NCBI GenBank assembly: GCA_026392465.1
Contig: JAPLCA010000008.1
Span: forward strand, 232,194 to 296,193
Length of the DNA stretch: 64,000 nucleotides
Reading direction: 5' to 3'
DNA from: Propionibacteriales bacterium
GTDB lineage: Bacteria; Actinomycetota; Actinomycetes; Propionibacteriales; Nocardioidaceae
Part shown: positions 1 to 64,000 of the stretch, one piece after another
How the letters are laid out: every line of letters begins with the position of its first letter
How positions within the stretch are numbered: position 1 is the stretch's first letter
Translations under genes and position numbers: made by a program
Notes under the pieces: generated by a model
The model's input: only the letters and a program-made list of their open reading frames with translations
Told to the model about the DNA's origin: nothing
Database searches by the model: none

Positions 1-142
1 CTACCGCACGCTCGCGTCGGCCACCGGCAACGGCCCGTGGATCGACTCCTACATCTGCGGCCTGTTCGACTCCTCCGGCAGCCCCGAGCTGCGCAACGAC
101 GTCGTCCGGGACTGCAAGCCGAGGAAGGGAGGGGGCCAGTGA
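1..142 (+). CDS. C-terminal fragment of an upstream Mce-family protein (5' end outside window)
   Basis: Frame 2 reads ...YRTLASATGNGPWIDSYICGLFDSSGSPELRNDVVRDCKPRKGGGQ*. The TGA at 140-142 overlaps the GTG at 139 of the next Mce gene. The call rests on operon context only. Confidence 0.45.
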   Translation, partial: YRTLASATGNGPWIDSYICGLFDSSGSPELRNDVVRDCKPRKGGGQ

Positions 143-1140
143 GACGCCGCAGCCTCGTGCTCGCCGTCGTCGTGGCGCTCGCCGTCGTGGCCACCGTCGG
201 CTGGCGCGCCACCGCCGACCGCGACCGCACCACCGTCAAGGCCGTCTTCGAGTCCAGCGTCGGCCTGTACGTCGGCTCCGACGTGCAGATGCTGGGCGTG
301 CCGGTCGGCAAGGTCACCGGCGTCGACCCCGGCCCCGCCGGCGTCACCGTGACGATGCGCCTCGACCACGGCGAGGCGGCCGCCGCCGACACCGCCGCGG
401 TCATCGTCGCACCCACGCTCGTGTCCGACCGGTTCGTGCAGCTGACGAAGCCGCACGTCTCCGGCCCGGAGCTGAAGGACGGCTCGGTGCTGCCCATCGA
501 CCGCACCGCCGTGCCCGTCGAGATCGACGACCTCTACGCCAGCCTCACCGACGTCAGCGAGAAGCTCGGCCCCGACGGCGCCAACCGCGACGGTGCGCTG
601 TCGCGCTTCCTCGACGTCGCCGACCGCAACCTGCGCGGCCAGGGCACCAAGATCAACCAGCTCATCAGCGACTTCGGCGACGCGTCGGGCACGCTCGCCG
701 ACTCCAGCGACGACCTCTTCGCGACGATCGGCAACGTCAAGGAGTTCAACGACATGCTGGTGGAGAACGACACGTCGGTCGCCAACGTCAACCGGCAGTT
801 CGCCGAGGTCAACGACTACCTCGCCGACAGCAGCGGAGACCTCGCCGCCGCGATCGACAACCTGGGCCAGGCGCTCGCGATCGTCGACGACTTCATCCGC
901 GACAACCGCGGCGCGCTGCGCACCAGCGTCGAGAACCTGCAGGGTCCGACGCGGGTGCTCGTCAACCAGCGGCAGGCGCTGGAGGAGACGGTGCGCCTCG
1001 TGCCGCTGGTCCTGCAGAACTTCCTGCGCGCCTACGACCCCCAGCGCAAGGCCCTGACCGGCCGCGGCAACCTCAACGAGGCGTCCATCTGGGCGCCCGG
1101 TGGCGACGCGCCCACCCTCCTGCCGGGGACGAACCGATGA
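139..1140 (+). CDS. Mce-family protein (MceD-like, MlaD-type domain)
   Basis: Same frame as track ORF 37..1140, with the start moved to GTG 139 (GTGA overlap). N-terminal TM LVLAVVVALAVVATVGW is followed by the MlaD/MCE core KAVFESSVGLYVGSDVQMLGVPVGKVTGVDP and a long helical C-terminus. Confidence 0.85.
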   Translation: MRRRSLVLAVVVALAVVATVGWRATADRDRTTVKAVFESSVGLYVGSDVQMLGVPVGKVTGVDPGPAGVTVTMRLDHGEAAAADTAAVIVAPTLVSDRFVQLTKPHVSGPELKDGSVLPIDRTAVPVEIDDLYASLTDVSEKLGPDGANRDGALSRFLDVADRNLRGQGTKINQLISDFGDASGTLADSSDDLFATIGNVKEFNDMLVENDTSVANVNRQFAEVNDYLADSSGDLAAAIDNLGQALAIVDDFIRDNRGALRTSVENLQGPTRVLVNQRQALEETVRLVPLVLQNFLRAYDPQRKALTGRGNLNEASIWAPGGDAPTLLPGTNR

Positions 1141-2468
1141 GGCGCCTCACGCGCCGGCTCGCGGTCGCCGTCGCGGCGGCCGGGCTCGCCACGCTCTCGG
1201 GCTGCGGCATGCTCAGCGGGGGCGTCTACGACACACCCCTGCCGGGCGGTGCCGACGTCGGCTCCCGGCCGATGCACATCACCGCCGACTTCGACGACGT
1301 GCTCGACCTCGTGCCGCAGTCGAGCGTCAAGGTCGACGACGTCGCCGTGGGACGGGTCGACCGCATCCGGCTCAACCCCGACGGCCGCAGCGCGCGGGTG
1401 ACCCTGCTGGTCAACCGCGACGCCCAGCTGCCGGCCGGGACCGTCGCCCGGCTCGAGCAGACGTCGCTGCTCGGCGAGAAGTACGTCGCCCTCGTGCGGC
1501 CCGAGACACCGCAGGCCGGTGCTCCCGTCGGCGACGGCACGCGGCTCGGCCTGGCCGACACGTCGCAGGCCGCGGAGGTCGAGCAGGTGCTGGGCTCGCT
1601 GTCGATGGTGCTGAACGGCGGTGGCATCGGCCAGTTCCAGGAGATCTCCCGCGAGCTGCAGCAGGTCTCGACGGGTCGCCCCGAGGAGATCCGCGCGTTC
1701 CTGCGGCAGATGGACCAGTTCGTCACGACGCTCGACGACCGCAAGGAGTCGATCACCGCGGCGCTCGACGGGCTCAACCGGCTGTCGAAGAACCTCCAGG
1801 CCGACCAGGACAAGATCGCGAACGCCCTCGACGGGCTGTCGCCCGGCATGCAGGTGCTCGTCGACCAGCGCAAGCAGCTGGTGGCCATGCTGTCGTCGCT
1901 GGACCGGCTGTCGACGGTCACGGTCGACGTGCTCGACAGGAGCCAGGACGACATCGTCGCCGACCTGAAGGCGCTCGACCCGATCCTCGACCAGCTCGCC
2001 CGCTCCGGCCGCGACCTGCCCGAGTCGCTCGAGATCCTGCTGACCTACCCGTTCCCCGACTCCGTGCTCGGAGCCATCAAGGGCGACTACCTGAACGTCT
2101 TCGTCGAGACCAACTTCCGCACCCTCCCGGCCGGCTGCCAGGCCGCCGGCTGCGCGTGGCCGCAGGTCGAGGACCCGAACTACCCCAAGGGTGGTTCCGT
2201 CAGCGGCCAGGGGAAGGCCCTCGACCCGCAGCAGCTCCTCCAGCGCCAGCGCGACGCCGCCAAGGACGGTGACAGCGACGACCAGGAGCTCGACGAGGCG
2301 CCGCCGAGCCTGCTGCCGCCGACGTCGTCGCCGGCCCCGGGCTCCCCGAGGCCGTCGATGCCGGTGCCGAGCGCCACCGTGCCCACCCCGGACCGCACGC
2401 CCACCCCGTCGCCCTCGGCGTCGTCGTCGGCCACGCCGTCCACCAGCCCGCGAGAGGGTGAGCAGTGA
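1137..2468 (+). CDS. Mce-family lipoprotein (MceE/LprN-like)
   Basis: Lipobox ATLSGC. MCE core ITADFDDVLDLVPQSSVKVDDVAVGRVDRIRL. Pro/Ser/Thr-rich C-terminal tail. ATGA overlap with the upstream gene. Confidence 0.85.
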   Translation: MRRLTRRLAVAVAAAGLATLSGCGMLSGGVYDTPLPGGADVGSRPMHITADFDDVLDLVPQSSVKVDDVAVGRVDRIRLNPDGRSARVTLLVNRDAQLPAGTVARLEQTSLLGEKYVALVRPETPQAGAPVGDGTRLGLADTSQAAEVEQVLGSLSMVLNGGGIGQFQEISRELQQVSTGRPEEIRAFLRQMDQFVTTLDDRKESITAALDGLNRLSKNLQADQDKIANALDGLSPGMQVLVDQRKQLVAMLSSLDRLSTVTVDVLDRSQDDIVADLKALDPILDQLARSGRDLPESLEILLTYPFPDSVLGAIKGDYLNVFVETNFRTLPAGCQAAGCAWPQVEDPNYPKGGSVSGQGKALDPQQLLQRQRDAAKDGDSDDQELDEAPPSLLPPTSSPAPGSPRPSMPVPSATVPTPDRTPTPSPSASSSATPSTSPREGEQ

Positions 2469-3661
2469 TGCTGACCGGACGCATCAAGGCGCAGATCGTG
2501 GCGTTCGTGGTCCTCGGGCTGCTCGCCACCTCCTACCTCGGCCTCAAGTACGTCGGCCTCGACCCGTTCTCGACGGGCTACACGGTGACGGCCACGCTGC
2601 CCGCCGCGGGAGGGGCGTTCGAGAACGGGCAGGTCACCTACCGTGGCGTGCCCGTCGGGCGCATCGACAAGCTCGACCCGACCGACGACGGCGTCCGGAT
2701 CACGATGTCCATCGAGGGTGGCGCGCCGCGCATCCCGGCGGACGCCAGCCCCAAGGTGGTCAACCGCTCCGCCATCGGCGAGCAGTACGTCGACCTGCAG
2801 GGCGGGACGGCCGGCGGCGCGGCGCTGAAGAACGGTGACCGGCTGAGCGCCGGGGCCGAGTCCCAGCCGCCGGACATCGACACGCTGCTGCGGTCGGGGG
2901 AGAAGTTCGTCGGCTCGGTGCCGAAGGAGGCGCTCACGTCGGTCATCGACGAGGGCTACGACGCGACGCAGGGGGTGGCGCTCGACTTCGGCTCGCTGCT
3001 GGAGAGCTCCCAGCGGTTCCAGAAGGCCGCCGACCGCAACTTCGTGGTCACCCGCGGTCTCATCGAGAACTCCGACCGGGTGCTGCGGACGCAGGAGGCG
3101 TCGTCGCAGAGCATCCGCTCGTTCAGCGCGGACCTGTCGACCATCGCCGCGACGCTCGAGTCGTCCGACGGCGACCTGCGCACCCTCATCGACAACACCC
3201 CGGCGGCGGCGCGCGAGATCGACACCCTCTTCCAGGAGGTGGGCCGCCCTCTCGGCGTCGTGCTCGCCAACCTGGTCACGCCGGCGCAGGTGTTCGGCAT
3301 CAACGCGAACGGTGTCCAGGACGCGCTGGTCACCGCGCCGAGGGCGTTCAGCATCGGCTGGACGATCACGGGCTCCCGGGGGATCAACCTCGCCCTCTCG
3401 CAGTCCTACTTCTCCCCGCTGCCGTGCACGACGGGCTACGGCGGCACGACCCCACGTCGCGGCACGGACACGTCGTCGGGTCAGTCGTTCAACCGCGACG
3501 CGGGCTGCCGCTCGGGCGCCGGGTCGTCGAACGTCCGAGGCCCGAAGAACGTCCCCAGCCGGTTGGGTCCCGCGCCCCGCCGCGACGCCGAGGGCCGGCT
3601 CGTGCGCGCCGACGTCCGCATGGCCGACTCGCTGGCCGACCTGATGGGTGGTGCACGATGA
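2465..3661 (+). CDS. Mce-family protein (MceF-like)
   Basis: Start is GTG 2465 or ATG 2468, overlapping the upstream stop. N-terminal TM IVAFVVLGLLATSYLGL. MCE core VTATLPAAGGAFENGQVTYRGVPVGRIDKL. Confidence 0.85.
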   Translation: MMLTGRIKAQIVAFVVLGLLATSYLGLKYVGLDPFSTGYTVTATLPAAGGAFENGQVTYRGVPVGRIDKLDPTDDGVRITMSIEGGAPRIPADASPKVVNRSAIGEQYVDLQGGTAGGAALKNGDRLSAGAESQPPDIDTLLRSGEKFVGSVPKEALTSVIDEGYDATQGVALDFGSLLESSQRFQKAADRNFVVTRGLIENSDRVLRTQEASSQSIRSFSADLSTIAATLESSDGDLRTLIDNTPAAAREIDTLFQEVGRPLGVVLANLVTPAQVFGINANGVQDALVTAPRAFSIGWTITGSRGINLALSQSYFSPLPCTTGYGGTTPRRGTDTSSGQSFNRDAGCRSGAGSSNVRGPKNVPSRLGPAPRRDAEGRLVRADVRMADSLADLMGGAR

Positions 3662-4284
3662 GCAGGACGACTGCGCTGGCCGAGCGTGGCAGCACGGGGG
3701 GAGACGGTGCCATGGAGGGGGCGACGAGCGACGCCGAGGTGCCCGACGGCGGTGGTCCGCCGACGTCGGACGAGCAGCCGCGAGGTCGCTGGCTGCTGGG
3801 CTGGGTGCTGCTCGCCGTGTCCCTCGCCGTCGCGGTGAGCGGCTCCGTGGCCTGGTGGAGCGCCGCGCACAGCGACGACCTGCAGCTGGCCCGCACGCGC
3901 GACGCCGTGCTCATCCGCGCCACCAGCGACATCGCCACGCTCAACAGCCTCGACTCCGCCGACGTGAAGGCCGGGCTCGACAGCTGGAAGGCGGTCACCA
4001 CCGGCACCCTGCACGACCAGTTCTCGGGGCTGGACGAGCAGGACCGCCAGCTCCTCGCCGACCAGGGCAAGGAGTCGCGCGGCAAGGTCGTCGACGCCGC
4101 CGTCCTCGACGTCGACGGCGACACCGCGGAGGTGATCGCGTCGGTCGAGACGACGGTGCGGGACGCGAAGGACGCCGACGCGGAGCCCGTCGTCAAGCGC
4201 AACCGGTTCACGGCGACCCTCGTCCGCTCGGGCGGGACGTGGAAGGTCAGCGACCTCCAGCAGCTCGCGGTGGAGCTCTCGTGA
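3658..4284 (+). CDS. Mce-associated membrane protein (Mas-like)
   Basis: ATG 3658 overlaps the MceF-like stop (ATGA). It has an acidic N-terminus, a single TM WLLGWVLLAVSLAVAVSGSVAWW and an NTF2-like C-terminal region. Its position directly after mceF is typical of Mas proteins. Confidence 0.7.
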   Translation: MSRTTALAERGSTGGDGAMEGATSDAEVPDGGGPPTSDEQPRGRWLLGWVLLAVSLAVAVSGSVAWWSAAHSDDLQLARTRDAVLIRATSDIATLNSLDSADVKAGLDSWKAVTTGTLHDQFSGLDEQDRQLLADQGKESRGKVVDAAVLDVDGDTAEVIASVETTVRDAKDADAEPVVKRNRFTATLVRSGGTWKVSDLQQLAVELS

Positions 4285-4787
4285 GGGGCGCGAGGCGGGC
4301 GGCCGTGGTCGTCGTGTCGCTGCTGGCCCTCGTCGCCGGCGGAGTCGGCTGGTGGCAGTACGTCGACCTCACGTCGGGTCCGGCCGCCGCCAACCGCGCG
4401 CTCGTCGACGCGAAGGAGACGTCGCAGGTGCAGTCGCAGGTGGCCGTCGCGCTCGAGCGCGTGCTCACCTACGACTACGCGGACCCGACGCCCACGGAGC
4501 AGTCCGCCGACGCCCTGCTCGCCGGCAAGGCCCGTCAGGAGTACGACACCCTGTTCGCCGCGCTGCAGAAGCAGGCCCCCGGCCAGAAGCTGGTACTCAC
4601 GGCGAAGGTCAGCACGGCCGGGGTGACCGAGCTGGAGGGCGACCATGCGGAGCTGCTGGTGTACGTGGACCAGTCCAGCCGTCGCGCAGGCGAGGACCAG
4701 GCCAACGTCTCCGCCGCGCAGCTGTCGGTGACGGCGAAGAAGTCGTCCGCAGGCACCTGGCAGGTCACCGGCCTGCGCCCCCTCTGA
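4281..4787 (+). CDS. Mce-associated membrane protein (second Mas-like paralog)
   Basis: GTG 4281 overlaps the upstream stop (GTGA). Single TM AAVVVVSLLALVAGGVGWW. The C-terminal region resembles the preceding gene (…VLTYDYADPT…, …AELLVYVDQ…). Confidence 0.65.
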   Translation: MRGARRAAVVVVSLLALVAGGVGWWQYVDLTSGPAAANRALVDAKETSQVQSQVAVALERVLTYDYADPTPTEQSADALLAGKARQEYDTLFAALQKQAPGQKLVLTAKVSTAGVTELEGDHAELLVYVDQSSRRAGEDQANVSAAQLSVTAKKSSAGTWQVTGLRPL

Positions 4788-4809
4788 CCCCTGCCGCCGG
4801 GGGTCGAGT

Positions 4810-4905
4810 CGCGCTGGGCTGTTGCCGGGTGGTCTCGATACGCGGAACGGAGCTCCTTCGTCGCCCGTTCCGCTACTCGACCAGCGGAGGGTCTCGCTGG
4901 TCGAG
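4810..4905. repeat. Interspersed intergenic repeat, family A (modules A1 + A2)
   Basis: A1 cgcgctgggctgttgccgggtggtctcgatacgc spans 4810-4843. The A2 hairpin ctactcgaccagcg-N8-cgctggtcgag spans 4873-4905. Both modules recur several times at 36702-37120. Confidence 0.8.
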
Positions 4906-4991
4906 TCGTCGATGCCGGACAGTCGGTGGGCTCGACGCAGGGAGAGCGGCGGGTGGGGCAGACTGGGCGTGGTCGAGAAGAGGGAGCACCG

Positions 4992-6023
4992 ATGGCCGAC
5001 ATCACCCGACGTCCGTTCCTGAACCACCTGCGGTCGGACCCGACGTCGTTCGTGCTGAAGCTCAAGGACGGCAAGGTCACGAAGTCCGGGGCGGGCGTGT
5101 CGTTCTGGTTCCGCCCCAGTACCGCCGCGCTGGCGGAGGTGCCGCTGGAGGACCGCGAGCAGGTGCTGCAGTTCACCGCGCGCACCAGCGACTTCCAGGT
5201 GGTGTCGGTGCAGGCCACCGTCACCTACCGCGTCGTCGACCCGGCCGTCGCCGCCACCCGCATCGACTTCGGCATCGACCCGCGCAGCGGCGACTGGAAC
5301 GCCCGCCCGTTGGAGCGGCTCGGCGGTCTGCTGACCGAGCTCGCCCAGCAGCCGGCGCTCGACCACCTCGCGGGCACCTCGCTGACCGACGCGCTCGCCC
5401 ACGGCATCGCGCCCGTGCGCCAGCGGGTCGCCGACGAGCTCGCCGGCGACCAGCGGCTCGTCGAGCGAGGCCTGGCCGTCACCGACGTCCGGGTCGTCGC
5501 GATCCGCGCGGAGGCGGACCTCGAGCGGGCCCTGCAGACCCCGACGCGCGAGGCCGTGCAGCAGCAGGCCGACCGCGCCACCTTCGAGCGGCGTGCCGTC
5601 GCGGTCGAGAAGGAGCGCGCGATCGCCGAGAACGAGCTGACCAACCAGATCGAGCTGGCGCGCCGCGAGGAGGAGCTGGTCACCCAGCGCGGACAGAACG
5701 AGCGTCGTCGGGCGACCGAGCAGGCGGAGGCCGAGCGGATCGCGGCGGCGGCACGCGCCGAGCGGGAGGGTCTGCTGGCACGCGCCGAGGCCGACCGCGC
5801 CCGCACCGTCGGCGAGGCGAAGGCAGCCGCCGAGGCGGCGGCGTTCGCGTCGTACGCCGAGATCGACCAGGGTCGGATCCTCGCGATCGCCGCACGCGAG
5901 CTCGCGGCGAACCTGCCGCCCCTCACGCACCTCTCCCTCACGCCCGACCTGCTCGCGCCGCTGCTGGAGAAGCTGGGCGACGCCGGTGCGGCAGGCGACC
6001 AGGAGGCCGGTCCGACGCGATGA
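4992..6023 (+). CDS. SPFH/band-7 domain protein with C-terminal coiled coil
   Basis: ATG 4992 is preceded by gagaagaggga. The SPFH-like core is VLQFTARTSDFQVVSVQATVTYRVVDP. A long E/A/R-rich helical region follows (ERRAVAVEKERAIAENELTNQIELARREEELV…). I saw no N-terminal TM. Confidence 0.75.
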   Translation: MADITRRPFLNHLRSDPTSFVLKLKDGKVTKSGAGVSFWFRPSTAALAEVPLEDREQVLQFTARTSDFQVVSVQATVTYRVVDPAVAATRIDFGIDPRSGDWNARPLERLGGLLTELAQQPALDHLAGTSLTDALAHGIAPVRQRVADELAGDQRLVERGLAVTDVRVVAIRAEADLERALQTPTREAVQQQADRATFERRAVAVEKERAIAENELTNQIELARREEELVTQRGQNERRRATEQAEAERIAAAARAEREGLLARAEADRARTVGEAKAAAEAAAFASYAEIDQGRILAIAARELAANLPPLTHLSLTPDLLAPLLEKLGDAGAAGDQEAGPTR

Positions 6024-6910
6024 CGTTGCGGCCGCGGGCCGTCGTCGTCCACCGACGGTCCGAGTACGAGGAGCTGGTCGCCCGGCACGCCACGCGCGAC
6101 CAGGCCGCCTTCTTCCTGTGCACCCGCGACCGTGACATCGCCGAGGTCGAGCAGCGTCACGAGGCGCTCGCGCGGGCGCGCGCCGTCGTGTCCGCGGCGA
6201 TCCCGATGCACTGGCGGCGGGCCGAGGTCGAGCGCTCCGAGCTCGACCGCTTCGTGTTCGGGCCGGAGGACGTGGTCGTCGCGGTGGGCCAGGACGGGCT
6301 CGTCGCCAACGTCGCGAAGTACCTGGACGGCCAGCCGGTGGTCGGTGTCGACCCGGAGCGCGGCCGCAACCCCGGGGTGCTCGTGCCGCACGCGCCCCAG
6401 CAGGTGGTCGACGTGCTGGCCGGCGTCGAGCGGGACGACCGGCCGGTGCAGGAGCGGACGATGGTGCAGGCGCGCACCGACGACGGCCAGGAGCTGTCGG
6501 CGCTGAACGAGGTGTTCGTCGGCGACCCCGGCCACCAGTCGGCGCGCTACGTCCTCCGCGCGGGCGACCGGGTGGAGCGGCACTCCTCGTCGGGGATCCT
6601 CGTGGGGACGGGCACGGGTGCGACGGGCTGGCTGCGCTCGGCGTGGGAGGAGCGCCGCAGCGGCCTGGTGATGCCCGGCCCGACCGACCCGGGACTCTGC
6701 TGGTTCGTCCGCGAGGCGTGGCCGTCGCCCGCCACGGGCAACGAGGTCACGGAGGGTCTCGTGGGTGTCGACGCCTCGCTCGTCGTGACCGTGGAGTCCG
6801 ACGCGCTCGTCTGCTTCGGCGACGGGATCGAGGCCGACGCCCTGAGCGTCTCGTTCGGCCAGCGGTTGACGGTCGGGCTGGCCCCGCGTCGCCTGCGGCT
6901 CGTGGCCTGA
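6020..6910 (+). CDS. ATP-NAD kinase-like (NAD kinase/DAG-kinase fold) protein
   Basis: ATG 6020 overlaps the SPFH stop (ATGA). Motifs VVVAVGQDGLVANV (GDG-type), LSALNEVFVG (NE motif) and SSGILVGTGTGATGW (Gly-rich C-terminal motif) match the NAD kinase family layout. Confidence 0.65.
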   Translation: MTLRPRAVVVHRRSEYEELVARHATRDQAAFFLCTRDRDIAEVEQRHEALARARAVVSAAIPMHWRRAEVERSELDRFVFGPEDVVVAVGQDGLVANVAKYLDGQPVVGVDPERGRNPGVLVPHAPQQVVDVLAGVERDDRPVQERTMVQARTDDGQELSALNEVFVGDPGHQSARYVLRAGDRVERHSSSGILVGTGTGATGWLRSAWEERRSGLVMPGPTDPGLCWFVREAWPSPATGNEVTEGLVGVDASLVVTVESDALVCFGDGIEADALSVSFGQRLTVGLAPRRLRLVA

Positions 6911-6944
6911 CGCTCCCCGCGCGAGCGCCCGGCCCCGAGGAGGG

Positions 6945-7745
6945 TCAGGCGCCGACGCGCAGCACGGTGAGCGTGGAGCCGTCGGCGGCGGTCGCCGTCC
7001 CGGTGCCCAGGGCGGTCCAGCAGCGCAGCGACAGGTTCTGGTCCTGCGCGACGCCCGCGACGGCCTGCACGGGGACGACCGACCTGCCCCCGGCCGGGAC
7101 GGTCACGGTGCTGGTCGCGAGCGGCGCGCTGTCGCCGGTGCGCACGAGGCCGCACGTCACGTCGGTGCCGAACCTCGAGCCGACGGCCGCGGCGCCGGTG
7201 ACGAGGACGGTGCCGGCCTGGTCGGCCGGCACGGAGTAGCCGCGCATCTCCGTGGAGCTGGCCAGGACGACGCTCGTCGAGAGGGTCTGGCCGACGGCCG
7301 CGCCACCGTTGCCGGTGCCGGGCGTCCGTAGCAGCCGTCCGACGACGTCGGACGTCAGGTCCTGCGTGCCGAGGCTGCCGTCGGCGACCTCGCGTGTGCC
7401 GATGCTGCCGCGCGCGAGGTCCTGGCTGCCGATGCTGCCGTCGAGGATGACCTGCGTGGTCACGGCGTCGAGGGCGATCTTGGCGCCGGTGACGGACCGG
7501 TTGCGCAGGTCCTCCGAGCGCACCGAGCCGTTGACGAGCGCCTGCGTGCCCACCGAGTCCGGGCGCATCTTCGAGGCGCTGACGGCGCGGTCCGCGAGCT
7601 GGCGGTTGCCGATGCTGCCCGCCTTCGCGGCGGCGTAGGAGGTGCCGCCGAGCGACAGGAAGAGCGCGACGGTGGCCACGACGAGGGCGGCCGACGGTCG
7701 ACGCCGACGTCCCTCGGCGCAGTGGCAGGTGCAGGACGACGACAT
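6945..7745 (-). CDS. Hypothetical membrane-anchored/secreted protein with about nine tandem decapeptide repeats
   Basis: ATG 7745 lies within track ORF 6945..8150, and third-position GC is high. N-terminal anchor AALVVATVALFLSLGG. The repeat block is GSIGNRQLAD RAVSASKMRP DSVGTQALVN GSVRSEDLRN RSVTGAKIAL DAVTTQVILD GSIGSQDLAR GSIGTREVAD GSLGTQDLTS. A probably beta-rich C-terminal domain follows. Confidence 0.55.
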   Translation of the reverse strand: MSSSCTCHCAEGRRRRPSAALVVATVALFLSLGGTSYAAAKAGSIGNRQLADRAVSASKMRPDSVGTQALVNGSVRSEDLRNRSVTGAKIALDAVTTQVILDGSIGSQDLARGSIGTREVADGSLGTQDLTSDVVGRLLRTPGTGNGGAAVGQTLSTSVVLASSTEMRGYSVPADQAGTVLVTGAAAVGSRFGTDVTCGLVRTGDSAPLATSTVTVPAGGRSVVPVQAVAGVAQDQNLSLRCWTALGTGTATAADGSTLTVLRVGA

Positions 7746-7842
7746 GACGGACCTCGGGCGGGCGACGGATGGTGCGGCCAGCCTAGGCGAGGGGACGGCC
7801 CGGGCGTGGGCGTACGGGGACACCGCCCTCTCGACCGGGACG

Positions 7843-9402
7843 TCAGTTGACCTGGCGCTCGCGACCGTCCCAGAACTCGGCCCGCAGCTTGAACTTCTGC
7901 AGCTTGCCGGTGGCGGTGCGTGCGAGCTCGTCGCGGAACTCGACCCGCTTGGGGCACTTGTAGCCGGCCAGCCGCTCACGGCAGTGGGCGATGAGCGCCG
8001 CCTCGTCGACGCCGGAGTCGGGCTCGACGACGACCAGCGCCGTGACCAGCTCGCCCCACCGCTCGTCGGGGATGCCGATGACGGCGACCTCCCGGACCGC
8101 CGGGTGCGACGCGAGCGCGTCCTCGACCTCGATCGACGACACGTTCTCACCGCCGGAGATGATCACGTCCTTCTTGCGGTCCGCGATCGTGACGTAGCCG
8201 TCCTCGAACGCTCCGCCGTCGCCCGTGTGGAACCATCCCCCGGCCAGCGACTCGCTGGTGGCGTCGGGGTTGTCCCAGTAGCCCTCGAGCACGGTGTTGC
8301 TGCGGGCCAGCACCTCGCCGGTGTCGTCGATGCGGATCGATGTCGACAGCGCGGGAGCGCCCGCGCGGCCCAGCTTGCGGGCCTGCTCCGTCGGGTCGAG
8401 GTCGTCCCACTCCTCGCGCATGCGGCTCATGGTCAGCAGCGGGGCGGTCTCGGTCAGCCCGTAGATCTGGATGAACTCCCAGCCCAGCTCCTCGCGGACC
8501 CGCTCGATCGTGCGGGTCGGTGGCGGGGCGCCCGCGACGACGCAGCGTACGCGGTCGCGTCCGACCGGACCGTCCCAGTCCTTCAGGGCGTCGAGCACGG
8601 CCGACAGCACCGCAGGAGCGCAGCAGAGGTAGGTCACCTGGTGCTCCTCGATCCGACGCAGGATCTCGGCCCCGTCGACCTGGCGGAGCACCACGTGCCG
8701 CCCGCCCATGCCGGTGACGCCGTAGACCTGGCCCCAGCCGTTGCAGTGGAACATCGGCAGTGTGTGCAGGTACACGTCGCGGTCGCTCACCGACGCCTGC
8801 CAGCCGAACACCGTCGCGTTGGTCCAGAGGGCGCGGTGCGTCTGCTCGACGCCCTTGGGTCGCGCGGTCGTGCCCGACGTGTAGTTGATGGTCGCCGTCG
8901 CGTTCTCCTCAGGCTCCCACGCCCGCGGCTCGACGCCGTGGGCCGGAGGATGCGGGGAGGCAGGCGACCAGCCCCAGACCTCCTCGTCGTCGACGCCGGC
9001 GACGAAGACGTGCTTGGCCGCGGAGCATGCCTCGCGCAGGTGCTCCAGGCCCGGGTCGAGGATGACGACCTCGGCGCCGCTGTGCTGCACGATGTACTCG
9101 ACCTCGGCCGGCGCGAGGCGGAAGTTGACGGGCACGAACACGCGCCCCCAGCCGGAGACGCCGAAGAACGACGTGTAGAGCCGGGCGGCGTTCTGCGAGA
9201 CCATCGCGACCCGTCCGCCGACGGGCACGTCGAGCGCGTCGAGCCGCGCAGCCTGGGCCTGCGCGAGCCGCATCACCTCGGCGTACGTGAGCTCGCCCCA
9301 CGATGGTGCCGGCTGGTCGGGCTCGTCGACGACGGCCACCCGGTCGGGGTAGACCGTGACGGCACGGTCGAGGAAGTCGCGGATGCTGAACGGGACGAGC
9401 AC
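7843..9402 (-). CDS. AMP-dependent acyl-CoA synthetase/ligase
   Basis: Motifs INYTSGTTARPKGV (AMP-binding), GWFHTGDGG, ISGGENVSS and a C-terminal TATGKLQKFKLR. Confidence 0.9.
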   Translation of the reverse strand: MLVPFSIRDFLDRAVTVYPDRVAVVDEPDQPAPSWGELTYAEVMRLAQAQAARLDALDVPVGGRVAMVSQNAARLYTSFFGVSGWGRVFVPVNFRLAPAEVEYIVQHSGAEVVILDPGLEHLREACSAAKHVFVAGVDDEEVWGWSPASPHPPAHGVEPRAWEPEENATATINYTSGTTARPKGVEQTHRALWTNATVFGWQASVSDRDVYLHTLPMFHCNGWGQVYGVTGMGGRHVVLRQVDGAEILRRIEEHQVTYLCCAPAVLSAVLDALKDWDGPVGRDRVRCVVAGAPPPTRTIERVREELGWEFIQIYGLTETAPLLTMSRMREEWDDLDPTEQARKLGRAGAPALSTSIRIDDTGEVLARSNTVLEGYWDNPDATSESLAGGWFHTGDGGAFEDGYVTIADRKKDVIISGGENVSSIEVEDALASHPAVREVAVIGIPDERWGELVTALVVVEPDSGVDEAALIAHCRERLAGYKCPKRVEFRDELARTATGKLQKFKLRAEFWDGRERQVN

Positions 9403-9438
9403 GGGGGCCTCCAGGCGGTATGACGCGGGTCACTCCCA

Positions 9439-10110
9439 TCATGCATCGCGCCACGGTGCACCGCCGTCGCGGCCTCGCCGCCCGCGTCGGCGACCGTCCC
9501 GTGCCCTGGGCGGCCAGCAGCGACGTCGGCGCCACTCCTCGGCGAGGATCGCGTAGGCGAGCCCGTCGACCCAGCCGAGGTCGCGGTGCAGCGCGTCCTG
9601 GCGGGTGTGGGCCTCGCGCCGCATCCCGACGCGCTCCATGAGTCGCCACGACGGCTCGTTAATGGCGAAGCACTCGGCGACGACGCGGCGCACGCCGAGC
9701 TCCTCGAAGCTGATCCGCAGCAGCTCCTCGACGGCCTCGGTCATGAGACCCCGCCCGTGATGGCTGGGGGCCAGCACCCAGGCCAGGACGGCGACCGTGT
9801 GGCGCGCCTGCTCGCGGACGTCCTTCTGCCCCCAGGCGTCGGCGACGGTGACCATGGTGTCGCCGACGACCTGCCCGTCGACCTCGACGGCGAGCGCGTC
9901 GGGGAGGTCGTCGGCGCCGAAGTGCGAGGCGACGAGCTCGTCGCGGGTCCGCGCCGGCCGGCCCAGCCACCGGTTCACGTCGGGGTCGCCGCGGTAGGCG
10001 AGCACGGCGTCGACGTCGTCGAGCGTGAGCGGACGCAGCGTGAGCCGGGCCGTGCGGCGCGGCCACGTCAGGTCCGCGAGCCGCGGGCGTCGAGGGTCGA
10101 GGTCGGGCAC
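9439..10110 (-). CDS. GNAT family N-acetyltransferase (RimJ/RimL-like)
   Basis: N-terminal RLTLRPLTLDDVDAVLAYRGDPDV. Acetyl-CoA binding region HHGRGLMTEAVEELLRISFEELGVRRV. The exact C-terminal extent is uncertain. Confidence 0.7.
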   Translation of the reverse strand: MPDLDPRRPRLADLTWPRRTARLTLRPLTLDDVDAVLAYRGDPDVNRWLGRPARTRDELVASHFGADDLPDALAVEVDGQVVGDTMVTVADAWGQKDVREQARHTVAVLAWVLAPSHHGRGLMTEAVEELLRISFEELGVRRVVAECFAINEPSWRLMERVGMRREAHTRQDALHRDLGWVDGLAYAILAEEWRRRRCWPPRARDGRRRGRRGRDGGAPWRDA

Positions 10111-10971
10111 TCAGCGATCGTAGGGGTAGAACCCGTGGCCGGACTTCTTGCCCAGCAGGCCGGCGTCGACCATGCGGTCGAGCACCGGAGGCGGTGAGTA
10201 CAGCGGCTCCTTGAACTCCTCGTACATCGAGACCCCGATGGCGCGGACGGTGTCGAGGCCGATGAGGTCGGCCAGGGCGAGGGGGCCCATCGGGTGCCCG
10301 CAGCCCAGGACCATGCCGGAGTCGATGTCGGCGGCCGACGCGTAGCCCGCCTCGTACATGCGGATGGCCGACAGCAGGTACGGCACGAGCAGGCTGTTGA
10401 CGACGAACCCGGCTCGGTCGGTCGCCTCGATGGGCTCCTTGCCGAGGGTCTCGGAGACGAAGGTCTGCATCCGCTGCAGCGTCTCGGGCGACGTGGTGAG
10501 GGACGGGATGAGCTCGACGAGCCGCATGACCGGCGCGGGATTGAAGAAGTGCACGCCCATGACCCGGTCGGCGCGCCCGGAGACGGCACCGAGCTTCACG
10601 ATCGGGATCGAGGACGTGTTCGACGCGAGCACGGCGTCGTCGGACTCCAGGATCGACCCGAGGGTCCGGAACAGGTCGAGCTTGGTCCGCTCGTCCTCGC
10701 TGGCGGCCTCGACGACGAGGTCACGGTCGGCGAGCGCCTCGAGGTCGGACGTGAACGTGACGCGCTCGAGCGTCGCGGTGACGTCGTCCGGGGTCAGCTT
10801 GCCGCGCTGCTCGGCCTTGCGCAGCGACGCCTCCACCCGCTCGGCGGCGCACTTCGCGGCGTCGTCGTCGACCTCGACGGTCACGACCGACAGGCCGGCT
10901 CGCGCCCCGACCTCGGTGATGCCCGACCCCATGAGGCCTCCGCCGACCACGCCCAGACGTGCGATCGTCAT
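10111..10971 (-). CDS. 3-hydroxyacyl-CoA (3-hydroxybutyryl-CoA) dehydrogenase
   Basis: ATG 10971. Rossmann motif LGVVGGGLMGSGI. Other motifs: SNTSSIPI, MGVHFFNPAPVM and the C-terminal 3HCDH region GFVVNSLLVPYL. Confidence 0.9.
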   Translation of the reverse strand: MTIARLGVVGGGLMGSGITEVGARAGLSVVTVEVDDDAAKCAAERVEASLRKAEQRGKLTPDDVTATLERVTFTSDLEALADRDLVVEAASEDERTKLDLFRTLGSILESDDAVLASNTSSIPIVKLGAVSGRADRVMGVHFFNPAPVMRLVELIPSLTTSPETLQRMQTFVSETLGKEPIEATDRAGFVVNSLLVPYLLSAIRMYEAGYASAADIDSGMVLGCGHPMGPLALADLIGLDTVRAIGVSMYEEFKEPLYSPPPVLDRMVDAGLLGKKSGHGFYPYDR

Positions 10972-11122
10972 GACGTTCTCCCTCCTGATGCTTGGACGTC
11001 CTAGCACTTTCAGCCTACGCCACGCGACCGAGGGCCCGGACGGCCCTCGGCCTCGGCGACAGGAGCGCGGGACCGTGCGTGGTGCGCCGGGAGCGCAGTG
11101 CCCGACGTGGTGGGATGGACCC

Positions 11123-11536
11123 ATGCGTGCACGACACCTGGCCTCCGCGGTGCTCCTGCCGGTGCTGGCGCTCGGCGCGTCGGGCTGCAGCGGCGGGTCG
11201 GACCCGGCCACCCGGCCCGCGCCGTCCGCCTCGCCGACCGCCGAGGGCCTGCCCGCGGGCCGCTCCGCCCCGGAGCTGCTGTCGGCGGTGGAGTGCAGCC
11301 GTGACGGCGACGGCACCTGGTCGGCGACCGGGCTGGTGTCCAACCCGACGAAGAACAAGGCCAGCTACCAGGTGAGCGCCCAGGTCGGGCCGGCCGACGG
11401 CACGAGTCCCGCCGCCACCCGTCGCCTCGACGATGTCGCGGCGGGTGCGGAGCAGCCGTTCCTGCTCACCGACATCCCGACCTCCTCGCCCGACGGTCCG
11501 TGCCACCTGCAGCTGCTGGTGCTGGCGCCGGACTGA
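11123..11536 (+). CDS. Hypothetical lipoprotein
   Basis: ATG 11123 lies within track ORF 10358..11536. Signal peptide plus lipobox LALGASGC. Third-position GC is high. No recognisable domain. Confidence 0.55.
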   Translation: MRARHLASAVLLPVLALGASGCSGGSDPATRPAPSASPTAEGLPAGRSAPELLSAVECSRDGDGTWSATGLVSNPTKNKASYQVSAQVGPADGTSPAATRRLDDVAAGAEQPFLLTDIPTSSPDGPCHLQLLVLAPD

Positions 11537-11557
11537 CCCGGCTCGTGCGGACGCGAC

Positions 11558-11590
11558 GACGCCCGCACCCCGACGAGGGGCGCGGGCGTC
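11558..11590. terminator. GC-rich hairpin between convergent genes (possible bidirectional terminator)
   Basis: gacgcccgc (11558-11566) pairs with gcgggcgtc (11582-11590) across a 15-nt loop. It lies between the lipoprotein stop and the fprA-like stop. There is no clear T-run. Confidence 0.35.
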
Positions 11591-11609
11591 GCGACGGTGA
11601 CGGTGGGCG

Positions 11610-12983
11610 TCAGGAGCGGGCGATGCGGACCATGTCCTCGCGGGGCACGACCTTGACCCGCTCGCGCGGGTGCTCGTGGGCCTCGCCGAGGCTCAGCTCG
11701 TGGGCGTCGAGCTGCTCCCAGCCCTCCCACGTGGTGTACTCCAGGCCGCGCGACGCGAGGTAGGCGTCGACGGACTCGGGGTCGGGCTGGGCGGCCCGGT
11801 CGAGACCGGGCGCGTCCTCGAGCAGCATCGAGATCGTCTGGGCGGCGTCGGACTTGGTGTGGCCGATGAGGCCGACCGGTCCGCGCTTGATCCAGCCCGT
11901 CACGTAGGCGCCGGGCAGGGCCGAGCCGTCGATCTCGATGACGCGACCGCCGTCGTTGGGCACGACGCCGGCGGTGACGTCGAACGGCAGACCGGGCAGG
12001 TTGTCGGAGTAGTAGCCGATGGCGCGGTACACGGCCTGGACGGGCCAGTCCTGGAACTCGCCGGTGCCACGGACGTTGCCGGTGCCGTCGAGCTCGGTCA
12101 CCTCGGTGCGCAGACCCACGACCCTGCCGTCCTCGCCGACGATCTCGACGGGGTTCTGGCAGAAGTGGATGTGGATGCGGTGCGGGGCGCCCGTGGGCTC
12201 CTTCGCCAGGTAGTTCTGGAGCACGTCGACGACGAGCTTCTGGCTCTTGGCGGCGCGGATGGCCTCGAGCGAGCCCTCGTCGAGCTCGAAGCCCTCGGGG
12301 TGCACGATGACGTCGATGGTGGGGGAGTGGCTCAGCTCGCGCAGCTCCATCGGCGTGAACTTGACCTGCGCCGGGCCGCGCCGCGCGAACACGTGCACGT
12401 CCTTCGCGACGTTCTTCTTGAGACCCTCGTAGACGTTGTCGGGGATCTCGGTGACGAGCAGCTCCTCGGCCGTCTTGGCCAGGATGCGCGACACGTCCAG
12501 GCCCACGTTGCCGACGCCGAGCACGGCCACCGACTCCTGGTGCGGCTGGAACGGCCAGTCGCGGTCGACGTCGGGGTGGCCGTCGTACCAGGCGACGAAG
12601 TCCGCGGCGCCGTGCGAGCCGTCGAGGTCGATGCCGGGGATGTCGAGGTCGCGGTCGCGGCGGGCGCCCGTGGCGAAGACGACGGCGTCGTAGAACTGGC
12701 GCAGGTCGTCGAGCTTCAGGTCGTCGCCGAAGGAGACGTTGCCGAAGAAGCGGATGTCCTCGTTCGCCATGACGCGCTTGAGCGCCTTGACGATCTCCTT
12801 GATGCGCGGGTGGTCGGGGGCCACGCCGTAGCGGATCAGCCCGAACGGCGTGGGGTCACGCTCGATGAGGTCGACGCTCGCGCCCTCGAAGGGTGCGGGG
12901 ACCTCGGACTTGGTGAGGATGTCGGCGGCGTAGACGCCGGCCGGGCCGGCGCCGACGATCGCGACCCTGAGCTTCCTGCTCAT
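11610..12983 (-). CDS. fprA: Ferredoxin-NADP+ reductase, adrenodoxin-reductase type (FprA-like)
   Basis: ATG 12983. Motifs VAIVGAGPAGVYAA, FGLIRYGVAPDHP, a second dinucleotide motif VAVLGVGNVGLDV, and the C-terminal GWIKRGPVGLIGHTKSDA. Confidence 0.9.
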   Translation of the reverse strand: MSRKLRVAIVGAGPAGVYAADILTKSEVPAPFEGASVDLIERDPTPFGLIRYGVAPDHPRIKEIVKALKRVMANEDIRFFGNVSFGDDLKLDDLRQFYDAVVFATGARRDRDLDIPGIDLDGSHGAADFVAWYDGHPDVDRDWPFQPHQESVAVLGVGNVGLDVSRILAKTAEELLVTEIPDNVYEGLKKNVAKDVHVFARRGPAQVKFTPMELRELSHSPTIDVIVHPEGFELDEGSLEAIRAAKSQKLVVDVLQNYLAKEPTGAPHRIHIHFCQNPVEIVGEDGRVVGLRTEVTELDGTGNVRGTGEFQDWPVQAVYRAIGYYSDNLPGLPFDVTAGVVPNDGGRVIEIDGSALPGAYVTGWIKRGPVGLIGHTKSDAAQTISMLLEDAPGLDRAAQPDPESVDAYLASRGLEYTTWEGWEQLDAHELSLGEAHEHPRERVKVVPREDMVRIARS

Positions 12984-13137
12984 CAGTGGGACTCCTGGGG
13001 GGACTGCGGGCACACCGCCAGGATCAGTCGATGTGCATGAGGACATCCTAAGTTCTCCTGCCACGCGCCGCGAAGTCGTCCGGTGTGCGAGATCGACCAC
13101 GTCGACGGGGCGGCGGTTCGCCCCCGATCGCAGGGCG

Positions 13138-13773
13138 TCAGCGCGCCGTCAGGCGGCCGCGCAGGATCGGCAGCCCTGGCCCGCCGAGGCTGTCGAGCGC
13201 CTGCACGCGACCGGAGGTGGCGAGCAGGAGGTCGACGGCCCGACCCTCGACGACGTCGTCCCCGTCGCCCACCACGAGGTCGGCGTCGCTCGCGACGAGG
13301 CGCAGGTCCGCCACGTGCTGGCGTCCGCCGCCCATCGACACCGAGGTGCGGGCCTGGTGGCGCAGGGCGTCCGCGACCGCCCGCGGCGCGTAGTCGTGGT
13401 GGAGCCCGAGCGGTCGACGGACGTCCTCCACGTGCACGACCTCCTCGACCAGCCGGCTCGCGAGGGGCACGGGCGGTGTGTCGGTGCGTCCCACCACGGA
13501 CCGGAGGCGCGCCCACGTCTCGGCAGGGTCCGCGCCTCGCTCACGGGCGACGCCCTGGTCGTTCTGCCGGTCGAAGTCGAACCGGGCCCGCACCATCGCG
13601 ACGACGAGTCGCGCGGTGGTGGCGCGGGCGTTGTCGACGAGGTGGGCGGCGACGTCGTGGACGGACCAGCCCGAGCACCAGGACGGGACGTCCCACTGGG
13701 CCGGCGCGAGGGTCGCGAGGTCGTCGACGAGCGCGGCCCGCTCGGCGTGGACGAGGGACCAGGTCGGGTTCAT
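13138..13773 (-). CDS. DinB-like / mycothiol-dependent maleylpyruvate isomerase family protein
   Basis: ATG 13773. The N-terminal ERAALVDDLATLAPAQWDVPSWCSGWSVHDVAAHL is typical of the mycothiol maleylpyruvate isomerase N-terminal (DinB) domain. Confidence 0.7.
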   Translation of the reverse strand: MNPTWSLVHAERAALVDDLATLAPAQWDVPSWCSGWSVHDVAAHLVDNARATTARLVVAMVRARFDFDRQNDQGVARERGADPAETWARLRSVVGRTDTPPVPLASRLVEEVVHVEDVRRPLGLHHDYAPRAVADALRHQARTSVSMGGGRQHVADLRLVASDADLVVGDGDDVVEGRAVDLLLATSGRVQALDSLGGPGLPILRGRLTAR

Positions 13774-13805
13774 GGCCTCGAGGGTAGGGCTGCCCGCCGA
13801 CACCC

Positions 13806-14597
13806 TCAGCGGAAGCGGCGGCCCTCGTCGCGACGGTACGCCCAGCCGGTGATGGCGGCACCGGCGAGCGTCCACGCGAGGAGGACGAGCAGCCAGGTCG
13901 CGTCGACGTCGGAGCCGGTCATGGTGGCCACGACGAGGTCGCGGGCGGCGCGCGTGGGCGTGCCCTGGGAGGCGGTGTCGAGCCACGACGGGAACGTCTC
14001 GGGCGGCACGAAGAGGCCGCCGAGGAAGGCCAGCGGGAACAGCACCGCCTGGGCGACGGCGAGCGCCGCCTTGGGCCGCAGGCCGTAGCCGATCGCGAAG
14101 CCGATGACGAGGAACGGCACGCCGCAGCCGAGCAGCGTCAGCCCGACGAGCGGGAGCCGGCCCCACGGCACGGTCGCCTCCGTGAGGAACGCGGCGATCA
14201 GGCCGACCACCAGCAGGCCGAGGGCGCTGAGCACCACGCCGGTCGCGATCCGTGCGACGAGCTGCGGGACGGCGCCCGCGGGGAGCGAGCGCAGGAACGT
14301 GTCGAACGGCCGCGTGCGGTCCTCGGCGATGCCGGCGCCGTAGGTGAACAGGCACACCGACACGATCGAGAACAGCGCGACCTGGCCGGTGGCGGCGGTG
14401 GCGGCCGAGGCGTCGCCGGCGACGGTGCGCTGCGGGACGACGAAGCAGAGCAGCACGAGTGCCGGGAAGGCCACCGTGCTCACGATGACGACCGGCTCGC
14501 GCACCGCCTCCAGGACGGCGAGCCGGGTGTGGGCGAGGGCGATGCGCAGGGCTCTCGACGGGTGGTGGGCCGCAGGTCGGCCGGTCGTCGTGGTCAT
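13806..14597 (-). CDS. ABC-2 type transporter permease
   Basis: ATG 14597. About six predicted TM segments. It lies directly downstream of the ABC ATPase. Confidence 0.7.
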   Translation of the reverse strand: MTTTTGRPAAHHPSRALRIALAHTRLAVLEAVREPVVIVSTVAFPALVLLCFVVPQRTVAGDASAATAATGQVALFSIVSVCLFTYGAGIAEDRTRPFDTFLRSLPAGAVPQLVARIATGVVLSALGLLVVGLIAAFLTEATVPWGRLPLVGLTLLGCGVPFLVIGFAIGYGLRPKAALAVAQAVLFPLAFLGGLFVPPETFPSWLDTASQGTPTRAARDLVVATMTGSDVDATWLLVLLAWTLAGAAITGWAYRRDEGRRFR

Positions 14598-14623
14598 GGG
14601 GTCCTCCAGCTCTCGTCGGTCGG

Positions 14624-15502
14624 TCAGGCGGCGGTCAGGTGGGTGAACGCGTCCTCGAGGGAGGCGCCGCGGACGCGCAGGCGTCGGAAATCGGCGGCGC
14701 CCGAGGCGAGCGCCCGCACCACGAGGTCGGCGTCGCGGGCGAGCACCTCCACGTCGTCGCCGTCCACCCGCACGTCGACCACGCCCTCGAGCTCCGCCAC
14801 GCGGCCGACGGTGCCGGTCCACGAGAGCCGTTCGACGTCGACCAGGTCGCGCACGCGCTCGAGGGTGTCGTCGACCAGGACTCGTCCCTCGGCCATGACC
14901 GCGACGCGGTCGGACAGCTGCTCCACCTCCTCGAGGTGGTGGCTGGTGAGCAGCACCGCCACCCCGTCGTCGCGGTGGGAACGGATGCCGTCCCAGAGCG
15001 CGTGGCGGGCCTCGACGTCGAGGCCGGTGGTCGGCTCGTCGAGCAGTACGAGCGCGGGCCGCCCGACGAGGGCGAGCGCGCACGCGAGCCGGCGCTGCTG
15101 CCCGCCCGAGAGGCCGCCGCAGCGGCGGTCGGCGAGGTCGGCGATGCCGAAGCGGTCGAGCGCCTCGCGCACCGGGAGCGGGTCGGCGTGGTGGTCGGCC
15201 ACGAAGCGCACGACCTCGGCCGCGGTGAGCGACTCCGGCAGTCCGGTCTCCTGCGGCGTCACCCCGAGCGCGGCCCGGTTCCGCGGCAGCCGGGGGTCGA
15301 GCCCGAGCACGCGCACGGTCCCGCGGTCGGGCGTGCGCAGGCCGGACACCATCGACAGGAGGGTGGTCTTGCCCGCCCCGTTCGGTCCGAGCAGCCCGAC
15401 CACCTGGCCGGCACGTACCTCCAGCGTGACGTCGGCGACCGCCGGTCGGTCGCCGAAGGAGCGGGTGACGTGGTCGACGTGCAGGACGGGCGTGCTGGTC
15501 AT
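14624..15502 (-). CDS. ABC transporter ATP-binding protein
   Basis: ATG 15502. Walker A GPNGAGKTT, signature LSGGQQRR, Walker B LVLLDEPTTGLD. Confidence 0.9.
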   Translation of the reverse strand: MTSTPVLHVDHVTRSFGDRPAVADVTLEVRAGQVVGLLGPNGAGKTTLLSMVSGLRTPDRGTVRVLGLDPRLPRNRAALGVTPQETGLPESLTAAEVVRFVADHHADPLPVREALDRFGIADLADRRCGGLSGGQQRRLACALALVGRPALVLLDEPTTGLDVEARHALWDGIRSHRDDGVAVLLTSHHLEEVEQLSDRVAVMAEGRVLVDDTLERVRDLVDVERLSWTGTVGRVAELEGVVDVRVDGDDVEVLARDADLVVRALASGAADFRRLRVRGASLEDAFTHLTAA

Positions 15503-15795
15503 GGGTCCCCCTGGAGGAGCGTGCGAAGGGTGCGGGTGTAGGTCTCGAAGGCGGCGCGGCCGGCGTCCGTGAGGCTGACGTGCGTGGCCGGCGTCCGACC
15601 GTCGATGGTCTTGGTCTGCTGGACGTAGCCGGCGTCCTCGAGCTTGCGCAGGTGGGTGGAGAGGTTCCCGGCCGTCATGGTCAGCTCCTTCTGCAGGCGC
15701 GGGAAGGTGAGCGTCTCCCCGGGCGCGAGCGCGGCGAGGAAGGCCGTGACCCGCAGGCGCGCCTGGGCGTGGATGACGGGGTCGAGGTCGGTCAT
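15499..15795 (-). CDS. Winged-helix transcriptional regulator (ArsR/MarR-like small wHTH)
   Basis: ATG 15795, with an ATGA overlap onto the ABC ATPase start. HTH region LTMTAGNLSTHLRKLEDAGYVQQ. Confidence 0.7.
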   Translation of the reverse strand: MTDLDPVIHAQARLRVTAFLAALAPGETLTFPRLQKELTMTAGNLSTHLRKLEDAGYVQQTKTIDGRTPATHVSLTDAGRAAFETYTRTLRTLLQGDP

Positions 15796-16427
15796 CGGTG
15801 CCCCTCGCGGTGCGCGTGGAGCGCGGCGACGGCGAAGCCGCCGCCGCCGAGCAGCGCCATGAGCAGGTAGAGGGTGGGCGCGCCGGCGAACGAGGCGCCA
15901 CCGACGAGGAGGGCGATCCAGGCGCCGAGCACGAACTGGCGTCGGTCGTGGAACGCGATGGCGGACCCCATGTAGAGGACGGCGACGACGAGGCACGGGA
16001 CGGCGTTGTAGACGATCGCGGCGGCCTCGCCCTCGAGGCCGACCCGTCCGAGCGCACCCGCGACGAGGCAGGCGCCGGCGAAGCCGATCCCCCAGGCCCA
16101 GCCGAGCCACGCGTTGGCCTCGGCGTCGGGCCCTCCGATGCCTCGGGTGCGGCCCTCGATGTGCACGACCGTGGCCACGATCGCGGCGGCGATCAGGACG
16201 CCGAAGACGATCGGCCCCGGGAGTCCGGGCTCTCCCTGCGGGCCGGACCACGTCCACAGTGCGAGGTAGCCGACGCCCCACGCGACGGCCCACACGCCGT
16301 AGACGACCCGTTCGTCGACCCGCACGGAACGGCGGGCCCGGTCGCGCTCGGCCTCGATGATGGCCCAGCTCTCGGCGAGGTCGGGGGCGTGGTCGCCGGC
16401 CTGGTCGTCGGGCTGGTGGTCGTCCAT
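15792..16427 (-). CDS. Hypothetical polytopic membrane protein (first gene of the regulator-ABC operon)
   Basis: ATG 16427. Acidic N-terminus followed by 5-6 hydrophobic segments. Its stop overlaps the start of the downstream regulator. Confidence 0.55.
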   Translation of the reverse strand: MDDHQPDDQAGDHAPDLAESWAIIEAERDRARRSVRVDERVVYGVWAVAWGVGYLALWTWSGPQGEPGLPGPIVFGVLIAAAIVATVVHIEGRTRGIGGPDAEANAWLGWAWGIGFAGACLVAGALGRVGLEGEAAAIVYNAVPCLVVAVLYMGSAIAFHDRRQFVLGAWIALLVGGASFAGAPTLYLLMALLGGGGFAVAALHAHREGHR

Positions 16428-16445
16428 GGTCTCTCCCGGAGATGA

Positions 16446-16470
16446 GTTTGTAATGCAAAGTAGTTTGCAT
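16446..16470. promoter_or_regulatory. AT-rich inverted repeat, candidate operator in a divergent promoter region
   Basis: gtttgtaATGCAAAgtagTTTGCAT contains a perfect 7-bp inverted repeat (16453-16459 and 16464-16470). It sits in a conspicuously AT-rich patch between the divergent genes at 16427(-) and 16594(+). Confidence 0.35.
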
Positions 16471-16593
16471 GGATCGGCGACGGGAGTCAAGGTCCGTCCG
16501 CACCTGCGGGAACGTCGAGCGGGACGCGGCCGTTGGAGAAGTTGACGACGCAACGACCTTCCGCGTCCCAGCCCGACTGACTGGAGAAGACCC

Positions 16594-17064
16594 ATGACCC
16601 TGCGCCGCCACCAGAAGGCCGTGCTCGCCGCCACGGCCGTCCCGACCCTGCTGCTCGCCGCCGCGTGCGGCCAGTCCTCCTCCGACGACGCGACGGGCAG
16701 CACGCCGAGCAGCGCCGCCACGAGCGAGTCGGCGTCCGCCGACACCGGCTCCTCGGAGTCGTCCGGCGACTACACCCCCGGGACCTACGAGGCGTCCGGT
16801 AGCTACTCCAACCCCGGCGGGACCTCGACGGTCGACGTCGAGGTGACGCTCGGCGACGTCGGGATCATCGACGCCGTCACCGTCACGCCGAAGGCCTCCG
16901 GCACCTCGAAGCAGTACCAGGAGAAGTTCGCCGGCGGCATCGCCGACGAGGTCGTCGGCAAGAACATCGACGACCTCGACGTCTCCAAGGTGGCCGGCTC
17001 CTCGCTGACGGCGGGCGGCTTCAACCAGGCGATCGACGAGATCAAGTCCGAGGCGCGGGGCTGA
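16594..17064 (+). CDS. FMN-binding-domain lipoprotein (candidate ApbE flavinylation substrate)
   Basis: Lipobox LLAAACG. The C-terminal motif LDVSKVAGSSLTAGGFNQAI resembles the FMN_bind signature (D..SGAT.T). Confidence 0.7.
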   Translation: MTLRRHQKAVLAATAVPTLLLAAACGQSSSDDATGSTPSSAATSESASADTGSSESSGDYTPGTYEASGSYSNPGGTSTVDVEVTLGDVGIIDAVTVTPKASGTSKQYQEKFAGGIADEVVGKNIDDLDVSKVAGSSLTAGGFNQAIDEIKSEARG

Positions 17065-17075
17065 CCGGACCTACC

Positions 17076-17819
17076 ATGTCCGTCATGGGCGACGCCGAGA
17101 CGACATCCTACGACCGTCGGGCGAGGCGCGCCGACCTCGGCGCCGACCTCGCGATCCTCGTGTTCGGCCTGGCCGGCGCGGCCGTGATCCTGACCCAGGT
17201 GCCCGCCGACGTGGTGGCGATGCAGGCGCTGGCCGTCTACGCGCTGTTCGCGGCGCTGGGCGCGGGCGTCCTCGCGGTCGCACGGCTGCGCACCCGCGCG
17301 TTCCCAGGGCTGCGTGAGGCCACCGTCGACGGCAGACCGGCCCGGGGGGTGCGCGCGTGGTCCGGCCCGTTCGTGCACAGCGTGTCGCTCGACGTCGGGC
17401 TCGTCGCACTCGGTGCGGTGGTGAGCTCGATCGGCGTCGCGTCGGGCTCGGCCTGGGCGGCCCTGTGGGTCCCGGCCCTGGTGGCCACGGCCTGGTTCGC
17501 GGTGCGCGTGGTGCTCGTCCTGGTCGGCCGCCGTCGGGTCGACGCGCTCTGGCTGACCGACCAGCACGTGGTCCACGACAGTGCGGCCGGTCGCGCCCGG
17601 ATCCCCCGCACGGACGTCGAGTCGGTGCGGCCCTGGAGCGGCGGCCTGTTCGTCGACGGCCCCACCAGCCGCTCGGGTCCACCGCTCGGCTTCCGAGCAG
17701 GGGCGCGCGCCCGACCCGGCGAGCTGCGTGTCGACACGTCGCTCATGGGAGTCGGTCCGCACGACCTCGCCGCCTGGTTGCGCGAGCAGCTCGACGACGA
17801 CGCGCGGCCCCGCCGTTGA
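17076..17819 (+). CDS. Hypothetical membrane protein (about 4 TM plus a cytoplasmic C-terminal domain)
   Basis: Track ORF with high third-position GC. Hydrophobic segments include LAILVFGLAGAAVIL, ALAVYALFAALGAGVLAV, VGLVALGAVVSSIGV and VPALVATAWFAVRVVLVLV. Confidence 0.5.
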   Translation: MSVMGDAETTSYDRRARRADLGADLAILVFGLAGAAVILTQVPADVVAMQALAVYALFAALGAGVLAVARLRTRAFPGLREATVDGRPARGVRAWSGPFVHSVSLDVGLVALGAVVSSIGVASGSAWAALWVPALVATAWFAVRVVLVLVGRRRVDALWLTDQHVVHDSAAGRARIPRTDVESVRPWSGGLFVDGPTSRSGPPLGFRAGARARPGELRVDTSLMGVGPHDLAAWLREQLDDDARPRR

Positions 17820-17844
17820 CCCGACCCGACCAGGAGGAGACGTG

Positions 17845-18150
17845 ATGACCCAGCCCTTCGTACAGGCCGGAACAGGCCGGCCCGCCCTGCCGCCCGTCGT
17901 GTACGTGCCGACGAGCGCGGCCGACGACCCGAGCCTGCGGGAGGTGCAGATGCACACCCTCGAGGACGGCCGGACGGCCCTCTTCGTGTACTCCGCGATC
18001 GACCGGCTGCACGACCTCTACCGCCCCGACGTGCCGTGGCTGCTGTGCGACGTCGCCACCTTGCAGCGCGTGCACGACGAGACCCCGTACGACCTCCTGT
18101 TCCTCGACCTCGACCCCGGCCTGCGCGACGGTGAGGAGGCCCGACGATGA
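17845..18150 (+). CDS. SseB-like / SAV_915-like small protein
   Basis: ATG 17845 follows aggaggag. The ~100-aa sequence …VVYVPTSAADDPSLREVQMHTLEDGRTALFVYSAIDRL… matches my recollection of the actinobacterial SseB N-terminal-domain family, which is often next to secreted toxins. Confidence 0.55.
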   Translation: MTQPFVQAGTGRPALPPVVYVPTSAADDPSLREVQMHTLEDGRTALFVYSAIDRLHDLYRPDVPWLLCDVATLQRVHDETPYDLLFLDLDPGLRDGEEARR

Positions 18151-18449
18151 GCATCGACGTCGACCTGGCGGTGCTCGGCACCATCGCCACCGACCTGACC
18201 GACGCGGGGACCACCCTGAGCGGCATCGACACCGCCGGGTCGTCGGGCGTCGACGCCGGACCGATGACCGCGGTCATCGCCTCGATGGTGGCGCAGGTGA
18301 TCGACAGCGCCGCGAACGTCGCCGACGGGCTGAGCGGCACGGGCACCCTCGTCGGCCTCAGCCGCGAGTACTACCAGCGGGCGGACGCCGATGCCGAGGT
18401 GTCCCTGGAGGACATCCGGTCCACCATGCAGGAGGAGGGCGGACGGTGA
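18147..18449 (+). CDS. Small helical T7SS-target-like protein (DUF2580/ESX-associated-like)
   Basis: ATGA overlap with the upstream gene. This 100-aa Ala/Gly/Asp-rich helical protein starts MSIDVDLAVLGTIATDLTDAG, and LSREYYQRADADAE lies near the C-terminus. The family call is from memory and tentative. Confidence 0.45.
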   Translation: MSIDVDLAVLGTIATDLTDAGTTLSGIDTAGSSGVDAGPMTAVIASMVAQVIDSAANVADGLSGTGTLVGLSREYYQRADADAEVSLEDIRSTMQEEGGR

Positions 18450-19681
18450 GCATCGACACCGAGATCGAGGGTTCGCCGAGCAGCGTCAAGGGTGTCGCGA
18501 CCTGGCTCCGCCAGACGCTCGCGACGGCTCTCGACGCCGCCGCCGACGCCGCGAGCACGGCGCGGTCGTCGGCGCTCGGCTCCTGGAACGGGGAGGCCGG
18601 GGACGAGTTCCTCGACGTCGCGCGCCGGCTCCGCACGGGCGGGGACGACCTGGCCGGGGCGGCACGGGACATGGCGGGCGACCTCGACGAGTTCGCGACG
18701 TCGCTGACGACGTGCCAGAGCGACATGGCCGACGTCCGCAGCACTGCACGGGAGGCGGGGCTGACCGTCGCCGGGTTCGTCGTGCAGCACCCCGGCGACG
18801 GTCCCGCACGACCTCCCGAGCACTTCGAGGGCACGGAGGCCGAGGTGGCCGCGCACGACCAGCGGGTCGCCGAGTACAACGCGCACCAGGACAAGCTCAC
18901 CGCCTACGCGGCCGCGCAGACCGAGGCCTCGCGGGTCGACCGGGTCTACGAGACCGCCTGCCGGTCCCTGCAGGACCAGTACACCCCCGGCCAGCACGCC
19001 AGCTGGCTGCTGAGCCTCGCCGAGGCGGTCGGCGAGGGTGCGGCCGCTGGTGTCGCCAGCCAGCGGGCCAACGCGCTGCGCACCCAGGCGCAGGGTCTGC
19101 TCGACGAGGCGTCCCGCGCCATCGCCGACCTCCAGGCCAACCCCGACCGGTACGTCCAGCGTCGCTGGTTCTTCTTCGAGCGGGTCGACACCGCGCGGCT
19201 CGAGGCCGACCGCCTGGCGATCGCCGGCAAGCTGGACGAGGCGCAGGACCTGCTCGCCCGGGCCAACGCCGCCGGCGAGTCGCGGCTGCCGGCCAACCTC
19301 GGCCGGGTCGGCAAGGCGCTCGGCGTGATCGGGCTCGGGCTCGGCGTCTACAACGACTACGCCGAGGGCGAGACGGCTCCCCAGATCGCGACGTCGCAGG
19401 GCGTGTCCTTCCTCGCCGGCATGGGCACGGGAGCCGCAGCCGGAGCGGCGATCGGCTCGGTCGTGCCGGTCGCGGGCACGGCCGTCGGCGCGGTCGCGGG
19501 GACGATCATCGGTGCCGGCGTGGCGATCTTCTCCGACGGCATGATCGACTCCTTCTTCGAGAACGGCCCCGACGTCGGCGAGGCGTTGTCCGAGGGTGTA
19601 GAGGCACTCGGCGACACCGCCTCGGCGATCGGCGACGGCATCGGCGGCGCCGTCAGTGCCGTGGGCGGCTGGTTCGATTGA
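18446..19681 (+). CDS. WXG100-like/T7SS-signal-type N-terminal domain protein with a C-terminal glycine-zipper membrane module (candidate pore-forming toxin)
   Basis: GTG 18446 (GTGA overlap). WxG motif LGSWNGEAGDEF. A long helical middle region follows. The C-terminal ~110 aa is GKALGVIGLGLGVYNDY…GMGTGAAAGAAIGSVVPVAGTAVGAVAGTIIGAGVAIFSDG…IGDGIGGAVSAVGGWFD, with repeated GxxxG/AxxxG spacing. Confidence 0.6.
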   Translation: MSIDTEIEGSPSSVKGVATWLRQTLATALDAAADAASTARSSALGSWNGEAGDEFLDVARRLRTGGDDLAGAARDMAGDLDEFATSLTTCQSDMADVRSTAREAGLTVAGFVVQHPGDGPARPPEHFEGTEAEVAAHDQRVAEYNAHQDKLTAYAAAQTEASRVDRVYETACRSLQDQYTPGQHASWLLSLAEAVGEGAAAGVASQRANALRTQAQGLLDEASRAIADLQANPDRYVQRRWFFFERVDTARLEADRLAIAGKLDEAQDLLARANAAGESRLPANLGRVGKALGVIGLGLGVYNDYAEGETAPQIATSQGVSFLAGMGTGAAAGAAIGSVVPVAGTAVGAVAGTIIGAGVAIFSDGMIDSFFENGPDVGEALSEGVEALGDTASAIGDGIGGAVSAVGGWFD

Positions 19682-20580
19682 CCGGGGTCGGTCCGCGCGC
19701 CGCGACGGTGGCGTGGGACTTCGAGGCGATCGGGACGGCGTGGGAGATCGACACCGCGCAGCCGCTCGCGCCGGAGGTCGAGGCGGCCGTGCTCGCGCAG
19801 TTCGAGCGTTTCGACCGCACCTGGTCGCGCTTCCTCGCCGACTCCACCGTCGCCGCCATGGCGCGTGAGCCGGGCACCTGGCAGCTCGAGGGGGCCGACG
19901 CCCTGATCACGCTCTACGACGACCTGCACACCGCCACCGACGGAGCGGTGACGCCGCTCGTCGGACGGTCGCTGGAGGACCTCGGGTACGACGCGGGGTA
20001 CTCGCTGCAGCCGTCCGGTCGTCCTCAGGTGCCCGAGGACTGGTCGCGCGTCCGTCGTGACGGGACGCTCGTGGTCGGCGGCGGACAGGTCACCACGACC
20101 CGCCCGCTGCTGCTCGACGTCGGGGCTGCGGGGAAGGGTCTGCTGGTGGACCTCGTCGTCGACGTGCTCGCCGACCACGGTGTCGAGGAGGCGACGGTGG
20201 ACGGCAGCGGCGACCTGCGGCACGTCGGCGGCACGCCGATCCGCGTCGCCCTCGAGCACCCGGGCGACGCGTCTCGCGCCGTCGGCGTCGTCGAGGTCGC
20301 CGACGGGTGGGCGCTCTGCGCGTCGGCCGTCAACCGACGGACGTGGGGCGACGGACTGCACCACGTCGTCGACGGCCGCACCGGCCGGCCGACCCGCGAC
20401 GTCGTCGCCAGCTGGGCCCTCGTGGACGGGTCCTGCATGGTCGCCGACGGCCTGGCCACCGCGCACTTCTTCGCCGACCCGCAGACGCTGCTCGACCTCC
20501 ACCCGCACCACTTCGTCCGGATCCACGCCGACGGCCGCGTGCTGCGGTCGCCCGACCTCCCTGGGGAGCTGTTCACATGA
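19678..20580 (+). CDS. apbE: FAD:protein FMN transferase (ApbE family)
   Basis: The ApbE layout is recognised from WDFEAIGTAWEI, LLLDVGAAGKGLLVD, ATVDGSGDL, CASAVNRRTWG, HHVVDGRTGRP and ADGLATA. The start is uncertain: TTG 19678 overlaps the upstream stop, with GTG 19708 as the alternative. Confidence 0.8.
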   Translation: MTGVGPRAATVAWDFEAIGTAWEIDTAQPLAPEVEAAVLAQFERFDRTWSRFLADSTVAAMAREPGTWQLEGADALITLYDDLHTATDGAVTPLVGRSLEDLGYDAGYSLQPSGRPQVPEDWSRVRRDGTLVVGGGQVTTTRPLLLDVGAAGKGLLVDLVVDVLADHGVEEATVDGSGDLRHVGGTPIRVALEHPGDASRAVGVVEVADGWALCASAVNRRTWGDGLHHVVDGRTGRPTRDVVASWALVDGSCMVADGLATAHFFADPQTLLDLHPHHFVRIHADGRVLRSPDLPGELFT

Positions 20581-22181
20581 GCACGAGTCGCACGAGCACC
20601 GGACCGAGGCCCTCGGTCGACGCGATCCTCGGTCGGGTGAGCATGTACCGCCTCACGACGATCGTGCTGGCGGCGATCGTGGCGGTCTACCTGCTCTTCA
20701 CGTCCACGGGCGTCATCGAGGGGCTCTCGACGCTCGGCAACCTCGCCGCCCTGGCGGTGCTGCTGGTGGTGTCGGTCGCCGCGAACCGGTTGCTCGGTCT
20801 CGTGTGGCGTCGGGTCCCGCACGACGAGTCGGCCGTGATCACCGCCTTGCTGCTGTTCTTCCTGTTCGTGCCGCTGCCGGAGGCCGCAGCCGGGTCGGGG
20901 TCAGGCGTCGGTGCGGCCAACCTGCTCTGGCTCGCGGGCGCGGCCGTGCTCGCCAACGCGTCGAAGTACGTGCTCGCGTGGCGAGGTCGGCACGTGCTCA
21001 ACCCCGCTGCCGCCGGAGCGCTCCTGGTCGTGGTCGCGCAGTGGGCGGTCGGGCGGGAGTCGTCGATCAACGCGCTGTGGCAGACGGCGGCGACCCAGGC
21101 GCTGCTGCCGTTCGTCGCGGTCGGTGCGCTCTTGGTGCTGTGGCGGACGCGTCGCCTCGACGTGGGGCTCGTGTTCGTGGTCGTCGCCGCCACCCTCGTG
21201 CTGGTGGGCCTGACGGTCGGCTTCGGCACGCCGCTGTCGCAGGCCTGGCAGACCGCGCTGTACTCCTACCCGATCGTCTTCATGGCCGGCTTCATGGTCA
21301 CCGAGCCGCTCACGCTGCCGCCCCGCCGCGGGCAGCAGTGGCTCGTGGCCGCGGTCATGGCGGTGCTGCTCGGCTTCCCGACCTTCGCCGACGTGCTCGG
21401 CCTGCAGGCGCCGACGTTCGGCCCGCTGACCATGACCCCCGAGCTGGCGATCGTCGTCGGCAACCTGGTCGCGTTCGCGCTCTCCCGACGGACGGGGGTG
21501 GTGCTCCGGACGACCGGGACGCGTCGGCTCGCGGGAGACACGTGGGAGGTCACCTTCCGGCCGACCCGTCCGGTGCGGTTCGTCCCGGGCCAGTACCTGG
21601 AGCTGCACCTGCCGCACCGCGGTGTGGACGGACGCGGCGTGCGGCGGGTGTTCAGCATCAGCTCGCCCCCGCAGGCCGGCGACCTGAGCGTCGCCGTGCG
21701 CGTGCCGGAGCCGGCGTCGTCGTTCAAGCAGGCGCTCGTCGGGCTGCGCGAGGGCGAGCGGGTGCACGCGACCGGCGTCCACGGCGACTTCGTCTGGCCC
21801 CGCGGCGGTCGACCGCTGCTGCTCGTGGCGGGCGGGATCGGGGTGACGCCGTTCCTCAGCCAGCTCCGCGCGGGCGAGGCGCGCGACGTCGTGCTCGTCT
21901 ACGGCCTGCCCGACGGCGACGTCGTGCCCTACCGCGACGAGCTGGTCGCGAGCGGCGTGCGGGTCGTGCTGGTCTCGCCCGAGCCTCCCGCCGACCTGCC
22001 GGCCGACTGGGCGCACGTGGCGGCACCGTTCGTCTCGGGCGAGGTGGTGGCCGAGGCGGTGCCCGACGCCGCGGAGCGCGTCGCCTACGTGTCCGGCCCG
22101 CCGGCGATGGTCTCGGCCGTCCGCGGCGACCTGCGTCGTCGGTGCGCCCGGGTCCGGACCGACTACTTCTCCGGCTACTGA
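20577..22181 (+). CDS. Fusion of an RnfD/NqrB-like membrane domain with an FNR-type FAD/NAD(P)-binding reductase domain
   Basis: ATG 20577 (ATGA overlap with apbE). The membrane part carries RHVLNPAAAGALL and FMAGFMVTEPLT, which are RnfD/NqrB hallmarks. The C-terminal part carries RRVFSISS (RxYS-type FAD motif) and LLLVAGGIGVTPF (NAD motif). Confidence 0.75.
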   Translation: MSTSRTSTGPRPSVDAILGRVSMYRLTTIVLAAIVAVYLLFTSTGVIEGLSTLGNLAALAVLLVVSVAANRLLGLVWRRVPHDESAVITALLLFFLFVPLPEAAAGSGSGVGAANLLWLAGAAVLANASKYVLAWRGRHVLNPAAAGALLVVVAQWAVGRESSINALWQTAATQALLPFVAVGALLVLWRTRRLDVGLVFVVVAATLVLVGLTVGFGTPLSQAWQTALYSYPIVFMAGFMVTEPLTLPPRRGQQWLVAAVMAVLLGFPTFADVLGLQAPTFGPLTMTPELAIVVGNLVAFALSRRTGVVLRTTGTRRLAGDTWEVTFRPTRPVRFVPGQYLELHLPHRGVDGRGVRRVFSISSPPQAGDLSVAVRVPEPASSFKQALVGLREGERVHATGVHGDFVWPRGGRPLLLVAGGIGVTPFLSQLRAGEARDVVLVYGLPDGDVVPYRDELVASGVRVVLVSPEPPADLPADWAHVAAPFVSGEVVAEAVPDAAERVAYVSGPPAMVSAVRGDLRRRCARVRTDYFSGY

Positions 22182-22263
22182 CGCACCCCCTCCCAGCCGG
22201 TGCCCGTGTGCGTGGGGCCCCACCCAAACCGGCTGGCTCTCGACGCGGATCTCGCGGCCCAGA

Positions 22264-22284
22264 GTTGAGTGGAATGGACTCAAG
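22264..22284. promoter_or_regulatory. HspR-associated inverted repeat (HAIR) upstream of clpB
   Basis: gTTGAGT-ggaatgg-ACTCAAG matches the consensus CTTGAGT-N7-ACTCAAG at 13 of 14 positions. It lies about 65 nt upstream of the clpB ATG. Confidence 0.65.
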
Positions 22285-22349
22285 TCTCATGATGTTGTTC
22301 TGGGTGTACGGCGAACCACGCCGGCGGAAGGACGCATCAGGAGCAGCCC

Positions 22350-24965
22350 ATGGACCTCTCGAACCTCACCACCCGTAGCCAGCAGGCGCTGGCCGCCGCG
22401 ATGCAGCAGGCGGCTGCGGCCGGCAACCCGGCCATCGAGCCCGCCCACGTGCTCACGGCCCTCCTCGCCCAGGACGGCGGCACCGCCGTGCCGCTCCTGC
22501 AGGCCACGGGCGTCGACGCCGGCGTCGTGAGGTCGGAGCTCAAGACCGTCGTCGACGCGTTGCCGTCGGCGGCGGGCAGCAGCGTCCAGAACCCTGGTCT
22601 GTCCCGCAGCACCCACGAGGTGCTGCAGCGCGCGGCCGACCTGGCCGGCGAGCTCGGTGACGAGTTCATCTCGACCGAGCACCTCGTGGTCGGGGTCGCC
22701 ACGGTCGACTCACCGGCCAAGGACGTGCTCGCCGGTCACGGCGCCACGCCCGACGCGCTACGAGCCGCCTTCCAGACGGTCCGGGGCGGTGCACGTGTCA
22801 CCAGCGCCGACGCCGAGGACACATACCAGGCGCTCGAGAAGTACGGCGTCGACCTGACCGCGGTCGCCCGCGAGGGCAAGCTCGACCCGGTCATCGGTCG
22901 TGACGCCGAGATCCGCCGCGTCGTGCAGGTGCTGAGTCGCCGCACCAAGAACAACCCCGTCCTCATCGGCGAGCCAGGCGTCGGCAAGACCGCCGTCGTG
23001 GAGGGGCTGGCGCAGCGCATCGTCGACGGCGACGTGCCCGAGTCGCTGCGCGGACGGCGGCTCATCAGTCTCGACCTCGGCGCGATGGTCGCGGGGGCGA
23101 AGTACCGAGGCGAGTTCGAGGAGCGGCTGAAGGCCGTGCTCGAGGAGATCAAGGCGTCCGACGGCCAGGTCATCACCTTCATCGACGAGCTGCACACGGT
23201 CGTCGGTGCGGGCGCGACGGGCGACTCCGCCATGGACGCCGGCAACATGCTCAAGCCGATGCTGGCGCGCGGCGAGCTGCGCATGATCGGTGCGACGACG
23301 CTCGACGAGTACCGCGAGAACATCGAGAAGGACCCCGCGCTGGAGCGCCGGTTCCAGCAGGTGCTGGTCGGCGAGCCGTCGGTCGAGGACACCATCGCGA
23401 TCCTGCGCGGCCTGAAGGAGCGTTACGAGGCGCACCACAAGGTCGCCATCGCCGACGCCGCGCTCGTCGCGGCAGCCACCCTCTCCGACCGCTACATCCC
23501 CGGACGCCAGCTGCCCGACAAGGCCATCGACCTGGTCGACGAGGCGGGTTCGCGGCTGCGCATGGAGATCGACTCCAGTCCTGTGGAGATCGACGAGCTG
23601 CGGCGCGCCGTCGACCGGCTCCGCATGGAGGAGCTGCACCTGCAGAACGAGACCGACGACGCCAGTCGTGAGCGGCTCGAGAAGCTGCGCAGCGAGCTCG
23701 CCGACCGCCAGGAGACCCTGCGTGCGCTGGAGCAGCGGTGGGAGAGCGAGAAGCAGAGCCTCAACGCGGTCGGTGAGATCAAGGAGCGCATCGACGAGGT
23801 GCGCATCGCCGCCGAGCGCGCCCAGCGCGAGGGCGACCTCGAGACCGCTGCGCGTCTGCTCTACAGCGAGATCCCGACGATGGAGGCGCAGCTGGCCGCC
23901 GCGCAGGCCGCGGAGTCGGCGCGCGAGGCCGGGGACGGCACGGACCGGCTGGTCAACGAGGAGGTGACCGCCGACGAGATCGCGGAGGTCGTCGCGTCGT
24001 GGACCGGCATCCCCACGGGTCGTCTGCTCGAGGGCGAGACGGGCAAGCTCCTGCGGATGGAGGAGGAGCTCGGCAAGCGTCTGGTCGGCCAGCGCGAGGC
24101 CGTGACGGCCGTGTCCGACGCGGTGCGTCGCAGCCGCGCCGGCATCGCCGACCCGGACCGCCCGACCGGGTCGTTCCTGTTCCTCGGTCCGACCGGTGTG
24201 GGCAAGACGGAGCTGGCGAAGACGCTGGCGGAGTTCCTCTTCGACGACGAGCGCGCGATGGTGCGCATCGACATGAGCGAGTACGCCGAGAAGCACGCGG
24301 TGTCGCGACTCGTCGGTGCCCCTCCGGGCTACGTCGGGTACGACGAGGGCGGCCAGCTGACCGAGGCCGTGCGACGGCGCCCGTACTCCGTCGTGCTGCT
24401 CGACGAGGTCGAGAAGGCGCACCCGGAGGTGTTCGACATCCTCCTGCAGGTGCTTGACGACGGCCGGCTGACCGACGGCCAGGGCCGCACGGTCGACTTC
24501 CGCAACGTCATCCTCATCCTCACCAGCAACCTGGGCTCGGCCTTCCTCGCGGACCCGTCGCTGGACGAGCAGACGAAGAAGGACGCGGTCATGGACGTCG
24601 TGAAGGCGTCGTTCAAGCCGGAGTTCCTGAACCGGCTCGACGAGATCGTGACGTTCGAGCCGCTCGGCACCGCCGAGCTGACGCACATCGTCGACCTGCA
24701 GCTCGCCTCGCTGGGGCGCCGGCTCGCGGCTCGACGGATCACGCTCGAGGTGACCGACGCGGCGAAGGAGTGGCTGGCGCTCACGGGCTGGGACCCCGCC
24801 TACGGGGCCCGACCCCTGCGGCGCCTGGTGCAGCAGGCGATCGGCGACCGCCTCGCGAAGGCGCTGCTGGCGGGCGAGGTGCGCGACGGCGACACGGTGC
24901 GGGTCGACCGCGAGGTGGGCCCGGACGGCGTCCCGGCCGACGCCCTGACCGTGACCGCCGTCTGA
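22350..24965 (+). CDS. clpB: ATP-dependent chaperone ClpB
   Basis: 871 aa. Clp N-domain, two AAA+ modules (GEPGVGKTA and GPTGVGKTE Walker A motifs), a long coiled-coil middle domain, and the GARPLRR motif. Confidence 0.97.
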
Positions 24966-24968
24966 CGC

Positions 24969-25054
24969 ACGGATCTCTCTGCGTTCTGGCGGTTCTGGGG
25001 ACGGATCTCTCTGCGTTCGCGAAGTCATAGCGACGACAACGCAGAGAGATCCGT
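24969..25054. repeat. Family-B composite palindromic repeat, copy 1 (units + + -)
   Basis: The 17-nt unit acggatctctctgcgtt occurs at 24969-24985 and 25001-25017, and its exact reverse complement at 25038-25054. This gives a 17-bp hairpin with a 20-nt loop immediately after the clpB stop. Confidence 0.85.
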
Positions 25055-25160
25055 CGTCCTCGTGGTCCGGTCCACACCGCCTCGCCTAGCGCGGGCTCGG
25101 TCGTCCACAGCGAACGGCTGAGCCCTGGGGCGGCGCGCGCGGGTCTTCCACGCTGGACGG

Positions 25161-26090
25161 ATGACGCGACGTGACGGTTCGGTGCTCAGGGTGACGGAGG
25201 CGAACGCCGCCGTCGGCGCGGGGGCGGTGCGGCACCGGGTCGCCGCCGGGCAGTGGCAGCGCCCCTGTCGAGGTGTCGTCGTGATGCACAACGGGCCGCT
25301 GAGCCCGGGGGAGCAGGAGGAGGTCGCGCTCGCCTCGAGCGTCCCCCGTGCCGTGCTCGGCGGCCCGTCGGCCCTGCGCCACGACGGCCTCGACCTGTTG
25401 GACCGTCGGGTCCACGTCGTGCTGCCGCTGGGCGCTCGCCGCCCCTCCTGGCCCGACGCGCGCGTCCACTGGTCGGGCGAGCTCGACGAACGGGACGTGC
25501 ACCCTGGTCGTCTGCCGCGGCGGACGCGGCCCGCGCGGTCGGTGCTCGACTCCGCGTCGTGGAGCTCCGAGGAGCGATTCGCCCGGTGGGTGGTGATCGC
25601 GGCGATCCAGGGCGGGATCACCACCACCCGCCACCTCAGGGAGGCGCTGACGCGGCGGGGACCATGTCGGCACCGCGCTGTGGTCCTCGCGTCGGTGCTC
25701 GATGCCGGAGGCGGGATCCAGTCACTCCCCGAGCGCGACTTCGCTGCGATCTGGCGTGCTGCAGGACTGCCCCGGCCGACCCGGCAACGACCCGTCTGCG
25801 GTGGCGGTGGGAGGTACTTCCTCGACGTCTGGAGCGACGCTCTCGGGTTCGGCGTGGAGGTGCACGGCATCCCTCACCTCGCGGTGGAGCGGTGGGACCG
25901 CGACCTCGAGCGATCGAACGAGATCGTGATCTGCGGCGATGTGCAGCTGGCGTTCTCCTCGTTCGCGGTCAGGCGCCGTCCGCGCGACGTCGGCGAGCAG
26001 CTGCTGCGCATGGCGAGGGCGCGCGGCTGGACCGGCCTTCCCGACTGGCGACTGCTCCCGGTGCCGCGCGGTGGTCGGTTCCCCTGCTGA
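25161..26090 (+). CDS. DUF559 / Vsr-like endonuclease-domain protein
   Basis: The C-terminal region RYFLDVWSDALGFGVEVHGIPHLAVERWDRDLERSNEIVICGDVQLAFSSFAV matches the D…E.DG..H…D..R layout of DUF559/very-short-patch-repair-like endonucleases. The N-terminal region has no family call. Confidence 0.55.
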   Translation: MTRRDGSVLRVTEANAAVGAGAVRHRVAAGQWQRPCRGVVVMHNGPLSPGEQEEVALASSVPRAVLGGPSALRHDGLDLLDRRVHVVLPLGARRPSWPDARVHWSGELDERDVHPGRLPRRTRPARSVLDSASWSSEERFARWVVIAAIQGGITTTRHLREALTRRGPCRHRAVVLASVLDAGGGIQSLPERDFAAIWRAAGLPRPTRQRPVCGGGGRYFLDVWSDALGFGVEVHGIPHLAVERWDRDLERSNEIVICGDVQLAFSSFAVRRRPRDVGEQLLRMARARGWTGLPDWRLLPVPRGGRFPC

Positions 26091-26094
26091 GGAT

Positions 26095-26179
26095 CCGGAT
26101 GTCTCTGTGTTCTCGTCGCCAGGGCTACGCGACCGCAGATAGATCCGTCCCGGCACGACCAGAACGCAGAGAGATCCGT
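26095..26179. repeat. Family-B composite palindromic repeat, copy 2 (units + - -)
   Basis: Units ccggatgtctctgtgtt (26095-26111), accgcagatagatccgt (26132-26148) and aacgcagagagatccgt (26163-26179). Confidence 0.8.
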
Positions 26180-26232
26180 GGTCGGTTCGTGCGCCGGGGG
26201 CCGACAGCCGCGGCCTCGTTAGGGTGGTGGGC

Positions 26233-27264
26233 ATGGCAGACCGCCCCCCGAGGCCACCGGCGCTCACCCTGACCTGCATCTTCGTCGGGGTCGGGTGCGG
26301 GCTGCTGCTCGTGAACCTCGTGTCGGCGCTCTCCTCGTGGGGCTCGATCGAGCTGCAGGACGCCGTCCGCGACGCGCTCGCGCAGGAGCCGGTCAAGGAG
26401 CTGGGCCTCGGCATGGACCAGGCGCTCGACTACCTGCGCTACGCCGTCTACGTCGGCATCGTGCTCACCGCCTCCGGGGCCGTGTTCGCGGTCTACGCGG
26501 CCCGCGGGCACCGGACGTCGCGGGTCATGCTGACGATCCTCTGCGGCATCGCCTTCGTGGTGCTCGCCACGCTGGGCCTGCCCGGGCTGCTCCCGGCCGC
26601 GTTCGCGGGACTGTGCGGCTGGTCGCTGTGGACCCCTGAGGCGCGACGCTGGTTCGACCAGGTCGACGGTCGGCCCGCGGCCGACGTCCCGGCGCCGCCC
26701 CCGGCGGGCACCGACCCGTTCGCGTCCCGCTCGGCCGCCCCCGGCGGTCGCCCGCTGGACCAGGCGTCGGGCGAGACCGTCATGACCACCACCCCCACCC
26801 ACCCCTCGGCGCAGCCAGCGCCGGTCGTCCCCGCCGCCCGGCCGCGGTCGGTCACGGTGGCCGTCGTGACCACGTTCGTGTCGTGCGGCGTCGTGGCGCT
26901 GCTCGGCCTGCTGCTCCTGCTCGTCACGACGGTCGGGGCCGACGCCTACCGCACGGCGCTCACCGAGCCCGGCCTCGCCCGGGACCTGGTCCGCTCGTCC
27001 GGCATCAGCGCCGACGAGATGATCGAGCTGCTGCGGGTGTCCGCGATCGTCTGGCTCGTCGCGTGCCTCGCCGGCGTCATCGCGGCCCTCGCCGTCGTCC
27101 GTCGGGCGCCTGCCGGCGGGACCGCGCTGGTCGTCGTCGCGGCCGTCACCATCGCCCTCTCCGTCTTCTTCCTCCCGCTGGGCGTCGTCACCGGCGCGGC
27201 GGCGGTCGTCGTCATCGTCCAGCTGCGTCGGCCCGAGTCGCGCGCCTGGCTCTCGAGGGAGTGA
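26233..27264 (+). CDS. Hypothetical membrane protein (two TM clusters joined by a Pro/Ala-rich linker)
   Basis: ATG 26233, or GTG 26224 as in the track. There are several hydrophobic segments, and the linker is AADVPAPPPAGTDPFASRSAAPGG. No domain recognised. Confidence 0.5.
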   Translation: MADRPPRPPALTLTCIFVGVGCGLLLVNLVSALSSWGSIELQDAVRDALAQEPVKELGLGMDQALDYLRYAVYVGIVLTASGAVFAVYAARGHRTSRVMLTILCGIAFVVLATLGLPGLLPAAFAGLCGWSLWTPEARRWFDQVDGRPAADVPAPPPAGTDPFASRSAAPGGRPLDQASGETVMTTTPTHPSAQPAPVVPAARPRSVTVAVVTTFVSCGVVALLGLLLLLVTTVGADAYRTALTEPGLARDLVRSSGISADEMIELLRVSAIVWLVACLAGVIAALAVVRRAPAGGTALVVVAAVTIALSVFFLPLGVVTGAAAVVVIVQLRRPESRAWLSRE

Positions 27265-27327
27265 CCCAGGTCACCGACCCCCTCGCCGAGAGGCGGCCGA
27301 ACGTCCGCCGCGAGTAGGGTTGGAGCC

Positions 27328-28701
27328 ATGAGCAACAGCGTCGTTCCCGGCTCCAAGCGCCCCCACGTCGTCGTGGTCGGAGGTGGCTTCGGAGGGGTCT
27401 CCCTCGTCCGCAAGCTCAAGCGTGCCGACGTCGACATCACGCTCATCGACCGGCACACCTACAACACGTTCCAGCCCCTGCTCTACCAGGTCGCGACGGC
27501 CTCGCTGAACCCCGGCGACATCACCTGGTTCCTGCGTGCGGTGCGCGCCGGCCAGAAGAACGTGCGCTTCCTCAAGGGCATCGTCACGAGCATCGACCAC
27601 CAGTCGAAGGTGCTCAGCCTGCACGGCGAGGTGTCCGTCTCCTACGACTACCTTGTGCTCGCGAACGGCGTCACGACCAACTTCTTCGGCACCCCGGGCG
27701 CGGAGGAGTACTCGCTGCCCCTCTACAAGCGCTCGCAGGCGCTGCAGGTGCGCGACCGGCTGTTCGCGAACCTCGAGGAGTTCGCGATCAACGGCCAGGA
27801 CGAGGACCTGCGCATCATCGTGGTCGGCGGTGGCGCGACCGGCGTCGAGACGGCCGGCGCGTTCGCCGAGTTCCGCAACAACGACATGCCGACGACCTAC
27901 CCCGAGCTCGACCGCGCCCGCATCCACGTGACGCTGCTGGAGATGGCGCCGCACGTGCTCGGCCCGTTCGACGAGAAGCTGCGCGAGTACGCCAAGCGCT
28001 CGCTGCTCAAGCGCGACGTCGACCTGCGGCTGAACACGGCCGTCAAGGAGGTCCGCGAGGACGGCGTGCTGGTCGAGGCCGAGGGTCGCACCGAGTTCCT
28101 CAAGGCCGGCATCGTCGTCTGGGCGACGGGCGTCACCGCGCACCCGACCGTCCTCGACTGGGACGTCCCGCAGGGCCGCGGTGGCCGCATCGAGGTCGAC
28201 GAGCACCTGCGCGTGAAGGACCGCCCCGACGTCTTCGCGATCGGCGACATCGCGATCGGTCCCGACCCGCTCCCGCAGCTGGCCCAGCCCGCCATCCAGG
28301 GCGGCAAGCACGTCGCCAAGCTGATCAAGGCCACCACGAAGGGCAAGGCCGACCGGGTCAAGCCGTTCAAGTACTCCGACAAGGGCACGATGGCCACCAT
28401 CGGCAAGTCGTCGGCGGTCGCGGAGATCACCCACGCGCCGAAGCTCACCGGGTTCCCCGCCTGGATCATCTGGGTGGCGCTGCACATCGCGACGCTGCTG
28501 GGCAACCGCAACCGGTTCGCCACGCTCATCAACCTGTCGAGCAAGTACCTCTTCTCGGGCAGCCACAACGCGATCGTGGGCGAGACCCCGTACGTCGTGT
28601 CCAAGCACAAGCTCGAGATCACGCCGCTGGAGAAGCAGAAGGCCGAGCGCCGCGTCCTCGAGCGCAAGGCCGCCGCGCACGAGCACGAGCACCAGGCCTG
28701 A
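27328..28701 (+). CDS. ndh: Type II NADH dehydrogenase (NDH-2)
   Basis: Motifs HVVVVGGGFGGV, NTFQPLLYQVAT, a second dinucleotide motif IIVVGGGATGVE, and AIGDIA. Confidence 0.92.
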   Translation: MSNSVVPGSKRPHVVVVGGGFGGVSLVRKLKRADVDITLIDRHTYNTFQPLLYQVATASLNPGDITWFLRAVRAGQKNVRFLKGIVTSIDHQSKVLSLHGEVSVSYDYLVLANGVTTNFFGTPGAEEYSLPLYKRSQALQVRDRLFANLEEFAINGQDEDLRIIVVGGGATGVETAGAFAEFRNNDMPTTYPELDRARIHVTLLEMAPHVLGPFDEKLREYAKRSLLKRDVDLRLNTAVKEVREDGVLVEAEGRTEFLKAGIVVWATGVTAHPTVLDWDVPQGRGGRIEVDEHLRVKDRPDVFAIGDIAIGPDPLPQLAQPAIQGGKHVAKLIKATTKGKADRVKPFKYSDKGTMATIGKSSAVAEITHAPKLTGFPAWIIWVALHIATLLGNRNRFATLINLSSKYLFSGSHNAIVGETPYVVSKHKLEITPLEKQKAERRVLERKAAAHEHEHQA

Positions 28702-28716
28702 CGTCCGTCGGCCGGC

Positions 28717-29472
28717 TCACAGGTCGGCCAGCACCTCGTGGGCCTCGACGAGCGACGGCCCGTACCAGGTGAGCAGCCGCCCTGACACGAGTCGGGTCGG
28801 CGCGGTCGTGAACGCCTCGGGCCCGTCGTCGGGACCGAACACGTAGGGCTCGTCGGGCAGCAGGACGAGGTCGACGTCGGAGGTGTCGAGGTCCCTCACC
28901 TCCACGTGCGGGTAGCGCTCGTGTGGGTCGGCCGCTGGGCCGGTCGTCACCTCCCACCCGAGTCGGCGCAGCAGGTCGGCCGTGAAGGTGCGTGGCCCGA
29001 CGACCATCCACGGGTCGCGCCAGATCGGCACGGCCACCCGCCCTCGGGGCGTGGGTGCCGGTGCCGACCAGAGCTCCCGGGCGTCCGCGAGCCACGCGGG
29101 CTCGCCCCAGCCGAGCGCCTCGGTGAACAGCCGGCCGAGGGAGGCGAACGCGTCGTCGACGGTCTCGATCCGCGTCACCCACACGGCGACGCCTGCGTCG
29201 CGCAGCCGCTGCACGTCGAGCTCGCGGTTCTCCTCCTGGTTCGCGACCACGAGGTCGGGTCGGGCCGCCTCGACGGCGGCGCGGTCGGGGTTCTTGGTGC
29301 CGCGCACGCGCAGGACGTCGAGGTCGTGCGGGTGCGTGCACCAGTCGGTCGCCCCCACGACGGCGGCCGGTCGTGCGGCGGCCAGTCCCTCGGTGATCGA
29401 GGGGACCAGGCTGACCACGCGTCGCGCCTCGGTGGGCACGGCGACGTCGTGGCCGAGGTCGTCGAGGGTCAC
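28717..29472 (-). CDS. Helical-backbone metal receptor / cobalamin-binding (BtuF/TroA-like) protein, apparently without a signal peptide
   Basis: GTG 29472. Motifs RRVVSLVPSITEGL, TDWCTHP and PDLVVANQEENR are typical of class III periplasmic-binding-fold B12/siderophore binders. I saw no N-terminal hydrophobic signal. Confidence 0.65.
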   Translation of the reverse strand: MTLDDLGHDVAVPTEARRVVSLVPSITEGLAAARPAAVVGATDWCTHPHDLDVLRVRGTKNPDRAAVEAARPDLVVANQEENRELDVQRLRDAGVAVWVTRIETVDDAFASLGRLFTEALGWGEPAWLADARELWSAPAPTPRGRVAVPIWRDPWMVVGPRTFTADLLRRLGWEVTTGPAADPHERYPHVEVRDLDTSDVDLVLLPDEPYVFGPDDGPEAFTTAPTRLVSGRLLTWYGPSLVEAHEVLADL

Positions 29473-29636
29473 GCCTCGTCCGACCGCGCCTCCCGGCGGG
29501 CCTGCGCCCGTTGGCGCGCCTCCGCCATCGCGCTGCGCCGCTCCGCGCCGTCACGGCCCGACGCCGCCGCGATCCCGAGGCCGGCCACGACCAGCACGAC
29601 CACGACGGCCACCATGATGAAACCCCACGCCAGCAC
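29469..29636 (-). CDS. Possible small single-TM protein (~55 aa)
   Basis: GTG about 29636 follows gaggag. TM segment WGFIMVAVVVVLVVAGLGIAAA. The stop forms a GTGA overlap with the downstream BtuF-like start, which suggests translational coupling. It is not resolved separately in the track. Confidence 0.35.
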   Translation of the reverse strand: MLAWGFIMVAVVVVLVVAGLGIAAASGRDGAERRSAMAEARQRAQARREARSDEA

Positions 29637-29698
29637 GGGCACTCCTCTCGTCTGGTTCCTTCGTACCCGACGGGCGCGACCGGCGCCTCCCGAGCGGG

Positions 29699-30199
29699 TC
29701 AGCGTCGGACGCCCAGCCCTCCGCTGAGCGGCAGCTCCCACGCGGGTCGGTCTCCCTCGATCGCTGCGTCGAGCACGGCGGCGACGTCGTCGGGGAACGG
29801 CACGGGCCGACGCGTGGCGAAGTCGACGTGCACGGTGACCGCCTCCATCACGCACGACAGCTCGCGCCGGGTGTGGTTGGTCAGCAACGCGGCGACGTGC
29901 AGCACCTTGTCGCTGCGGTTGACGACCACGACGCCGACCCCGATGCGATCGCCCTCGACCGACTCCCCGAGGTAGCGCAGGTGCTGCTCGGCGGTGAACG
30001 TCGTCAGCCCCCGCCCGGTGATGTAGGTGTCGGACATGCCCAGGTCGCGCTGGTGGCGGGCCCAGATCGCGGAGCCGCCGAACGTGAAGTAGTGCGCGAT
30101 GTTCATGTGCCGGTTCTCGTCGAGGTGCTCCGGGCCGACCACGTGCTCGTGGACGGTGGGCAGGCTCGCGACCTGGTCGTATGAGGGGATCGTCGTCAC
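29699..30199 (-). CDS. Hotdog-fold acyl-CoA thioesterase (4HBT-like)
   Basis: 166 aa. HLDENRHMNIAHYFTFGG and the overall layout fit the 4-hydroxybenzoyl-CoA thioesterase-like family. Confidence 0.7.
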   Translation of the reverse strand: MTTIPSYDQVASLPTVHEHVVGPEHLDENRHMNIAHYFTFGGSAIWARHQRDLGMSDTYITGRGLTTFTAEQHLRYLGESVEGDRIGVGVVVVNRSDKVLHVAALLTNHTRRELSCVMEAVTVHVDFATRRPVPFPDDVAAVLDAAIEGDRPAWELPLSGGLGVRR

Positions 30200-30295
30200 G
30201 GCCCGACGCTACCTGGCACACGTCGAGCCCCGGACGCACCGCACCCCACGGCCGCGGGGACCGTGGGGTGCGAGAGCGGGACCGGTCGGCGCCGG

Positions 30296-30961
30296 TCAGC
30301 GACCGAGACCGGCCTTGTCGACCTTGCGGTGGAAGTGCATCCCGGCGAGACCGCCGAGCGCAGCGCCCACGAGGGCCGTCGCGACCACGCCGACCAGCGC
30401 GACGACGCCCTGCAGGCTGAGGTCGGAGAGGCTGTCCGGGATGCGCGGGAACGCGTTGAGGTCGTCGAACACGTTGTACTGCGAGCCGGCGACGGCGCCG
30501 AGGATCGCGACGACGACGGCGGCGACGACGGCCCAGCCGAAGACCGCCAGGCCCTGGCGGATGCCGTCGAAGCGGGCCATGCGACCGGCGACGTACCCGC
30601 CGCTGTAGTACGACACGAGCACGACGACGAGGAGCAGGATGACGCCCGCCCAGCCGATCTCGTCGGCGGAGATGCCCTGGTTCTGGGCGGAATCCGTGAT
30701 GTCGGAGGTGTCGGACACGAGGCCGACGCCGGCGCCGGCCGCGGCGACGAGCGCCGTGAGCAGCACGGTCATGCCCGTGGCGGTGATCCATCCGAAGAAG
30801 GCACAGACGATCTTGACGCCGCCGAACCGCTCCTTCTCACGGTCGACGACCTCGCGACGGTCGAGCGTCGGCTCGGTGCGGTCGGCGACCGGGTCGCGGT
30901 GGGCGGGGGCTTCGTCGCGGTGGGCCGGGGTGGCCTCGGGGCGGGGGTCGTGGGTCGTCAT
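30296..30961 (-). CDS. Hypothetical membrane protein (4 TM, disordered N-terminus)
   Basis: Track ORF. The hydrophilic N-terminal ~45 aa is followed by four hydrophobic segments (for example VCAFFGWITATGMTVLLTALVAAA). Confidence 0.55.
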   Translation of the reverse strand: MTTHDPRPEATPAHRDEAPAHRDPVADRTEPTLDRREVVDREKERFGGVKIVCAFFGWITATGMTVLLTALVAAAGAGVGLVSDTSDITDSAQNQGISADEIGWAGVILLLVVVLVSYYSGGYVAGRMARFDGIRQGLAVFGWAVVAAVVVAILGAVAGSQYNVFDDLNAFPRIPDSLSDLSLQGVVALVGVVATALVGAALGGLAGMHFHRKVDKAGLGR

Positions 30962-31079
30962 GGCGGGGCTCCTGTCGCTGAGCTCGATCGATCGGCGATC
31001 GGGCCTTGACTTTCACGGTAGGACGTGATCGTGATACCGGCGACTCGAACGAGTCGTCGGCGCCGCCACCGGCCCCCGG

Positions 31080-34000
31080 TCAGACGTTGCGCCGGTACTG
31101 ACCGCCGACCTCGAAGAACGCCTCGGTCACCTGCTGCAGGGTGCACACGCGTGCGGCGTCCATGAGGACCGCGAACACGTTCTCGCCCGATGTCGCCGCG
31201 TGCTTGAGCCGCGCGATCGCCTCCTCGGCACTCGACCGGTGCCCCTGCTGGAAGGCGTGCACCCGGTCGAGCTGCGACTGCTTCTCCGACTCCGTGGCCC
31301 GCGCCAGCTCGACCACGGGCTCCTCGGCCTCGACGTCGGGCCGGCGGAAGGTGTTGACGCCGATGATCGGCAGCGAGCCGTCGTGCTTGCGGTGCTCGTA
31401 CAGCATCGACTCGTCCTGGATCCGGCCCCGCTGGTAGCCGGTCTCCATCGCGCCCAGCACGCCGCCGCGCTCGTTGATCGCGTCGAACTCGGCCAGCACC
31501 GCGGACTCGACGAGGTCGGTCAGCTCGTCGATGACGAACGAGCCCTGGAGCGGGTTCTCGTTCATCGCCAGGCCCCACTCGCGGTTGATGATCAGCTGGA
31601 TGGCCAGGGCCCGCCGGACCGACTCGGTCGTCGGCGTCGTGACGGCCTCGTCGTAGGCGTTGGTGTGCAGGCTGTTCGCGTTGTCGTAGATCGCGATGAG
31701 CGCCTGCAGGGTCGTGCGGATGTCGTTGAAGTCCATCTCCTGCGCGTGGAGGGAGCGACCCGACGTCTGCACGTGGTACTTCAGCTTCTGGCTGCGCTCG
31801 TTCGCGCCGTACTTCTCCTTCATCGCCACCGCCCAGATCCGCCGGGCGACGCGCCCGAGCACCGAGTACTCCGGGTCCATGCCGTTGGAGAAGAAGAACG
31901 ACAGGTTGGGGGCGAAGTCGTCGACGTCCATCCCGCGCGCGAGGTAGGACTCCACGTAGGTGAAGCCGTTGGCGAGGGTGAAGGCGAGCTGGCTGATGGG
32001 GTTCGCCCCGGCCTCGGCGATGTGGTAGCCGGAGATCGAGACGGAGTAGAAGTTCCGCACGCCCTCGTCGATGAAGTACTGCTGGATGTCGCCCATCATG
32101 CGCAGGCTGAACTCGGTGGAGAACAGGCACGTGTTCTGGCCCTGGTCCTCCTTGAGGATGTCGGCCTGCACGGTGCCGCGCACGTTCCTCAGGGCGTGGG
32201 AGCGGAGCTCGGCGTGCTCGGTCTCGTTCGGCTCGCGGCCCTCGCGCTCGCGGAACGCGTCGACCTGCTGGTCGATGACGGTGTTGAGGAAGAACGCGAG
32301 CACCGTCGGCGCGGGCCCGTTGATCGTCATCGAGACCGACGTCGAGGGCGAGACCAGGTCGAAGCCGTCGTACAGCGCCTTCATGTCGTCCAGCGTCGCG
32401 ACGGAGACGCCTGACGTGCCGACCTTGCCGTACACGTCCGGACGCGGGTCGGGGTCGCGTCCGTAGAGGGTCACGGAGTCGAAGGCGGTGGAGAGGCGGG
32501 TGGCGTCGCCGTCGTCGCTGAGCAGCTTGAACCGGCGGTTGGTGCGGAACGGGTCGCCCTCGCCGGCGAACATGCGGGCCGGGTCCTCACCGTCCCGCTT
32601 GAACGGGAAGACGCCCGCCGTGTACGGGAAGAAGCCGGGCAGGTTCTCCCGACGCCAGAAGCGCACCAGGTCGCCGTGCCCGGTGAACCGGGGGAGGGAG
32701 ACGCGCGGGATCTTGCTGCCCGAGAGCGACTCGCGGGTCAGCCGGGTGACGATCTCCCGGTCGCGGACCTTCACGACCTGCTCGTCGCCGGAGTAGGCCT
32801 CGACGACGGCCGGCCAGTCGGCGATCTGGTCGGCGACCTCGTGGGGGACCTGCTTGCGGGCGGAGTCGAGGAGCGTCTCCGCGGCGACGGCGTCGAGGCC
32901 GGCGTCGGCGAGCTCGGCGGCCGTGGTCTCGAGCCGCTGGGCGCGGTCGGCGGCGTCGGCCAGGCGTTCGGTCTCCACGTGGTACCCGCGGACCGTCTCG
33001 GTGATCTCGGAGAGGTAGCGGGCGCGGTCGGCGGGGACCACGGCCTGGATGCCCGTGGAGCACCGCACGGCCACCGGTGCCAGGGTGCCCTCGGCGACCG
33101 GCAGGCCGTGCTCGGCGAGGTGGTCGCGCAGGTGCTGGTAGAGCGCCGTGACACCGTCGTCGTTGAACGTGGCGGCCGACGTGCCGAAGATCGGCATGTC
33201 CTCGGGCTTCTTGCCGAACGCCTCGCGGTTGCGCACCAGCTGGCGGCCGACGTCGCGGTAGGCGTCCTTCGCGCCGCGTCGCTCGAACTTGTTGATCGCG
33301 ACGACGTCGGCGAAGTCGAGCATGTCGATCTTCTCCAGCTGCGACGCGGCGCCGAACTCCGGCGTCATGACGTACATCGCGGTGTCGACGTGCGGGACGA
33401 TCGCGGCGTCGCCCTGCCCGATGCCGGGAGTCTCCACGACCACGAGGTCGAACCCGGCGGCCTTGAGCACGGCGACGACGTCGTCGAGGCAGTCGGGCAG
33501 CTCGTGGGAGCCGCGGGTGGCGAGGGAGCGGAAGTAGACGCGTTCCCCGTCGAGGGAGTTCATGCGGATGCGGTCGCCGAGGAGTGCACCGCCGCCGCGG
33601 CGACGGGTGGGGTCGACCGCGACGACGGCGAGGCGCAGCTTGTCCTGCTGGTCGACGCGGAACCGACGCACGAGCTCGTCGGTGAGCGAGGACTTGCCCG
33701 AGCCACCGGTGCCGGTGATGCCGAGGACCGGGGAGGGGTGGCCGGCGGCCGCCTCGCGGACGCGCTCGAGGTCGGCTCCGGTGAGCCGGCCCGCCTCGGC
33801 GAAGGTGAGGGCGCGGGCCACGGCGGAGCGCTCACCCGCGAGCACGGCCTCGACGTCGAGAGGACCGGCGGAGGTGAGGTCGACGTCGCAGGCCTCGACG
33901 ACGGAGCTGATCATGCCCGCGAGGCCCATGCGCTGGCCGTCCTCGGGGGAGAAGATCGTGACGCCCGACGCGCGCAGCCGGGCGATCTCCTCGGGGACGA

Positions 34001-34307
34001 TGACGCCGCCCCCGCCGCCGACGACCTGCACGTGACCGGCGCCCTGCTCGCGCAGGGACTCGACGAGGTACTCGAAGTACTCGACGTGCCCGCCCTGGTA
34101 GGACGAGACGGCCACGCCCTGGACGTCCTCCTCGATCGCGGCGTCGACGACCTCCTTGACCGAGCGGTTGTGGCCGAGGTGGATGACCTCCGCGCCCTGG
34201 CTCTGGAAGATCCTCCGCATGATGTTGATCGACGCGTCGTGCCCGTCGAAGAGCGCCGACGCGGTGACGAGTCGGACGGGGTGCGTGGGCACGTGCAGCG
34301 CAGTCAT
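31080..34307 (-). CDS. icmF: Fused isobutyryl-CoA mutase IcmF (B12-binding + MeaB-like GTPase + mutase domains)
   Basis: 1075 aa. The N-terminal B12-binding domain carries DGHDASINIM, the G-protein domain carries GTGGSGKSS, and the C-terminal part is a methylmalonyl-CoA-mutase-like TIM barrel. Confidence 0.95.
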   Translation of the reverse strand: MTALHVPTHPVRLVTASALFDGHDASINIMRRIFQSQGAEVIHLGHNRSVKEVVDAAIEEDVQGVAVSSYQGGHVEYFEYLVESLREQGAGHVQVVGGGGGVIVPEEIARLRASGVTIFSPEDGQRMGLAGMISSVVEACDVDLTSAGPLDVEAVLAGERSAVARALTFAEAGRLTGADLERVREAAAGHPSPVLGITGTGGSGKSSLTDELVRRFRVDQQDKLRLAVVAVDPTRRRGGGALLGDRIRMNSLDGERVYFRSLATRGSHELPDCLDDVVAVLKAAGFDLVVVETPGIGQGDAAIVPHVDTAMYVMTPEFGAASQLEKIDMLDFADVVAINKFERRGAKDAYRDVGRQLVRNREAFGKKPEDMPIFGTSAATFNDDGVTALYQHLRDHLAEHGLPVAEGTLAPVAVRCSTGIQAVVPADRARYLSEITETVRGYHVETERLADAADRAQRLETTAAELADAGLDAVAAETLLDSARKQVPHEVADQIADWPAVVEAYSGDEQVVKVRDREIVTRLTRESLSGSKIPRVSLPRFTGHGDLVRFWRRENLPGFFPYTAGVFPFKRDGEDPARMFAGEGDPFRTNRRFKLLSDDGDATRLSTAFDSVTLYGRDPDPRPDVYGKVGTSGVSVATLDDMKALYDGFDLVSPSTSVSMTINGPAPTVLAFFLNTVIDQQVDAFREREGREPNETEHAELRSHALRNVRGTVQADILKEDQGQNTCLFSTEFSLRMMGDIQQYFIDEGVRNFYSVSISGYHIAEAGANPISQLAFTLANGFTYVESYLARGMDVDDFAPNLSFFFSNGMDPEYSVLGRVARRIWAVAMKEKYGANERSQKLKYHVQTSGRSLHAQEMDFNDIRTTLQALIAIYDNANSLHTNAYDEAVTTPTTESVRRALAIQLIINREWGLAMNENPLQGSFVIDELTDLVESAVLAEFDAINERGGVLGAMETGYQRGRIQDESMLYEHRKHDGSLPIIGVNTFRRPDVEAEEPVVELARATESEKQSQLDRVHAFQQGHRSSAEEAIARLKHAATSGENVFAVLMDAARVCTLQQVTEAFFEVGGQYRRNV

Positions 34308-34666
34308 GCGAACTCCTAGGAAGTCAGATGCTCGGACATCCTACTAAATGGTGATGGGGGCCGCCAGGTCTCCGTCAGGCTCCCGCCGGACTCCTTCTGT
34401 CCGGGGAGGCATTCGGTGACGGCGTCGTGCAGCACCTCTGCGCCTTCGCTCCCCAGCGCCACGTGTGACGACCGAGCCTCGCCGATCGCCTCGCCGCGGC
34501 CACGCCCGTCCGCTCCGCTCTCACGGAGTCGCTCGGTCCAGACACTGAGGCTCGTCACGGTCACCCTGCCGTCGTACGCGTGCCCCGAGCCTGGCTGAGG
34601 CGGAGCTGTGGAGGCAACCCTCGTCGACGCCGTCCGCACGGGCGGCGGCCCCCCTATGATCGGGCC

Positions 34667-35167
34667 ATGGCGACCGAACCCCGACTCGCGTTCGACCCGC
34701 TCGAGCGGGCAGGCGAGCTGTGGGAGGAGCGCATCGGTGACGCGACGGCCATGCGGCTCGCGACGTCGATCATGCGGGTGCACCAGCTCGTGATCAGCCG
34801 TCTCGACGCGGCCCTGAAGCCGCACGGGATCACGTTCGCCCGCTTCGAGGTGCTGCGGCTCATCTCCTTCAGCCGAGCGGGCCGGTTGCCGTTGAGCAAG
34901 ATCGGTGAGCGGCTGATGGTGCACCCGACGTCGGTGACGAACGCGATCGACCGTCTCGAGGCGCAGGGCCTGGTGGTCCGCGAGCCGGACCCGAAGGACC
35001 GTCGGCGGACCTTCGCGTCGCTGACCGCAGAGGGCGAACGGGTGGTGGAGGACGCCACCGCGGCGCTCATGGACGTGCAGTTCGGCGTCGCCCAGCTCGA
35101 CCCCGACGACCAGCAGGCCGCGTACGCGCTGCTGCGGGGGCTGCGGCAGGTCGACTTCGGCGCCTGA
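34667..35167 (+). CDS. MarR family transcriptional regulator
   Basis: ATG 34667. Motifs ITFARFEVLRLI, LSKIGERLMVHPTSVTNAIDRLEAQGLV and DPKDRRR. It is divergent from icmF. Confidence 0.85.
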   Translation: MATEPRLAFDPLERAGELWEERIGDATAMRLATSIMRVHQLVISRLDAALKPHGITFARFEVLRLISFSRAGRLPLSKIGERLMVHPTSVTNAIDRLEAQGLVVREPDPKDRRRTFASLTAEGERVVEDATAALMDVQFGVAQLDPDDQQAAYALLRGLRQVDFGA

Positions 35168-35300
35168 CCCCGCTGGCGCTCCGCGCCCGTGTGGTCGGGA
35201 GGATCGACTGGTCCTCCGGCGGAGGGGATCCCGCCTCGGCCGAGCTCTGCCGAGGGTCCGGGCGTCGGTGACGTGGACCCGTGGTGCAGTGCGCTCGACC

Positions 35301-36632
35301 TCAGGCATCGTGGCGCCACTCGATGACGGGAGCTGCGACCCGTGGGTAGTGCTCGATGACGACGACCTGAGGTTCGGTCCGGCGGTTCCAGGCGCGGGTG
35401 AACGCGGTCTGGGCGGGGATGGTGCGGGTGGGGAGGTGCCAGTGGGCGTTGCCGTGCTCGTCGTGGGTGACGGTCAGGGCTCCTCGGGTCTTGAGGCCGT
35501 GGTGGGGTGGGCAGCGGTGGTGCAAGTTCGCGGCGGTGGTGGGGCCACGTTGCTGCCCGGGTGGTTGTCCTGGTGGTGGGTCGGGGTCGTGCGGGATCTG
35601 GTGGTCGAGGTCGCAGGCGACGGCGGGGCGGGTGCAGCCGGGAACGTCACACGTGCCGTCGATCAGGTTCAACGCCCTGCGGAGGGGCTGGGTGGGGAAG
35701 CGGCCGAGCTCGGTGACGTCCAGGATCCCGCCGTTCTCGTCGGTCAACAACCGCGAGAACAGCGTCCCCTCTTGGGTGGCGAGCTCGGCGAGCAGGGCAG
35801 GGTCGAGGACGTGCTGCCCATCGGCCGACACAGCCGGCTCGCTCGAGACACCGAGCAGGGTGGCGAGGGAGACGGTGATGCCGAGGTGGAACCTGCCCCG
35901 CCCTGACGTGCCGACCGGCACGCGGCCAGCGTCGGTGTCGGTCTCGCGCTTGCGCAGGAGGGTGTCGGTGAGGGCGTCGGCGCGGGCCTGCGCCAACGTC
36001 CGGTCGTCGTCGGGGCTCTGGCTGCGGGAGGCTTTCGCTGCGAGGGTCAGGTCACGGTCGATCAGCACCGCGTCAGCGGTGGGGATGAGGGCCTGGAGCA
36101 GGCTCATCCCGTCATCCAGCGCGGTGATCGTGACAGTGCGATCCTCCTGCGCAGCCTGGCGGCGGGCGGTGGCGTGGTCGGGTTCGACCCGGACGAGGAA
36201 CCTGCGTAGCCAGCTCTTGAGCTGGCCCAGGGTGTGGGTGGTGGCGTAGGCGAGCACGGTCTCGTCCAACCGGGCGATGTTCTCCGGCGCGTGGAGCTTC
36301 CAGGCAGTGGAGGCGATCTCCCGCGCTTTGGCCCGGTCGACCTCACCGGCCTGGTGCGCAGCCCACACGGTCGGCAGGTCCATCACCAGGGTCCGGGTCG
36401 CCGAGACCAGGTTCGCGACGAACCCCTGCGCGACGTTGAGCTCGACCGCGGCTTCGAGGATCGCGACCTGCCGGGCGTCCTCCACCTGACGCGCGCTCAA
36501 TCCTTGGGTGAGGGCGTCGGTGCGGCGGGTCTCGACGAACCGCAGCACCGCCCGCGCCTGTTCCGCCTCCGCAGCCCACACCCGACGCGACGCGTCGACT
36601 GCGTCGGCCAGGAGGGTGTCGGTGGGGTTCAT
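35301..36632 (-). CDS. DUF222 / HNH endonuclease protein (13E12-repeat-like family)
   Basis: The N-terminal DUF222 pattern has AAEAEQARAVLRFVE. The C-terminal HNH region is CDVPGCTRPAVACDLDHQIPH…NLHHRCPPHH. Confidence 0.85.
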   Translation of the reverse strand: MNPTDTLLADAVDASRRVWAAEAEQARAVLRFVETRRTDALTQGLSARQVEDARQVAILEAAVELNVAQGFVANLVSATRTLVMDLPTVWAAHQAGEVDRAKAREIASTAWKLHAPENIARLDETVLAYATTHTLGQLKSWLRRFLVRVEPDHATARRQAAQEDRTVTITALDDGMSLLQALIPTADAVLIDRDLTLAAKASRSQSPDDDRTLAQARADALTDTLLRKRETDTDAGRVPVGTSGRGRFHLGITVSLATLLGVSSEPAVSADGQHVLDPALLAELATQEGTLFSRLLTDENGGILDVTELGRFPTQPLRRALNLIDGTCDVPGCTRPAVACDLDHQIPHDPDPPPGQPPGQQRGPTTAANLHHRCPPHHGLKTRGALTVTHDEHGNAHWHLPTRTIPAQTAFTRAWNRRTEPQVVVIEHYPRVAAPVIEWRHDA

Positions 36633-36701
36633 AGTTCCAACCTAGGCACCCCCTCCGACACCACCCTCCAGCCCAGAAAACCCTGTGGACGCAGCGATTC
36701 T

Positions 36702-37120
36702 CCGCTGGTCGAGTAGCGCGGAGCCGCTGGGGGCACCTCCCGCTTGCGGGGGCGGTACGAGCGTCGCCCGTGCGTATCGAGACCACTCTGGACGGTCGCT
36801 GGGAGCCGGTCCGCGCTGGGCCGTTGCCGGGTGGTCTCGCGCTGGGCCGTTGCCGGGTGGTCTCGATATGTCCGAGCCTCGCAAGCTCGCTCGGACTACT
36901 CGACCAGCGAAACCCTCCGCTGGTCGAGTGCCTCCACGAGCGCTAGCGAGGGGAGGTGCTGGAGCCGTCGCACGAGGGGCGTAGCCGCGACGGAGCGAGA
37001 CCATTCCAAGGGTTCGCTGGGAGCCGGTCCGCGCTGAATCCGTTGCCGGGTGGTCTCGATACGCACCGACGAGCTCGCTGGCGCTCGCCGTCGCTGCTAC
37101 TCGACCAGCGAATCCAGCGG
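36702..37120. repeat. Cluster of family-A interspersed repeats (A1, A2, A3 modules, both orientations)
   Basis: A1 (gcgctgggccgttgccgggtggtctcgata) occurs at about 36820-36839 (truncated), 36838-36870 and 37030-37064, with an inverted fragment at 36772-36786. A2 (ctactcgaccagcg…cgctggtcgag) occurs at 36896-36928 and 37097-37120, with an inverted half at 36702-36718. A3 (tcgctgggagccggtccgcgctg) occurs at 36796-36818 and 37013-37036. Confidence 0.8.
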
Positions 37121-37191
37121 CGTCGGGGGAGGGAGCGGCGGGGTGGGGTGGCCTAGGGTGAGGCGCACCGTCGATCGAGGGGAATGATCTC

Positions 37192-38562
37192 GTGGAAGTC
37201 GTCCACACCGCCATCGCCATCGTGCTCGTGGTCGGGCTGATCATCTGGGCGAAGGTCGACCCGGTGATCTCGCTCGTGATCGCCTGTCTCTACCTCGGTC
37301 TCGCCGCGGGAGTGGGGTTCGAGGGCACGATCACCGCCATCACCGGCGGGTTCGGCGAGATCATGACGAAGGTCGGTCTGCTCATCGGCTTCGGCGTGCT
37401 CATCGGCGCCCTCCTGCACTCGCTGGGCACGTTCCGCAAGCTCGTCCGGGCCCTGCTCTCGGTCGTGGGGGCGAAGCGCCTGCCCTACGCGCTCACCGGT
37501 GCGATGTCGACCGTGTTCCCCTCCATCTACGTCGACGTGCAGGTGGTGCTCGCCGCACCGATCGCGCGCTCGTCGGCGCGCCACGTGGGGCCTCGCGGGC
37601 TCGCGCACCTGGCCGGTGCGATCGGCACGGGCATCTTCGCGGGCTACGTGTTCGTCGTGCCCGGTCTGGCCGCCGTCACCATCGCGGGGATCCTCGAGAT
37701 CCCGCTCGGCACGTACATGATCGCGGGCATCGTCCTCGGTCCCGTCACCGCGCTGCTCACGACGTTCCTGTTCGGTCGGCTGCTCCGGGTCGGCTGGTGG
37801 AAGCCCGAGACCGACGAGGCGCAGGACGAGCCGCTCGACGGCGACGGCGTGGAGCAGAACACCGCCGGCACCGGTCCCGGCGAGGGCGCCAGCCGCAGCG
37901 ACGTCGACGTGCCGCTGCCGGTGGCCCTCCTGCCGATCCTCGTGCCCCTGCTGATGATCGCCGGTGGCGCGTTCGCCGACCTCGCCGACGTCACGAACGG
38001 GTTCGTCGCGTTCCTCGGCAACCCCAACGTCGCGCTGTTCGTCGGCCTGCTCGGCGCCTACCTGCTGGCGCGCGCAGCCACCGGCGTGGAGCGCACCGAC
38101 AAGGCGCTCAAGACCGGCTTCCACACGACGGGCGAGATCCTCCTCATCACCGGTATCGGCGGCTCGCTCGGTGCGGTCATCGAGGCGACCGGGCTCGACC
38201 AGACCCTCGCGTCGCTGTTCTCGGCGAGCGAGGGGGCTGCCGTCGTCACCAGCATCCTGCTGGCCTGGTTCATCGCCGCGGTGCTGCACCTCGCCATCGG
38301 CTCGGTGTCCGTGGCCGCGATCGCGGCGGCCGGCATCATCAGCCCGGTGCTCGGGTCCATCGACGTCGCACCGCTCGCGATCGGCCTGGCCGTCGCGTCG
38401 GGGTCGATGTTCGCGCTGACGGTGAACTCGAACTTCTTCTGGATGTTCAAGTCGCTGCTCGGCCTGACGACGAAGGGCGCGCTGAAGACGATGACCCTCG
38501 TCACCAGCATGGCCTCGCTGGTGTCGTTGCCGATGGTGCTCGCCGTCGCGTTCCTGGCCTGA
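37192..38562 (+). CDS. GntP family permease (gluconate/organic-acid:H+ symporter)
   Basis: 456 aa and polytopic. The N-terminus VHTAIAIVLVVGLIIWAKVDPVISLVIACLYLGLAAG and the overall organisation are typical of GntP. Confidence 0.88.
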   Translation: MEVVHTAIAIVLVVGLIIWAKVDPVISLVIACLYLGLAAGVGFEGTITAITGGFGEIMTKVGLLIGFGVLIGALLHSLGTFRKLVRALLSVVGAKRLPYALTGAMSTVFPSIYVDVQVVLAAPIARSSARHVGPRGLAHLAGAIGTGIFAGYVFVVPGLAAVTIAGILEIPLGTYMIAGIVLGPVTALLTTFLFGRLLRVGWWKPETDEAQDEPLDGDGVEQNTAGTGPGEGASRSDVDVPLPVALLPILVPLLMIAGGAFADLADVTNGFVAFLGNPNVALFVGLLGAYLLARAATGVERTDKALKTGFHTTGEILLITGIGGSLGAVIEATGLDQTLASLFSASEGAAVVTSILLAWFIAAVLHLAIGSVSVAAIAAAGIISPVLGSIDVAPLAIGLAVASGSMFALTVNSNFFWMFKSLLGLTTKGALKTMTLVTSMASLVSLPMVLAVAFLA

Positions 38563-38564
38563 GG

Positions 38565-39005
38565 TCAGGGCTCGACGCGGTAGCGACCCTCGAGCGCCAT
38601 CTCGATCGTCTGGATCCTGGGCAGGTCGAGGCATCGGCTGACCACGCCGAGCACGACCCGGTCGGGCTGCACGTCGACCTCGACGTCGTACCCCGACGGC
38701 ACCGAGGCGCGCACGGCGTCGGCCAGGCCCGACGGCGGTGCCGACGCGAGGTCGAGGGTGGCGTCGACGCGGTGCACGACCGCGTCGCTGCCCCGGCCCG
38801 GGCAGCGCTGGGTGTCGGCGCGTCCCGAGAGGGTGTCGTCGGGGGCCAGCGTCACGCGCTCGCCGACGGTGAGCAGGGCCGACCGGGCGGCCTCGTCCGC
38901 GCGGTCGCGCCACCGCGCGGCACCGTCGACGTCGACGGGCTGCGCGCACCCCGCTGTCAGCAGGGCGAGCGCGGCCACGGTCGTGCCGAGCTGTCGGGGC
39001 GTCAC
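38565..39005 (-). CDS. Hypothetical lipoprotein
   Basis: This is the tail of track ORF 38565..40862. The GTG start forms a GTGA overlap with the acyl-CoA oxidase stop. Lipobox LLTAGC. The coordinate may be off by 1 (see the rejected note on 38940/39120). Confidence 0.5.
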   Translation of the reverse strand: MTPRQLGTTVAALALLTAGCAQPVDVDGAARWRDRADEAARSALLTVGERVTLAPDDTLSGRADTQRCPGRGSDAVVHRVDATLDLASAPPSGLADAVRASVPSGYDVEVDVQPDRVVLGVVSRCLDLPRIQTIEMALEGRYRVEP

Positions 39006-40903
39006 TGCTTCAGGAGCATCGCGGCGCCGAGGGTCTCCTCGGGCACGCCCAGTCCCTCGACGAGGGTGAGCAGGTGCGGACGCAGCTCCGCGAGTTGCTC
39101 GTTCAGCAGCTGCGTGACGGCCTTGGCGCGCTGGTCGGAGATGCGGTTGTGGGCCATGAACCACGCGAGGTCGTCCTCGACGACGCTCAACGCGTACACG
39201 GTGCACACCTGGCGCAGGAGGTTCGCGGCCTCCTCGTCCTCGCAGCGGGCGATGCCGGCCGTGAAGGCCTCCAGCACGACCCGGTCGACGTGCGCGCGAC
39301 CGCAGCGGATCAGGTGGTCCTGCGCGTCGTTGAAGATGCGGAAGGCCTCCTCGCCCTTGGCCTTCGCGGCCCGCTGGAGCCGTCGGGCGGCGGTCTCGAT
39401 GAGGTGCTGCTCGCGGTCCTCGAACAGGCTCAGCTGCGTACCGCGGTCGAGCAGGTCGTGCGCGTCGCCGCCGGCGGGCGCGGCGTCGATGAGGCGCTGG
39501 ATGAGCTGGCTCGCGGCCGTCCGCTCGCGCACCGTGTCGGCGACCGTCTCGGCGACGAACCGGACCATGCCGAACGGGTCGAGCCCGCCGACCTCCTTCG
39601 CGTAGGAGGTGAGCAGCTCCTTGCTGAGCAGCTGCAGCATGACGTGGTTGTCGCCCTCGAAGGTCGTGAAGACGTCGATGTCGCCGCGCAGGACGGTGAG
39701 CCGGTTCTCGGCGAGGTAGCCGGCGCCACCGCACATCTCGCGCGACTCGTTGATCGCGCGGGACGCGTGCCAGGTCATGATCGCCTTCAGGCCCGCGGCG
39801 CGGCCCTCGAGCTCGCGCTGCTGCTGCGCGTCGGGCTCGGTGGCCCGCTGCAGACGGTCCATGCGCGAGACCTGCTGGTTCTGCGCGAAGCGGTAGGCGT
39901 AGGAGCGGGCGAGCAGGGGCAGCAGCCGGCGCTGGTGCACGCGGTAGTCGGCGAGCAGCACCTCGGGCTCGCCCTCCTGGCCGAACTGGCGACGCTGCAG
40001 CGCGTAGCGGCCGGCGATGCTGAGCGCGACCTCCGCCGCGGCGAGGGCCGACCCGCCGACGCTGATCCGTCCCCGCACGAGCGTGCCGAGCATGCTGAAG
40101 AAGCGACGGTTCACGTCGTCGATGGGTGAGGAGTACGTGCCGTCCTCGGCGACGTCGCCGTACTTGTTCAGCAGGTTGACGCGGGGGATGCGCACCTGGT
40201 GGAACGCCAGACGTCCGTTGTCGACACCGCCCAGGCCGCCCTTGTGGCGGTCGTCGCCGATCTCGACGCCCTCGAGCGCATCTCCCTTGTCGTCGCGGAT
40301 CGGGACGAGGAAGCAGTGCACGCCGTGATTCTCGCCGCTGGTGACGAGCTGCGCGTAGACGGCGGCCACGGTGGCGTGGGCGGCGGCGTTGCCGATGTAG
40401 TCCTTCGTCGCCGAGGGCGTGGGCGAGTCGACGACGAACTCCTGGGTCTCGGCGTCGTAGGTGGCGGTCGTCTCGAGGTGCTGGACGTTGCTGCCGTGCC
40501 CGATCTCGGTCATGGCGTAGCAGCCGACGAGGTCGAGCTCGATGAGTCGCGGGATGAGGTCGCGGTGCCGCTCGGTGCCGAGGTTCTCGACCGCGCCGCC
40601 GAACAGGCCCCACTGGACACCGGCCTTGACCATGAGGGACAGGTCGAACTGGGCGAGCATCTCGATGCCGGTGACCGCCATGCCCGGGTCGCCGCCACCG
40701 CCGTGCTCGGTGCGGAAGCCGGCAGCCGGCACGCCCGTCGGCACGAGGCCGTGCAGCTGGCGCAGCGTCCGCTCGCGCGCGGCGTCGATGTCGAGGTCGA
40801 GGTCGTAGGCCAGGTCCATCGCCGCGAGCTCCGTGCGCGACTGCTCGCGCACGTGCCGCCACTTGCCGTCGAGGGCGATGCGGACTTCGTCGGACAGCGT
40901 CAT
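39002..40903 (-). CDS. Acyl-CoA oxidase / ACOX-like acyl-CoA dehydrogenase
   Basis: ATG 40903 lies within track ORF 39002..41674. Motifs CYAMTEIGHGSNV, the beta-barrel middle domain, and GGAGYLAENR. The long C-terminal helical extension is typical of acyl-CoA oxidases. Confidence 0.85.
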   Translation of the reverse strand: MTLSDEVRIALDGKWRHVREQSRTELAAMDLAYDLDLDIDAARERTLRQLHGLVPTGVPAAGFRTEHGGGGDPGMAVTGIEMLAQFDLSLMVKAGVQWGLFGGAVENLGTERHRDLIPRLIELDLVGCYAMTEIGHGSNVQHLETTATYDAETQEFVVDSPTPSATKDYIGNAAAHATVAAVYAQLVTSGENHGVHCFLVPIRDDKGDALEGVEIGDDRHKGGLGGVDNGRLAFHQVRIPRVNLLNKYGDVAEDGTYSSPIDDVNRRFFSMLGTLVRGRISVGGSALAAAEVALSIAGRYALQRRQFGQEGEPEVLLADYRVHQRRLLPLLARSYAYRFAQNQQVSRMDRLQRATEPDAQQQRELEGRAAGLKAIMTWHASRAINESREMCGGAGYLAENRLTVLRGDIDVFTTFEGDNHVMLQLLSKELLTSYAKEVGGLDPFGMVRFVAETVADTVRERTAASQLIQRLIDAAPAGGDAHDLLDRGTQLSLFEDREQHLIETAARRLQRAAKAKGEEAFRIFNDAQDHLIRCGRAHVDRVVLEAFTAGIARCEDEEAANLLRQVCTVYALSVVEDDLAWFMAHNRISDQRAKAVTQLLNEQLAELRPHLLTLVEGLGVPEETLGAAMLLKQ

Positions 40904-40962
40904 GCGCCGAACGCTACTCGCGCTCGGGGGTCCCCGCAGCGCTGCGAGCGAGCCGTCCGGGA

Positions 40963-41631
40963 TCAGGCCGGGGCGACGAAGATCGCGGCCGCGGCCACGT
41001 GCCCGAGGTCGCGACGGGCGCCGTCGAGCTCGACGGCCAGCGTGCCCGCGAAGTCGTGACGCTCGACGAGCCGCAGGGTGACGCCGAGGGTCATCCCGAG
41101 GTCGACGAGGTGGCGCAGGAGGGCGGGGTCCTCGTCGGAGACGCGCACGACCCGCAGCTGTGCGGGCGCCTCGACGTCGACGAGGGGCCGGGCGTCGAGG
41201 ACGGGCAGGCGTCCGTCGGCGGTGGGGATGGGGTCGCCGTGGGGATCGAACTCGGGGTGCCCGAGCCGGGCGGAGAGGCGCTCCACGAAGTCGTCGCTGA
41301 CGGCGTGCTCGAGCACCTCGGCCTCGTCGTGCACCTCGTCCCAGGCGTAGCCCAGGTAGTCGACGAGGAAGGTCTCGACGAGGCGGTGGCGTCGCACCAT
41401 CGCGAGCGCGGCGGCACGGCCGGCGTCGGTGAGGGTGGCCGTGCCGTAGCGCTCGTGGTCGACGAGGCCCGCGGCGGCGAGCTTCTTCAGCGCCTCGGAG
41501 ACGGTCGAGGGGGAGACGCCGAAGCGCTCGGCGAGGGCTCTCGACGTGACGGGGGTGTCGTCCCACTCCTGACTGGTCCAGATGACCTTCAGGTAGTCCT
41601 GCATCGAGGACGACAGGGCGGAGGCGGGCAC
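40963..41631 (-). CDS. DtxR/MntR family metal-dependent transcriptional regulator
   Basis: Motifs MQDYLKVIW, VSPSTVSEALKKLAAAGLV and the dimerisation/metal site RHRLVETFL…HDEAEVLEH, plus a C-terminal SH3-like FeoA domain. Confidence 0.85.
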   Translation of the reverse strand: MPASALSSSMQDYLKVIWTSQEWDDTPVTSRALAERFGVSPSTVSEALKKLAAAGLVDHERYGTATLTDAGRAAALAMVRRHRLVETFLVDYLGYAWDEVHDEAEVLEHAVSDDFVERLSARLGHPEFDPHGDPIPTADGRLPVLDARPLVDVEAPAQLRVVRVSDEDPALLRHLVDLGMTLGVTLRLVERHDFAGTLAVELDGARRDLGHVAAAAIFVAPA

Positions 41632-41739
41632 CGGTCCAGGGTAGGGGAGGTGGGACGCGCGCCGCGGGGCTCACGACGTCCTCACCATGTTCGGTCCACC
41701 GAACTTGTGTGTTCCGCCTACGGTGGTAACGTGTCCTGC

Positions 41740-41892
41740 ATGGCGAACATCGCGCACCCCGGGTCCTCGCAGCCGGCAGCTCCCCGGCTCGACGCCGTGC
41801 AGCTGCGGCTCCTGCGCTCGGGTCTGCTGCGCACGGTGCTCTTCGTCGGTGGGTTCGTCGCCGTCGTGGCGGTGGGCGGCCAGGTCGGCTGA
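41740..41892 (+). CDS. Possible 50-aa single-TM protein
   Basis: ATG 41740. The sequence is MANIAHPGSSQPAAPRLDAVQLRLLRSGLLRTVLFVGGFVAVVAVGGQVG. It has a strong third-position GC bias, lies divergent from the DtxR-like gene, and ends in the same frame as track ORF 40999..41892. Confidence 0.3.
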   Translation: MANIAHPGSSQPAAPRLDAVQLRLLRSGLLRTVLFVGGFVAVVAVGGQVG

Positions 41893-41946
41893 CCCGCGCC
41901 TGCCGGTGCGCATAGGGTCGTGGTGCAACCCGACCCGGAGGATCCC

Positions 41947-42441
41947 ATGACCGGATGGACCACGCCCGACCTCTGCGACGACCACCACCCCGACCGCGTG
42001 TCGGTCGTGCAGCCCGGGCTGCTGCGCGGCTTCGGCGGGCGGGAGGCCTTCGCCGGCCCCGTCGAGACGGTGGCCTGCTTCGAGGACAACTCCCGCGTCA
42101 AGGAGCTGGGCGAGCAGCCCGGCGAGGGCCGGGTCCTCGTCGTCGACGGCGGCGGCTCCCTGCGACGGGCGCTGCTCGGCGACCTGATCGCCGCGCGCTA
42201 CGTCGAGAACGGCTGGGCCGGCCTCGTCATCCACGGGGCCGTGCGCGACGTGGAGGTGCTGCGCGACCTCGACCTCGGCGTGCAGGCCGTCGCGCCCACG
42301 CCCGTGCGCACCGAGCGGCGGGGCCTCGGCGACGTCGGCGTCGAGCTGGCCTTCGGGGGCGTCACGGTACGGCCCGGCCAGTGGGTCTACGCCGACGCCA
42401 CCGGAGTGCTCGTGGCCGAGGGTCGACTCGACGCGGTGTGA
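41947..42441 (+). CDS. rraA: RraA family protein (ribonuclease E activity regulator / HMG aldolase-like)
   Basis: ATG 41947. Motifs [39 protein letters not shown] and the overall length fit RraA. Confidence 0.85.
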
Positions 42442-43781
42442 GCACCTCGCCCACGGGCGGGCAGGACTGGAGGCGCGGTCGGCCGGTCGACACCGCTCCT
42501 CCGTCGCGACCGCCCCGGTACGACCACCCACCGGGCAAGGCGGGCCGGTCGTGGCGTCTGGGTGACGTCGTCGACGGCGCGTTCTTCGTCGTCGGCGCCC
42601 TGCTGGCCGTCTGGCTCGGCTGGGAGCTCGCGCCGACCGACGTGGACGGGTGGCGCGGCCTGCTCAGCTGGGACGGCGCGGCCTGGTTCGTGCTGTTCTG
42701 GGTGCTGCTCGCCTACGTCGGCCTGCCGCGCCTCCAGCAGGTGCTGAGCAAGGTGTACGTGCCCGACTACTTCATCGGGCGGACCCTCACGACCGTGGGC
42801 GTGCTGGGCGACCCCGTGAACCTGGCGCTCGACGGGACCGAGGCCGACGTGCACGCGGCGATGGCCGGCGCCGGCTGGACCCGGGCCGACGAGGTGACGC
42901 TGCGCTCGTCGTGGGGCATCGTCGTGTCGGCCCTGCTGCGCCGGTCCTACCCCGCGGCGCCGGTGTCGCCGCTGCTCCTGTTCGGCCGCCCCCAGGCCTT
43001 CGCCTACGAGCGCGAGGTCGACGGCAACGCCGCGCAGCGGCACCACGTGCGGTTCTGGCCGGTCCCGGACGGCTGGGTGCTGCCCGGGGGCTTCCGCGTC
43101 GACTGGCTCGCCGCCGCCACCTACGACCGTGCCGTCGGCCTGTCGCTCTTCACGCTGCAGGTGACCCACAAGGTCGACGCGAACGTCGACGTCGAGCGCG
43201 ACTTCGTCGTCGAGTCCGTCCGCTATGCCGTGCCGTCGGCCAGGCTGCGGGTCGTGGAGGACTTCTCGACCGCGTTCACGGCACGCAACGGCGGCGGCGA
43301 CGTGGTGCGCAGCGACGGCACGCTCGCGGTGCTCGACCTGACGGGGCTCCGTGCGCCGAGCCGGCCGGCCGCACCGCCGGCCGGCTCGACCTGGGAGCAC
43401 CACCTGCCCCCGCCGTCGCTGCTGCTGAGCGGCGTCTTCCTCGTGGCCAAGGCGGTGCTCGCCGTCGCCGGCGCGGTGGCCGTGACCGCAGCCGACGTCC
43501 TCACGTCGTCGGCGTCGGTGGCGGAGGTGGTGCGCCTGAGCGGTGCGACGGTCCTGGGAGCCCTGCTGTGGGGTCTCGTCGTGGCGCGACGGGCGCTCGC
43601 CCGCGTGCTGCTGATGGCGGTGTGCACGGCGGAGGCCGTGCTGCAGCTGGCGCTGCTGGCCGGCGAGCCCCGCCCGAGCCTGGTCGTGCTGGGCTCCGCA
43701 GGACTCTCCGTGCTGGTGGTGGTCTCCGTGAGCTCCTCGGAGGTGCGCCGGTGGGTCGCGCGGCGGCCGACGGACGCCTGA
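42438..43781 (+). CDS. Membrane protein with an LssY-like C-terminal-type domain
   Basis: GTG 42438 (GTGA overlap with rraA). TM segments flank the region [28 protein letters not shown]…RHHVRFW, as I recall for the LssY C-terminus family. A C-terminal polytopic tail follows. Confidence 0.55.
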
Positions 43782-43796
43782 GATCCCGGTCTCAGG

Positions 43797-44020
43797 CCTC
43801 GCTCGGCGGCCGCAGTGGGTGGTACCGTCCGCCTGTCAGTCGACACACCACTCCACGTGCCCGACTGCGGGGAAGCCGGTCGAAGTCCGGCGCTGACCCG
43901 CAACCGTAGCCCCCGCCGCGCGTCGTCGGGGGGAGCCGGAACACCGCACCGGGCACCCGACCGAATCACGCTGTCGCGGTCGCAGCGGGTCTCCCCTCGA
44001 GGGGTGCCCCTGCTCTTTTG
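43797..44020 (+). promoter_or_regulatory. Cobalamin (AdoCbl) riboswitch with a terminator-like expression platform
   Basis: Core GGGGAAGCCGGTCGAAGTCCGGCGCTGACCCGCAACCGTAGCC (43869-43911) and a B12-box-like GGAGCCGGAACACCGCACC. Next come the palindrome cccctcgagggg (43993-44004) and ctcttttg. The RBS gggtgagga and ATG 44039 follow. Confidence 0.75.
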
Positions 44021-44038
44021 CAGCGGGTGAGGACCCCC

Positions 44039-45643
44039 ATGAAGCACTCCCTCCGTCGCGGCGTCGTCGCGACCGCCGTCGTCGCCCTCGGCGCCGGTCT
44101 CCTGGGCGCCGCGCCCGCCGCGCAGGCCGACATCTCGCGCACCCCGCAGGCCGTCAACGCGGCCGACTGGCTGTCGCACGGCATCGTCGACGGCGTCCTG
44201 CACAACCAGCAGTACGACTTCGACGACTGGGGGCTGACCATCGACGCCCTCCTCTCGCTCCAGTCGATCGGCGGGTACCGGGCCAAGGTCGCCGACATCG
44301 CCGACGCCCTGGGCGACCACCTCGGTGACTACGTCGGCACCGGAGCCGAGAAGTACGCGGGTGCGACCGCCAAGTCCCTCGTGGCCGCACAGGCCGCGGG
44401 TCGCGACGCGACCTCCTTCGGCGGCACGAACCTCGTGGCGGACACGGAGGCGCTCGTCGACGACACGACCGGCCGTCTCGGCGACGTCTCCGAGTACGGC
44501 GACTACGCCAACGTGTTCGGCCAGTCCTACGCGGTGCGCGGCCTGGCAGCGGCGGCCTCGCCGGAGACGGCGACCGCCACGGGCTTCCTGCTCGAGCAGC
44601 AGTGCGAGAACGGCGGCTTCCGTCTCGACCTCACCGCGGACAAGACTGCGGCCGACCAGGGCTGCAGCGACCCGGCCGAGGCGCAGGTCGATGCGACGGC
44701 GATCGCGGTCGAGGGCCTGGCGTCGCAGGCGTCCGACACGACCGTGCAGGCGGCCCTCGACCGGGCCGGCTCCTACCTCGAGGCCCAGCAGGACGCCAGC
44801 GGAGGGTTCGGCGGTGGACCGTCGACGGAGGCCGTCAACACCAACAGCACCGCGGTCGCGACGGTCGCGCTCGAGCTCGTGGGGCGCGGCGACGCCGCGG
44901 CCCGCGCCGCGGCGTGGATCGTGCAGCGCCAGGTGAGCGTCTACAGCGCGTGCGGCACCGACCTGGACGGCGAGCAGGGCGCGGTCGCCTACGACGACGC
45001 CGCCCTCGCGAGCGCCGAGGACACCGGCATCACCGCCTCGAACGCCGACCAGTGGGCCCGCGCGACCGCCCCGGCCATCGCCGCGCTCGCGTCCTACCAG
45101 GACCCGGAGCCGCTCCCGCGCGCCGCCTTCACGGTGACGGCCGCCGGCGGGTACGTCGCCTCCGACGCCCGCGCGAGGGTCACCGTGACCGGCATGGCGG
45201 CCGGCGAGCGGTACTGCGTGTACTCCAGCGAGGGCCTCGCCGCCCGCGCCGGCCGTGCCGACGCCGAGGGCAAGGCGACCATCACCGTGACGGCTCCCTC
45301 CGCTGCCGGCACCCGTCCGCTCTACGTCTACGGCGAGCGCGACTCCCGCTCCGGACAGGGCACGCTCAAGGTGCTCGCCTCGTCGGCCCGCTTCCCGGCG
45401 AGCGTCGGGGCGACCAGGGTGAAGGTCAACGGCAAGGTCCGCGTGAACGCCCGCGGCCTCGCCCCCGGCGAGCCGGTGCGCGTCTACTACCGCAGCCGCT
45501 ACGTGGCGACCGGCAAGGCGTCGAGCACGGGTCGGTTCACGACGGTGATCGGCGTCGGCCCCGCGACCGGACGCAAGACGGTGTTCGTCCGCGGCCTCAC
45601 GAACACGCGCCAGGGCACGGCCACCCTCACGGTGGTCCGATGA
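44039..45643 (+). CDS. Secreted prenyltransferase/squalene-oxidase-repeat-like (alpha/alpha toroid) protein
   Basis: ATG 44039. Signal peptide VVATAVVALGAGLLGAAPAAQA. Repeated motifs include QQCENGGFR and QQDASGGFGGG. A C-terminal Ig-like region follows. It is the first gene after the B12 riboswitch. Confidence 0.6.
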   Translation: MKHSLRRGVVATAVVALGAGLLGAAPAAQADISRTPQAVNAADWLSHGIVDGVLHNQQYDFDDWGLTIDALLSLQSIGGYRAKVADIADALGDHLGDYVGTGAEKYAGATAKSLVAAQAAGRDATSFGGTNLVADTEALVDDTTGRLGDVSEYGDYANVFGQSYAVRGLAAAASPETATATGFLLEQQCENGGFRLDLTADKTAADQGCSDPAEAQVDATAIAVEGLASQASDTTVQAALDRAGSYLEAQQDASGGFGGGPSTEAVNTNSTAVATVALELVGRGDAAARAAAWIVQRQVSVYSACGTDLDGEQGAVAYDDAALASAEDTGITASNADQWARATAPAIAALASYQDPEPLPRAAFTVTAAGGYVASDARARVTVTGMAAGERYCVYSSEGLAARAGRADAEGKATITVTAPSAAGTRPLYVYGERDSRSGQGTLKVLASSARFPASVGATRVKVNGKVRVNARGLAPGEPVRVYYRSRYVATGKASSTGRFTTVIGVGPATGRKTVFVRGLTNTRQGTATLTVVR

Positions 45644-46530
45644 CCCGACGGGTCCTGGCCGCGCTGGTCGCCACCCTGCTCGGGGTGGCGACCGGCGCGG
45701 TCGTCGTCGCGGCGCCCGCCCAGGCGGCCGCCTGCGTCGCGGGCCAGGGGGTCACGGTCGTCGTCGACCCCCACCAGCTCGGTGGCGCCGTCTCGACGAC
45801 CTGCGTGGCCGGCGGCAGCCGGGGCGCGACCGCCGCGTTCGGCGCGGCGGGTGTGCGCATGGACCGCGCGGCACGCCAGCCCGGCTTCGTGTGCCGCGTG
45901 AACCAGGCACCTGCGTCGGCAGGGTGCGTCCAGGCCTCGCCCGCGAACGCCTACTGGTCGTTGTGGGTCTCCTCCGGCAACGGCGTGTGGAGCTACGCGA
46001 CCACCGGCGTCGACGGGGTCACGGTGCCCCAGGGCGGCTGGGTCGCGTGGAGCTGGCAGGGGCAGGCGAGCCGGGCCGAGCCCGGGGTCGCCCCGGTCGG
46101 CGCGGCTGCCCGACCGTCGGCCCAGCCGACCGGCAGCACCGGCGGGTCGCGTGGTCCGAGCAGCTCCGACGGCCGGGGCGGTTCCGGGGCGTCCCTCGAC
46201 GGTGGCGCGTCGGCAGCGACCTCGGCGCCCGGAGGGGGGAGCGGGTCCTCGAAGGACGCGGAGCAGGGATCGGGCGGCGGCGCGGAGGACGACGCCGACG
46301 ACGCCGAGACGCGGGCGCGCGACGACGAGCGCGAGCCTCGGACGGCCCCGTCGGCGACGCCCTCGGCGGGTGCGGCTGCCGGTGCCGAGCGCGGCGACGA
46401 CGTGCGAGCCACGTCGGCCGACACCGGCTCGGGCGTCCCGGTCGGCACCCTCGTGGCCGTCGCGGTCGTGCTCGCCCTGCTCGGCGCGGCCGGAGTCGTC
46501 GCCTGGCGGCGGAGGGACGACCGCTCCTGA
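45640..46530 (+). CDS. Secreted, C-terminally anchored DUF4430-like protein (transcobalamin-like beta domain)
   Basis: ATGA overlap with the upstream gene. It has a signal peptide, then the region GFVCRVNQAP…AYWSLWVSSGNGVWSYATTGVDGVTVPQGGWVAWSW, a Gly/Ser/Asp-rich spacer, and the C-terminal TM LVAVAVVLALLGAAGVVAW. Confidence 0.5.
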   Translation: MTRRVLAALVATLLGVATGAVVVAAPAQAAACVAGQGVTVVVDPHQLGGAVSTTCVAGGSRGATAAFGAAGVRMDRAARQPGFVCRVNQAPASAGCVQASPANAYWSLWVSSGNGVWSYATTGVDGVTVPQGGWVAWSWQGQASRAEPGVAPVGAAARPSAQPTGSTGGSRGPSSSDGRGGSGASLDGGASAATSAPGGGSGSSKDAEQGSGGGAEDDADDAETRARDDEREPRTAPSATPSAGAAAGAERGDDVRATSADTGSGVPVGTLVAVAVVLALLGAAGVVAWRRRDDRS

Positions 46531-47684
46531 CCTCCCCGGCGCGCGACCTGCACCCCGGAGCCTGGTGGCTCTGGGCGCTCGGTCTTGCCGCGGCGGCCTC
46601 GTTCACGCTGAACCCGTTCGTGCTGGCGGTCGTCGGCGCGGTCGTGTCGGTGGTGGTCGTGGCCCGTCGCGGCGACGCGCCGTGGGCGCTGTCGTACCGG
46701 TTCTACGTCTACTTCGCCCTGTTCGTGGTCGTGCTGCGGGTGGTCTACCGGATCGTGCTCGGAGGTGGCGCCGTCGAGGGCGAGACCGTCCTGATCCACC
46801 TGCCCGAGATCCCGCTGCCCGAGGTCGCGCGCGGCATCCAGCTGCTCGGCGACGTGACGGCCGTGTCGCTGCTCGGCGCCCTGTACGACGGCATGCGGCT
46901 CGCCGCGATCATCCTGTGCGTCGGTGCCGCGAACTCCCTCGCCAACCCCCGACGCCTGCTCGCGGCGGTGCCGCCGGCGTTCTACGAGGTCGGCACCGCG
47001 GTGGTGGTGTCGTTGTCGGTCTTCCCGCAGCTCGCGGAGAGCGTGCAGCGGGTGCGACGCGCGCGGCGGCTCCGTGGCGACGCGGGCAGGGGCGTGCGGT
47101 CGCTGCGACGGGTGGTCGTGCCCGTGCTGGAGGATGCGCTCGAACGGTCCATGACGCTCGCCGCGGGCATGGACGCACGCGGCTACGGCCGCACGGGCGG
47201 CGCGACGGCCGCCCAGCGGCTCGTCACGGGCGGCCTCATGCTCGGCGGCCTGGGTGCCCTGTGCGTCGGTGCGTACGCCTACCTCGACGGCACCGCGCCC
47301 CGTGTCCTCGCCGGGCCGGTCCTCGTCGTGGGGGTGCTGCTCGCCGCCGCCGCGCTGCGCTCGGCCGGACGGCGGGTGCGACGCACCCGTTACCGCCCCG
47401 ACCGGTGGCGTCCCGCGGAGGTGCTGACGGCGCTGTGCGGCGTCGTCGTCGCGGTCGGCGTCGACCGTGCCTTCGACCTCGACCCCTACGTCGTCGTGCC
47501 CGACCTGGGATCATGGCCGACGGTCAGCCTGCCGGTGCTGCTCGTCGTGCTCGTGGGCGTGCTGCCCGCCGTCCTGACGCCACCGCCGGCGACCGACGTC
47601 GCCGGCCCGTCCAGCCACGACCCGTCCGACCGCGACCCGTCCGACCACGACGAGGGGGAGGTGCCCCGTGCTCGAGCTGCGTGA
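46527..47684 (+). CDS. ECF transporter transmembrane (T) component, CbiQ/EcfT family
   Basis: The conserved N-terminal region is RDLHPGAWWLWALGLAAAA, and the Arg-rich cytoplasmic motifs are ARRLRG…LRR and MDARGY. The start is uncertain. Only CTG 46527 (a CTGA overlap) precedes the first TM, and the next GTG is at about 46620. Confidence 0.7.
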   Translation: MTSPARDLHPGAWWLWALGLAAAASFTLNPFVLAVVGAVVSVVVVARRGDAPWALSYRFYVYFALFVVVLRVVYRIVLGGGAVEGETVLIHLPEIPLPEVARGIQLLGDVTAVSLLGALYDGMRLAAIILCVGAANSLANPRRLLAAVPPAFYEVGTAVVVSLSVFPQLAESVQRVRRARRLRGDAGRGVRSLRRVVVPVLEDALERSMTLAAGMDARGYGRTGGATAAQRLVTGGLMLGGLGALCVGAYAYLDGTAPRVLAGPVLVVGVLLAAAALRSAGRRVRRTRYRPDRWRPAEVLTALCGVVVAVGVDRAFDLDPYVVVPDLGSWPTVSLPVLLVVLVGVLPAVLTPPPATDVAGPSSHDPSDRDPSDHDEGEVPRARAA

Positions 47685-49263
47685 CGTGACGTTCTCCTAC
47701 GAGGACGCGGGCCCGACCCTGAAGGACGTCGACCTGCTGCTGCCCGACGGCGAGCTGCACCTCGTCTGCGGTCGTACCGGGTCGGGCAAGTCGACGCTGC
47801 TCGGGCTGTTCAACGGGCTGGTGCCCCACTTCACCGGCGGCCTGCTCGACGGCGACGTGCTCGTCGACGGGTCGTCGATCGTCGGCACGCCGCCCCGCGA
47901 GCTCGCCCACCTCGTCGGGTACGTGCCGCAGGACCCGGCCGCGGGGTTCGTGAGCGACGTCGTCGAGGACGAGCTGGCGTACGGCATGGAGCAGCTCGGC
48001 CTCGACCCGCAGACGATGCGGCGGCGCGTCGAGGAGACGCTCGACCTGCTGGGCATCGCCGACCTGCGCCGCCGGTCGCCGCGGACCCTGTCGGGCGGGC
48101 AGCAGCAGCGGGTCGCGATCGGGGCGGTGCTCACGATGCACCCCCGCATGCTCGTGCTCGACGAGCCGACGTCGGCGCTCGACCCCACCGCGGCCGAGGA
48201 CGTCCTGGCGACGGTGGCCCGGCTCGTCGCCGACGTCGGGCTCGGCGTGGTCGTCGCGGAGCACCGCATGGAGCGGGTGGTGCCGTTCGCGGACCGGCTC
48301 GTCGTGGTCGAGCACGGCCACGTCCGCGCGGGCGAGCCGGCCGACGTGCTGCGCGACAGCCCGGTCGCCCCGCCCCTGGTGGAGCTCGGCCGGCTCGCCG
48401 GGTGGGACCCGCTGCCGCTCACCGTGCGCGACGCGCGTCGCCGGTCCGCCCCGCTGCGCGAGCGGATCGGCCCCGCCCCCGTCCGGGGGCCGCGGCGTCC
48501 CGTGGGGGCGCCGGTGCTGCGCGCCGACGGCGTCTGCGTCGACTACCGCCGGCACCGCGCGGTGGACTCCGTCGACCTGACCGTCCGCTCCGGCGAGGTG
48601 GTGGCGCTCATGGGTCGCAACGGGTCGGGCAAGTCGTCGTTGCTGTGGGCGTTGCAGGGCGGCGTCCGGCGGGCCGCGGGACGGGTCGCGGTCGGGCCGG
48701 ACGCGCTCGACCCCGCCGGTCTCGCCCCCGTGGCGGCGCGAGCCCAGGTGGGGCTCGTGCCGCAGACCGCGTCGGACCTCCTGTACCTGGAGAGCGTCGA
48801 CGACGAGTGCGCCGCGGCCGACGCGCACACCGACGGGGCCGACGGCCGCTGCCGAGCGCTGCTGGACCGGCTGGCGCCCGGGATCGACGGCGACCAGCAC
48901 CCGCGCGACCTGAGCGAGGGGCAGCGGCTGTCGCTCGTCCTCGCGATCGTGCTCACCGCGGCGCCGCGGTTGCTGCTGCTCGACGAGCCGACCCGCGGTC
49001 TCGACTACTCGGCCAAGACCCAGCTGGCCGACATCCTGCACGCGCAGGCCGCCGAGGGGCGCGGCGTGGTGGTGTCGACCCACGACGTCGAGTTCGTGGC
49101 GCTCGTCGCGGACGCCGTCGTCGTGATGGCCGAGGGCGAGGTGGTGTCGGCCGGTGACGTCGGCAAGGTGCTCGCGGAGTCGCCGGCCTTCGCGCCGCAG
49201 ACGGCGAAGGTGCTCGGCCCGGGCTGGCTCACCGTCGCCGACGTCGCAGGGGCGTCGTCGTGA
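47668..49263 (+). CDS. Duplicated ECF/ABC ATPase (EcfA-EcfA' fusion, CbiO-like)
   Basis: GTG 47668 follows gggggagg. Two ABC cassettes are present. The first has GRTGSGKST, LSGGQQQRV and MLVLDEPTS. The second has GRNGSGKSS, LSEGQRLSL and LLLLDEPTR. Confidence 0.9.
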   Translation: MLELRDVTFSYEDAGPTLKDVDLLLPDGELHLVCGRTGSGKSTLLGLFNGLVPHFTGGLLDGDVLVDGSSIVGTPPRELAHLVGYVPQDPAAGFVSDVVEDELAYGMEQLGLDPQTMRRRVEETLDLLGIADLRRRSPRTLSGGQQQRVAIGAVLTMHPRMLVLDEPTSALDPTAAEDVLATVARLVADVGLGVVVAEHRMERVVPFADRLVVVEHGHVRAGEPADVLRDSPVAPPLVELGRLAGWDPLPLTVRDARRRSAPLRERIGPAPVRGPRRPVGAPVLRADGVCVDYRRHRAVDSVDLTVRSGEVVALMGRNGSGKSSLLWALQGGVRRAAGRVAVGPDALDPAGLAPVAARAQVGLVPQTASDLLYLESVDDECAAADAHTDGADGRCRALLDRLAPGIDGDQHPRDLSEGQRLSLVLAIVLTAAPRLLLLDEPTRGLDYSAKTQLADILHAQAAEGRGVVVSTHDVEFVALVADAVVVMAEGEVVSAGDVGKVLAESPAFAPQTAKVLGPGWLTVADVAGASS

Positions 49264-50066
49264 CGTCGCGTCTCACGCCGCGCTCGGCCCTGGTGCTCGG
49301 GGTCGCGTCGCTGGCGGGGCTCGTCATGTTCCTCTGGCCCCTGTTCGTCCAGCCGGCGGCGGGCGCGACGCGCGTCGACCAGCCCTTCATCTTCATGGCG
49401 CTGCTGCCGATCGTGGTGCTCGTCGTCGTCGCCGAGCTCACCGAGGGCGGCATGGACGCCAAGGCGCTCGCGATGCTCGGCGTGCTGACCGCCGTGAACG
49501 CGGCCCTGCGTCCGCTCGGTGCCGGGACGGCCGGCATCGAGACCGTCTTCTTCGTGCTCGTCCTCGCCGGCCGGGTGTTCGGCCCGGGGTTCGGGTACGT
49601 GCTCGGGTGCACGTCGCTGTTCGCCTCCGCGCTGCTGACGTCGGGCGTCGGGCCGTGGCTGCCGTTCCAGATGATGTGCGCGGCCTGGATCGGGCTGGGC
49701 GCCGGACTGCTCCCGCGACGCGTCACGGGCCGGGCGGAGGTCGCGATGCTCGTGGTCTACGCGGTCGTCGCCGCCTACGCCTTCGGCATGCTCATGAACC
49801 TGTCGTCCTGGCCGTTCCAGCTGGGGATCGCCGTCCCCGGCTCGGACCAGACGCTGCAGCTGGTGCCCGGCGACCCGGTCGGGGAGAACCTGCACCGCTT
49901 CCTGCTCTACAACCTGCTCACGTCGACCTGGGGCTGGGACACCGGGCGGGCGATCACCAACGCCCTGCTCGTCGGGCTCCTCGGGCCCGCCGTGCTCACG
50001 ACGCTGCGGCGGGCGGCACGCCGGGCCCGCTACGGAGAGCCGGCCGTCGAGGTCGCCGACCGCTGA
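49260..50066 (+). CDS. ECF transporter substrate-specific (S) component-like membrane protein
   Basis: GTGA overlap with the ATPase. It has six or seven TM segments. Its position and composition fit the actinobacterial ECF S components seen in B12-riboswitch operons. Confidence 0.6.
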   Translation: MTSRLTPRSALVLGVASLAGLVMFLWPLFVQPAAGATRVDQPFIFMALLPIVVLVVVAELTEGGMDAKALAMLGVLTAVNAALRPLGAGTAGIETVFFVLVLAGRVFGPGFGYVLGCTSLFASALLTSGVGPWLPFQMMCAAWIGLGAGLLPRRVTGRAEVAMLVVYAVVAAYAFGMLMNLSSWPFQLGIAVPGSDQTLQLVPGDPVGENLHRFLLYNLLTSTWGWDTGRAITNALLVGLLGPAVLTTLRRAARRARYGEPAVEVADR

Positions 50067-50095
50067 CGGGCCGTCGGTCGGCGAGGATGGGCGCC

Positions 50096-50734
50096 ATGCG
50101 TCCGTCGTCCCGCACCGTCCTGCTGCTCGCCGCCCTGCTGAGCGGCCTCCTCGTCCACGCCGCTCCCGCGACGGCTACCGGTTCGAGCGCCGCCTGCACC
50201 GACGAGGACGTCGTGGTCGTCGTCGAGCCGGCGTCGCTCGGTGGCGAGCCCGAGGTGCGCTGCGCGACCGGCCTCGACGCGGATGCCGTGGCGCAGGACG
50301 CGCTGGTCGCCGCCGGGCACGACCTGCAGGAGACCAGCGGCTCGACGCCGTTCGTGTGCCGGGTCGACGGTCGGCCGGGTGCGGACGAGGAGCGGTGCGG
50401 CGCGTCGCTGTCCGGGTCGGGCTACTGGGCCTTCCTGGTGGCCGACGAGGGCGGCGACTGGACGTTCGCGCAGACCGGGTTGCGCGAGCAGCGGGTGCAG
50501 CCGGGGCAGTTCGTCGCCCTGCGCTACCAGCTGCTGGCCGACGGCGAGGACGTGCCGGTGCAGACCAGACCGACCGCCGAGACGCGGGAGCGGACGCCTC
50601 GTGACACCGACGTCGAGGAGCAGGACGCGCCGCGTCCCTCCGGCGGCGAGACCGCGGTGACGGTGCTGCTGGCCGTCGTCCTCCTCGCGGTCGTGGTCGG
50701 CATCGTGGTCGTCGCCCGACGGCGTCGGCCGTGA
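50096..50734 (+). CDS. Second DUF4430-like secreted, C-terminally anchored protein (paralog of 45640..46530)
   Basis: ATG 50096 (alternative 50087). Signal peptide, then PFVCRVDGRPG…GYWAFLVADEGGDWTFAQTGLREQRVQPGQFVALRY, and the C-terminal TM VTVLLAVVLLAVVVGIVVV. Confidence 0.5.
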   Translation: MRPSSRTVLLLAALLSGLLVHAAPATATGSSAACTDEDVVVVVEPASLGGEPEVRCATGLDADAVAQDALVAAGHDLQETSGSTPFVCRVDGRPGADEERCGASLSGSGYWAFLVADEGGDWTFAQTGLREQRVQPGQFVALRYQLLADGEDVPVQTRPTAETRERTPRDTDVEEQDAPRPSGGETAVTVLLAVVLLAVVVGIVVVARRRRP

Positions 50735-50768
50735 CCGCGTGCCACCGTCGGGTCGGCACACTGGTGCC

Positions 50769-51524
50769 ATGACGGCGACGCGCCAGGGCGACCACACGGT
50801 CCGGTTCGACTGGGGACCCATCGGCGGGATCGCCGTGGGGGAGGGCGCCGACGTGGCGGTCGTCGTCGACGTCCTGTCCTTCACCACCGCGCTCGGCGTG
50901 GCCGTGGAGCGGGGCGCCGTGGTGGTGCCGTACCCGGCGGGTCGCCCCGACGCCGCCGAGGTCGCCGCCCAGACGGGTGCCGTGCTGGCTGGCGGGCGCT
51001 CGAGCGCCGCGCCCGACGAGCCCACGCTCTCGCCGGCTCGCCTGCTCGAGGTCGACCTGCCACCCAGGCTCGTGCTGCCGTCCCCGAACGGGTCGGCCGT
51101 CGCGCACGCCCTGGCGTCGGCGGCGACGACCGTGGTCGGCGCGAGCCTGCGCAACGCCGCGGCCGTCGCCTCCTGGATCGCGCGCGAGCACGACGCCGAC
51201 GACACGGTGGTCGCGGTGGTCGCCGCGGGCGAGCGGTGGCCCGACGGGTCGCTGCGGCCGGCGGTGGAGGACCTCTGGGGTGCCGGCGCCGTGCTCGCAG
51301 CCCTCGAGGACTTCGACTGGCCCGGCCTGTCGCCCGAGGCGGCGATGGCCGCCGACGCCTACCGGCTCGTCCAGGAGCGGGAGTCGTCGCACCTGCACGC
51401 CTGCGCGAGCGGCGTGGAGCTTGTCGCGGCGGGCTGGGAGGCCGACGTCGCCGTCGCCGCGCAGGTGGGCGCGAGCAGCGTCGTCCCGGTGCTCAGCGAC
51501 CGCGGATTCGTCCCAGCGCCATAA
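50769..51524 (+). CDS. 2-phosphosulfolactate phosphatase (ComB) family protein
   Basis: ATG 50769. VVVDVLSFTTALGVAVERGA and the overall size fit the ComB family. Confidence 0.65.
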   Translation: MTATRQGDHTVRFDWGPIGGIAVGEGADVAVVVDVLSFTTALGVAVERGAVVVPYPAGRPDAAEVAAQTGAVLAGGRSSAAPDEPTLSPARLLEVDLPPRLVLPSPNGSAVAHALASAATTVVGASLRNAAAVASWIAREHDADDTVVAVVAAGERWPDGSLRPAVEDLWGAGAVLAALEDFDWPGLSPEAAMAADAYRLVQERESSHLHACASGVELVAAGWEADVAVAAQVGASSVVPVLSDRGFVPAP

Positions 51525-51619
51525 AGTCGAAAAAGGTTCTGGACGGTATTCCTGACTTTCGTCCATAAAAGCTCGGCCCGGTGTCACGACTTTCCGTCCG
51601 GGCACGATAATCTGCGCGC

Positions 51620-51964
51620 ATGGCAAAAAAGACCGTGGAAAAGTTCTACTCCGACCTGAGCGGTGACGAGATCGACACCCCGTCTCCCACCGTCGCCTTC
51701 ACCTTCGACGGTGTCGGCTACGAGGTCGACCTCACCGAGGCCGAGCGGCAGGCCTTCGCCGACGCCGTCGCGCCCTACGTCGCGGTCGGTCGCCGCGCGG
51801 GCCGCGCCTCCGGCCGCAGCAGCTCGCGGCGCTCGTCGTCGTCCTCCGCGTCGTCGGTCGACGCCAAGGCCGTGCGGGAGTGGGCCCAGGAGCAGGGCCT
51901 CGACGTCCCCGCCCGTGGGCGCGTTCCCTCCTCGCTCATCGAGGCCTACCAGTCGGCGCACTGA
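51620..51964 (+). CDS. lsr2: Lsr2 family nucleoid-associated protein
   Basis: The N-terminal dimerisation domain is MAKKTVEKFYSDLSGDEID…VAFTFDGVGYEVDLTEAE. A basic Ser/Arg linker follows, then the C-terminal DNA-binding motif VREWAQEQGLDVPARGRVPSSLIEAY. The leader is AT-rich. Confidence 0.9.
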   Translation: MAKKTVEKFYSDLSGDEIDTPSPTVAFTFDGVGYEVDLTEAERQAFADAVAPYVAVGRRAGRASGRSSSRRSSSSSASSVDAKAVREWAQEQGLDVPARGRVPSSLIEAYQSAH

Positions 51965-52034
51965 CCCTGCGTCGACGACGCGACGTCGTCGGCTCGCTGA
52001 GGCCCCGGTCCGCGCGGACCGGGGCCTCAGCGCG

Positions 52035-52817
52035 TCAGACCGTCCGCACGGTGCCGCCGTCGATGACGTACTCGGCTCCGACGATCGCCGAGGCACGGTC
52101 CGAGACCAGGAAGCCGACGAGGTCGGCGACCTCCTCGGGTGTCGCGAACCGGCCGAGCGGTACCCCACCGAGCGAGTCGAGGATGCTCCGCTCGGCCTCC
52201 TGCGGCGTTCGCCCGTTGCCGCTGAGCAGCGTCACGAAGTCGGCGTAGGACTCAGTCGCGATGCCACCCGGGCTGATCGCGTTGACGCGCACGCCGCGAG
52301 GAGCCAGCTCGTTGGCAAGACCCTTGCTGTAGGTCCGCAGGGCGGCCTTGGCCGACGCGTAGGGGAGCGTCGCGTCGTGGAGCGGCATCTCGCGCTGGAT
52401 CGACGTGAAGTGGAGCACCGTGCCCCGGCCGGCGGCGAGCATCGCGGGGAGGAGCGCCCGGTCGAGTCGCACCGCGCTCAACAGGTTCAGGTCGATCATG
52501 GCGCGCCACTGCTCGTCGTCGGCGGCCGCGAAGCCGCCGGGCGGGGTCGACGATCCGCCCACGACGTGCACGAGGACGTCGAGCGGACCGTCCTCGCCGA
52601 CCCGTGCGGCCAGGGACGCGACGCCCTCGACCGTCGAGGTGTCGGCCTCGACGAAGCGGTCGGGCCGGTCGTACTCCTCGGGCATGGTGCGCGCCGTGGT
52701 CCAGACGTCGGCCCCCATCTCGCGCAGTCGGTGCACGACGGCGCGCCCGGTGCCCTTCGAGCCGCCCGTCACGAGGGCGCGTCGACCGTCGAGGCGGTCG
52801 CGGTCCGTCATGGTCAT
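52035..52817 (-). CDS. SDR family oxidoreductase
   Basis: ATG 52817 follows gaaggaac. Cofactor motif [13 protein letters not shown]. Catalytic YASAKAAL. Confidence 0.85.
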
Positions 52818-52850
52818 GTCTGTTCCTTCGTCCGTCGTGTCCACGCGTCG

Positions 52851-53930
52851 GTTGACTTCAACCGGTTGTTGCAAGTAGCCCCTGGTTGAGGGCTTGGGCT
52901 GGAGTCTTCCATCCGAGGCTCTGGCGTGGGCGGGTGTTCAGACGTAGCGCGATCGCGTCGCACTCGTCCTGGGTGACGTGGCGCAGGTCCGCGCCCTTGG
53001 GCCAGTACTGACGCAGCAGTCCGTTGGTGTTCTCGTTGGATCCGCGCTGCCAGGGTGAGTGGGGGTCGCAGAAGAAGACCGGCATTCCGGTCGCGAGCGT
53101 GAACTCGGCGTGTTGGGCCATCTCTCGGCCCTGGTCCCAGGTCAGGGACTTGCGCAGCTCCAACGGGAGCCTGGCGATGATCCTGGTGAGCTGCTCGCGG
53201 GTGTCGGCCGCGTTGCGGGAGGTGTTCAACGGCGCCAGGAGCACGAACCGCGACGTCCGCTCGACCAGGGTGATGATCTGACCCTTGCCGATCCCACCCA
53301 GCAGCAGGTCGCCCTCCCAATGACCAGGCACCGCCCGGTCATCGGCCTCAGCCGGCCGCGCGGAAATCGGCATCATGCCCTTGAGCTTGCCGATCTTCTC
53401 GCTGCGACCCTTCGTCCCGCGCGCGACCCGACCAGTGCGCAGATGCGCGGTCAGCTCCCTGCGCAGCTCGCCACGGGTCTGCACGAACAGCGACTGATAG
53501 ATCGTCTCGTGACTCACCCGCATCGCCTCATCGTCTGGATACAGACTCGGCAACATCGCCGCGATCTGCTGCGGTGACCAGTCTGCCTCCAACAAGCCCG
53601 TGACCACCGCTGCGAGCTCTCCCACAACCTTGCACGCCTTGGGCCGACGTCCCCGTCGCCTGGCCAACCGCTGCGCCTTCGACGCCCGATACCGGGCAGG
53701 GCGACCGATCAACACCACACCGGCACGCGACGAACGCGGACCACCCCCACGACGCACCTCACGCGAAATCGTCGACGGCGAACGACCCAACACCGCTGCG
53801 ATCTGCCCCTGCGTCAGCCCCGCCTCCAGACCACGCTCGATCACCCACCGCTCACCCTCGACCAACCGAGAACCAGACATCGCCCACCTCCAGTAGTCAC
53901 ATCGTCTTGCAACTACCGGTTGAGACCACC
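52851..53930 (-). mobile_element. IS30-family insertion sequence (about 1080 bp) with imperfect 25-bp inverted repeats and a 3-bp TSD
   Basis: The left inverted repeat (IRL) is gttgacttcaaccggttgttgcaag. The reverse complement of the right repeat (IRR) is ggtggtctcaaccggtagttgcaag, matching at 19 of 25 positions. The element is flanked by direct tcg copies at 52848-52850 and 53931-53933. Confidence 0.85.
52858..53880 (-). CDS. IS30 family transposase
   Basis: 340 aa. N-terminal [27 protein letters not shown] region HWEGDLL…LTWDQGREM…[17 protein letters not shown]. Confidence 0.92.
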
Positions 53931-53933
53931 TCG

Positions 53934-53975
53934 ACTATAGCACTGCTATGTGACGAAACATAGCACTGCTCGATC
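53934..53975. promoter_or_regulatory. Operator-like palindrome pair (candidate TetR-family site for the SDR gene promoter)
   Basis: ctATAGCAcTGCTATg is a perfect 6-1-6 palindrome. A second copy, cATAGCACTGCTc, lies 13 nt downstream. Both sit between the TetR stop and the IS30 right end. Confidence 0.35.
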
Positions 53976-53996
53976 GCGTGACGGGGTGGCCGAGGA

Positions 53997-54698
53997 CTAG
54001 GGGTGCTCGGCGCCGGCCACGCGCGCGAGGAGCTCGCCGAGCATGGCTCGCTCTCCCGGACTGAGGGGGAGTGAGTCGTCGACCAGCGCGGCCGCGAGCG
54101 CGACGGCATGGGCCGCGGTCGAGCGGCCCGCGGGGGCCTCCTCGTCGTGCTCCGCCAGCACGGAGTCGAGGACGGCCTCGCGGACCGCGGCGGAGAGGTG
54201 CGGGTCGCGGTGCTCGGGGTCCTGCCCGATCAGGCTCAGCGTGACGCCGACGTTGGCCGCGAGGATGCGTGTCGCGGCCGTCTGCGCGTCGACGGCGAGC
54301 CGCCCCTGGGCAGCGGCCGGCTCCAGGGTGCGCGTCAGCATCTCGAGGGCGGGGCCGGTGACCGCGCAGGGGACGCCCGGCTCGATGTTGCCGTAGAGGC
54401 GGGCGTAGAACCGTGGGTGGTCGAGCCCGTACTCGACGTGCTGGTCCCAGCCCGCGCGAAGGGCCTCGACCGGGTCCGCCCCGACGTCTGTCGTGGGCGC
54501 GTACTGGGCGAAGCCGTGCCGCGCGACGGCGTCCACGAGGCCCTGCTTGTTGCCGAAGTGGTGGTAGAGCGTGGGTGCCGTGACGTCGGCGACGGCCAGG
54601 ACCTCGCGGGTGGAGAAGTCCTTGCCCTCGGCGAGGAGGTTCGTGGCGGCCAGCAGCAATCGGTCCTTCGAGGACTGTCCGTCTCGAGCGTCTGCCAC
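53997..54698 (-). CDS. TetR/AcrR family transcriptional regulator
   Basis: N-terminal HTH DFSTREVLAVADVTAPTLYHHFGNKQGLV. Helical ligand-binding C-terminus. Confidence 0.9.
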   Translation of the reverse strand: MADARDGQSSKDRLLLAATNLLAEGKDFSTREVLAVADVTAPTLYHHFGNKQGLVDAVARHGFAQYAPTTDVGADPVEALRAGWDQHVEYGLDHPRFYARLYGNIEPGVPCAVTGPALEMLTRTLEPAAAQGRLAVDAQTAATRILAANVGVTLSLIGQDPEHRDPHLSAAVREAVLDSVLAEHDEEAPAGRSTAAHAVALAAALVDDSLPLSPGERAMLGELLARVAGAEHP

Positions 54699-54835
54699 GC
54701 GATCAGCCTAGCGGCCGGGGTGGCGACCCGCGGTCCGCGATGCAAGCGGTACATCCTGTCGTATAGCGGTGATACATTCGGGATGGCGAGGTCGCCGACC
54801 CGGCGACCCGTCATCACCACAGGAAGGGCCAGACC

Positions 54836-55192
54836 ATGGGCACCGACACCACCGCCTTCAGCTCGGACGCGCTCCCCGGCGTCGTCAAGAGCTACCTCGA
54901 GGCGCACGTCGCCGAGGACTACGCGACCGCCGTGACCTACCTCGCCGAGGACGTCACGGTCCTCGACGACGGCAGGACGCTGCACGGCCGCGAGGAGACG
55001 CGCGCGCTCTTCGACGCCACGGCCGAGCAGTTCACCGTCACGACGACGCTGCTCACGCTGTCGCACCGGGTGACCGACGTCTGGGAAGTCGGCACCCACC
55101 TCTCCGGCGACTTCCCGGGCGGTGAGGTCGACCTCCGGATGATCTTCACCCTGGAGGACGACGTGATCCGCCGCCTGGAGATCACCGTGTGA
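54836..55192 (+). CDS. SnoaL-like / NTF2 family protein
   Basis: 118 aa. VKSYLEAHVAEDYATAVTYLAEDVTVLDDG has the typical SnoaL-like N-terminus. It is divergent from the TetR gene. Confidence 0.65.
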   Translation: MGTDTTAFSSDALPGVVKSYLEAHVAEDYATAVTYLAEDVTVLDDGRTLHGREETRALFDATAEQFTVTTTLLTLSHRVTDVWEVGTHLSGDFPGGEVDLRMIFTLEDDVIRRLEITV

Positions 55193-55219
55193 GGCTCGGC
55201 CCGGGATGCCGCCAACGAC

Positions 55220-55247
55220 TCCCAGGAGCTGCAGCCCGCTCCTGGGA
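55220..55247 (+). terminator. Hairpin downstream of the SnoaL-like gene
   Basis: tcccaggagc-tgcagccc-gctcctggga forms a 10-bp perfect stem. There is no T-run. Confidence 0.35.
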
Positions 55248-55276
55248 CTCGGAACAGCCGTGACACGGTGCTGGTT

Positions 55277-55334
55277 TGGCGGAGGAGAGGAGACTCCGTC
55301 GCTCGTCCCGCCCCCGGCTCCTCCTCGAATCCGC
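55277..55334 (-). repeat. tRNA-Ser-derived mini-repeat R1 (older att remnant or pseudo-tRNA fragment)
   Basis: On the minus strand it reads GCGGATTCGAGGAGGAGCC…GGAGTCTCCTCTCCTCCGCCA. It therefore keeps a GGATTCG 5' end and a CTCCTCCGCCA 3' end, but has no D or anticodon arms. It is similar to R2. Confidence 0.5.
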
Positions 55335-55381
55335 TAGCCCAGATCAGCGCCGGAGAACCCCTGGGCACGGTCTGGGCACGA

Positions 55382-55417
55382 AAGAACCCCTCGACATCGC
55401 AATGCCGAGGGGTTCTT
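55382..55417. other. Strong 12-bp hairpin between R1 and R2
   Basis: aagaacccctcg-acatcgcaatgc-cgaggggttctt forms a perfect stem. Confidence 0.5.
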
Positions 55418-55423
55418 GACCTC

Positions 55424-55475
55424 TGCGGAGGATAGGTGACTCCGTCGCTCGTTCCTCGCTCCTCCTCGAATCGCC
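55424..55475 (-). repeat. tRNA-Ser-derived mini-repeat R2 (distal att-like site of the island)
   Basis: The forward sequence tgcggaggataggtgactc… shares gcggaggatagg with the 3' end of tRNA-Ser at 60276-60287. The rest parallels R1 (…gactccgtcgctcgt.cc…gctcctcctcgaatc). Confidence 0.55.
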
Positions 55476-55491
55476 ATGCTCGACCACGCAC

Positions 55492-55526
55492 CACGGCCCC
55501 CCAGCAAAGAACGCTGGGGGGCCGTG
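55492..55526. other. Strong 12-bp GC hairpin immediately upstream of the HTH gene
   Basis: cacggcccccca-gcaaagaacgc-tggggggccgtg forms a perfect stem ending 5 nt before GTG 55531. Confidence 0.5.
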
Positions 55527-55530
55527 GAAC

Positions 55531-55974
55531 GTGGCGGAAGTTGTGCGGGCCAACTCGAAGTTCGCATGGATGCTTCCGAGCCTCAAGAAGGCTCGGGAGA
55601 TGGTGCTAGAAGCGGAGGATCGACAGACCAAGTCTTCGGGCACCCGAGTCCATCGGTTGTCGCAGCGATTGCCAGCGGAGGTCCTGGATGCTGTGGTCGC
55701 GGACTACGAGGGTGGGGGAGTCTCGACGGTCATATTGGGTGAAAGGCACGGAATCTCGGACTCGACGGTGAGGACGTTGCTGCATGGGCGAGGAGTGGCC
55801 ACACCACAGCGGAAGCTCAGTGAAGCTGACGTGGACGAGGTCGTGAGGATGTACGAACAGCAGATGACAATGCAGGCAATGGGTGAGCGGTTCGGGGTGA
55901 ATCGGGTGACGGTGCGTAATGCGCTGAGGCGACGAGGAGTTGAGTTGCGACGGCGGAGCTCGGCTCGATCCTGA
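55531..55974 (+). CDS. Hypothetical protein with two tandem helix-turn-helix motifs
   Basis: Track ORF, with the start uncertain (GTG 55531 or ATG 55570). Two similar ~45-aa units are present: LPAEVLDAVVADYEGGGVSTVILGERHGISDSTVRTLLHGRGV and LSEADVDEVVRMYEQQMTMQAMGERFGVNRVTVRNALRRRGV. Confidence 0.5.
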   Translation: MAEVVRANSKFAWMLPSLKKAREMVLEAEDRQTKSSGTRVHRLSQRLPAEVLDAVVADYEGGGVSTVILGERHGISDSTVRTLLHGRGVATPQRKLSEADVDEVVRMYEQQMTMQAMGERFGVNRVTVRNALRRRGVELRRRSSARS

Positions 55975-56129
55975 CACTTCGCGCACGGGGTGGACGAGGA
56001 ATCACTCCGGTGAACCAAACCCCGCTGTGCGACTCCGCTTGGCGATCGAGGGAAGCCTGGTCGAGTGAAGGCGACCCCCGCGATGCACTCGATGGATCAG
56101 TAGTCCCACTGGGCTCCAGCTGCGCCGGT

Positions 56130-56411
56130 CTAGTACTCCGGAAGCGAAAGCAGATTGTCGTTCCACTCGCCGTTGGCATACGTCCTGATGTATGGGGCTG
56201 AACCAGTTGGGTGCACCGTCCCCACCTCGACGTAGTCGGTAGGGAATGTACCGACTATCGCTCGGTTCGACTCCGATCGATCTAATTAATCGACCGTAGT
56301 CTCTCGGGTGCTGGATCCGGTCGCACCGCTGTCGACATTGCACCATTGGACGTCTGAAATGTGCTCGTGGCGGTGTCCGCCGACCATGTGCCTCGCAATA
56401 ATTTCAATCAT
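56130..56411 (-). pseudogene. DUF3892-like gene interrupted by an in-frame TAA
   Basis: ATG 56411 follows ggagattcgac. It translates as MIEIIARHMVGGHRHEHISDVQWCNVDSGATGSSTRETTVD*LDRSESNRAIVGTFPTDYVEVGTVHPTGSAPYIRTYANGEWNDNLLSLPEY*. The internal TAA lies at 56286-56288, inside the AT-rich gattaattagatc. Confidence 0.6.
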
Positions 56412-56503
56412 GTCGAATCTCCAACCATTCCAACGTAGCTAGGTTGGGAAAGCGGTCACGACGGCCCGATCTGTAAGGCCACCATACATTCTGGAGGTCT
56501 CGG

Positions 56504-57106
56504 CTACAGTTTTCGACCAGTTTTCGAGCTGGCGAACATGACGATACCTGCGACCAGGAAAGTAGCGCTCAGGGACGCGTCCCTGTAGTTAGTCGGATCC
56601 CAGTAGAAGATCCCTAGGAGTCCCTGGTCCGAGACACTGCCGGAGAAGGTGCTAGCAAAAAAGAGGATTGCACCGCTCACGAGATAGATTCGCGTCGAGA
56701 AGATGAACTTCGCGGTCGCGCAGCAAAAATAGGTGAGGGCAAAGTTTCTGCTCGCCAGCAGTGCCGCCGCCGGATCCATTCGCGACACGAGCGGTAAGGC
56801 TAACGCGAATGCGACGCTGCATACGATCGTTGGTCTTGCCGCGGCCGATAGCCGCGTCATCGAGCCCACTCGCGCCCGCATCTCGGCAACGTCGTCTCCC
56901 GACGCGTAGTAGGAGGCAAGCGTTCCCATTGTCAGAGGGACCAGTACCTCGCTCACCACATTCCATCGTGAGTCCTGACCAAAGCTGATCGCCGAGAGAG
57001 ATCCGGATGCCGCGAGAACGTTGGCAAGAAGGGCGCAGCCAGCTCCAGCCGCGTAGACGAGGAGGACGAGCAAGCAGTCAGGGCCGGAGAGGCCTGCTAT
57101 GCGCAT
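56504..57106 (-). CDS. Polytopic membrane protein (second permease-like component of the island ABC module)
   Basis: ATG 57106, or TTG 57115 as in the track. It has about six hydrophobic segments and starts 5 nt after the upstream stop. Confidence 0.55.
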   Translation of the reverse strand: MRIAGLSGPDCLLVLLVYAAGAGCALLANVLAASGSLSAISFGQDSRWNVVSEVLVPLTMGTLASYYASGDDVAEMRARVGSMTRLSAAARPTIVCSVAFALALPLVSRMDPAAALLASRNFALTYFCCATAKFIFSTRIYLVSGAILFFASTFSGSVSDQGLLGIFYWDPTNYRDASLSATFLVAGIVMFASSKTGRKL

Positions 57107-57111
57107 CCGTG

Positions 57112-58362
57112 TCAATTCTCGGCACAGTTCTGCATCGCGCGTCGCGCGGACGCGATCATCTGATCGGTCGACTGGTCCGCCGGCCCGGGCGATGATCCCT
57201 GCTGGACGACATAGTCGTAGAGCGATCGCAAGCGGGAGTCAGTGAAGACTTGCTCTGCAGAGCAGCCGCTAGCCTTGAAGACAAACTCTGCGACGTAGAC
57301 CACTGCCTTCTCGTCACTGCTGGGGGTCTCTAAAAAGTAGGCAGTGGGCCCGGCGTGCCTACCCTCTACCTGCAACCCACGCTGCACGATCATCCGCGGA
57401 ACCATCGACGGGGGAAGCTGCCGTCCGATTCTGGCCTGGGCTCTTTGAAGACGCGCCGCTCCCGTCTTCTCATTCGTGAAGGCACATACGGTGTACTTGT
57501 CCCCGATGCAGGCGAAGTTCCCTGCCTGAGGTCGCTCCACGATGGGGGCACTCACGGCCCCGACCCCCTGGATGCCGAGGGCTAAAACCACTATCGCAAG
57601 CCCAGCGGAGGTAAGAGAGACGATCCTCGATCGGCTGTTGACGAGCAACAGTGCGCCGACGGTGGCAAACATGAAGAGGGCCGCCGAAGCAGCTACTGCC
57701 TCGTGGGCGAACAGCAAATCGGTCGAGACTTGAGCGGACGGCTCAAGAGCTCGAGACGTGATGACAAAGCTGTAGCGTTCGGCGTCTTTCGCGCTGAGTG
57801 AGGACGGCAACGAGATCGCGAGGATGAAGATGATCAAGCCGACCAAGAGCGAGAACACGTACGCTCCCGCTAAAGGCAGCCGTAGCAGTACATCGATTGC
57901 GACTCCGACGAGGTAGCCGACCGATATTCCGAGAAGCGAGAATGCCGGAGGGTCGAGCAGCTGTGCAACGCCAATCTGCGGTTCGCCGACCTGGACAACG
58001 TTGATCACCGTCAACGCGAACGCGAACAGCAACGTCTGGAGCGTGAGTGCCACGTACCCGTGAGCCAACGTTTGCATGTCGCAGACGAATCGCGTGCGCG
58101 TACCTTGCCTCAGGAGGTCTCGCAGCCCCAGCGGCCTGGCACTCACGACCGCGAAGGTACCCATGGCTCCCGCGATCGGCATGAGCAGCTGCGCCGTGGA
58201 GCCGTAAAGAAATTGAGCGTCTCGGGGCGAACTGGTGACGCTCGATACCCGGATGATGAAGTAATAGAGCAGGATGGCGGCCGACAACGCGAGGAAACTC
58301 TTGAGGCTGACCGGGCCACGCAACGTCTTCCAGATGTCAGACCACAAGCGGTTCAAGGACAC
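57112..58362 (-). CDS. Large polytopic membrane protein with a soluble C-terminal domain (permease-like component)
   Basis: GTG 58362 overlaps the ATPase 3' end. Roughly eight TM segments are followed by a ~130-aa Cys-containing hydrophilic tail (…NFACIGDKYTVCAF…KASGCSAEQ…RAMQNCAEN). Confidence 0.6.
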   Translation of the reverse strand: MSLNRLWSDIWKTLRGPVSLKSFLALSAAILLYYFIIRVSSVTSSPRDAQFLYGSTAQLLMPIAGAMGTFAVVSARPLGLRDLLRQGTRTRFVCDMQTLAHGYVALTLQTLLFAFALTVINVVQVGEPQIGVAQLLDPPAFSLLGISVGYLVGVAIDVLLRLPLAGAYVFSLLVGLIIFILAISLPSSLSAKDAERYSFVITSRALEPSAQVSTDLLFAHEAVAASAALFMFATVGALLLVNSRSRIVSLTSAGLAIVVLALGIQGVGAVSAPIVERPQAGNFACIGDKYTVCAFTNEKTGAARLQRAQARIGRQLPPSMVPRMIVQRGLQVEGRHAGPTAYFLETPSSDEKAVVYVAEFVFKASGCSAEQVFTDSRLRSLYDYVVQQGSSPGPADQSTDQMIASARRAMQNCAEN

Positions 58363-59002
58363 CTCCAGCGATGGTCAGCTGGGTGTCAGCGATGTCGGCG
58401 GCGTCGCGCCCGTGATCGGTGAGGAGTATCGATGGAGCGGCATCGGCTGAAGTCAACACCGTCCGCAATAGGTGGGATGTCTCCTGGTCGAGGCCCGCAA
58501 ACGGTTCATCCAAGAGGAGGACTGCCGGCGCGGCGATCATCGCCTGGGCAACCAAAACTCTTCGTTTGAAACCACCCGAGAGCGCACCGATTCGACGGCC
58601 CAGGAACTGGGAGAACTCCAGCTTCTCCGACAGCTCACGCGCCGACGTGGCGGCATCCGTCGGCGAGACTCTCTTGAGCCAACCCGCGTCGCGAACCGTC
58701 CACCGGGAAGGGAGCACCAGCGCCTGGGGAACGTATCCCATGAGCTTGAACGCGGCCGCCCGTGAGCTCCTCTGCTTCATGCTCAGACCGCACACTGCCA
58801 GTTCGTCGAGGCGACGAAGGTGCAGGCCCGAGAGAGCTTCCAGCAAGGTCGACTTCCCCGAGCCATTGGCGCCGCTCAGAAGCGTGATCCCAGCTGCCAA
58901 CTCGAACGTCGGAACCGAGAGCTGGAACCCGCCTCTGCGCCGGATGTGCAGCCCGTCCACGCGAAGCGCACGGGATGCCTCTGTTCTCTGCACAGATGCC
59001 AA
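58337..59002 (-). CDS. ABC transporter ATP-binding protein (LanF-like size, no fused TMD)
   Basis: Walker A GANGSGKST, signature LSGGFKRR, Walker B VLLLDEPFAGLD, H-loop TDH. The start codon is non-ATG: TTG 59002, with GTG 58993 as the alternative. Confidence 0.85.
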   Translation of the reverse strand: MASVQRTEASRALRVDGLHIRRRGGFQLSVPTFELAAGITLLSGANGSGKSTLLEALSGLHLRRLDELAVCGLSMKQRSSRAAAFKLMGYVPQALVLPSRWTVRDAGWLKRVSPTDAATSARELSEKLEFSQFLGRRIGALSGGFKRRVLVAQAMIAAPAVLLLDEPFAGLDQETSHLLRTVLTSADAAPSILLTDHGRDAADIADTQLTIAGGVLEPLVV

Positions 59003-59005
59003 CCC

Positions 59006-59461
59006 TCAGCAGAAGCGCTTCTCGCCGGAGAGTCCCCGGCTTCCGTCCACCACTCCGTTGTTGTAGTTGACCTGGTAGTAGGAGACGCTCTTGAACTTCC
59101 AGTGGTCCGGCAGGTCGGAGCAGTACTCGAGGTTCTCCTTGTACCGGTTCGCTCCTCGCGCCGCCCAGGTCGAGTAGCTGCTGTAGGAGCCCGAGACCGT
59201 TGGCCAGTCGTTCGGGATCGGTCCCCAGTTGATGTCTTCCTTGGCGAGTCCGACCTTCACTCGCCACGTGTCGACGTCCTCGCCACTGCACTTGCCGTTG
59301 ACGTCGTAGTGGACGTACGACCCGTTGCCTGAGGGGTCGTTGGCCTTGCGGCAGATGCCAACTGCCGCGTTCGCGGATGAGACGACCGAGCCCGCGGTCA
59401 GGATGAGACACACTGCTGCCACGATTGCGCCCGCTGTCGACTTTGTCTTGATGTCCATCAT
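59006..59461 (-). CDS. Orphan secreted 4-Cys protein (151 aa precursor)
   Basis: aggag precedes the ATGATG start. The signal peptide is KSTAGAIVAAVCLILTAGSVVSSANA, followed by AVG. The mature part is rich in W/Y/N/G, with Cys in ICRK, GKCSG and EYCSD plus the C-terminal RFC. No family recognised. Confidence 0.6.
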   Translation of the reverse strand: MMDIKTKSTAGAIVAAVCLILTAGSVVSSANAAVGICRKANDPSGNGSYVHYDVNGKCSGEDVDTWRVKVGLAKEDINWGPIPNDWPTVSGSYSSYSTWAARGANRYKENLEYCSDLPDHWKFKSVSYYQVNYNNGVVDGSRGLSGEKRFC

Positions 59462-59569
59462 CTCCTGAGTTGTTGATGGTTCTGCAAAAACTGCGTAGGC
59501 TTCTGAATACGGTCAGTCCGGAACTCCTCCCGACGCGCCGCGGTACAGAGTCGCGAGGGAAGCGAGAGG

Positions 59570-59845
59570 TTGACCATGGCGTCCGTCCCACATCGCTGCG
59601 AGGAGTGCGGGTCAGAGGTGCGCAGCGGATCTGAAGCCCGACCGGGAAGCACTGTGGAGTCGGACGAGCATGACTCCTCCGATTTCTGCCTCAACCCGGA
59701 CTGTCCGTCGAACTACGCATTCCGTGGATTCCACCGGACTGGCGTCGCTGAGTACCTCTGCCTTGAATGCGGGGCCACCGTGCATCCACCGCCGGCGGAC
59801 TTGGCCAAGCATCGACGCAGCCATGGGGAGCCATCGTTGATTTAG
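59570..59845 (+). CDS. Hypothetical small zinc-ribbon-like protein
   Basis: Track ORF of 91 aa. Cys pairs CEEC and CLEC plus CLNPDC. It is divergent from the secreted-protein operon. Coding status is uncertain. Confidence 0.35.
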   Translation: MTMASVPHRCEECGSEVRSGSEARPGSTVESDEHDSSDFCLNPDCPSNYAFRGFHRTGVAEYLCLECGATVHPPPADLAKHRRSHGEPSLI

Positions 59846-59943
59846 GTGCGCGGCTCGTCGGACGGACCTTCTCGTGTTTCGTCGCGAGCGTGCGCGCTGC
59901 CTCGATCCGACACCTTGAGCGAACGGGACTGGCTCTGGCGTGG

Positions 59944-60274
59944 ATGGCGACGACGAAGGAACTGTCCATAGGGGCAGACGTCATGCGGTGGGCGATCGAG
60001 CTACTCACAGACATCAGCGGTGCCTATGCCAAGGTGCCGGACAACGTGAGAGGAACGCTGAACCGCACACTGTTCGAGCGCGTCTACCTGGATGAGTTCG
60101 GCGAGGTGGCGTCGAGCGACGTTCAGGCACCATTCCGAGGGTTGGTCGAGGATGAGCCCGGAGGCAACGACAAACGCCCCGATCTGAAGATCGAGGCGTC
60201 CGACGTTGTTGGCTTGACCGACTTACTCGCCCGACCCGAGGTGAATCCTCGGTCGGGTTCGAGTAAGGCCGTCA
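59944..60274 (+). pseudogene. Remnant of a recombinase C-terminus (serine-recombinase-family-like tail), truncated and running into the tRNA
   Basis: …AIELLTDISGAYAKVPDNVRGTLNRTLFERVYLDEFGEVASSDVQAPFRGLV… resembles, from memory, the conserved C-terminal tail (…NQAFFEKIYVDD…PF..L) of actinobacterial recombinase-family proteins. No catalytic N-terminal domain lies upstream. The frame has no stop before the tRNA. Confidence 0.35.
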
Positions 60275-60362
60275 TGGCGGAGGATAGGGGATTCGAACCC
60301 CTGAGAGCTTTCACTCAACCCGCTTTCCAAGCGAGCGCACTAGGCCACTATGCGAATCCTCC
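60275..60362 (-). tRNA. tRNA-Ser (anticodon GGA)
   Basis: The minus strand reads GGAGGAT-TC-GCAT…GTGC-G-CTCGC-TTGGAAA-GCGGG-(long variable arm TTGAGTGAAAGCTCTCA)-GGGGG-TTCGAAT-CCCCT-ATCCTCC-G-CCA. It is 88 nt long with an encoded CCA. Confidence 0.9.
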
Positions 60363-60563
60363 GCGGACGAGCGTACCGGTCGCATCCCGCGTGGAACGCA
60401 CCGGGGCAGCCCCCGTATGCTGGGCGCAGCCCCTCGCGTGGCGCTATCTCACCCAACTCCCCCAGGGCCGGAAGGCAGCAAGGGTCAGTGGGCTCTGGCG
60501 GGTACGCGAGGGGTCCTTCACGTCCTCGACCGTTGCTCGCCGTCGCGACGGCCCGTCCGCCCG

Positions 60564-60649
60564 ACCGATGTCTCTGCGTTCACGTCGCCATGGCAGCACG
60601 AACGCAGAGAGACTCGTCCCAAGGACAGCGTGGACGCAGAGAGATCCGT
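60564..60649. repeat. Family-B composite palindromic repeat, copy 3 (units + - -)
   Basis: Units accgatgtctctgcgtt (60564-60580), aacgcagagagactcgt (60601-60617) and gacgcagagagatccgt (60633-60649). It is collinear with copy 2 over about 90 nt. Confidence 0.8.
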
Positions 60650-60716
60650 CCCCCGCAGCACGCGCGACGACGCCCCCGACCGCAGGGCGGTCGGGGGCGT
60701 CGAGAGTGGGTGCAGA

Positions 60717-61832
60717 TCAGCCGATCGGGTCGACCACGCCGTGGTCGGTCACCGTCGACGCGAGCCGCGCCAGGTGCTCCGAGCCGTCGCCCAGCGTGTG
60801 GTCGATCGCGGTCAGCCGGCTCGTGTAGTGGCCCACCGAGTACTCGGCCGTCATGCCGATGCCGCCGTGCAGCTGGATCGCCTCCTGGCCGATGTGCCGG
60901 CCGGCGCGCGAGACCTGCAGCTTCGCACGCGACGCGGCCTCGACAGCCCGCTCGGGCTCGTCCTGCAGCACCAGCGTGGCCCACGTGACCATGCTGCGGG
61001 CCAGCTCCGCCGACACGTACAGGTCGGCCGCGCGGAAGGTCAGCGCCTGGAACGCGTTGAGCGTGACGCCGAACTGCTTGCGCGTCTTCAGGTACTCGGT
61101 CGTGGTGCGCAGGGCGACGTCGATCGCGCCGACCGCCTCGTGGCCGAGCGCGATCTGGCCGCGCGCGACCGCCAGGGCCACCGCGTCGGACGCGTCGGCC
61201 GACGGGTCGCCGAGCGGCGTGGCCGCGGCGCCGTCGAACGCCACGCGCGCCGCACGTCCGCCGTCGTGGGTGCGGTAGCCGGTTCGCTCCACGCCGTCCA
61301 CGGCGGGATCGACGAGGAACACGCCGACGCCGGCGTCGGTGCGGGCCGTGACGACCAGCAGGTCGGCGCGGGCGCCGTGCAACACGGGCTCCTTGACCCC
61401 GGACAGCGTCCAGGCGTCACCGGACTGCGTCGCGACGACCGCGTCGGCGATGTCGTGGTGGGCGAAGGAGAGCACGAGCGCACCCTCCGCGACCCTGCCG
61501 ATCACGTCGGCGCGCTGCTCCGGCGAGCCGAGGTCGGCGACCAGGCCGGCGGCCAGGATCGTCTCGAGGTACGGCTCGGGTGCGAGCACCCGTCCGATCT
61601 CCTCGGCGACGATCGAGACCTCCACGGGTCCGGCGCCGAAGCCGCCGTCCTCCTCCGCGAACGGCAGGCCCAGCGCGCCGAGCTCGGCGAGCTGCTGCCA
61701 GGTCTTCTCCGAGAAGCCCGGGTCGGTCTTCGTGACCTCGCGGCGGGTCTCGGTCGAGTCGTACGTCTTGCTCAGCAGGCCGCGGACGGCGTCGCGCAGG
61801 GCGGTCTGCTCGGAGTCGAGGGTGAAGTCCAT
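60717..61832 (-). CDS. Acyl-CoA dehydrogenase family protein (beta-type partner of the upstream ACAD)
   Basis: 371 aa with the ACAD N, middle and C-terminal domain layout. It ends in IQLHGGIGMTAEY. It is separated by 7 nt from the preceding ACAD. Confidence 0.88.
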   Translation of the reverse strand: MDFTLDSEQTALRDAVRGLLSKTYDSTETRREVTKTDPGFSEKTWQQLAELGALGLPFAEEDGGFGAGPVEVSIVAEEIGRVLAPEPYLETILAAGLVADLGSPEQRADVIGRVAEGALVLSFAHHDIADAVVATQSGDAWTLSGVKEPVLHGARADLLVVTARTDAGVGVFLVDPAVDGVERTGYRTHDGGRAARVAFDGAAATPLGDPSADASDAVALAVARGQIALGHEAVGAIDVALRTTTEYLKTRKQFGVTLNAFQALTFRAADLYVSAELARSMVTWATLVLQDEPERAVEAASRAKLQVSRAGRHIGQEAIQLHGGIGMTAEYSVGHYTSRLTAIDHTLGDGSEHLARLASTVTDHGVVDPIG

Positions 61833-61839
61833 GGCTGCC

Positions 61840-62997
61840 TCACAGTCCCAGGATGGTCTTGGCGATGATCTGACGCTGCACCTCGTTGGAGCCGCCGTAG
61901 ATCGACGCCTTCCGGAAGTTGAGGTACTGCGGGGTGCTCACGCGTGCCCAGTCCGGCACGTCGGAGCCGTCCTGCGCTCCCGAGGCGAGCGAGAGCGGGC
62001 CGGCGAGGTCGACGTACAGCTCGGTCACGGCCTGCTGCAGCTCGGTGCCGCGCAGCTTGAGCACCGACGACGCCGGGTGGGGCTTGCCGTCGGCCGAGTG
62101 CGCGACGACGCGCAGCGCCGTGAGCTCGAGAGCGAGCAGCTCGTTCTCGAGATCGGCGATGCGGGCCGCGAGCAGGGGGTCGGACGCGATGCGCTCGCCC
62201 GCCGTCTCCTTGGCGGCCGCGAGCCAGCGCTTCGTCGACCCGACGGGGGCCACGCCCACGCGCTCGTTGCCCAGCAGGAACTTGGCGTAGTCCCACCCGC
62301 GGTTCTCCTCGCCGACGAGGTTCTCGGCCGGGACGCGCACGTCCTCGAAGAAGACCTCGTTGACCTCGTGGCCGCCGTCGATGAGCTCGATGGGACGGAC
62401 CGTGAGGCCGGGCGACGTCATGTCGATGAGCAGGAAGGAGATGCCCTGCTGCTTCTTCGGCGCGTCGGGGTCGGTGCGCACGAGCGTGAAGATCCAGTCG
62501 CCGTACTGGCCGAGGGTGGTCCACGTCTTCTGGCCGTTGACGACGTACTCGTCGCCCTCGCGGCGGGCGGTGGTGCGCAGCGACGCGAGGTCGGAGCCCG
62601 CATCGGGCTCGGAGAAGCCCTGCGACCACCAGATGTCGAGGTTCGCGGTCGCGGGCAGGAACCGCTCCTTGACCTCCTGCGAGCCGAACGCGGCGATGAC
62701 CGGGCCGACCATGGAGGCGTTGAACGCGAGCGGGGCGGGCACGCTCGCGAGCTGCATCTCCTCGTGCCAGATGTGGCGCTGCAGCGGTGTCCAGTCCTTG
62801 CCGCCCCACTCCACCGGCCAGTTCGGCACGGCGAGCCCGGCAGCGTTCAGGATCTGCTGCGTCTCGACGATCTGGTCCTTCGTCAGCTCACGTCGGGCCG
62901 CGACGGTGTCGCGGATGGACTGCGGGACCTGGGTGGTGAAGAACGTGCGCATCTCCTCGCGGAACGCGGCGTCCTCCTCGGACAGGCGAAGCTTCAT
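61840..62997 (-). CDS. Acyl-CoA dehydrogenase
   Basis: ATG 62997. Motifs WSQGFSEPDAGSDLASL, VVNGQKTWTT, and a C-terminal IYGGSNEVQRQIIAK. Confidence 0.9.
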   Translation of the reverse strand: MKLRLSEEDAAFREEMRTFFTTQVPQSIRDTVAARRELTKDQIVETQQILNAAGLAVPNWPVEWGGKDWTPLQRHIWHEEMQLASVPAPLAFNASMVGPVIAAFGSQEVKERFLPATANLDIWWSQGFSEPDAGSDLASLRTTARREGDEYVVNGQKTWTTLGQYGDWIFTLVRTDPDAPKKQQGISFLLIDMTSPGLTVRPIELIDGGHEVNEVFFEDVRVPAENLVGEENRGWDYAKFLLGNERVGVAPVGSTKRWLAAAKETAGERIASDPLLAARIADLENELLALELTALRVVAHSADGKPHPASSVLKLRGTELQQAVTELYVDLAGPLSLASGAQDGSDVPDWARVSTPQYLNFRKASIYGGSNEVQRQIIAKTILGL

Positions 62998-63098
62998 GGC
63001 AACTCTCCGGTCAGTAAGCGCTTGCTTAGTCAGCACGATACGCCCTGCCCCGTCAGCCTGCCAGGCACCCACGACGTCGGCCCGGTGAACGCGGCGGG

Positions 63099-64000
63099 TC
63101 AGCCGCGACGTCCGCGTCCGGCGCGCGCCCGGAGGGGGCCGACGAGGCGGGGACCGGCCAGTCGGCGCTCCAGCCTGCGGGCCTCGTGGCCGAGCGGCTG
63201 CGCCACGTACTGCCCCAGCAGCACGCCCGACGCGAGGGCGATCGCGATGCCCGCGGCGGTGATCATCGGCAGGAGCCCGCCGATGTCCTCGCCCGCGAGC
63301 AGGGACAGCGCGCGGTAGATCGACAGGCCGGGCAGCAGCGGCACGATGCAGGAGACCACGACCACCAGCGGCGGCACGCGGAAGTTGCGCGCCATGTAGT
63401 AGCCGAGGAAGCCGATCGTGAACGCCGCGATGCCGGCGGCACCCGGCCGTCCGATGTCGGACTGCGTCAGGAGGAGGAAGCCGCCCGACGTGAGCGCCGC
63501 GAGCAGGGCGATCGGCATCACGATGCGCTTCGGCGAGTAGGCCGAGACCGCGAACGCCCCCGCCGTGACACCCGCACCCGCCATGACGCCGGGCAGCCGA
63601 CCCAGGCCGGACGCGCCCGGGTCGATGCTGAGGTCCAGCCCGAGCCAGCCGCCGACGTGCAGACCCGTGGACACGCCGACGATGATGCCGACCGTCGCGA
63701 TCATCACCTCCATCAGTCGCGCGTTGGCCGTGATGGTGAACCCAGTCAGGGCGTCCTGGATCGCGCCGATGAAGCCGAGCCCGGCGAGGAGCATGACGAT
63801 GGCGGCCGTGACCACGACCGACGGGTCGACGGTGGCGGGCGACGCGGCGACCGCCACCGCGATCAGCGTGCCGGCGAGGGCGCCGGCGACCTGGGAGTAG
63901 AAGAAGGGCAGCCGCAGCCGCTCGATCCGGCGCTGCACGACCTCGATGGTGGAGCCCGCGACGGCGGCCACGGCCAGCACGATCCAGCTGCCGCCGAGCA
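63099..64000 (-). CDS. ThrE-family threonine/serine exporter-like membrane protein (5' end beyond the window)
   Basis: Polytopic. Motifs GFIGAIQDALTGF and PLLPGLSIYRAL are typical of ThrE/ThrE_2 domains. The frame stays open to the window edge. Confidence 0.7.
   Translation of the reverse strand, partial: LGGSWIVLAVAAVAGSTIEVVQRRIERLRLPFFYSQVAGALAGTLIAVAVAASPATVDPSVVVTAAIVMLLAGLGFIGAIQDALTGFTITANARLMEVMIATVGIIVGVSTGLHVGGWLGLDLSIDPGASGLGRLPGVMAGAGVTAGAFAVSAYSPKRIVMPIALLAALTSGGFLLLTQSDIGRPGAAGIAAFTIGFLGYYMARNFRVPPLVVVVSCIVPLLPGLSIYRALSLLAGEDIGGLLPMITAAGIAIALASGVLLGQYVAQPLGHEARRLERRLAGPRLVGPLRARAGRGRRG

Follow-up and report, generated by a model that had tools for sequence, protein, structure and literature searches.

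Four co-directional genes, here called g1 to g4, form a tightly packed 2.6-kb block (17076-19681) in the 64-kb stretch of DNA that was analysed, hereafter the window. The host is an Aeromicrobium-like actinobacterium, and the block sits inside a flavin-handling operon, in the same orientation as the surrounding lipoprotein, ApbE, and reductase genes. The features of the region are as follows.

16594..17064, + strand: FMN_bind-like lipoprotein, left-flank host gene, outside the cassette; adjoined by ApbE in L053 and L054
17065..19707, + strand: inserted cassette of four genes, edges from empty-site comparison
17076-17819, + strand: g1, 247 aa, four transmembrane (TM) helices and a soluble C-terminal domain
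17845-18150, + strand: g2, 101 aa, SAV_915 / SseB-like small soluble alpha/beta protein
18147-18449, + strand: g3, 100 aa, helical hairpin, EsxB/PE-like
18446-19681, + strand: g4, 411 aa, GTG start, WXG-type N-domain and glycine-zipper C-terminus
18446..18979, + strand: N-terminal part of g4 (residues 1-178), putative PPE-like targeting domain of the WXG100 superfamily
18980..19681, + strand: g4 C-terminal putative toxin module, residues about 179-411, with a helical region, the glycine-zipper hairpin, and an acidic tail
19403-19531, + strand: glycine-zipper hairpin, g4 residues 320-362, assigned from hydrophobicity and GxxxG motifs
19535-19579, + strand: acidic-tail motif DGxIDSxFENGPDVG, assigned from family-wide conservation
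19708..20580, + strand: ApbE FAD:protein FMN transferase, right-flank host gene, outside the cassette (Pfam E 9e-35)

An earlier account of this DNA made from the letters alone (the sequence-only reading) had described four co-directional genes with overlapping stops and starts followed by apbE. The shared direction and the position of ApbE directly 3' of the cassette are as described. The overlaps are present between g2 and g3 (ATGA) and between g3 and g4 (GTGA), but g1 and g2 are separated by a 25-nt gap carrying AGGAGG, so the overlap claim is right for two junctions out of three. Its statement that no EccC/EssC-type gene lies in the window also stands: no EccC-like gene was found among the large ORFs of the 64-kb window, and T7SS core genes were found neither in the window nor within 10 kb of the cassette in 42 relatives. 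The native start of ApbE is probably the GTG at 19708 and not the TTG at 19678; its N-terminus was aligned to the orthologues of L053 and L054, two close Aeromicrobium relatives, beginning at 'W(D/T/A)FEAIG'. The lipoprotein orthologue in L054 has a faint FMN_bind match on record.

The tight, co-oriented packing within the lipoprotein-ApbE-reductase operon, together with a g4 stop codon that overlaps a possible ApbE start, would suit a housekeeping membrane complex of the Nocardioidaceae, in which the g4 hairpin is a tail anchor and the complex works with its flavin-trafficking neighbours. However, such a reading is contradicted by the synteny data, with the ApbE neighbourhood being limited to this lineage (0 of 42 other loci) and the site being empty in L053 and L054, where ApbE comes directly after the lipoprotein. 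When compared to the empty site of L053, homology stops at the lipoprotein stop codon (17064) and restarts at 19719 within ApbE. The cassette is also rare, with 40 loci among 185,579 species-representative genomes, and its neighbouring genes vary from genus to genus. Its carriers among complete genomes include Nocardioides sp. NBC_00368 (CP107970) and Aeromicrobium GCA_031453195.1. The sequence-only reading had named order-wide synteny of a housekeeping protein as an outcome that would speak against it; with flanks differing between genera and an empty site in close relatives, this is not what was found, and we regard the housekeeping explanation as very improbable. In a same-species strain, the backbone is 92-94% identical and the cassette 96-99.7%, with an abrupt fall to 83% at 19695.

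The N-terminal domain of g4 was found to be of the WXG type, in agreement with the initial assignment. All 60 sequences compared have W47 (codon 18584-18586, tripeptide W47-N-G); A51 and G52 are conserved as well, and the G of the WxG varies. The AF2 model of g4 is confident over residues 1-180 and has helices at 11-46 and 50-103, with the WxG (residues 47-49) falling in the turn between them. The Pfam WXG100_2 match is weak (E 7e-5; 23.2 bits where the gathering score is 27), as is that to WXG100 (18.3 bits against a gathering score of 27.3); across the family, 52 of 60 members match WXG100_2 and 30 of 60 match WXG100 at E <= 0.01. The top Foldseek superpositions of this domain are PPE41, PPE4, and PPE15, every E-value being above 0.08, and the superposition on 2g38_B has a probability of 1.00, a TM of 0.68, and an rmsd of 4.5 over 181 columns. 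The likeness to PPE is structural only, as no match at E <= 1 was retrieved for Pfam PE (PF00934) or PPE (PF00823). Likewise, no Pfam match at E <= 1 was retrieved for LXG (PF04740) or the Lap families, and the g4 sequence carries no signal peptide.

The two small genes upstream of g4 each appear to belong with a different part of it. The product of g3 had been described as a T7SS-target-like helical protein of 100 aa, which fits its hairpin, its conserved YxxxD motif (Y76-Q-R-A-D80, at 18372-18386; D80 invariant, Y75/Y76 at 90% or more), and a near end-to-end alignment of the g3 family profile to CFP-10/EsxB (1wa8_A and others) at an E-value of about 0.1, which places YqraD in register with YSRAD of CFP-10. 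Since g3 is found only beside the WXG-type g4 N-domain and is missing exactly where that domain differs, it is a candidate EsxB/PE-like export partner. For g2, the proposed SseB likeness was borne out mainly by a match to NCBIfam SAV_915 (NF042914; 53.3 bits, cut-off 40, E 1.7e-14), with the Pfam SseB match itself being weak (E 3.5e-3); g2 orthologues carry the database name 'SAV_915 family protein'. The AF2 model of g2 has a pLDDT of 78.5 and retrieved no significant neighbour in the PDB, known chaperones and immunity proteins included. The most conserved component of the cassette (43-73% identity across loci), g2 is absent only from the RHS locus described below and from fragmentary or contig-edge loci, and is present with carriers of the toxin module that have a Hydro_N_hd domain in place of the WXG-type domain (L036 and L040). 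By these sequence patterns, g3 tracks with the g4 N-domain and g2 with the toxin module, making g2 a candidate cytoplasmic chaperone or neutraliser of that module.

The C-terminal part of g4 had been described as consisting almost entirely of GxxxG repeats, with a toxin module of about 110 residues following a helical stalk. The repeats themselves are clear: glycine makes up 23% of the last 127 residues of g4 and 7% elsewhere in g4, and the hydrophobic hairpin at residues 320-362, centred on an invariant Pro341, contains six GxxxG motifs, where composition-preserving shuffles give 1.95 +/- 1.1 (p about 0.001). "Almost entirely" is an overstatement, however, for the last 50 residues form an acidic tail (10 D/E, no K/R) that begins with DG(A/M)IDSxFENGPDVG. 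The module is also larger than had been thought, at about 230 residues (about 179-411), with the stalk included. The AF2 pLDDT is below 35 across this region, and therefore the hairpin is supported by hydrophobicity and motif statistics only. Matches to Gly-zipper_Omp were found in 13 of 60 family members, below threshold.

The module is carried by proteins of differing architecture. In L037, it ends a 1,785-aa RHS protein (Hydro_N_hd, DUF6531, and 23 RHS repeats), where it follows straight after ...DPLGL and includes the motif xGAIDSLFENGxDVG. In L036 and L040, it stands behind Hydro_N_hd alone. Overall, the carriers comprise the WXG100_2 type (90 of 98 sequences in one BLAST-connected group), Hydro_N_hd (L036, L040, and P0258), Hydro_N_hd with DUF6531 and RHS (L037), and six other N-termini. 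A profile search with the module retrieved 154 clusters (at 50% identity) at E <= 1e-10. The fusions to RHS (one locus) and to Hydro_N_hd (two loci) are few and mostly come from metagenome-assembled genomes. One module on differing trafficking domains is a trait of polymorphic toxins and is seen here in the sequences. Unlike classic polymorphic toxins with a varying C-terminus, the g4 family is not hypervariable: alignments of g4 orthologues run from end to end, at 45-87% identity, with conservation highest in the C-terminus.

This full-length conservation, together with the PPE-like fold of the N-domain, would also be expected of a T7SS substrate with a role other than that of a weapon, i.e., a PE/PPE-like pair whose glycine zipper forms a channel or an anchor in the producer's own envelope, or one directed at a non-bacterial or epibiont target. 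Nutrient uptake and surface display are the channel and anchor roles we have in mind. The precedent for the latter target is AesB, which like AesA is an Esx effector of Schaalia odontolytica, of a class reported from Propionibacteriales too (PMC13622651, preprint 2026). AesB has an N-terminal helical domain and a conserved C-terminal motif, GYNVP; its variable, predicted-disordered glycine-rich region escapes AlphaFold modelling, and no immunity gene is described for it (PMC13622651). However, GYNVP is absent from g4 and 268 relatives, and the glycine-rich stretch of g4 is hydrophobic and conserved, being neither variable nor disordered. The occupation of the RHS toxin slot by the module, a dedicated 4-TM gene that always adjoins and that also occurs as an orphan, and the patchy distribution of the cassette, with empty sites in close relatives, argue further against a non-weapon substrate, which we consider unlikely.

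The 4-TM gene is the component to which protection may be assigned. As had been read from the sequence, g1 is a 4-TM protein with a further domain, having hydrophobic segments at residues about 22-44, 48-70, 100-122, and 128-150 followed by about 95 soluble residues. No curated family match was obtained for g1, apart from a hint of bPH_10, a bacterial PH domain, seen in 2 of 11 members with a best E of 5e-3, and neither g1, g2, nor 11 members of the 4-TM family had a Pfam match to DUF443, DUF5085, or DUF5079/5080. In all 42 related loci, a g1-family HMM matched a neighbour of the toxin gene, lying upstream of it, directly 3' of it, or on both sides; this neighbour often overlaps the toxin stop codon and is present in two copies in 14 loci. 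The 4-TM family is the fastest-diverging component, at 19-44% identity. It also persists as an orphan after toxin loss. In L033, a toxin remnant truncated at its 5' end is followed by an intact 4-TM gene, and in L052, a 1,686-nt in-frame deletion takes out g2-g4 and leaves g1 intact, at 240 of 247 residues identical (97%) with a dN/dS of 0.096; L052 also has another, divergent cassette made up of the same four parts. Judged by position and orphan copies, g1 is thus a candidate membrane immunity protein; the sequence-only reading had allowed for this role in the upstream 4-TM gene, and its remark that no obvious immunity gene was nearby does not stand. The opposite case is L044 (GCA_001625915.1, a same-species assembly), in which a 296-nt frameshifting deletion within g1 lies beside intact g2-g4, a disruption that is unexpected if g1 is the sole protection. 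The empty, toxin-deleted, and immunity-deleted sites among close relatives amount to natural controls. The dN/dS is about 0.09-0.13 for all four genes, indicating purifying selection.

Orphan copies of g1 also bear on whether g4 leaves the cell at all. An intracellular abortive-infection or toxin-antitoxin-like module, in which g4 is never exported, g2 (as antitoxin) and/or g1 restrain it, and phage infection releases it, is consistent with the tightly conserved small soluble partner g2, with secretion machinery not having been found within 10 kb of the cassette in 42 relatives, and with two Nocardioides cassettes that lie amid defence-type genes (DNA methylase, Z1, GmrSD_N, DUF4420, Vsr, and OLD-like TOPRIM). 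However, a g1 kept without g2-g4 would be purposeless if the system were purely internal, and both the combination of WxG with YxxxD and the RHS-shell fusion argue for export. PADLOC found nothing for any of the four proteins, the matches in PHROGs are only compositional (to glycine-rich segments of tape-measure proteins), and searches of the phage and plasmid collections did not turn up the cassette. We therefore hold an abortive-infection module to be quite unlikely.

The reading of these genes as an effector cassette is backed by independent comparative findings: the module in the RHS toxin slot, its second type of N-domain, and a 4-TM gene that adjoins the toxin gene at each of the 42 loci and outlasts it as an orphan. 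Most likely, the products of the cassette are a membrane-attacking toxin that is secreted, a partner for its export, a small helper, and an immunity protein in the membrane, and the cassette is probably a self-contained, horizontally mobile toxin-immunity unit of the T7SS (ESX) substrate type. Under this effector reading, the N-terminal 178 residues of g4 would form a WXG/PPE-like helical bundle, as modelled, and pair with the g3 hairpin to make a bipartite export signal, WxG from g4 and YxxxD from g3, that would be read by an EccC-type secretion machine whose genes lie elsewhere in the genome. Residues about 179-411 would be the toxin, whose hairpin (320-362) may enter the cytoplasmic membrane of a neighbouring cell, oligomerise via its GxxxG faces, and dissipate the membrane potential. 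Before export, g2, travelling with the toxin module, may keep the hydrophobic zipper soluble and harmless in the producer cytoplasm, and g1, polytopic with a cytoplasmic tail, may shield the membrane from toxin arriving from outside. We propose that g1 is retained after toxin loss because it guards against such external toxin.

To our knowledge, only Firmicutes have established examples of membrane toxins that a T7SS delivers and that come with dedicated immunity, and the widespread Esx system of Actinobacteria outside mycobacteria has few assigned functions. This kind of weapon, known from staphylococci and streptococci, is not described in this actinobacterial group. We put forward, tentatively, that the cassette is the first antibacterial or anti-epibiont ESX-type membrane toxin in Actinobacteria outside mycobacteria, that it combines a PE/PPE-like pair with protection by SAV_915 and 4-TM-plus-PH-like proteins, and that it is a promoter-less mobile cassette. 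If true, three uncharacterised families would gain functions: SAV_915 as a cytoplasmic sequestering factor for a glycine zipper, the 4-TM-plus-PH-like family as membrane immunity, and the toxin module itself, with the first two, both unassigned, giving compartment-specific protection. PE/PPE-like pairing would then be older and wider than Mycobacterium and would be available in a genetically simpler, non-pathogenic background, and the whole unit would move promoter-less by inserting into host operons. With at least 154 clusters at 50% identity, mostly unannotated, the cassette family offers a compact model.

Several known systems share parts of this arrangement. TspA of S. aureus (PMC7456083) and TelE of S. 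gallolyticus (PMC10434224) are T7SS toxins that need a C-terminal glycine-zipper or membrane-depolarising domain for their activity; immunity comes from the membrane protein TsaI, of the DUF443 family, for TspA, and from the small soluble TipE, of the DUF5085 family, for TelE. Like these, g4 has a glycine-zipper C-terminus, seen as a sequence feature only, with Pfam detecting no homology between the modules. Unlike g4, both have LXG N-domains and Firmicute Lap partners, and their immunity families are unrelated to those here. The T7SS toxin operon of CpnT in M. tuberculosis (with EsxE/EsxF and IFT) is, like ours, actinobacterial, and in it genes for small Esx-like partners precede that for a toxin of two domains; the CpnT N-domain gives g4 relatives their family label (CpnT-like N-terminal / WXG100_2). 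CpnT has as its toxin domain an NAD+ glycohydrolase directed at the host, and its immunity factor is soluble (see PMC8092274). In contrast, g4 ends in a predicted membrane hairpin, and the candidate for immunity, g1, is a membrane protein.

In the PE/PPE pairs of Mycobacterium, a YxxxD/E hairpin of about 100 aa goes with a WxG-bearing helical domain of about 180 aa, and the genes are translationally coupled. The putative pair of g3 and the g4 N-domain has the same sizes and motifs, and its genes overlap. Unlike PE/PPE with EspG, the cassette has no EspG-like gene, and g2 is modelled with another fold, a small alpha/beta one. Similar to AesB, g4 has a helical N-domain, a poorly modelled glycine-rich region, and a conserved C-terminal motif; it is set apart from AesB, by description, in that its glycine-rich region is conserved and hydrophobic and its motif is DGxIDSxFENGPDVG.

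TspA had been named as the nearest published likeness, but EsxX of the S. aureus ST398 T7SSb, with soluble ExiAB and membrane ExiCD, is a better fit and the closest analogue, by arrangement and with no shared families (PMC12258717, preprint 2025). EsxX has an N-terminal helical targeting domain and a C-terminal glycine-zipper membrane-depolarising domain, and its system includes a small helical partner with an (F/Y)xxxD export motif; ExiAB is soluble and alpha/beta, is found together with the toxin, and keeps the zipper sequestered in the cytoplasm, and the polytopic membrane proteins ExiCD give protection from toxin outside the cell and are also carried, as orphans, by strains that do not produce it (PMC12258717). 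The families differ throughout: our cassette has no LXG, DUF5344/DUF5082, DUF5085, or DUF5079/5080 matches and a WXG100_2/PPE-like N-domain in g4; one soluble partner of the SAV_915 family stands in place of the ExiAB heterodimer; and g1 has four TM helices and a cytoplasmic domain where ExiCD have six TM helices. The host is also an actinobacterium, presumably with a T7SSa, and no secretion locus lies near the cassette. Nevertheless, the scheme is alike in that g4 combines a putative helical targeting N-domain with a glycine-zipper C-terminus, g3 is a small helical YxxxD partner, g2 co-occurs with the toxin, and g1 is also found alone.

The open reading frames bear out the four co-directional genes that the sequence-only reading had described at 17076-19681, in window DNA of 70-75% GC, directly behind a lipoprotein gene:

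16594-17064, plus strand, lipoprotein gene; the cassette begins 11 nt past its end
17076-17819, plus strand, g1, 4-TM protein, 247 aa
17845-18150, plus strand, g2, SAV_915 family protein, 101 aa
18147-18449, plus strand, g3, helical hairpin protein, 100 aa
18446-19681, plus strand, g4, WXG-type toxin candidate, 411 aa, GTG start

The overlapping stops and starts reported earlier hold for g2/g3 (ATGA) and g3/g4 (GTGA) but not for g1/g2, which lie 25 nt apart with AGGAGG in the spacer. Downstream, the cassette runs into ApbE, as had been noted, followed by a membrane-bound FAD/NAD reductase and ClpB. The products of the window's large ORFs are those of metabolism and transport, and no FtsK/EccC-type ATPase was found among them, in agreement with the earlier statement that the window holds no EccC/EssC-type gene. 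Scanning this 73% GC DNA for promoters and terminators returned nothing informative. The starts of g3 and g4 (window 18133-18163 and 18432-18462) have a common 31-nt stretch with 84% identity (GAGGAGG..N..TGAGCATCGAC), and both proteins start with MSID(V/T)(D/E); a hairpin gene duplicated long ago could account for this similarity, or it could be an N-terminal feature common to the pair.

The C-terminal part of g4 is 23% glycine. Its residues 320-362 make up a hydrophobic hairpin built around an invariant proline, and GxxxG occurs six times in this stretch where two would be expected (p about 0.001). The end of the protein is an acidic tail that opens with an almost invariant DGxIDSxFENGPDVG motif, so the description of the C-terminus as almost wholly GxxxG/AxxxG repeats is overstated. 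AlphaFold2 pLDDT is below 35 over the C-terminal part. At window 19310-19600 (g4 residues 280-385), PHROGs gave weak matches, with E-values from 2e-5 to 4e-3, to glycine-rich hydrophobic segments inside phage tape-measure proteins and tail lysins; these were the only PHROG matches of the cassette and are probably compositional. Such segments of tape-measure and lysin proteins are thought to enter membranes too.

Close homologues of g4 (n = 143, all full length, 45-87% identical) come from Nocardioides, Aeromicrobium, Marmoricola, Knoellia, and Serinibacter. Searching with a profile of the C-terminal module retrieved 154 clusters (50% identity) at E <= 1e-10; in most of them, the protein is about 400 aa long and ends with the module. 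A g4-type N-domain is present in 90 of the 98 long sequences compared. At two loci (L036 and L040) the module stands behind a Hydro_N_hd domain, and at a third (L037) it makes up the final ~250 residues of a protein of 1,785 aa with Hydro_N_hd, DUF6531, and 23 RHS repeats, beginning directly after the DPLGL motif. RHS proteins have their toxin slot in this position. Comparison of these carriers places the start of the common module near residue 179 of g4; therefore, the "stalk" belongs to the toxin module, which had previously been drawn as only the C-terminal ~110 residues. A non-toxic T7SS substrate or channel, which we consider unlikely, is a poorer fit to this RHS fusion than a toxin is.

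In the N-domain of g4, Trp47 is invariant and sits at the turn of a helix-turn-helix, and WXG100_2 matches 52 of 60 relatives, in line with the WXG-type N-terminus proposed earlier; the window protein itself scores below the gathering threshold. Residues 1-180 are confidently modelled by AlphaFold2, and the best superpositions are with PPE41 (TM 0.68), PPE4, and PPE15, with Foldseek E-values that are not significant. The Foldseek matches to the g4 model were mostly long coiled-coil proteins, the PPE matches being the only ones to superpose well. A g4 profile search of PDB sequences retrieved nothing, and profiles gave no PE/PPE membership. No family could be assigned to g3, whose relatives conserve a YYxRxD motif; its family profile aligns nearly end to end with CFP-10/EsxB among PDB sequences, YqraD lying over YSRAD, at a marginal E-value of about 0.1. 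The similarities to PPE, to EsxB, and of the window g4 to WXG100_2 are each marginal and draw their weight from mutual consistency only. Taken broadly, the cassette can be counted in the WXG100 superfamily.

The second gene had been called SseB-like, and a weak SseB resemblance is indeed seen; by profile, g2 is a member of the SAV_915 family, scoring above the NCBIfam cut-off. Its AlphaFold2 model is a small alpha/beta fold (pLDDT 78.5) for which Foldseek found no significant neighbour in the PDB (best TTHA0547, E 0.2), and a profile search of PDB sequences retrieved nothing. As Foldseek gave nothing significant, the label of chaperone for g2 rests on its distribution and not on its fold. We found no paper on SAV_915.

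Contrary to the initial impression that no obvious immunity gene lies nearby, g1 is a candidate for that role. It has four hydrophobic segments, an Arg-rich cytoplasmic pattern, and a tail of ~95 residues; it matched no curated family, a profile search of PDB sequences retrieved nothing, and a bacterial PH domain is only hinted at in its family. A survey of cassette conservation, as had been proposed, found the 4-TM family in all 42 related loci as well as in the window. The 4-TM gene precedes the toxin gene, follows it immediately, or does both, is always co-directional with it, and is present in two copies in 14 of the 42. Identity within the family descends to 19-33%, and divergence of this sort is typical of immunity proteins. 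By comparison, g2 is present in 39 of 43 loci (the 42 and the window), missing at the RHS locus and three fragmentary or contig-edge loci, and g3 in 37 of 43, missing at the same four and at the two Hydro_N_hd carriers. From this pattern, g3 tracks the N-domain, g2 tracks the toxin module outside the RHS shell, and the 4-TM gene tracks the module always. Conservation is greatest for g2, followed by g4, g3, and g1.

Orphan 4-TM genes were also found. The locus of Nocardioides sp. YR527 (L033) lacks g2 and g3; its toxin gene is a remnant, truncated at the 5' end, and the 4-TM gene after it is intact. In a close Aeromicrobium relative (L052, 92-95% identical to the window in nucleotide sequence), an in-frame 1,686-nt deletion joins g2 at codon 13 to the final 35 codons of g4 while g1 is intact (240/247 identical; 27 synonymous and 7 non-synonymous changes; dN/dS 0.096). 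Because orphan loci retain the 4-TM gene and not g2, and the RHS locus has a 4-TM gene without g2, we rejected g2 as the sole immunity protein, the role that TipE has for TelE. A contig of the window's own species (L044, GCA_001625915.1) carries a 296-nt frameshifting deletion in g1 (9739-9743, corresponding to window about 17290-17585) that removes TM3-TM4, has short microhomology at its ends, and leaves g2-g4 intact. This argues against g1 as the sole protection, unless the deletion is an assembly variant or a further copy exists; population variation or a second protective gene elsewhere could also account for it. An internal abortive-infection module, which we hold to be quite improbable, accounts less well for the orphan 4-TM genes.

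The organism is Aeromicrobium-like, its ApbE being 78% identical to named Aeromicrobium homologues, and same-species contigs from several metagenomes have the identical gene order. In two close relatives (L053 and L054) the site is empty, with ApbE directly after the lipoprotein gene; homology to the window ends at 17064 and restarts at 19719, and the cassette is therefore a ~2.65-kb insertion into a flavin-trafficking operon. The insertion is not explained by direct or inverted repeats at its flanks, an integrase, or a transposase, and plasmid and phage collections contained no match to the cassette. Other genera carry the cassette in unrelated contexts, never adjoining T7SS genes. A housekeeping complex, which should be conserved in synteny across the order, fits these contexts and the empty sites poorly and is highly improbable. 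All three alternatives agree less well with the RHS fusion, the orphan 4-TM genes, and the empty sites than does an effector cassette, a reading that this comparative evidence supports.

L052 (Aeromicrobium GCA_031453195.1) has a second, divergent four-part cassette at 2675-5436, between Pyr_redox_2 and HTH_20 genes and upstream of the lipoprotein gene by about 1.2 kb. It encodes a 4-TM protein (245 aa) together with g2-like (94 aa), g3-like (196 aa, YHEAD), and g4-like (385 aa, WHG, with its own glycine zipper) proteins. The same position holds MDMPI_N and an ABC-2 transporter in the window (about 13.1-15.5 kb) and in L053, and nothing in the same-species strain L043, making it a variable site adjoining the insertion site. 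Between the window and L043 (16995-20294), the cassette is 96-99.7% identical against 92-94% for the backbone, which suggests a recent exchange or sweep. Identity falls sharply to 83% at 19695, the 5' half of ApbE (19695-20294) lying below the backbone, and this drop at the right edge looks like a recombination breakpoint. All four genes have dN/dS of about 0.09-0.13. In two Nocardioides genomes (L041, 1-8100 and 17700-20300; L049, 1-7400 and 14500-16000), the cassette sits among genes for DNA methylase, Z1, GmrSD_N, DUF4420, Vsr, HATPase_c_3, DUF6339, and an OLD-like TOPRIM, a defence-type setting that looks like a variable island. PADLOC found nothing in the cassette.

Elsewhere in the window, 55200-60521 has low GC (0.60-0.63 versus 0.72), lacks the usual GC3 signal, and abuts two RNA genes; two of the proteins encoded there, of 416 and 203 aa, match nothing in Pfam, and the stretch is probably a tRNA-associated genomic island. 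An IcmF-like gene and the DUF222 gene adjoining it are ordinary and have no relation to the cassette:

31080-34340, minus strand, fusion of B12-binding, MeaB GTPase, and methylmalonyl-CoA mutase (IcmF-like, 1,086 aa)
35301-36641, minus strand, DUF222 protein
55531-55974, HTH/sigma-r4-like protein, in the low-GC stretch
58337-59002, minus strand, ABC ATPase, in the low-GC stretch
60275-60362, tRNA-Ser(GGA)
60425-60521, SRP RNA

From the anatomy and distribution of the genes, we infer how the cassette may work. g3 and the g4 N-domain would form an Esx/PE-PPE-like helical bundle presenting WxG and YxxxD to an EccC-type machine predicted to be encoded elsewhere, and g2 would hold the hydrophobic zipper soluble and harmless until export. 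The exported module would then insert its glycine-zipper hairpin into the target-cell membrane and collapse the membrane potential, with g1 shielding the membrane from incoming toxin. We found no paper on T7SS in Nocardioides or Aeromicrobium.

This scheme, read here from genes and distribution, mirrors one shown by experiment for EsxX of S. aureus, whose glycine zipper is sequestered in the cytoplasm by soluble ExiAB, which co-occurs with the toxin, while polytopic ExiCD protects from outside and is an orphan in non-producers (PMC12258717). TspA/TsaI (PMC7456083) and TelE/TipE (PMC10434224) are related precedents. Although the cassette would work like the Firmicute LXG glycine-zipper systems, it is not a member of them, since LXG, Lap, DUF5085, DUF443, and DUF5079/5080 are all absent from it. 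It also differs from the recently described AesB class (PMC13622651) in lacking the GYNVP motif and in its glycine-rich region, which is conserved and hydrophobic here and variable and predicted to be disordered there. The membrane toxins of the Firmicute T7SS appear to have in this cassette a widespread and uncharacterised counterpart among actinobacteria, for which relatives supply ready-made natural controls.

Follow-up and report, generated by a model that had tools for sequence, protein, structure and literature searches.

The closest described systems to the locus presented here are the LanFEG pumps associated with lantibiotics, the lactococcin 972 and propionicin T1 loci, and the type VII ABC systems (MacB/FtsEX/LolCDE). 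LanE and LanG are two 6-TM permeases of the ABC-2 type, about 210 to 250 aa in length, that are recognized by MutE/MutG-type NCBIfam models and by Pfam ABC2_membrane, while LanF reportedly carries an E-loop in which Glu replaces the Gln of the Q-loop (Okuda et al. 2010, J Bacteriol). Type VII permeases have an FtsX domain, 4 TM segments and, between TM1 and TM2, a large loop on the extracytoplasmic side. Lactococcin 972 is made as a Sec-dependent prepeptide (PMC7248182) and binds lipid II (PMC9964109). For Sec-dependent propionicin T1, Faye et al. proposed an immunity function for the ABC gene downstream, since Sec export needs no ABC transporter (PMC5756557).

We examined a 64,000-nt stretch of DNA (the window) from an Aeromicrobium genome. 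A preliminary description had pointed to a packed array of four minus-strand genes at 56504-59461, in the one part of the window where GC is low, and reading of the open reading frames and GC content bore this out. By kilobase, GC was found to be 0.58 to 0.63 at 56-60 kb and 0.65 at 55-56 kb, compared with approximately 0.72 outside the island described below; the rest of the window was at least 0.68, with the sole exception of 53-54 kb (0.655), which corresponds to an IS30 insertion. The operon-like packing was likewise confirmed, including the 3-nt gap between the secreted-protein and ATPase genes and the 26-nt overlap of the ATPase and 416-aa genes; the third junction differed from that first described, as the TTG start of the 203-aa gene overlaps the TGA stop of the 416-aa gene (TTGA), and the previous 5-nt gap and length of about 200 aa correspond to an alternative ATG at 57106. 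The four genes stood as described, while a conserved fifth gene, encoding a zinc-finger protein on the plus strand, and the setting of the locus on a tRNA island had been overlooked. With this gene included, the cassette spans about 3.4 kb (Table 1).

Table 1. Features of the cassette and of the surrounding island (positions in the window)
Feature	Position	Strand	Basis
Secreted-protein gene, 151 aa	59006-59461	minus	ORF reading
Sec-type signal peptide, residues 1-32, cleavage after ANA	59366..59461	minus	hydropathy, AxA motif
Mature secreted domain, ~119 aa, coordinates including stop codon	59006..59365	minus	family alignment, AlphaFold
Stand-alone ABC ATPase gene, 221 aa, TTG start	58337-59002	minus	ORF reading
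Larger membrane-protein gene, 416 aa	57112-58362	minus	ORF reading
Membrane domain of 416-aa protein, 7 predicted TM segments, N-terminus inside	57535..58362	minus	hydropathy, positive-inside counts
C-terminal domain of 416-aa protein, ~140 aa, predicted extracytoplasmic	57112..57534	minus	topology, alignment
Second membrane-subunit gene, 203 aa, TTG start	56504-57115	minus	ORF reading
Second membrane subunit, 203 aa, ~6 hydrophobic segments	56504..57115	minus	homologues in same position
Zinc-finger protein gene, 91 aa (CxxC ... CxxxxC ... CxxC ... HxxxH)	59570..59845	plus	homologues, profile match
Divergent intergenic region, 108 bp, presumed promoter/operator	59462..59569	.	direct sequence reading
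tRNA-Ser(GGA), 3' end = left border of island	60275..60362	minus	ARAGORN, Rfam
att-like right border, two degenerate tRNA-Ser 3'-end copies	55277..55472	.	repeat family D1, with D3 and D13

The first gene of the array was found to encode a Sec-type precursor with a 4-Cys mature part, as originally claimed, both features being read directly from the sequence. The signal peptide consists of an n-region rich in K, a hydrophobic core (residues 9 to 27), and the cleavage motif ANA/A; the n-h-c organization and an AxA site were shared by all family members. Precisely four Cys occur in the mature part (C37, C58, C114, and C151, the last being the C-terminal residue); in the family alignment C114 and C151 were invariant, while C37 and C58 were found in 90% or more of the sequences. 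The mature part also carries a conserved NWGPIPNxW loop. A fifth Cys, C22, lies inside the signal peptide, outside any lipobox, and is not conserved. The initial statement that the protein has no lactococcin-972-type or enzyme motif was upheld by family-model searches, in which (i) no housekeeping or enzyme family and no hydrolase or coiled-coil domain was detected in the secreted protein; and (ii) neither it nor the two membrane proteins matched a model of Pfam, NCBIfam, PADLOC, or PHROG. Structure prediction followed by Foldseek, a check attached to the preliminary description, gave an all-beta AlphaFold model with a pLDDT > 90 across residues 40 to 150; neither the PDB nor viral structures yielded a persuasive match (TM no higher than 0.43), with nothing toxin-like among the hits; known lipid-carrier folds (by Foldseek) and known inhibitor folds also gave no match. 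According to this confident model, the mature product is predicted to fold as a disulfide-stapled, beta-sandwich-like domain, in which C37 probably pairs with C58 and C114 with C151.

The second gene encodes a stand-alone ABC ATPase that scored 77 bits against PF00005 (cut-off 25). Its Walker A (GANGSGKST), Q-loop, LSGG signature, Walker B (LLLDEP), and H-loop motifs were found to be intact, in agreement with the first reading, and were conserved across 7 homologues, with the Q-loop Gln (Q93, in YVPQ) invariant in all seven cassette ATPases. The window's own copy may be impaired, as it has lost 4 residues that are kept in all six homologues. Downstream, the TM domain of the 416-aa protein was conserved in six related loci (L003, L006, L008, L093, L094, and L096). 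Its C-terminal domain, in which C285, C293, and C413 were invariant and C367 was present in five of six sequences, is predicted to lie outside the cell based on the 7 predicted TM segments and the positive-inside pattern; the Cys-containing extracytoplasmic tail proposed earlier finds support in topology and conservation, and the secreted protein may dock at this domain. Homologues of the 203-aa protein, sharing an RN motif, two Gly, and one Asp as invariant residues, were found at the same position in four of these loci (L003, L006, L093, and L096) and in the decayed locus L007. The 416-aa and 203-aa proteins displayed no detectable similarity to each other, and searches with both proteins and their 5 to 6 homologues returned no Pfam or NCBIfam match even at E-values of up to 1 to 5; the 416-aa membrane domain and the 203-aa protein also had no match in the PDB.

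The zinc-finger gene is divergent from the four-gene operon, and its homologues travel with the cassette in five related loci (L003, L010, L006, L093, and L007); the gene was absent from its usual position in L096, and the first His was missing in L006. Classical C2H2 fingers have the spacing C-x2-C ... H-x3-5-H. The family profile matched C2H2 fingers of the PDB (ZNF568 and consensus fingers) at E = 4.8e-7 to 1e-5, and the Pfam model zf-C2H2_DHX34 scored the 91-aa protein at 24 bits, under its cut-off of 27. The protein is probably a local regulator of the cassette. The intergenic region between this gene and the operon was mostly conserved among the window, L004, L010, and L003, with an AGGAG ribosome-binding site directly before the ATG pair; a sigma-70 consensus was sought in this region and none was found.

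The locus is a decayed tRNA-associated genomic island, as indicated by insertion at a tRNA 3' end, direct repeats, and deviant composition. The island is about 5 kb in length and adjoins tRNA-Ser(GGA), with synteny to 13 other Aeromicrobium loci ending at 60275/60276. Repeats of the tRNA end were located at 60275-60294, 55423-55442, and 55277-55296, the right-hand pair being 146 nt apart, and their 12-nt core, GCGGAGGATAGG, occurred 3 times at no more than 1 mismatch compared with 0.33 expected, a count reached in 0 of 100 shuffles. No integrase or recombinase domain was detected between 55.2 and 60.3 kb; all that was seen in this respect was an HTH protein and, beside the tRNA, an ORF fragment that could not be assigned. 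The island also contains a DUF3892 pseudogene, interrupted by a stop codon in frame. In most loci the cassette was lower in GC than its flanks. The same cassette was identified at a different chromosomal locus in L010, adjoining kup, while L003 has an IS3 fragment beside the cassette and L007 a rearranged and broken copy. Horizontal acquisition, as had been suggested, is supported by the low GC, the synteny break at the tRNA 3' end, the repeats, the L010 location, and the IS3 fragment of L003.

An exhaustive search of 1.84 billion representative proteins revealed that the secreted protein, thought at first to be an orphan, belongs to a small family of approximately 10 distant clusters, all of them metagenomic; the cassette was absent from 185,579 species-representative genomes. 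Conserved linkage to ABC genes had been set beforehand as a test and was found to hold: in each of the nine clusters whose contig continued past the secreted-protein gene, the next gene encoded an ATPase of the same family, with the two genes often overlapping at stop and start, and the ~410-aa and ~200-aa membrane-protein genes came next wherever the contig reached (the six loci listed above). The cassette is rare, and its genes always occur as a set. When compared with the 79%-identical cassette of L003, the genes displayed dN/dS ratios of 0.08 to 0.26; across 8 to 35% protein divergence the range for all five genes was 0.07 to 0.26, values which indicate that each of them is under purifying selection. 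Constraint was strongest on the mature secreted domain (dN/dS 0.07 to 0.08, 95% identity to L003), while identity was 62% for the faster-evolving signal peptide and 67 to 79% for the pump proteins, and dN/dS was 0.13 to 0.26 for the zinc-finger gene. All five ORFs were full length against distant homologues, and the low dN/dS together with the existence of these homologues argues that the ORFs are real rather than due to chance.

Membership in described families was examined by sequence models. LanFEG membership was rejected based on (i) no match to LanE/LanG or ABC-2 models; (ii) retention of the Q-loop Gln; and (iii) no lanthipeptide precursor or LanB/C/M genes, either in the related loci or among the ORFs located at 52-63 kb. 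For lactococcin 972, TIGR01653 and its Pfam equivalent missed the 151-aa protein and 10 relatives, the model for the putative 7-TM immunity protein, TIGR01654, missed every member, and the ATPase scored 62.4 bits against a cut-off of 254.85 for TIGR03608 (L_ocin_972_ABC). A type VII ABC system was likewise rejected, with no FtsX or MacB_PCD match and with 7 TM segments followed by a C-terminal outside domain. Since every sequence membership test fails, the resemblance to LanFEG and lactococcin 972 is architectural only; the earlier label of LanFEG-like or lactococcin-972-like thus stands for architecture and falls at the level of sequence, where LanE/LanG, Lcn972, 7-TM immunity, and FtsX models find no match and the Q-loop Gln is kept.

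Reasoning from this architecture, our preferred reading, which we hold tentatively, is that the locus encodes, as a mobile unit, a Sec-dependent bacteriocin protein together with self-immunity through the ABC proteins. The five-gene cassette would be a self-contained unit, horizontally mobile in soil Actinomycetota. The sequence shows that the precursor is exported by Sec and cut by signal peptidase after ANA32. The folded ~119-aa product may then act as a diffusible bacteriocin-like antagonist, with its invariant and aromatic-rich NWGPIPNxW surface binding a conserved envelope target of related bacteria; the constraint on the mature domain above that on the pump proteins fits such an external target. 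As a signal peptide is present, export does not require the ABC system. The translationally coupled ATPase, 7-TM, and 6-TM proteins may form an ABC complex whose outward 4-Cys domain captures the secreted protein at the producer surface, and ATP hydrolysis would keep it off the producer's own target, a model of self-immunity patterned on the ABC genes that accompany lactococcin 972, propionicin T1, and lantibiotics; the C2H2-like protein would regulate the cassette locally. With somewhat greater reserve, we suggest that such cassettes may form an undescribed class of mobile actinobacterial antagonism modules, made up almost wholly of unannotated protein families, that combine a new Sec-exported disulfide-stapled beta toxin, a new ABC immunity machine with an outward receptor domain on its 7-TM subunit, and a C2H2-like regulator. 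Counter to a bacteriocin, the mature family proteins are mostly acidic or neutral (pI 5 to 7) and hydrophilic, with two basic members, whereas classical bacteriocins are cationic; Foldseek gave no toxin-like match and the pump proteins match no known immunity family; the window's ATPase carries a 4-residue deletion; and strong purifying selection without toxin/immunity diversification fits a structural or binding role equally well.

The same selection may also be read in terms of envelope export, in which the ABC complex would export a lipid, glycolipid, glycan, or small molecule and the secreted protein would be its acceptor, carrier, or surface partner, giving a modified surface with, e.g., stress or phage resistance. 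LolA, LprG, and MlaC, which work with their pumps, provide the model. We regard this possibility as unlikely, though it accounts for several observations: the nearest solved nucleotide-binding domains to the cassette ATPase are those of the ABCA family of lipid exporters, the secreted beta domain is soluble, aromatic-rich, and non-cationic like many binding modules, and the stop/start coupling of the secreted-protein and ATPase genes suggests a fixed stoichiometry. However, no biosynthetic gene for an exported compound was linked to the cassette in any locus, known lipid-carrier folds gave no Foldseek match, and a tiny, rare, and mobile cassette would be unusual for envelope biogenesis.

Two further explanations appear improbable. 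One is a mechanotransmission or signaling module of the FtsEX/MacB kind, without transport, where ATP hydrolysis would move the C-terminal domain of the 7-TM protein to control or sense the secreted partner and the zinc finger would provide the transcriptional output. The combination of an ATPase, a conserved outward-facing domain, a dedicated secreted partner, and a linked conserved gene for a putative DNA-binding zinc finger is consistent with this role, but the expected FtsX/MacB domain and 4-TM-plus-periplasmic-loop topology are missing, as are a hydrolase or coiled-coil domain in the secreted partner and, in L096, the zinc-finger gene at its usual position. The other is a defensive binder that neutralizes a protease, lysin, bacteriocin, or phage receptor-binding protein, coupled with a pump that removes the same or a related agent. 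Small disulfide-stabilized secreted inhibitors are common in actinomycetes, and an acidic, soluble protein on an accessory, mobile cassette would suit this function; it would leave the tight translational coupling of binder and ATPase unexplained, however, and neither a PADLOC match to any non-ATPase cassette protein nor similarity to known inhibitor folds was found. That the cassette is a decaying, nonfunctional mobile-element remnant with ORFs surviving by chance is very improbable: the island has no intact integrase and carries the DUF3892 pseudogene with its in-frame stop, the window ATPase its 4-aa deletion, and L007 a broken, rearranged cassette, but dN/dS of 0.07 to 0.26 and five of five full-length ORFs argue against it.

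If the secreted protein proves antagonistic, as in the bacteriocin reading, it would represent a new protein-bacteriocin family in Actinomycetota, with a fold that is likewise new, alongside a new type of ABC self-protection complex, and the outside-facing domain would offer a direct handle on how such pumps recognize their cognate protein. The small, self-contained, and mobile nature of the cassette means that it could be transferred whole to a heterologous host. If it is not a toxin, there would still be four conserved unannotated families that always co-occur, together with a rare bacterial C2H2-like zinc-finger protein.

The arrangement can be related to known systems at several levels. 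Like FtsEX with PcsB, CwlO, RipC, or EnvC, the cassette joins an ATPase, a membrane protein with an extracytoplasmic domain, and a dedicated secreted protein, whereas FtsEX is a core cell-division locus and the cassette is accessory and mobile. Propionicin T1 (pctA and the orf2 ABC gene) and SM1 of Propionibacterium share the Propionibacteriales host and Sec-signal precursors, a likeness by description only; the T1 peptide is cationic and 65 aa long, and its ABC protein is fused into a single polypeptide. As in LanFEG, a stand-alone ATPase and two different membrane subunits of small to medium size are encoded next to a secreted-protein gene, and the role proposed for LanFEG, keeping the product off the producer membrane, is that proposed for the cassette pump; unlike LanFEG, one subunit combines 7 TM segments with a 140-aa outside domain. 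In the lactococcin 972 clusters (Lactococcus, class IId), the gene for an unmodified Sec-dependent protein is followed within the same operon by genes for an ATPase and a polytopic membrane protein, and the cassette shares with them the Sec signal peptide without C39 peptidase or modification genes, the predicted 7-TM protein, the mobile locus, the all-beta product, and the lack of a dedicated exporter or processing protease. It departs from them in its mature product, which is not cationic, measures about 119 aa compared with 66 aa, and has two presumed disulfides, as well as in its two different membrane subunits, its zinc-finger gene, and its Actinomycetota hosts.

Reading of the open reading frames placed four tightly packed minus-strand genes at the positions that the preliminary description of this region had assigned to them. 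The 5-nt gap and length of about 200 aa given for the last gene were based on an ATG at 57106 rather than on the TTG that overlaps the preceding stop codon. Terminator-like sites were absent between the cassette genes, the sole exception being a weak stem of 5 bp within the gene for the 416-aa protein. A riboswitch or leader RNA upstream of the operon was ruled out, as the Rfam matches were restricted to tRNA and SRP RNA.

Features of the cassette, the low-GC island and its surroundings in the window
Feature	Coordinates	Strand	Remarks
Lsr2 gene	~51619-51962		conserved backbone
IS30-family element	52851-53925		340-aa transposase ORF with HTH_38 and rve domains
Tandem att-like sites	55277-55475		~55-nt unit, copies 146 nt apart
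HTH protein gene	55531-55974	+	147 aa; Sigma70_r4/HTH_23-like, similar to phage DNA-binding proteins
DUF3892 pseudogene	56130-56411	-	in-frame TAA after codon 41; Pfam DUF3892 E = 3.8e-10 when read through
Smaller membrane-protein gene	56504-57115	-	203 aa; TTG start overlaps preceding TGA stop
Larger membrane-protein gene	57112-58362	-	416 aa; 26-nt overlap with ATPase gene
ABC ATPase gene	58337-59002	-	221 aa; TTG start; 3-nt gap to 151-aa gene
Secreted-protein gene	59006-59461	-	151 aa
Zinc-finger gene	59570-59845		upstream of cassette, divergent
ORF fragment	~59950-60270	+	MATTKELSIGADVMRWAIELL...TLNRTLFERVYLDEFGEV...; ends at tRNA
tRNA-Ser(GGA)	60275-60362	-	
Small SRP RNA (ffs)	60425-60500	+	Rfam 42 bits, gathering score 40; match reaches edge of stretch searched

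The 151-aa precursor carries a Sec signal with a K-rich n-region, a hydrophobic core (residues 9-27) and an ANA/A site, and its mature part has four cysteines, the last of which is the final residue. A lipoprotein was ruled out, as C22 lies outside any lipobox and is not conserved. A word-seeded search of 5.8 billion proteins matched the protein to itself alone, while an exhaustive phmmer search of 1.84 billion cluster representatives recovered nine true relatives of 33-45% identity along with one spurious eukaryotic match. The family is thus very rare, yet the protein is not the orphan it was first taken to be. Its members are about 140-185 aa in length, are all secreted, and were derived in every case from metagenome or SRA assemblies; no relative was detected by a motif scan of 185,579 GTDB species-representative genomes, among viral contigs, or by tblastn against plasmid and phage records. 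Family alignment revealed that (i) C114 and C151 are invariant, and at least 90% of sequences have C37 and C58; (ii) the NWGPIPNxW loop is conserved, with G80, P81, P83 and N84 invariant and only slight variation at N78 and W86; and (iii) outside the loop, S145 is likewise invariant, and R67 and E75 almost so. Aromatic residues make up 9-17% of the mature proteins (12-17% in most), which are hydrophilic and for the most part acidic to neutral; two members are basic. Scans of the secreted protein and its whole family against Pfam, NCBIfam, PADLOC and PHROG returned nothing, and a PDB profile search with the secreted protein gave only noise. AlphaFold was useless with the single sequence (pLDDT 36); AlphaFold2 with an 11-sequence alignment modeled the mature domain confidently (pLDDT >90 for 106 residues), and the model contains five long beta strands. 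Foldseek searches of PDB and BFVD with this model found only generic Ig/FnIII-like beta-sandwiches at TM <=0.43 (Kir cytoplasmic domains, an Ihog FnIII domain and Spo0M), which were not accepted as homologues. The mature domain is, as modeled, beta-sandwich-like in fold class, and no relative could be named.

The ATPase matched Pfam ABC_tran at 77 bits (cut-off 25) with all motifs intact, and its closest solved relatives were ABCA-type nucleotide-binding domains. This likeness is a hint that the transporter is an exporter of the ABC-2/type V class; the membrane subunits could not be assigned. At about codon 105, directly after the Q-loop, the window ATPase is without four residues (EYLxY) present in six other cassette ATPases and apparently also in L004, a 98%-identical strain variant. 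The corresponding in-frame 12-nt deletion is common to the window and the related contigs L001 and L002, and it might alter how the ATPase couples to the membrane subunits. Seven hydrophobic segments are present in the 416-aa protein, whose K/R distribution predicts an N-terminus inside and a 140-aa, four-Cys C-terminal domain outside; in the 203-aa protein there are about six such segments. Neither membrane protein, in the window or in any family member scanned, matched Pfam, NCBIfam, PADLOC or PHROGs, and searches with them against PDB sequences and plasmids were likewise negative. A pairing of the two as LanE/LanG-like paralogues is unsupported, since profile-profile comparison detected no similarity between them. 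An importer with a solute-binding protein was ruled out by the lack of an SBP domain, and a phage defence system by PADLOC matches that were limited to the generic P-loop.

The operon structure, the secretion and the horizontal acquisition claimed for these genes all hold, and so, above all, does their conserved linkage: an ATPase of the same family lies directly downstream of the secreted-protein gene in nine of nine clusters with downstream DNA (the window group, L092 to L096, L006, L008 and the decayed L007), frequently with a stop/start overlap of the pair. Where the contig extends, the ATPase is followed by a 404-434-aa protein with the same layout as that of the window (7-TM plus Cys domain) and then by a 195-203-aa protein. 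A fifth gene travels with these, encoding a Cys/His zinc-finger protein of 72-92 aa whose family profile matched classical C2H2 fingers in the PDB (E = 4.8e-7). In L006 and L093 it follows the cassette in the same orientation, and in the Aeromicrobium versions (the window and its close copies L003 and L010) it lies upstream and is transcribed divergently; at its position L096 has an unrelated 89-aa ORF. In L007 (2589-4676) the cassette is broken and rearranged: one strand carries the secreted-protein gene in truncated form together with the N-terminal part of an ATPase, and the other carries an ATPase C-terminus fused to the Cys domain, then the genes for the 200-aa membrane protein and the zinc-finger protein. 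In L008 the cassette is preceded by a gene (59-544, +) with an HExxH motif (HELAHLL), whose product, judged by eye, we take to resemble the ImmA/IrrE-type metalloprotease regulators of mobile elements.

Selection on the cassette was estimated by pairing the window with L003 (79%-identical cassette, other assembly) and L010 (92% identical). The dN/dS values were lowest for the mature secreted domain (0.07-0.08), compared with 0.30 for its signal peptide, 0.18 for the 416-aa protein, 0.19-0.21 for the ATPase, 0.21 for the 203-aa protein and 0.13-0.26 for the upstream zinc-finger ORF. The mature domain was 95% identical between the window and L003, a pair in which the pump proteins shared 67-79% identity. 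The cassette ORFs are real genes under purifying selection; chance ORFs in GC-rich DNA are excluded by the dN/dS values together with the existence of homologues.

The host is an Aeromicrobium (Nocardioidaceae, Propionibacteriales), as the neighbouring acyl-CoA dehydrogenase shares 96% identity with its counterpart in Aeromicrobium sp. CnD17-E. The GC content is 0.58-0.65 at 55-60 kb and 0.68-0.78 elsewhere in the window, with a single other dip (0.655 at 53-54 kb) that corresponds to the IS30 element. The insertion of this element is recent, since the near-identical contig L001 is without the ~1.07-kb segment and joins 52850 straight to 53926. The acyl-CoA dehydrogenase pair is kept in 13 related loci, ten of which also have the tRNA-Ser(GGA); in these ten, similarity to the window ends at the tRNA 3' end (60270-60276, mostly 60275/60276) and returns only around 51.9 kb, and one relative has ordinary-GC genes in the interval. 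The small SRP RNA adjoins this tRNA. One border of the low-GC segment is formed by the tRNA end (60275-60294) and the other by two degenerate copies of this end (55423-55442 and 55277-55296), with the 12-nt core of the repeat occurring three times against 0.33 expected. Each copy of the tandem unit contains a degenerate tRNA-Ser acceptor/3' end (GGAGGAG...CTCCTCCGC), and these att-like sites may stem from integration or excision that took place twice in succession. No intact integrase was found inside the island, which besides the cassette contains the HTH protein gene, the DUF3892 pseudogene and the ORF fragment next to the tRNA. This fragment has the look of the C-terminal remnant of a recombinase, but gained no support as such from Pfam, PHROGs or plasmid tblastn, and we assign it to no family. 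The HTH protein does not occur beside the cassette in other lineages and was therefore probably carried as cargo or left behind by the integrating element. A 92%-identical copy of the cassette adjoins a kup gene on a different contig, again at low GC; L003 has an IS3 OrfA fragment beside the cassette; and in most loci the cassette has a lower GC (0.56-0.66) than its flanks. These observations mark the cassette as mobile accessory DNA. Genes for the xenogeneic silencer Lsr2 lie near the cassette in the window and in the unrelated L096 (4909-5235). Since actinobacterial Lsr2 binds foreign DNA that is richer in A/T, the island may be silent in laboratory culture.

Several elements of the system are shown or can be read straight from the sequence: a four-Cys beta domain exported by Sec, a translationally coupled ABC ATPase gene, two dedicated membrane subunits of which one displays a conserved Cys-stabilised domain outside, a co-travelling zinc-finger protein, and the mobility and purifying selection of the whole. 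Because the ABC system is unneeded for export and the cassette is a small accessory unit that moves as a whole, the reading with the best support, which we hold tentatively, is a secreted antagonistic protein against which the producer would be guarded by its dedicated ABC complex. The target would be a conserved cell-envelope component, which fits the strong constraint on the mature domain, and recognition of the secreted protein would most obviously fall to the outward Cys domain that the 7-TM subunit carries. The main counterpoints are that the protein is non-cationic and displays no diversifying signal. Rather unlikely, though the next to be considered, is an ABC complex that exports a lipid or glycan, which the secreted protein would accept. 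An FtsEX-like module for mechanotransmission or sensing is improbable, the cassette being without an FtsX or MacB domain, and we give similarly little weight to a defensive binder with a pump. A decaying remnant is contradicted by the dN/dS values and is very improbable.

The label 'LanFEG-like' originally applied to the cassette needs correction, as the resemblance to lactococcin 972, propionicin T1 and LanFEG loci is one of architecture only, and membership failed in each case that could be tested. LanF ATPases are marked by an E-loop, whereas the cassette ATPase retains the Q-loop Gln; no LanE or LanG model matches, and unlike lantibiotic loci the cassette is without lanthipeptide genes. 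Similarly, no Lcn972 or TIGR01654 model matches the cassette proteins, and the ATPase scores 62 bits against L_ocin_972_ABC, for which the cut-off is 255. Lactococcin 972 is made as a Sec-dependent prepeptide (PMC7248182) and binds lipid II (PMC9964109), while propionicin T1, from the same bacterial order, is a Sec-dependent bacteriocin for which the ABC gene downstream was proposed to confer immunity (PMC5756557). The antagonist with ABC self-protection proposed for the cassette carries over the inference applied to these two systems. The cassette is thus a clean, rare and portable candidate for a putative new protein-bacteriocin/immunity family, the concept of which is not surprising: judged from its sequence, it is a Sec-dependent secreted protein with an ABC module, a kind already known from such systems and here built from unannotated families.
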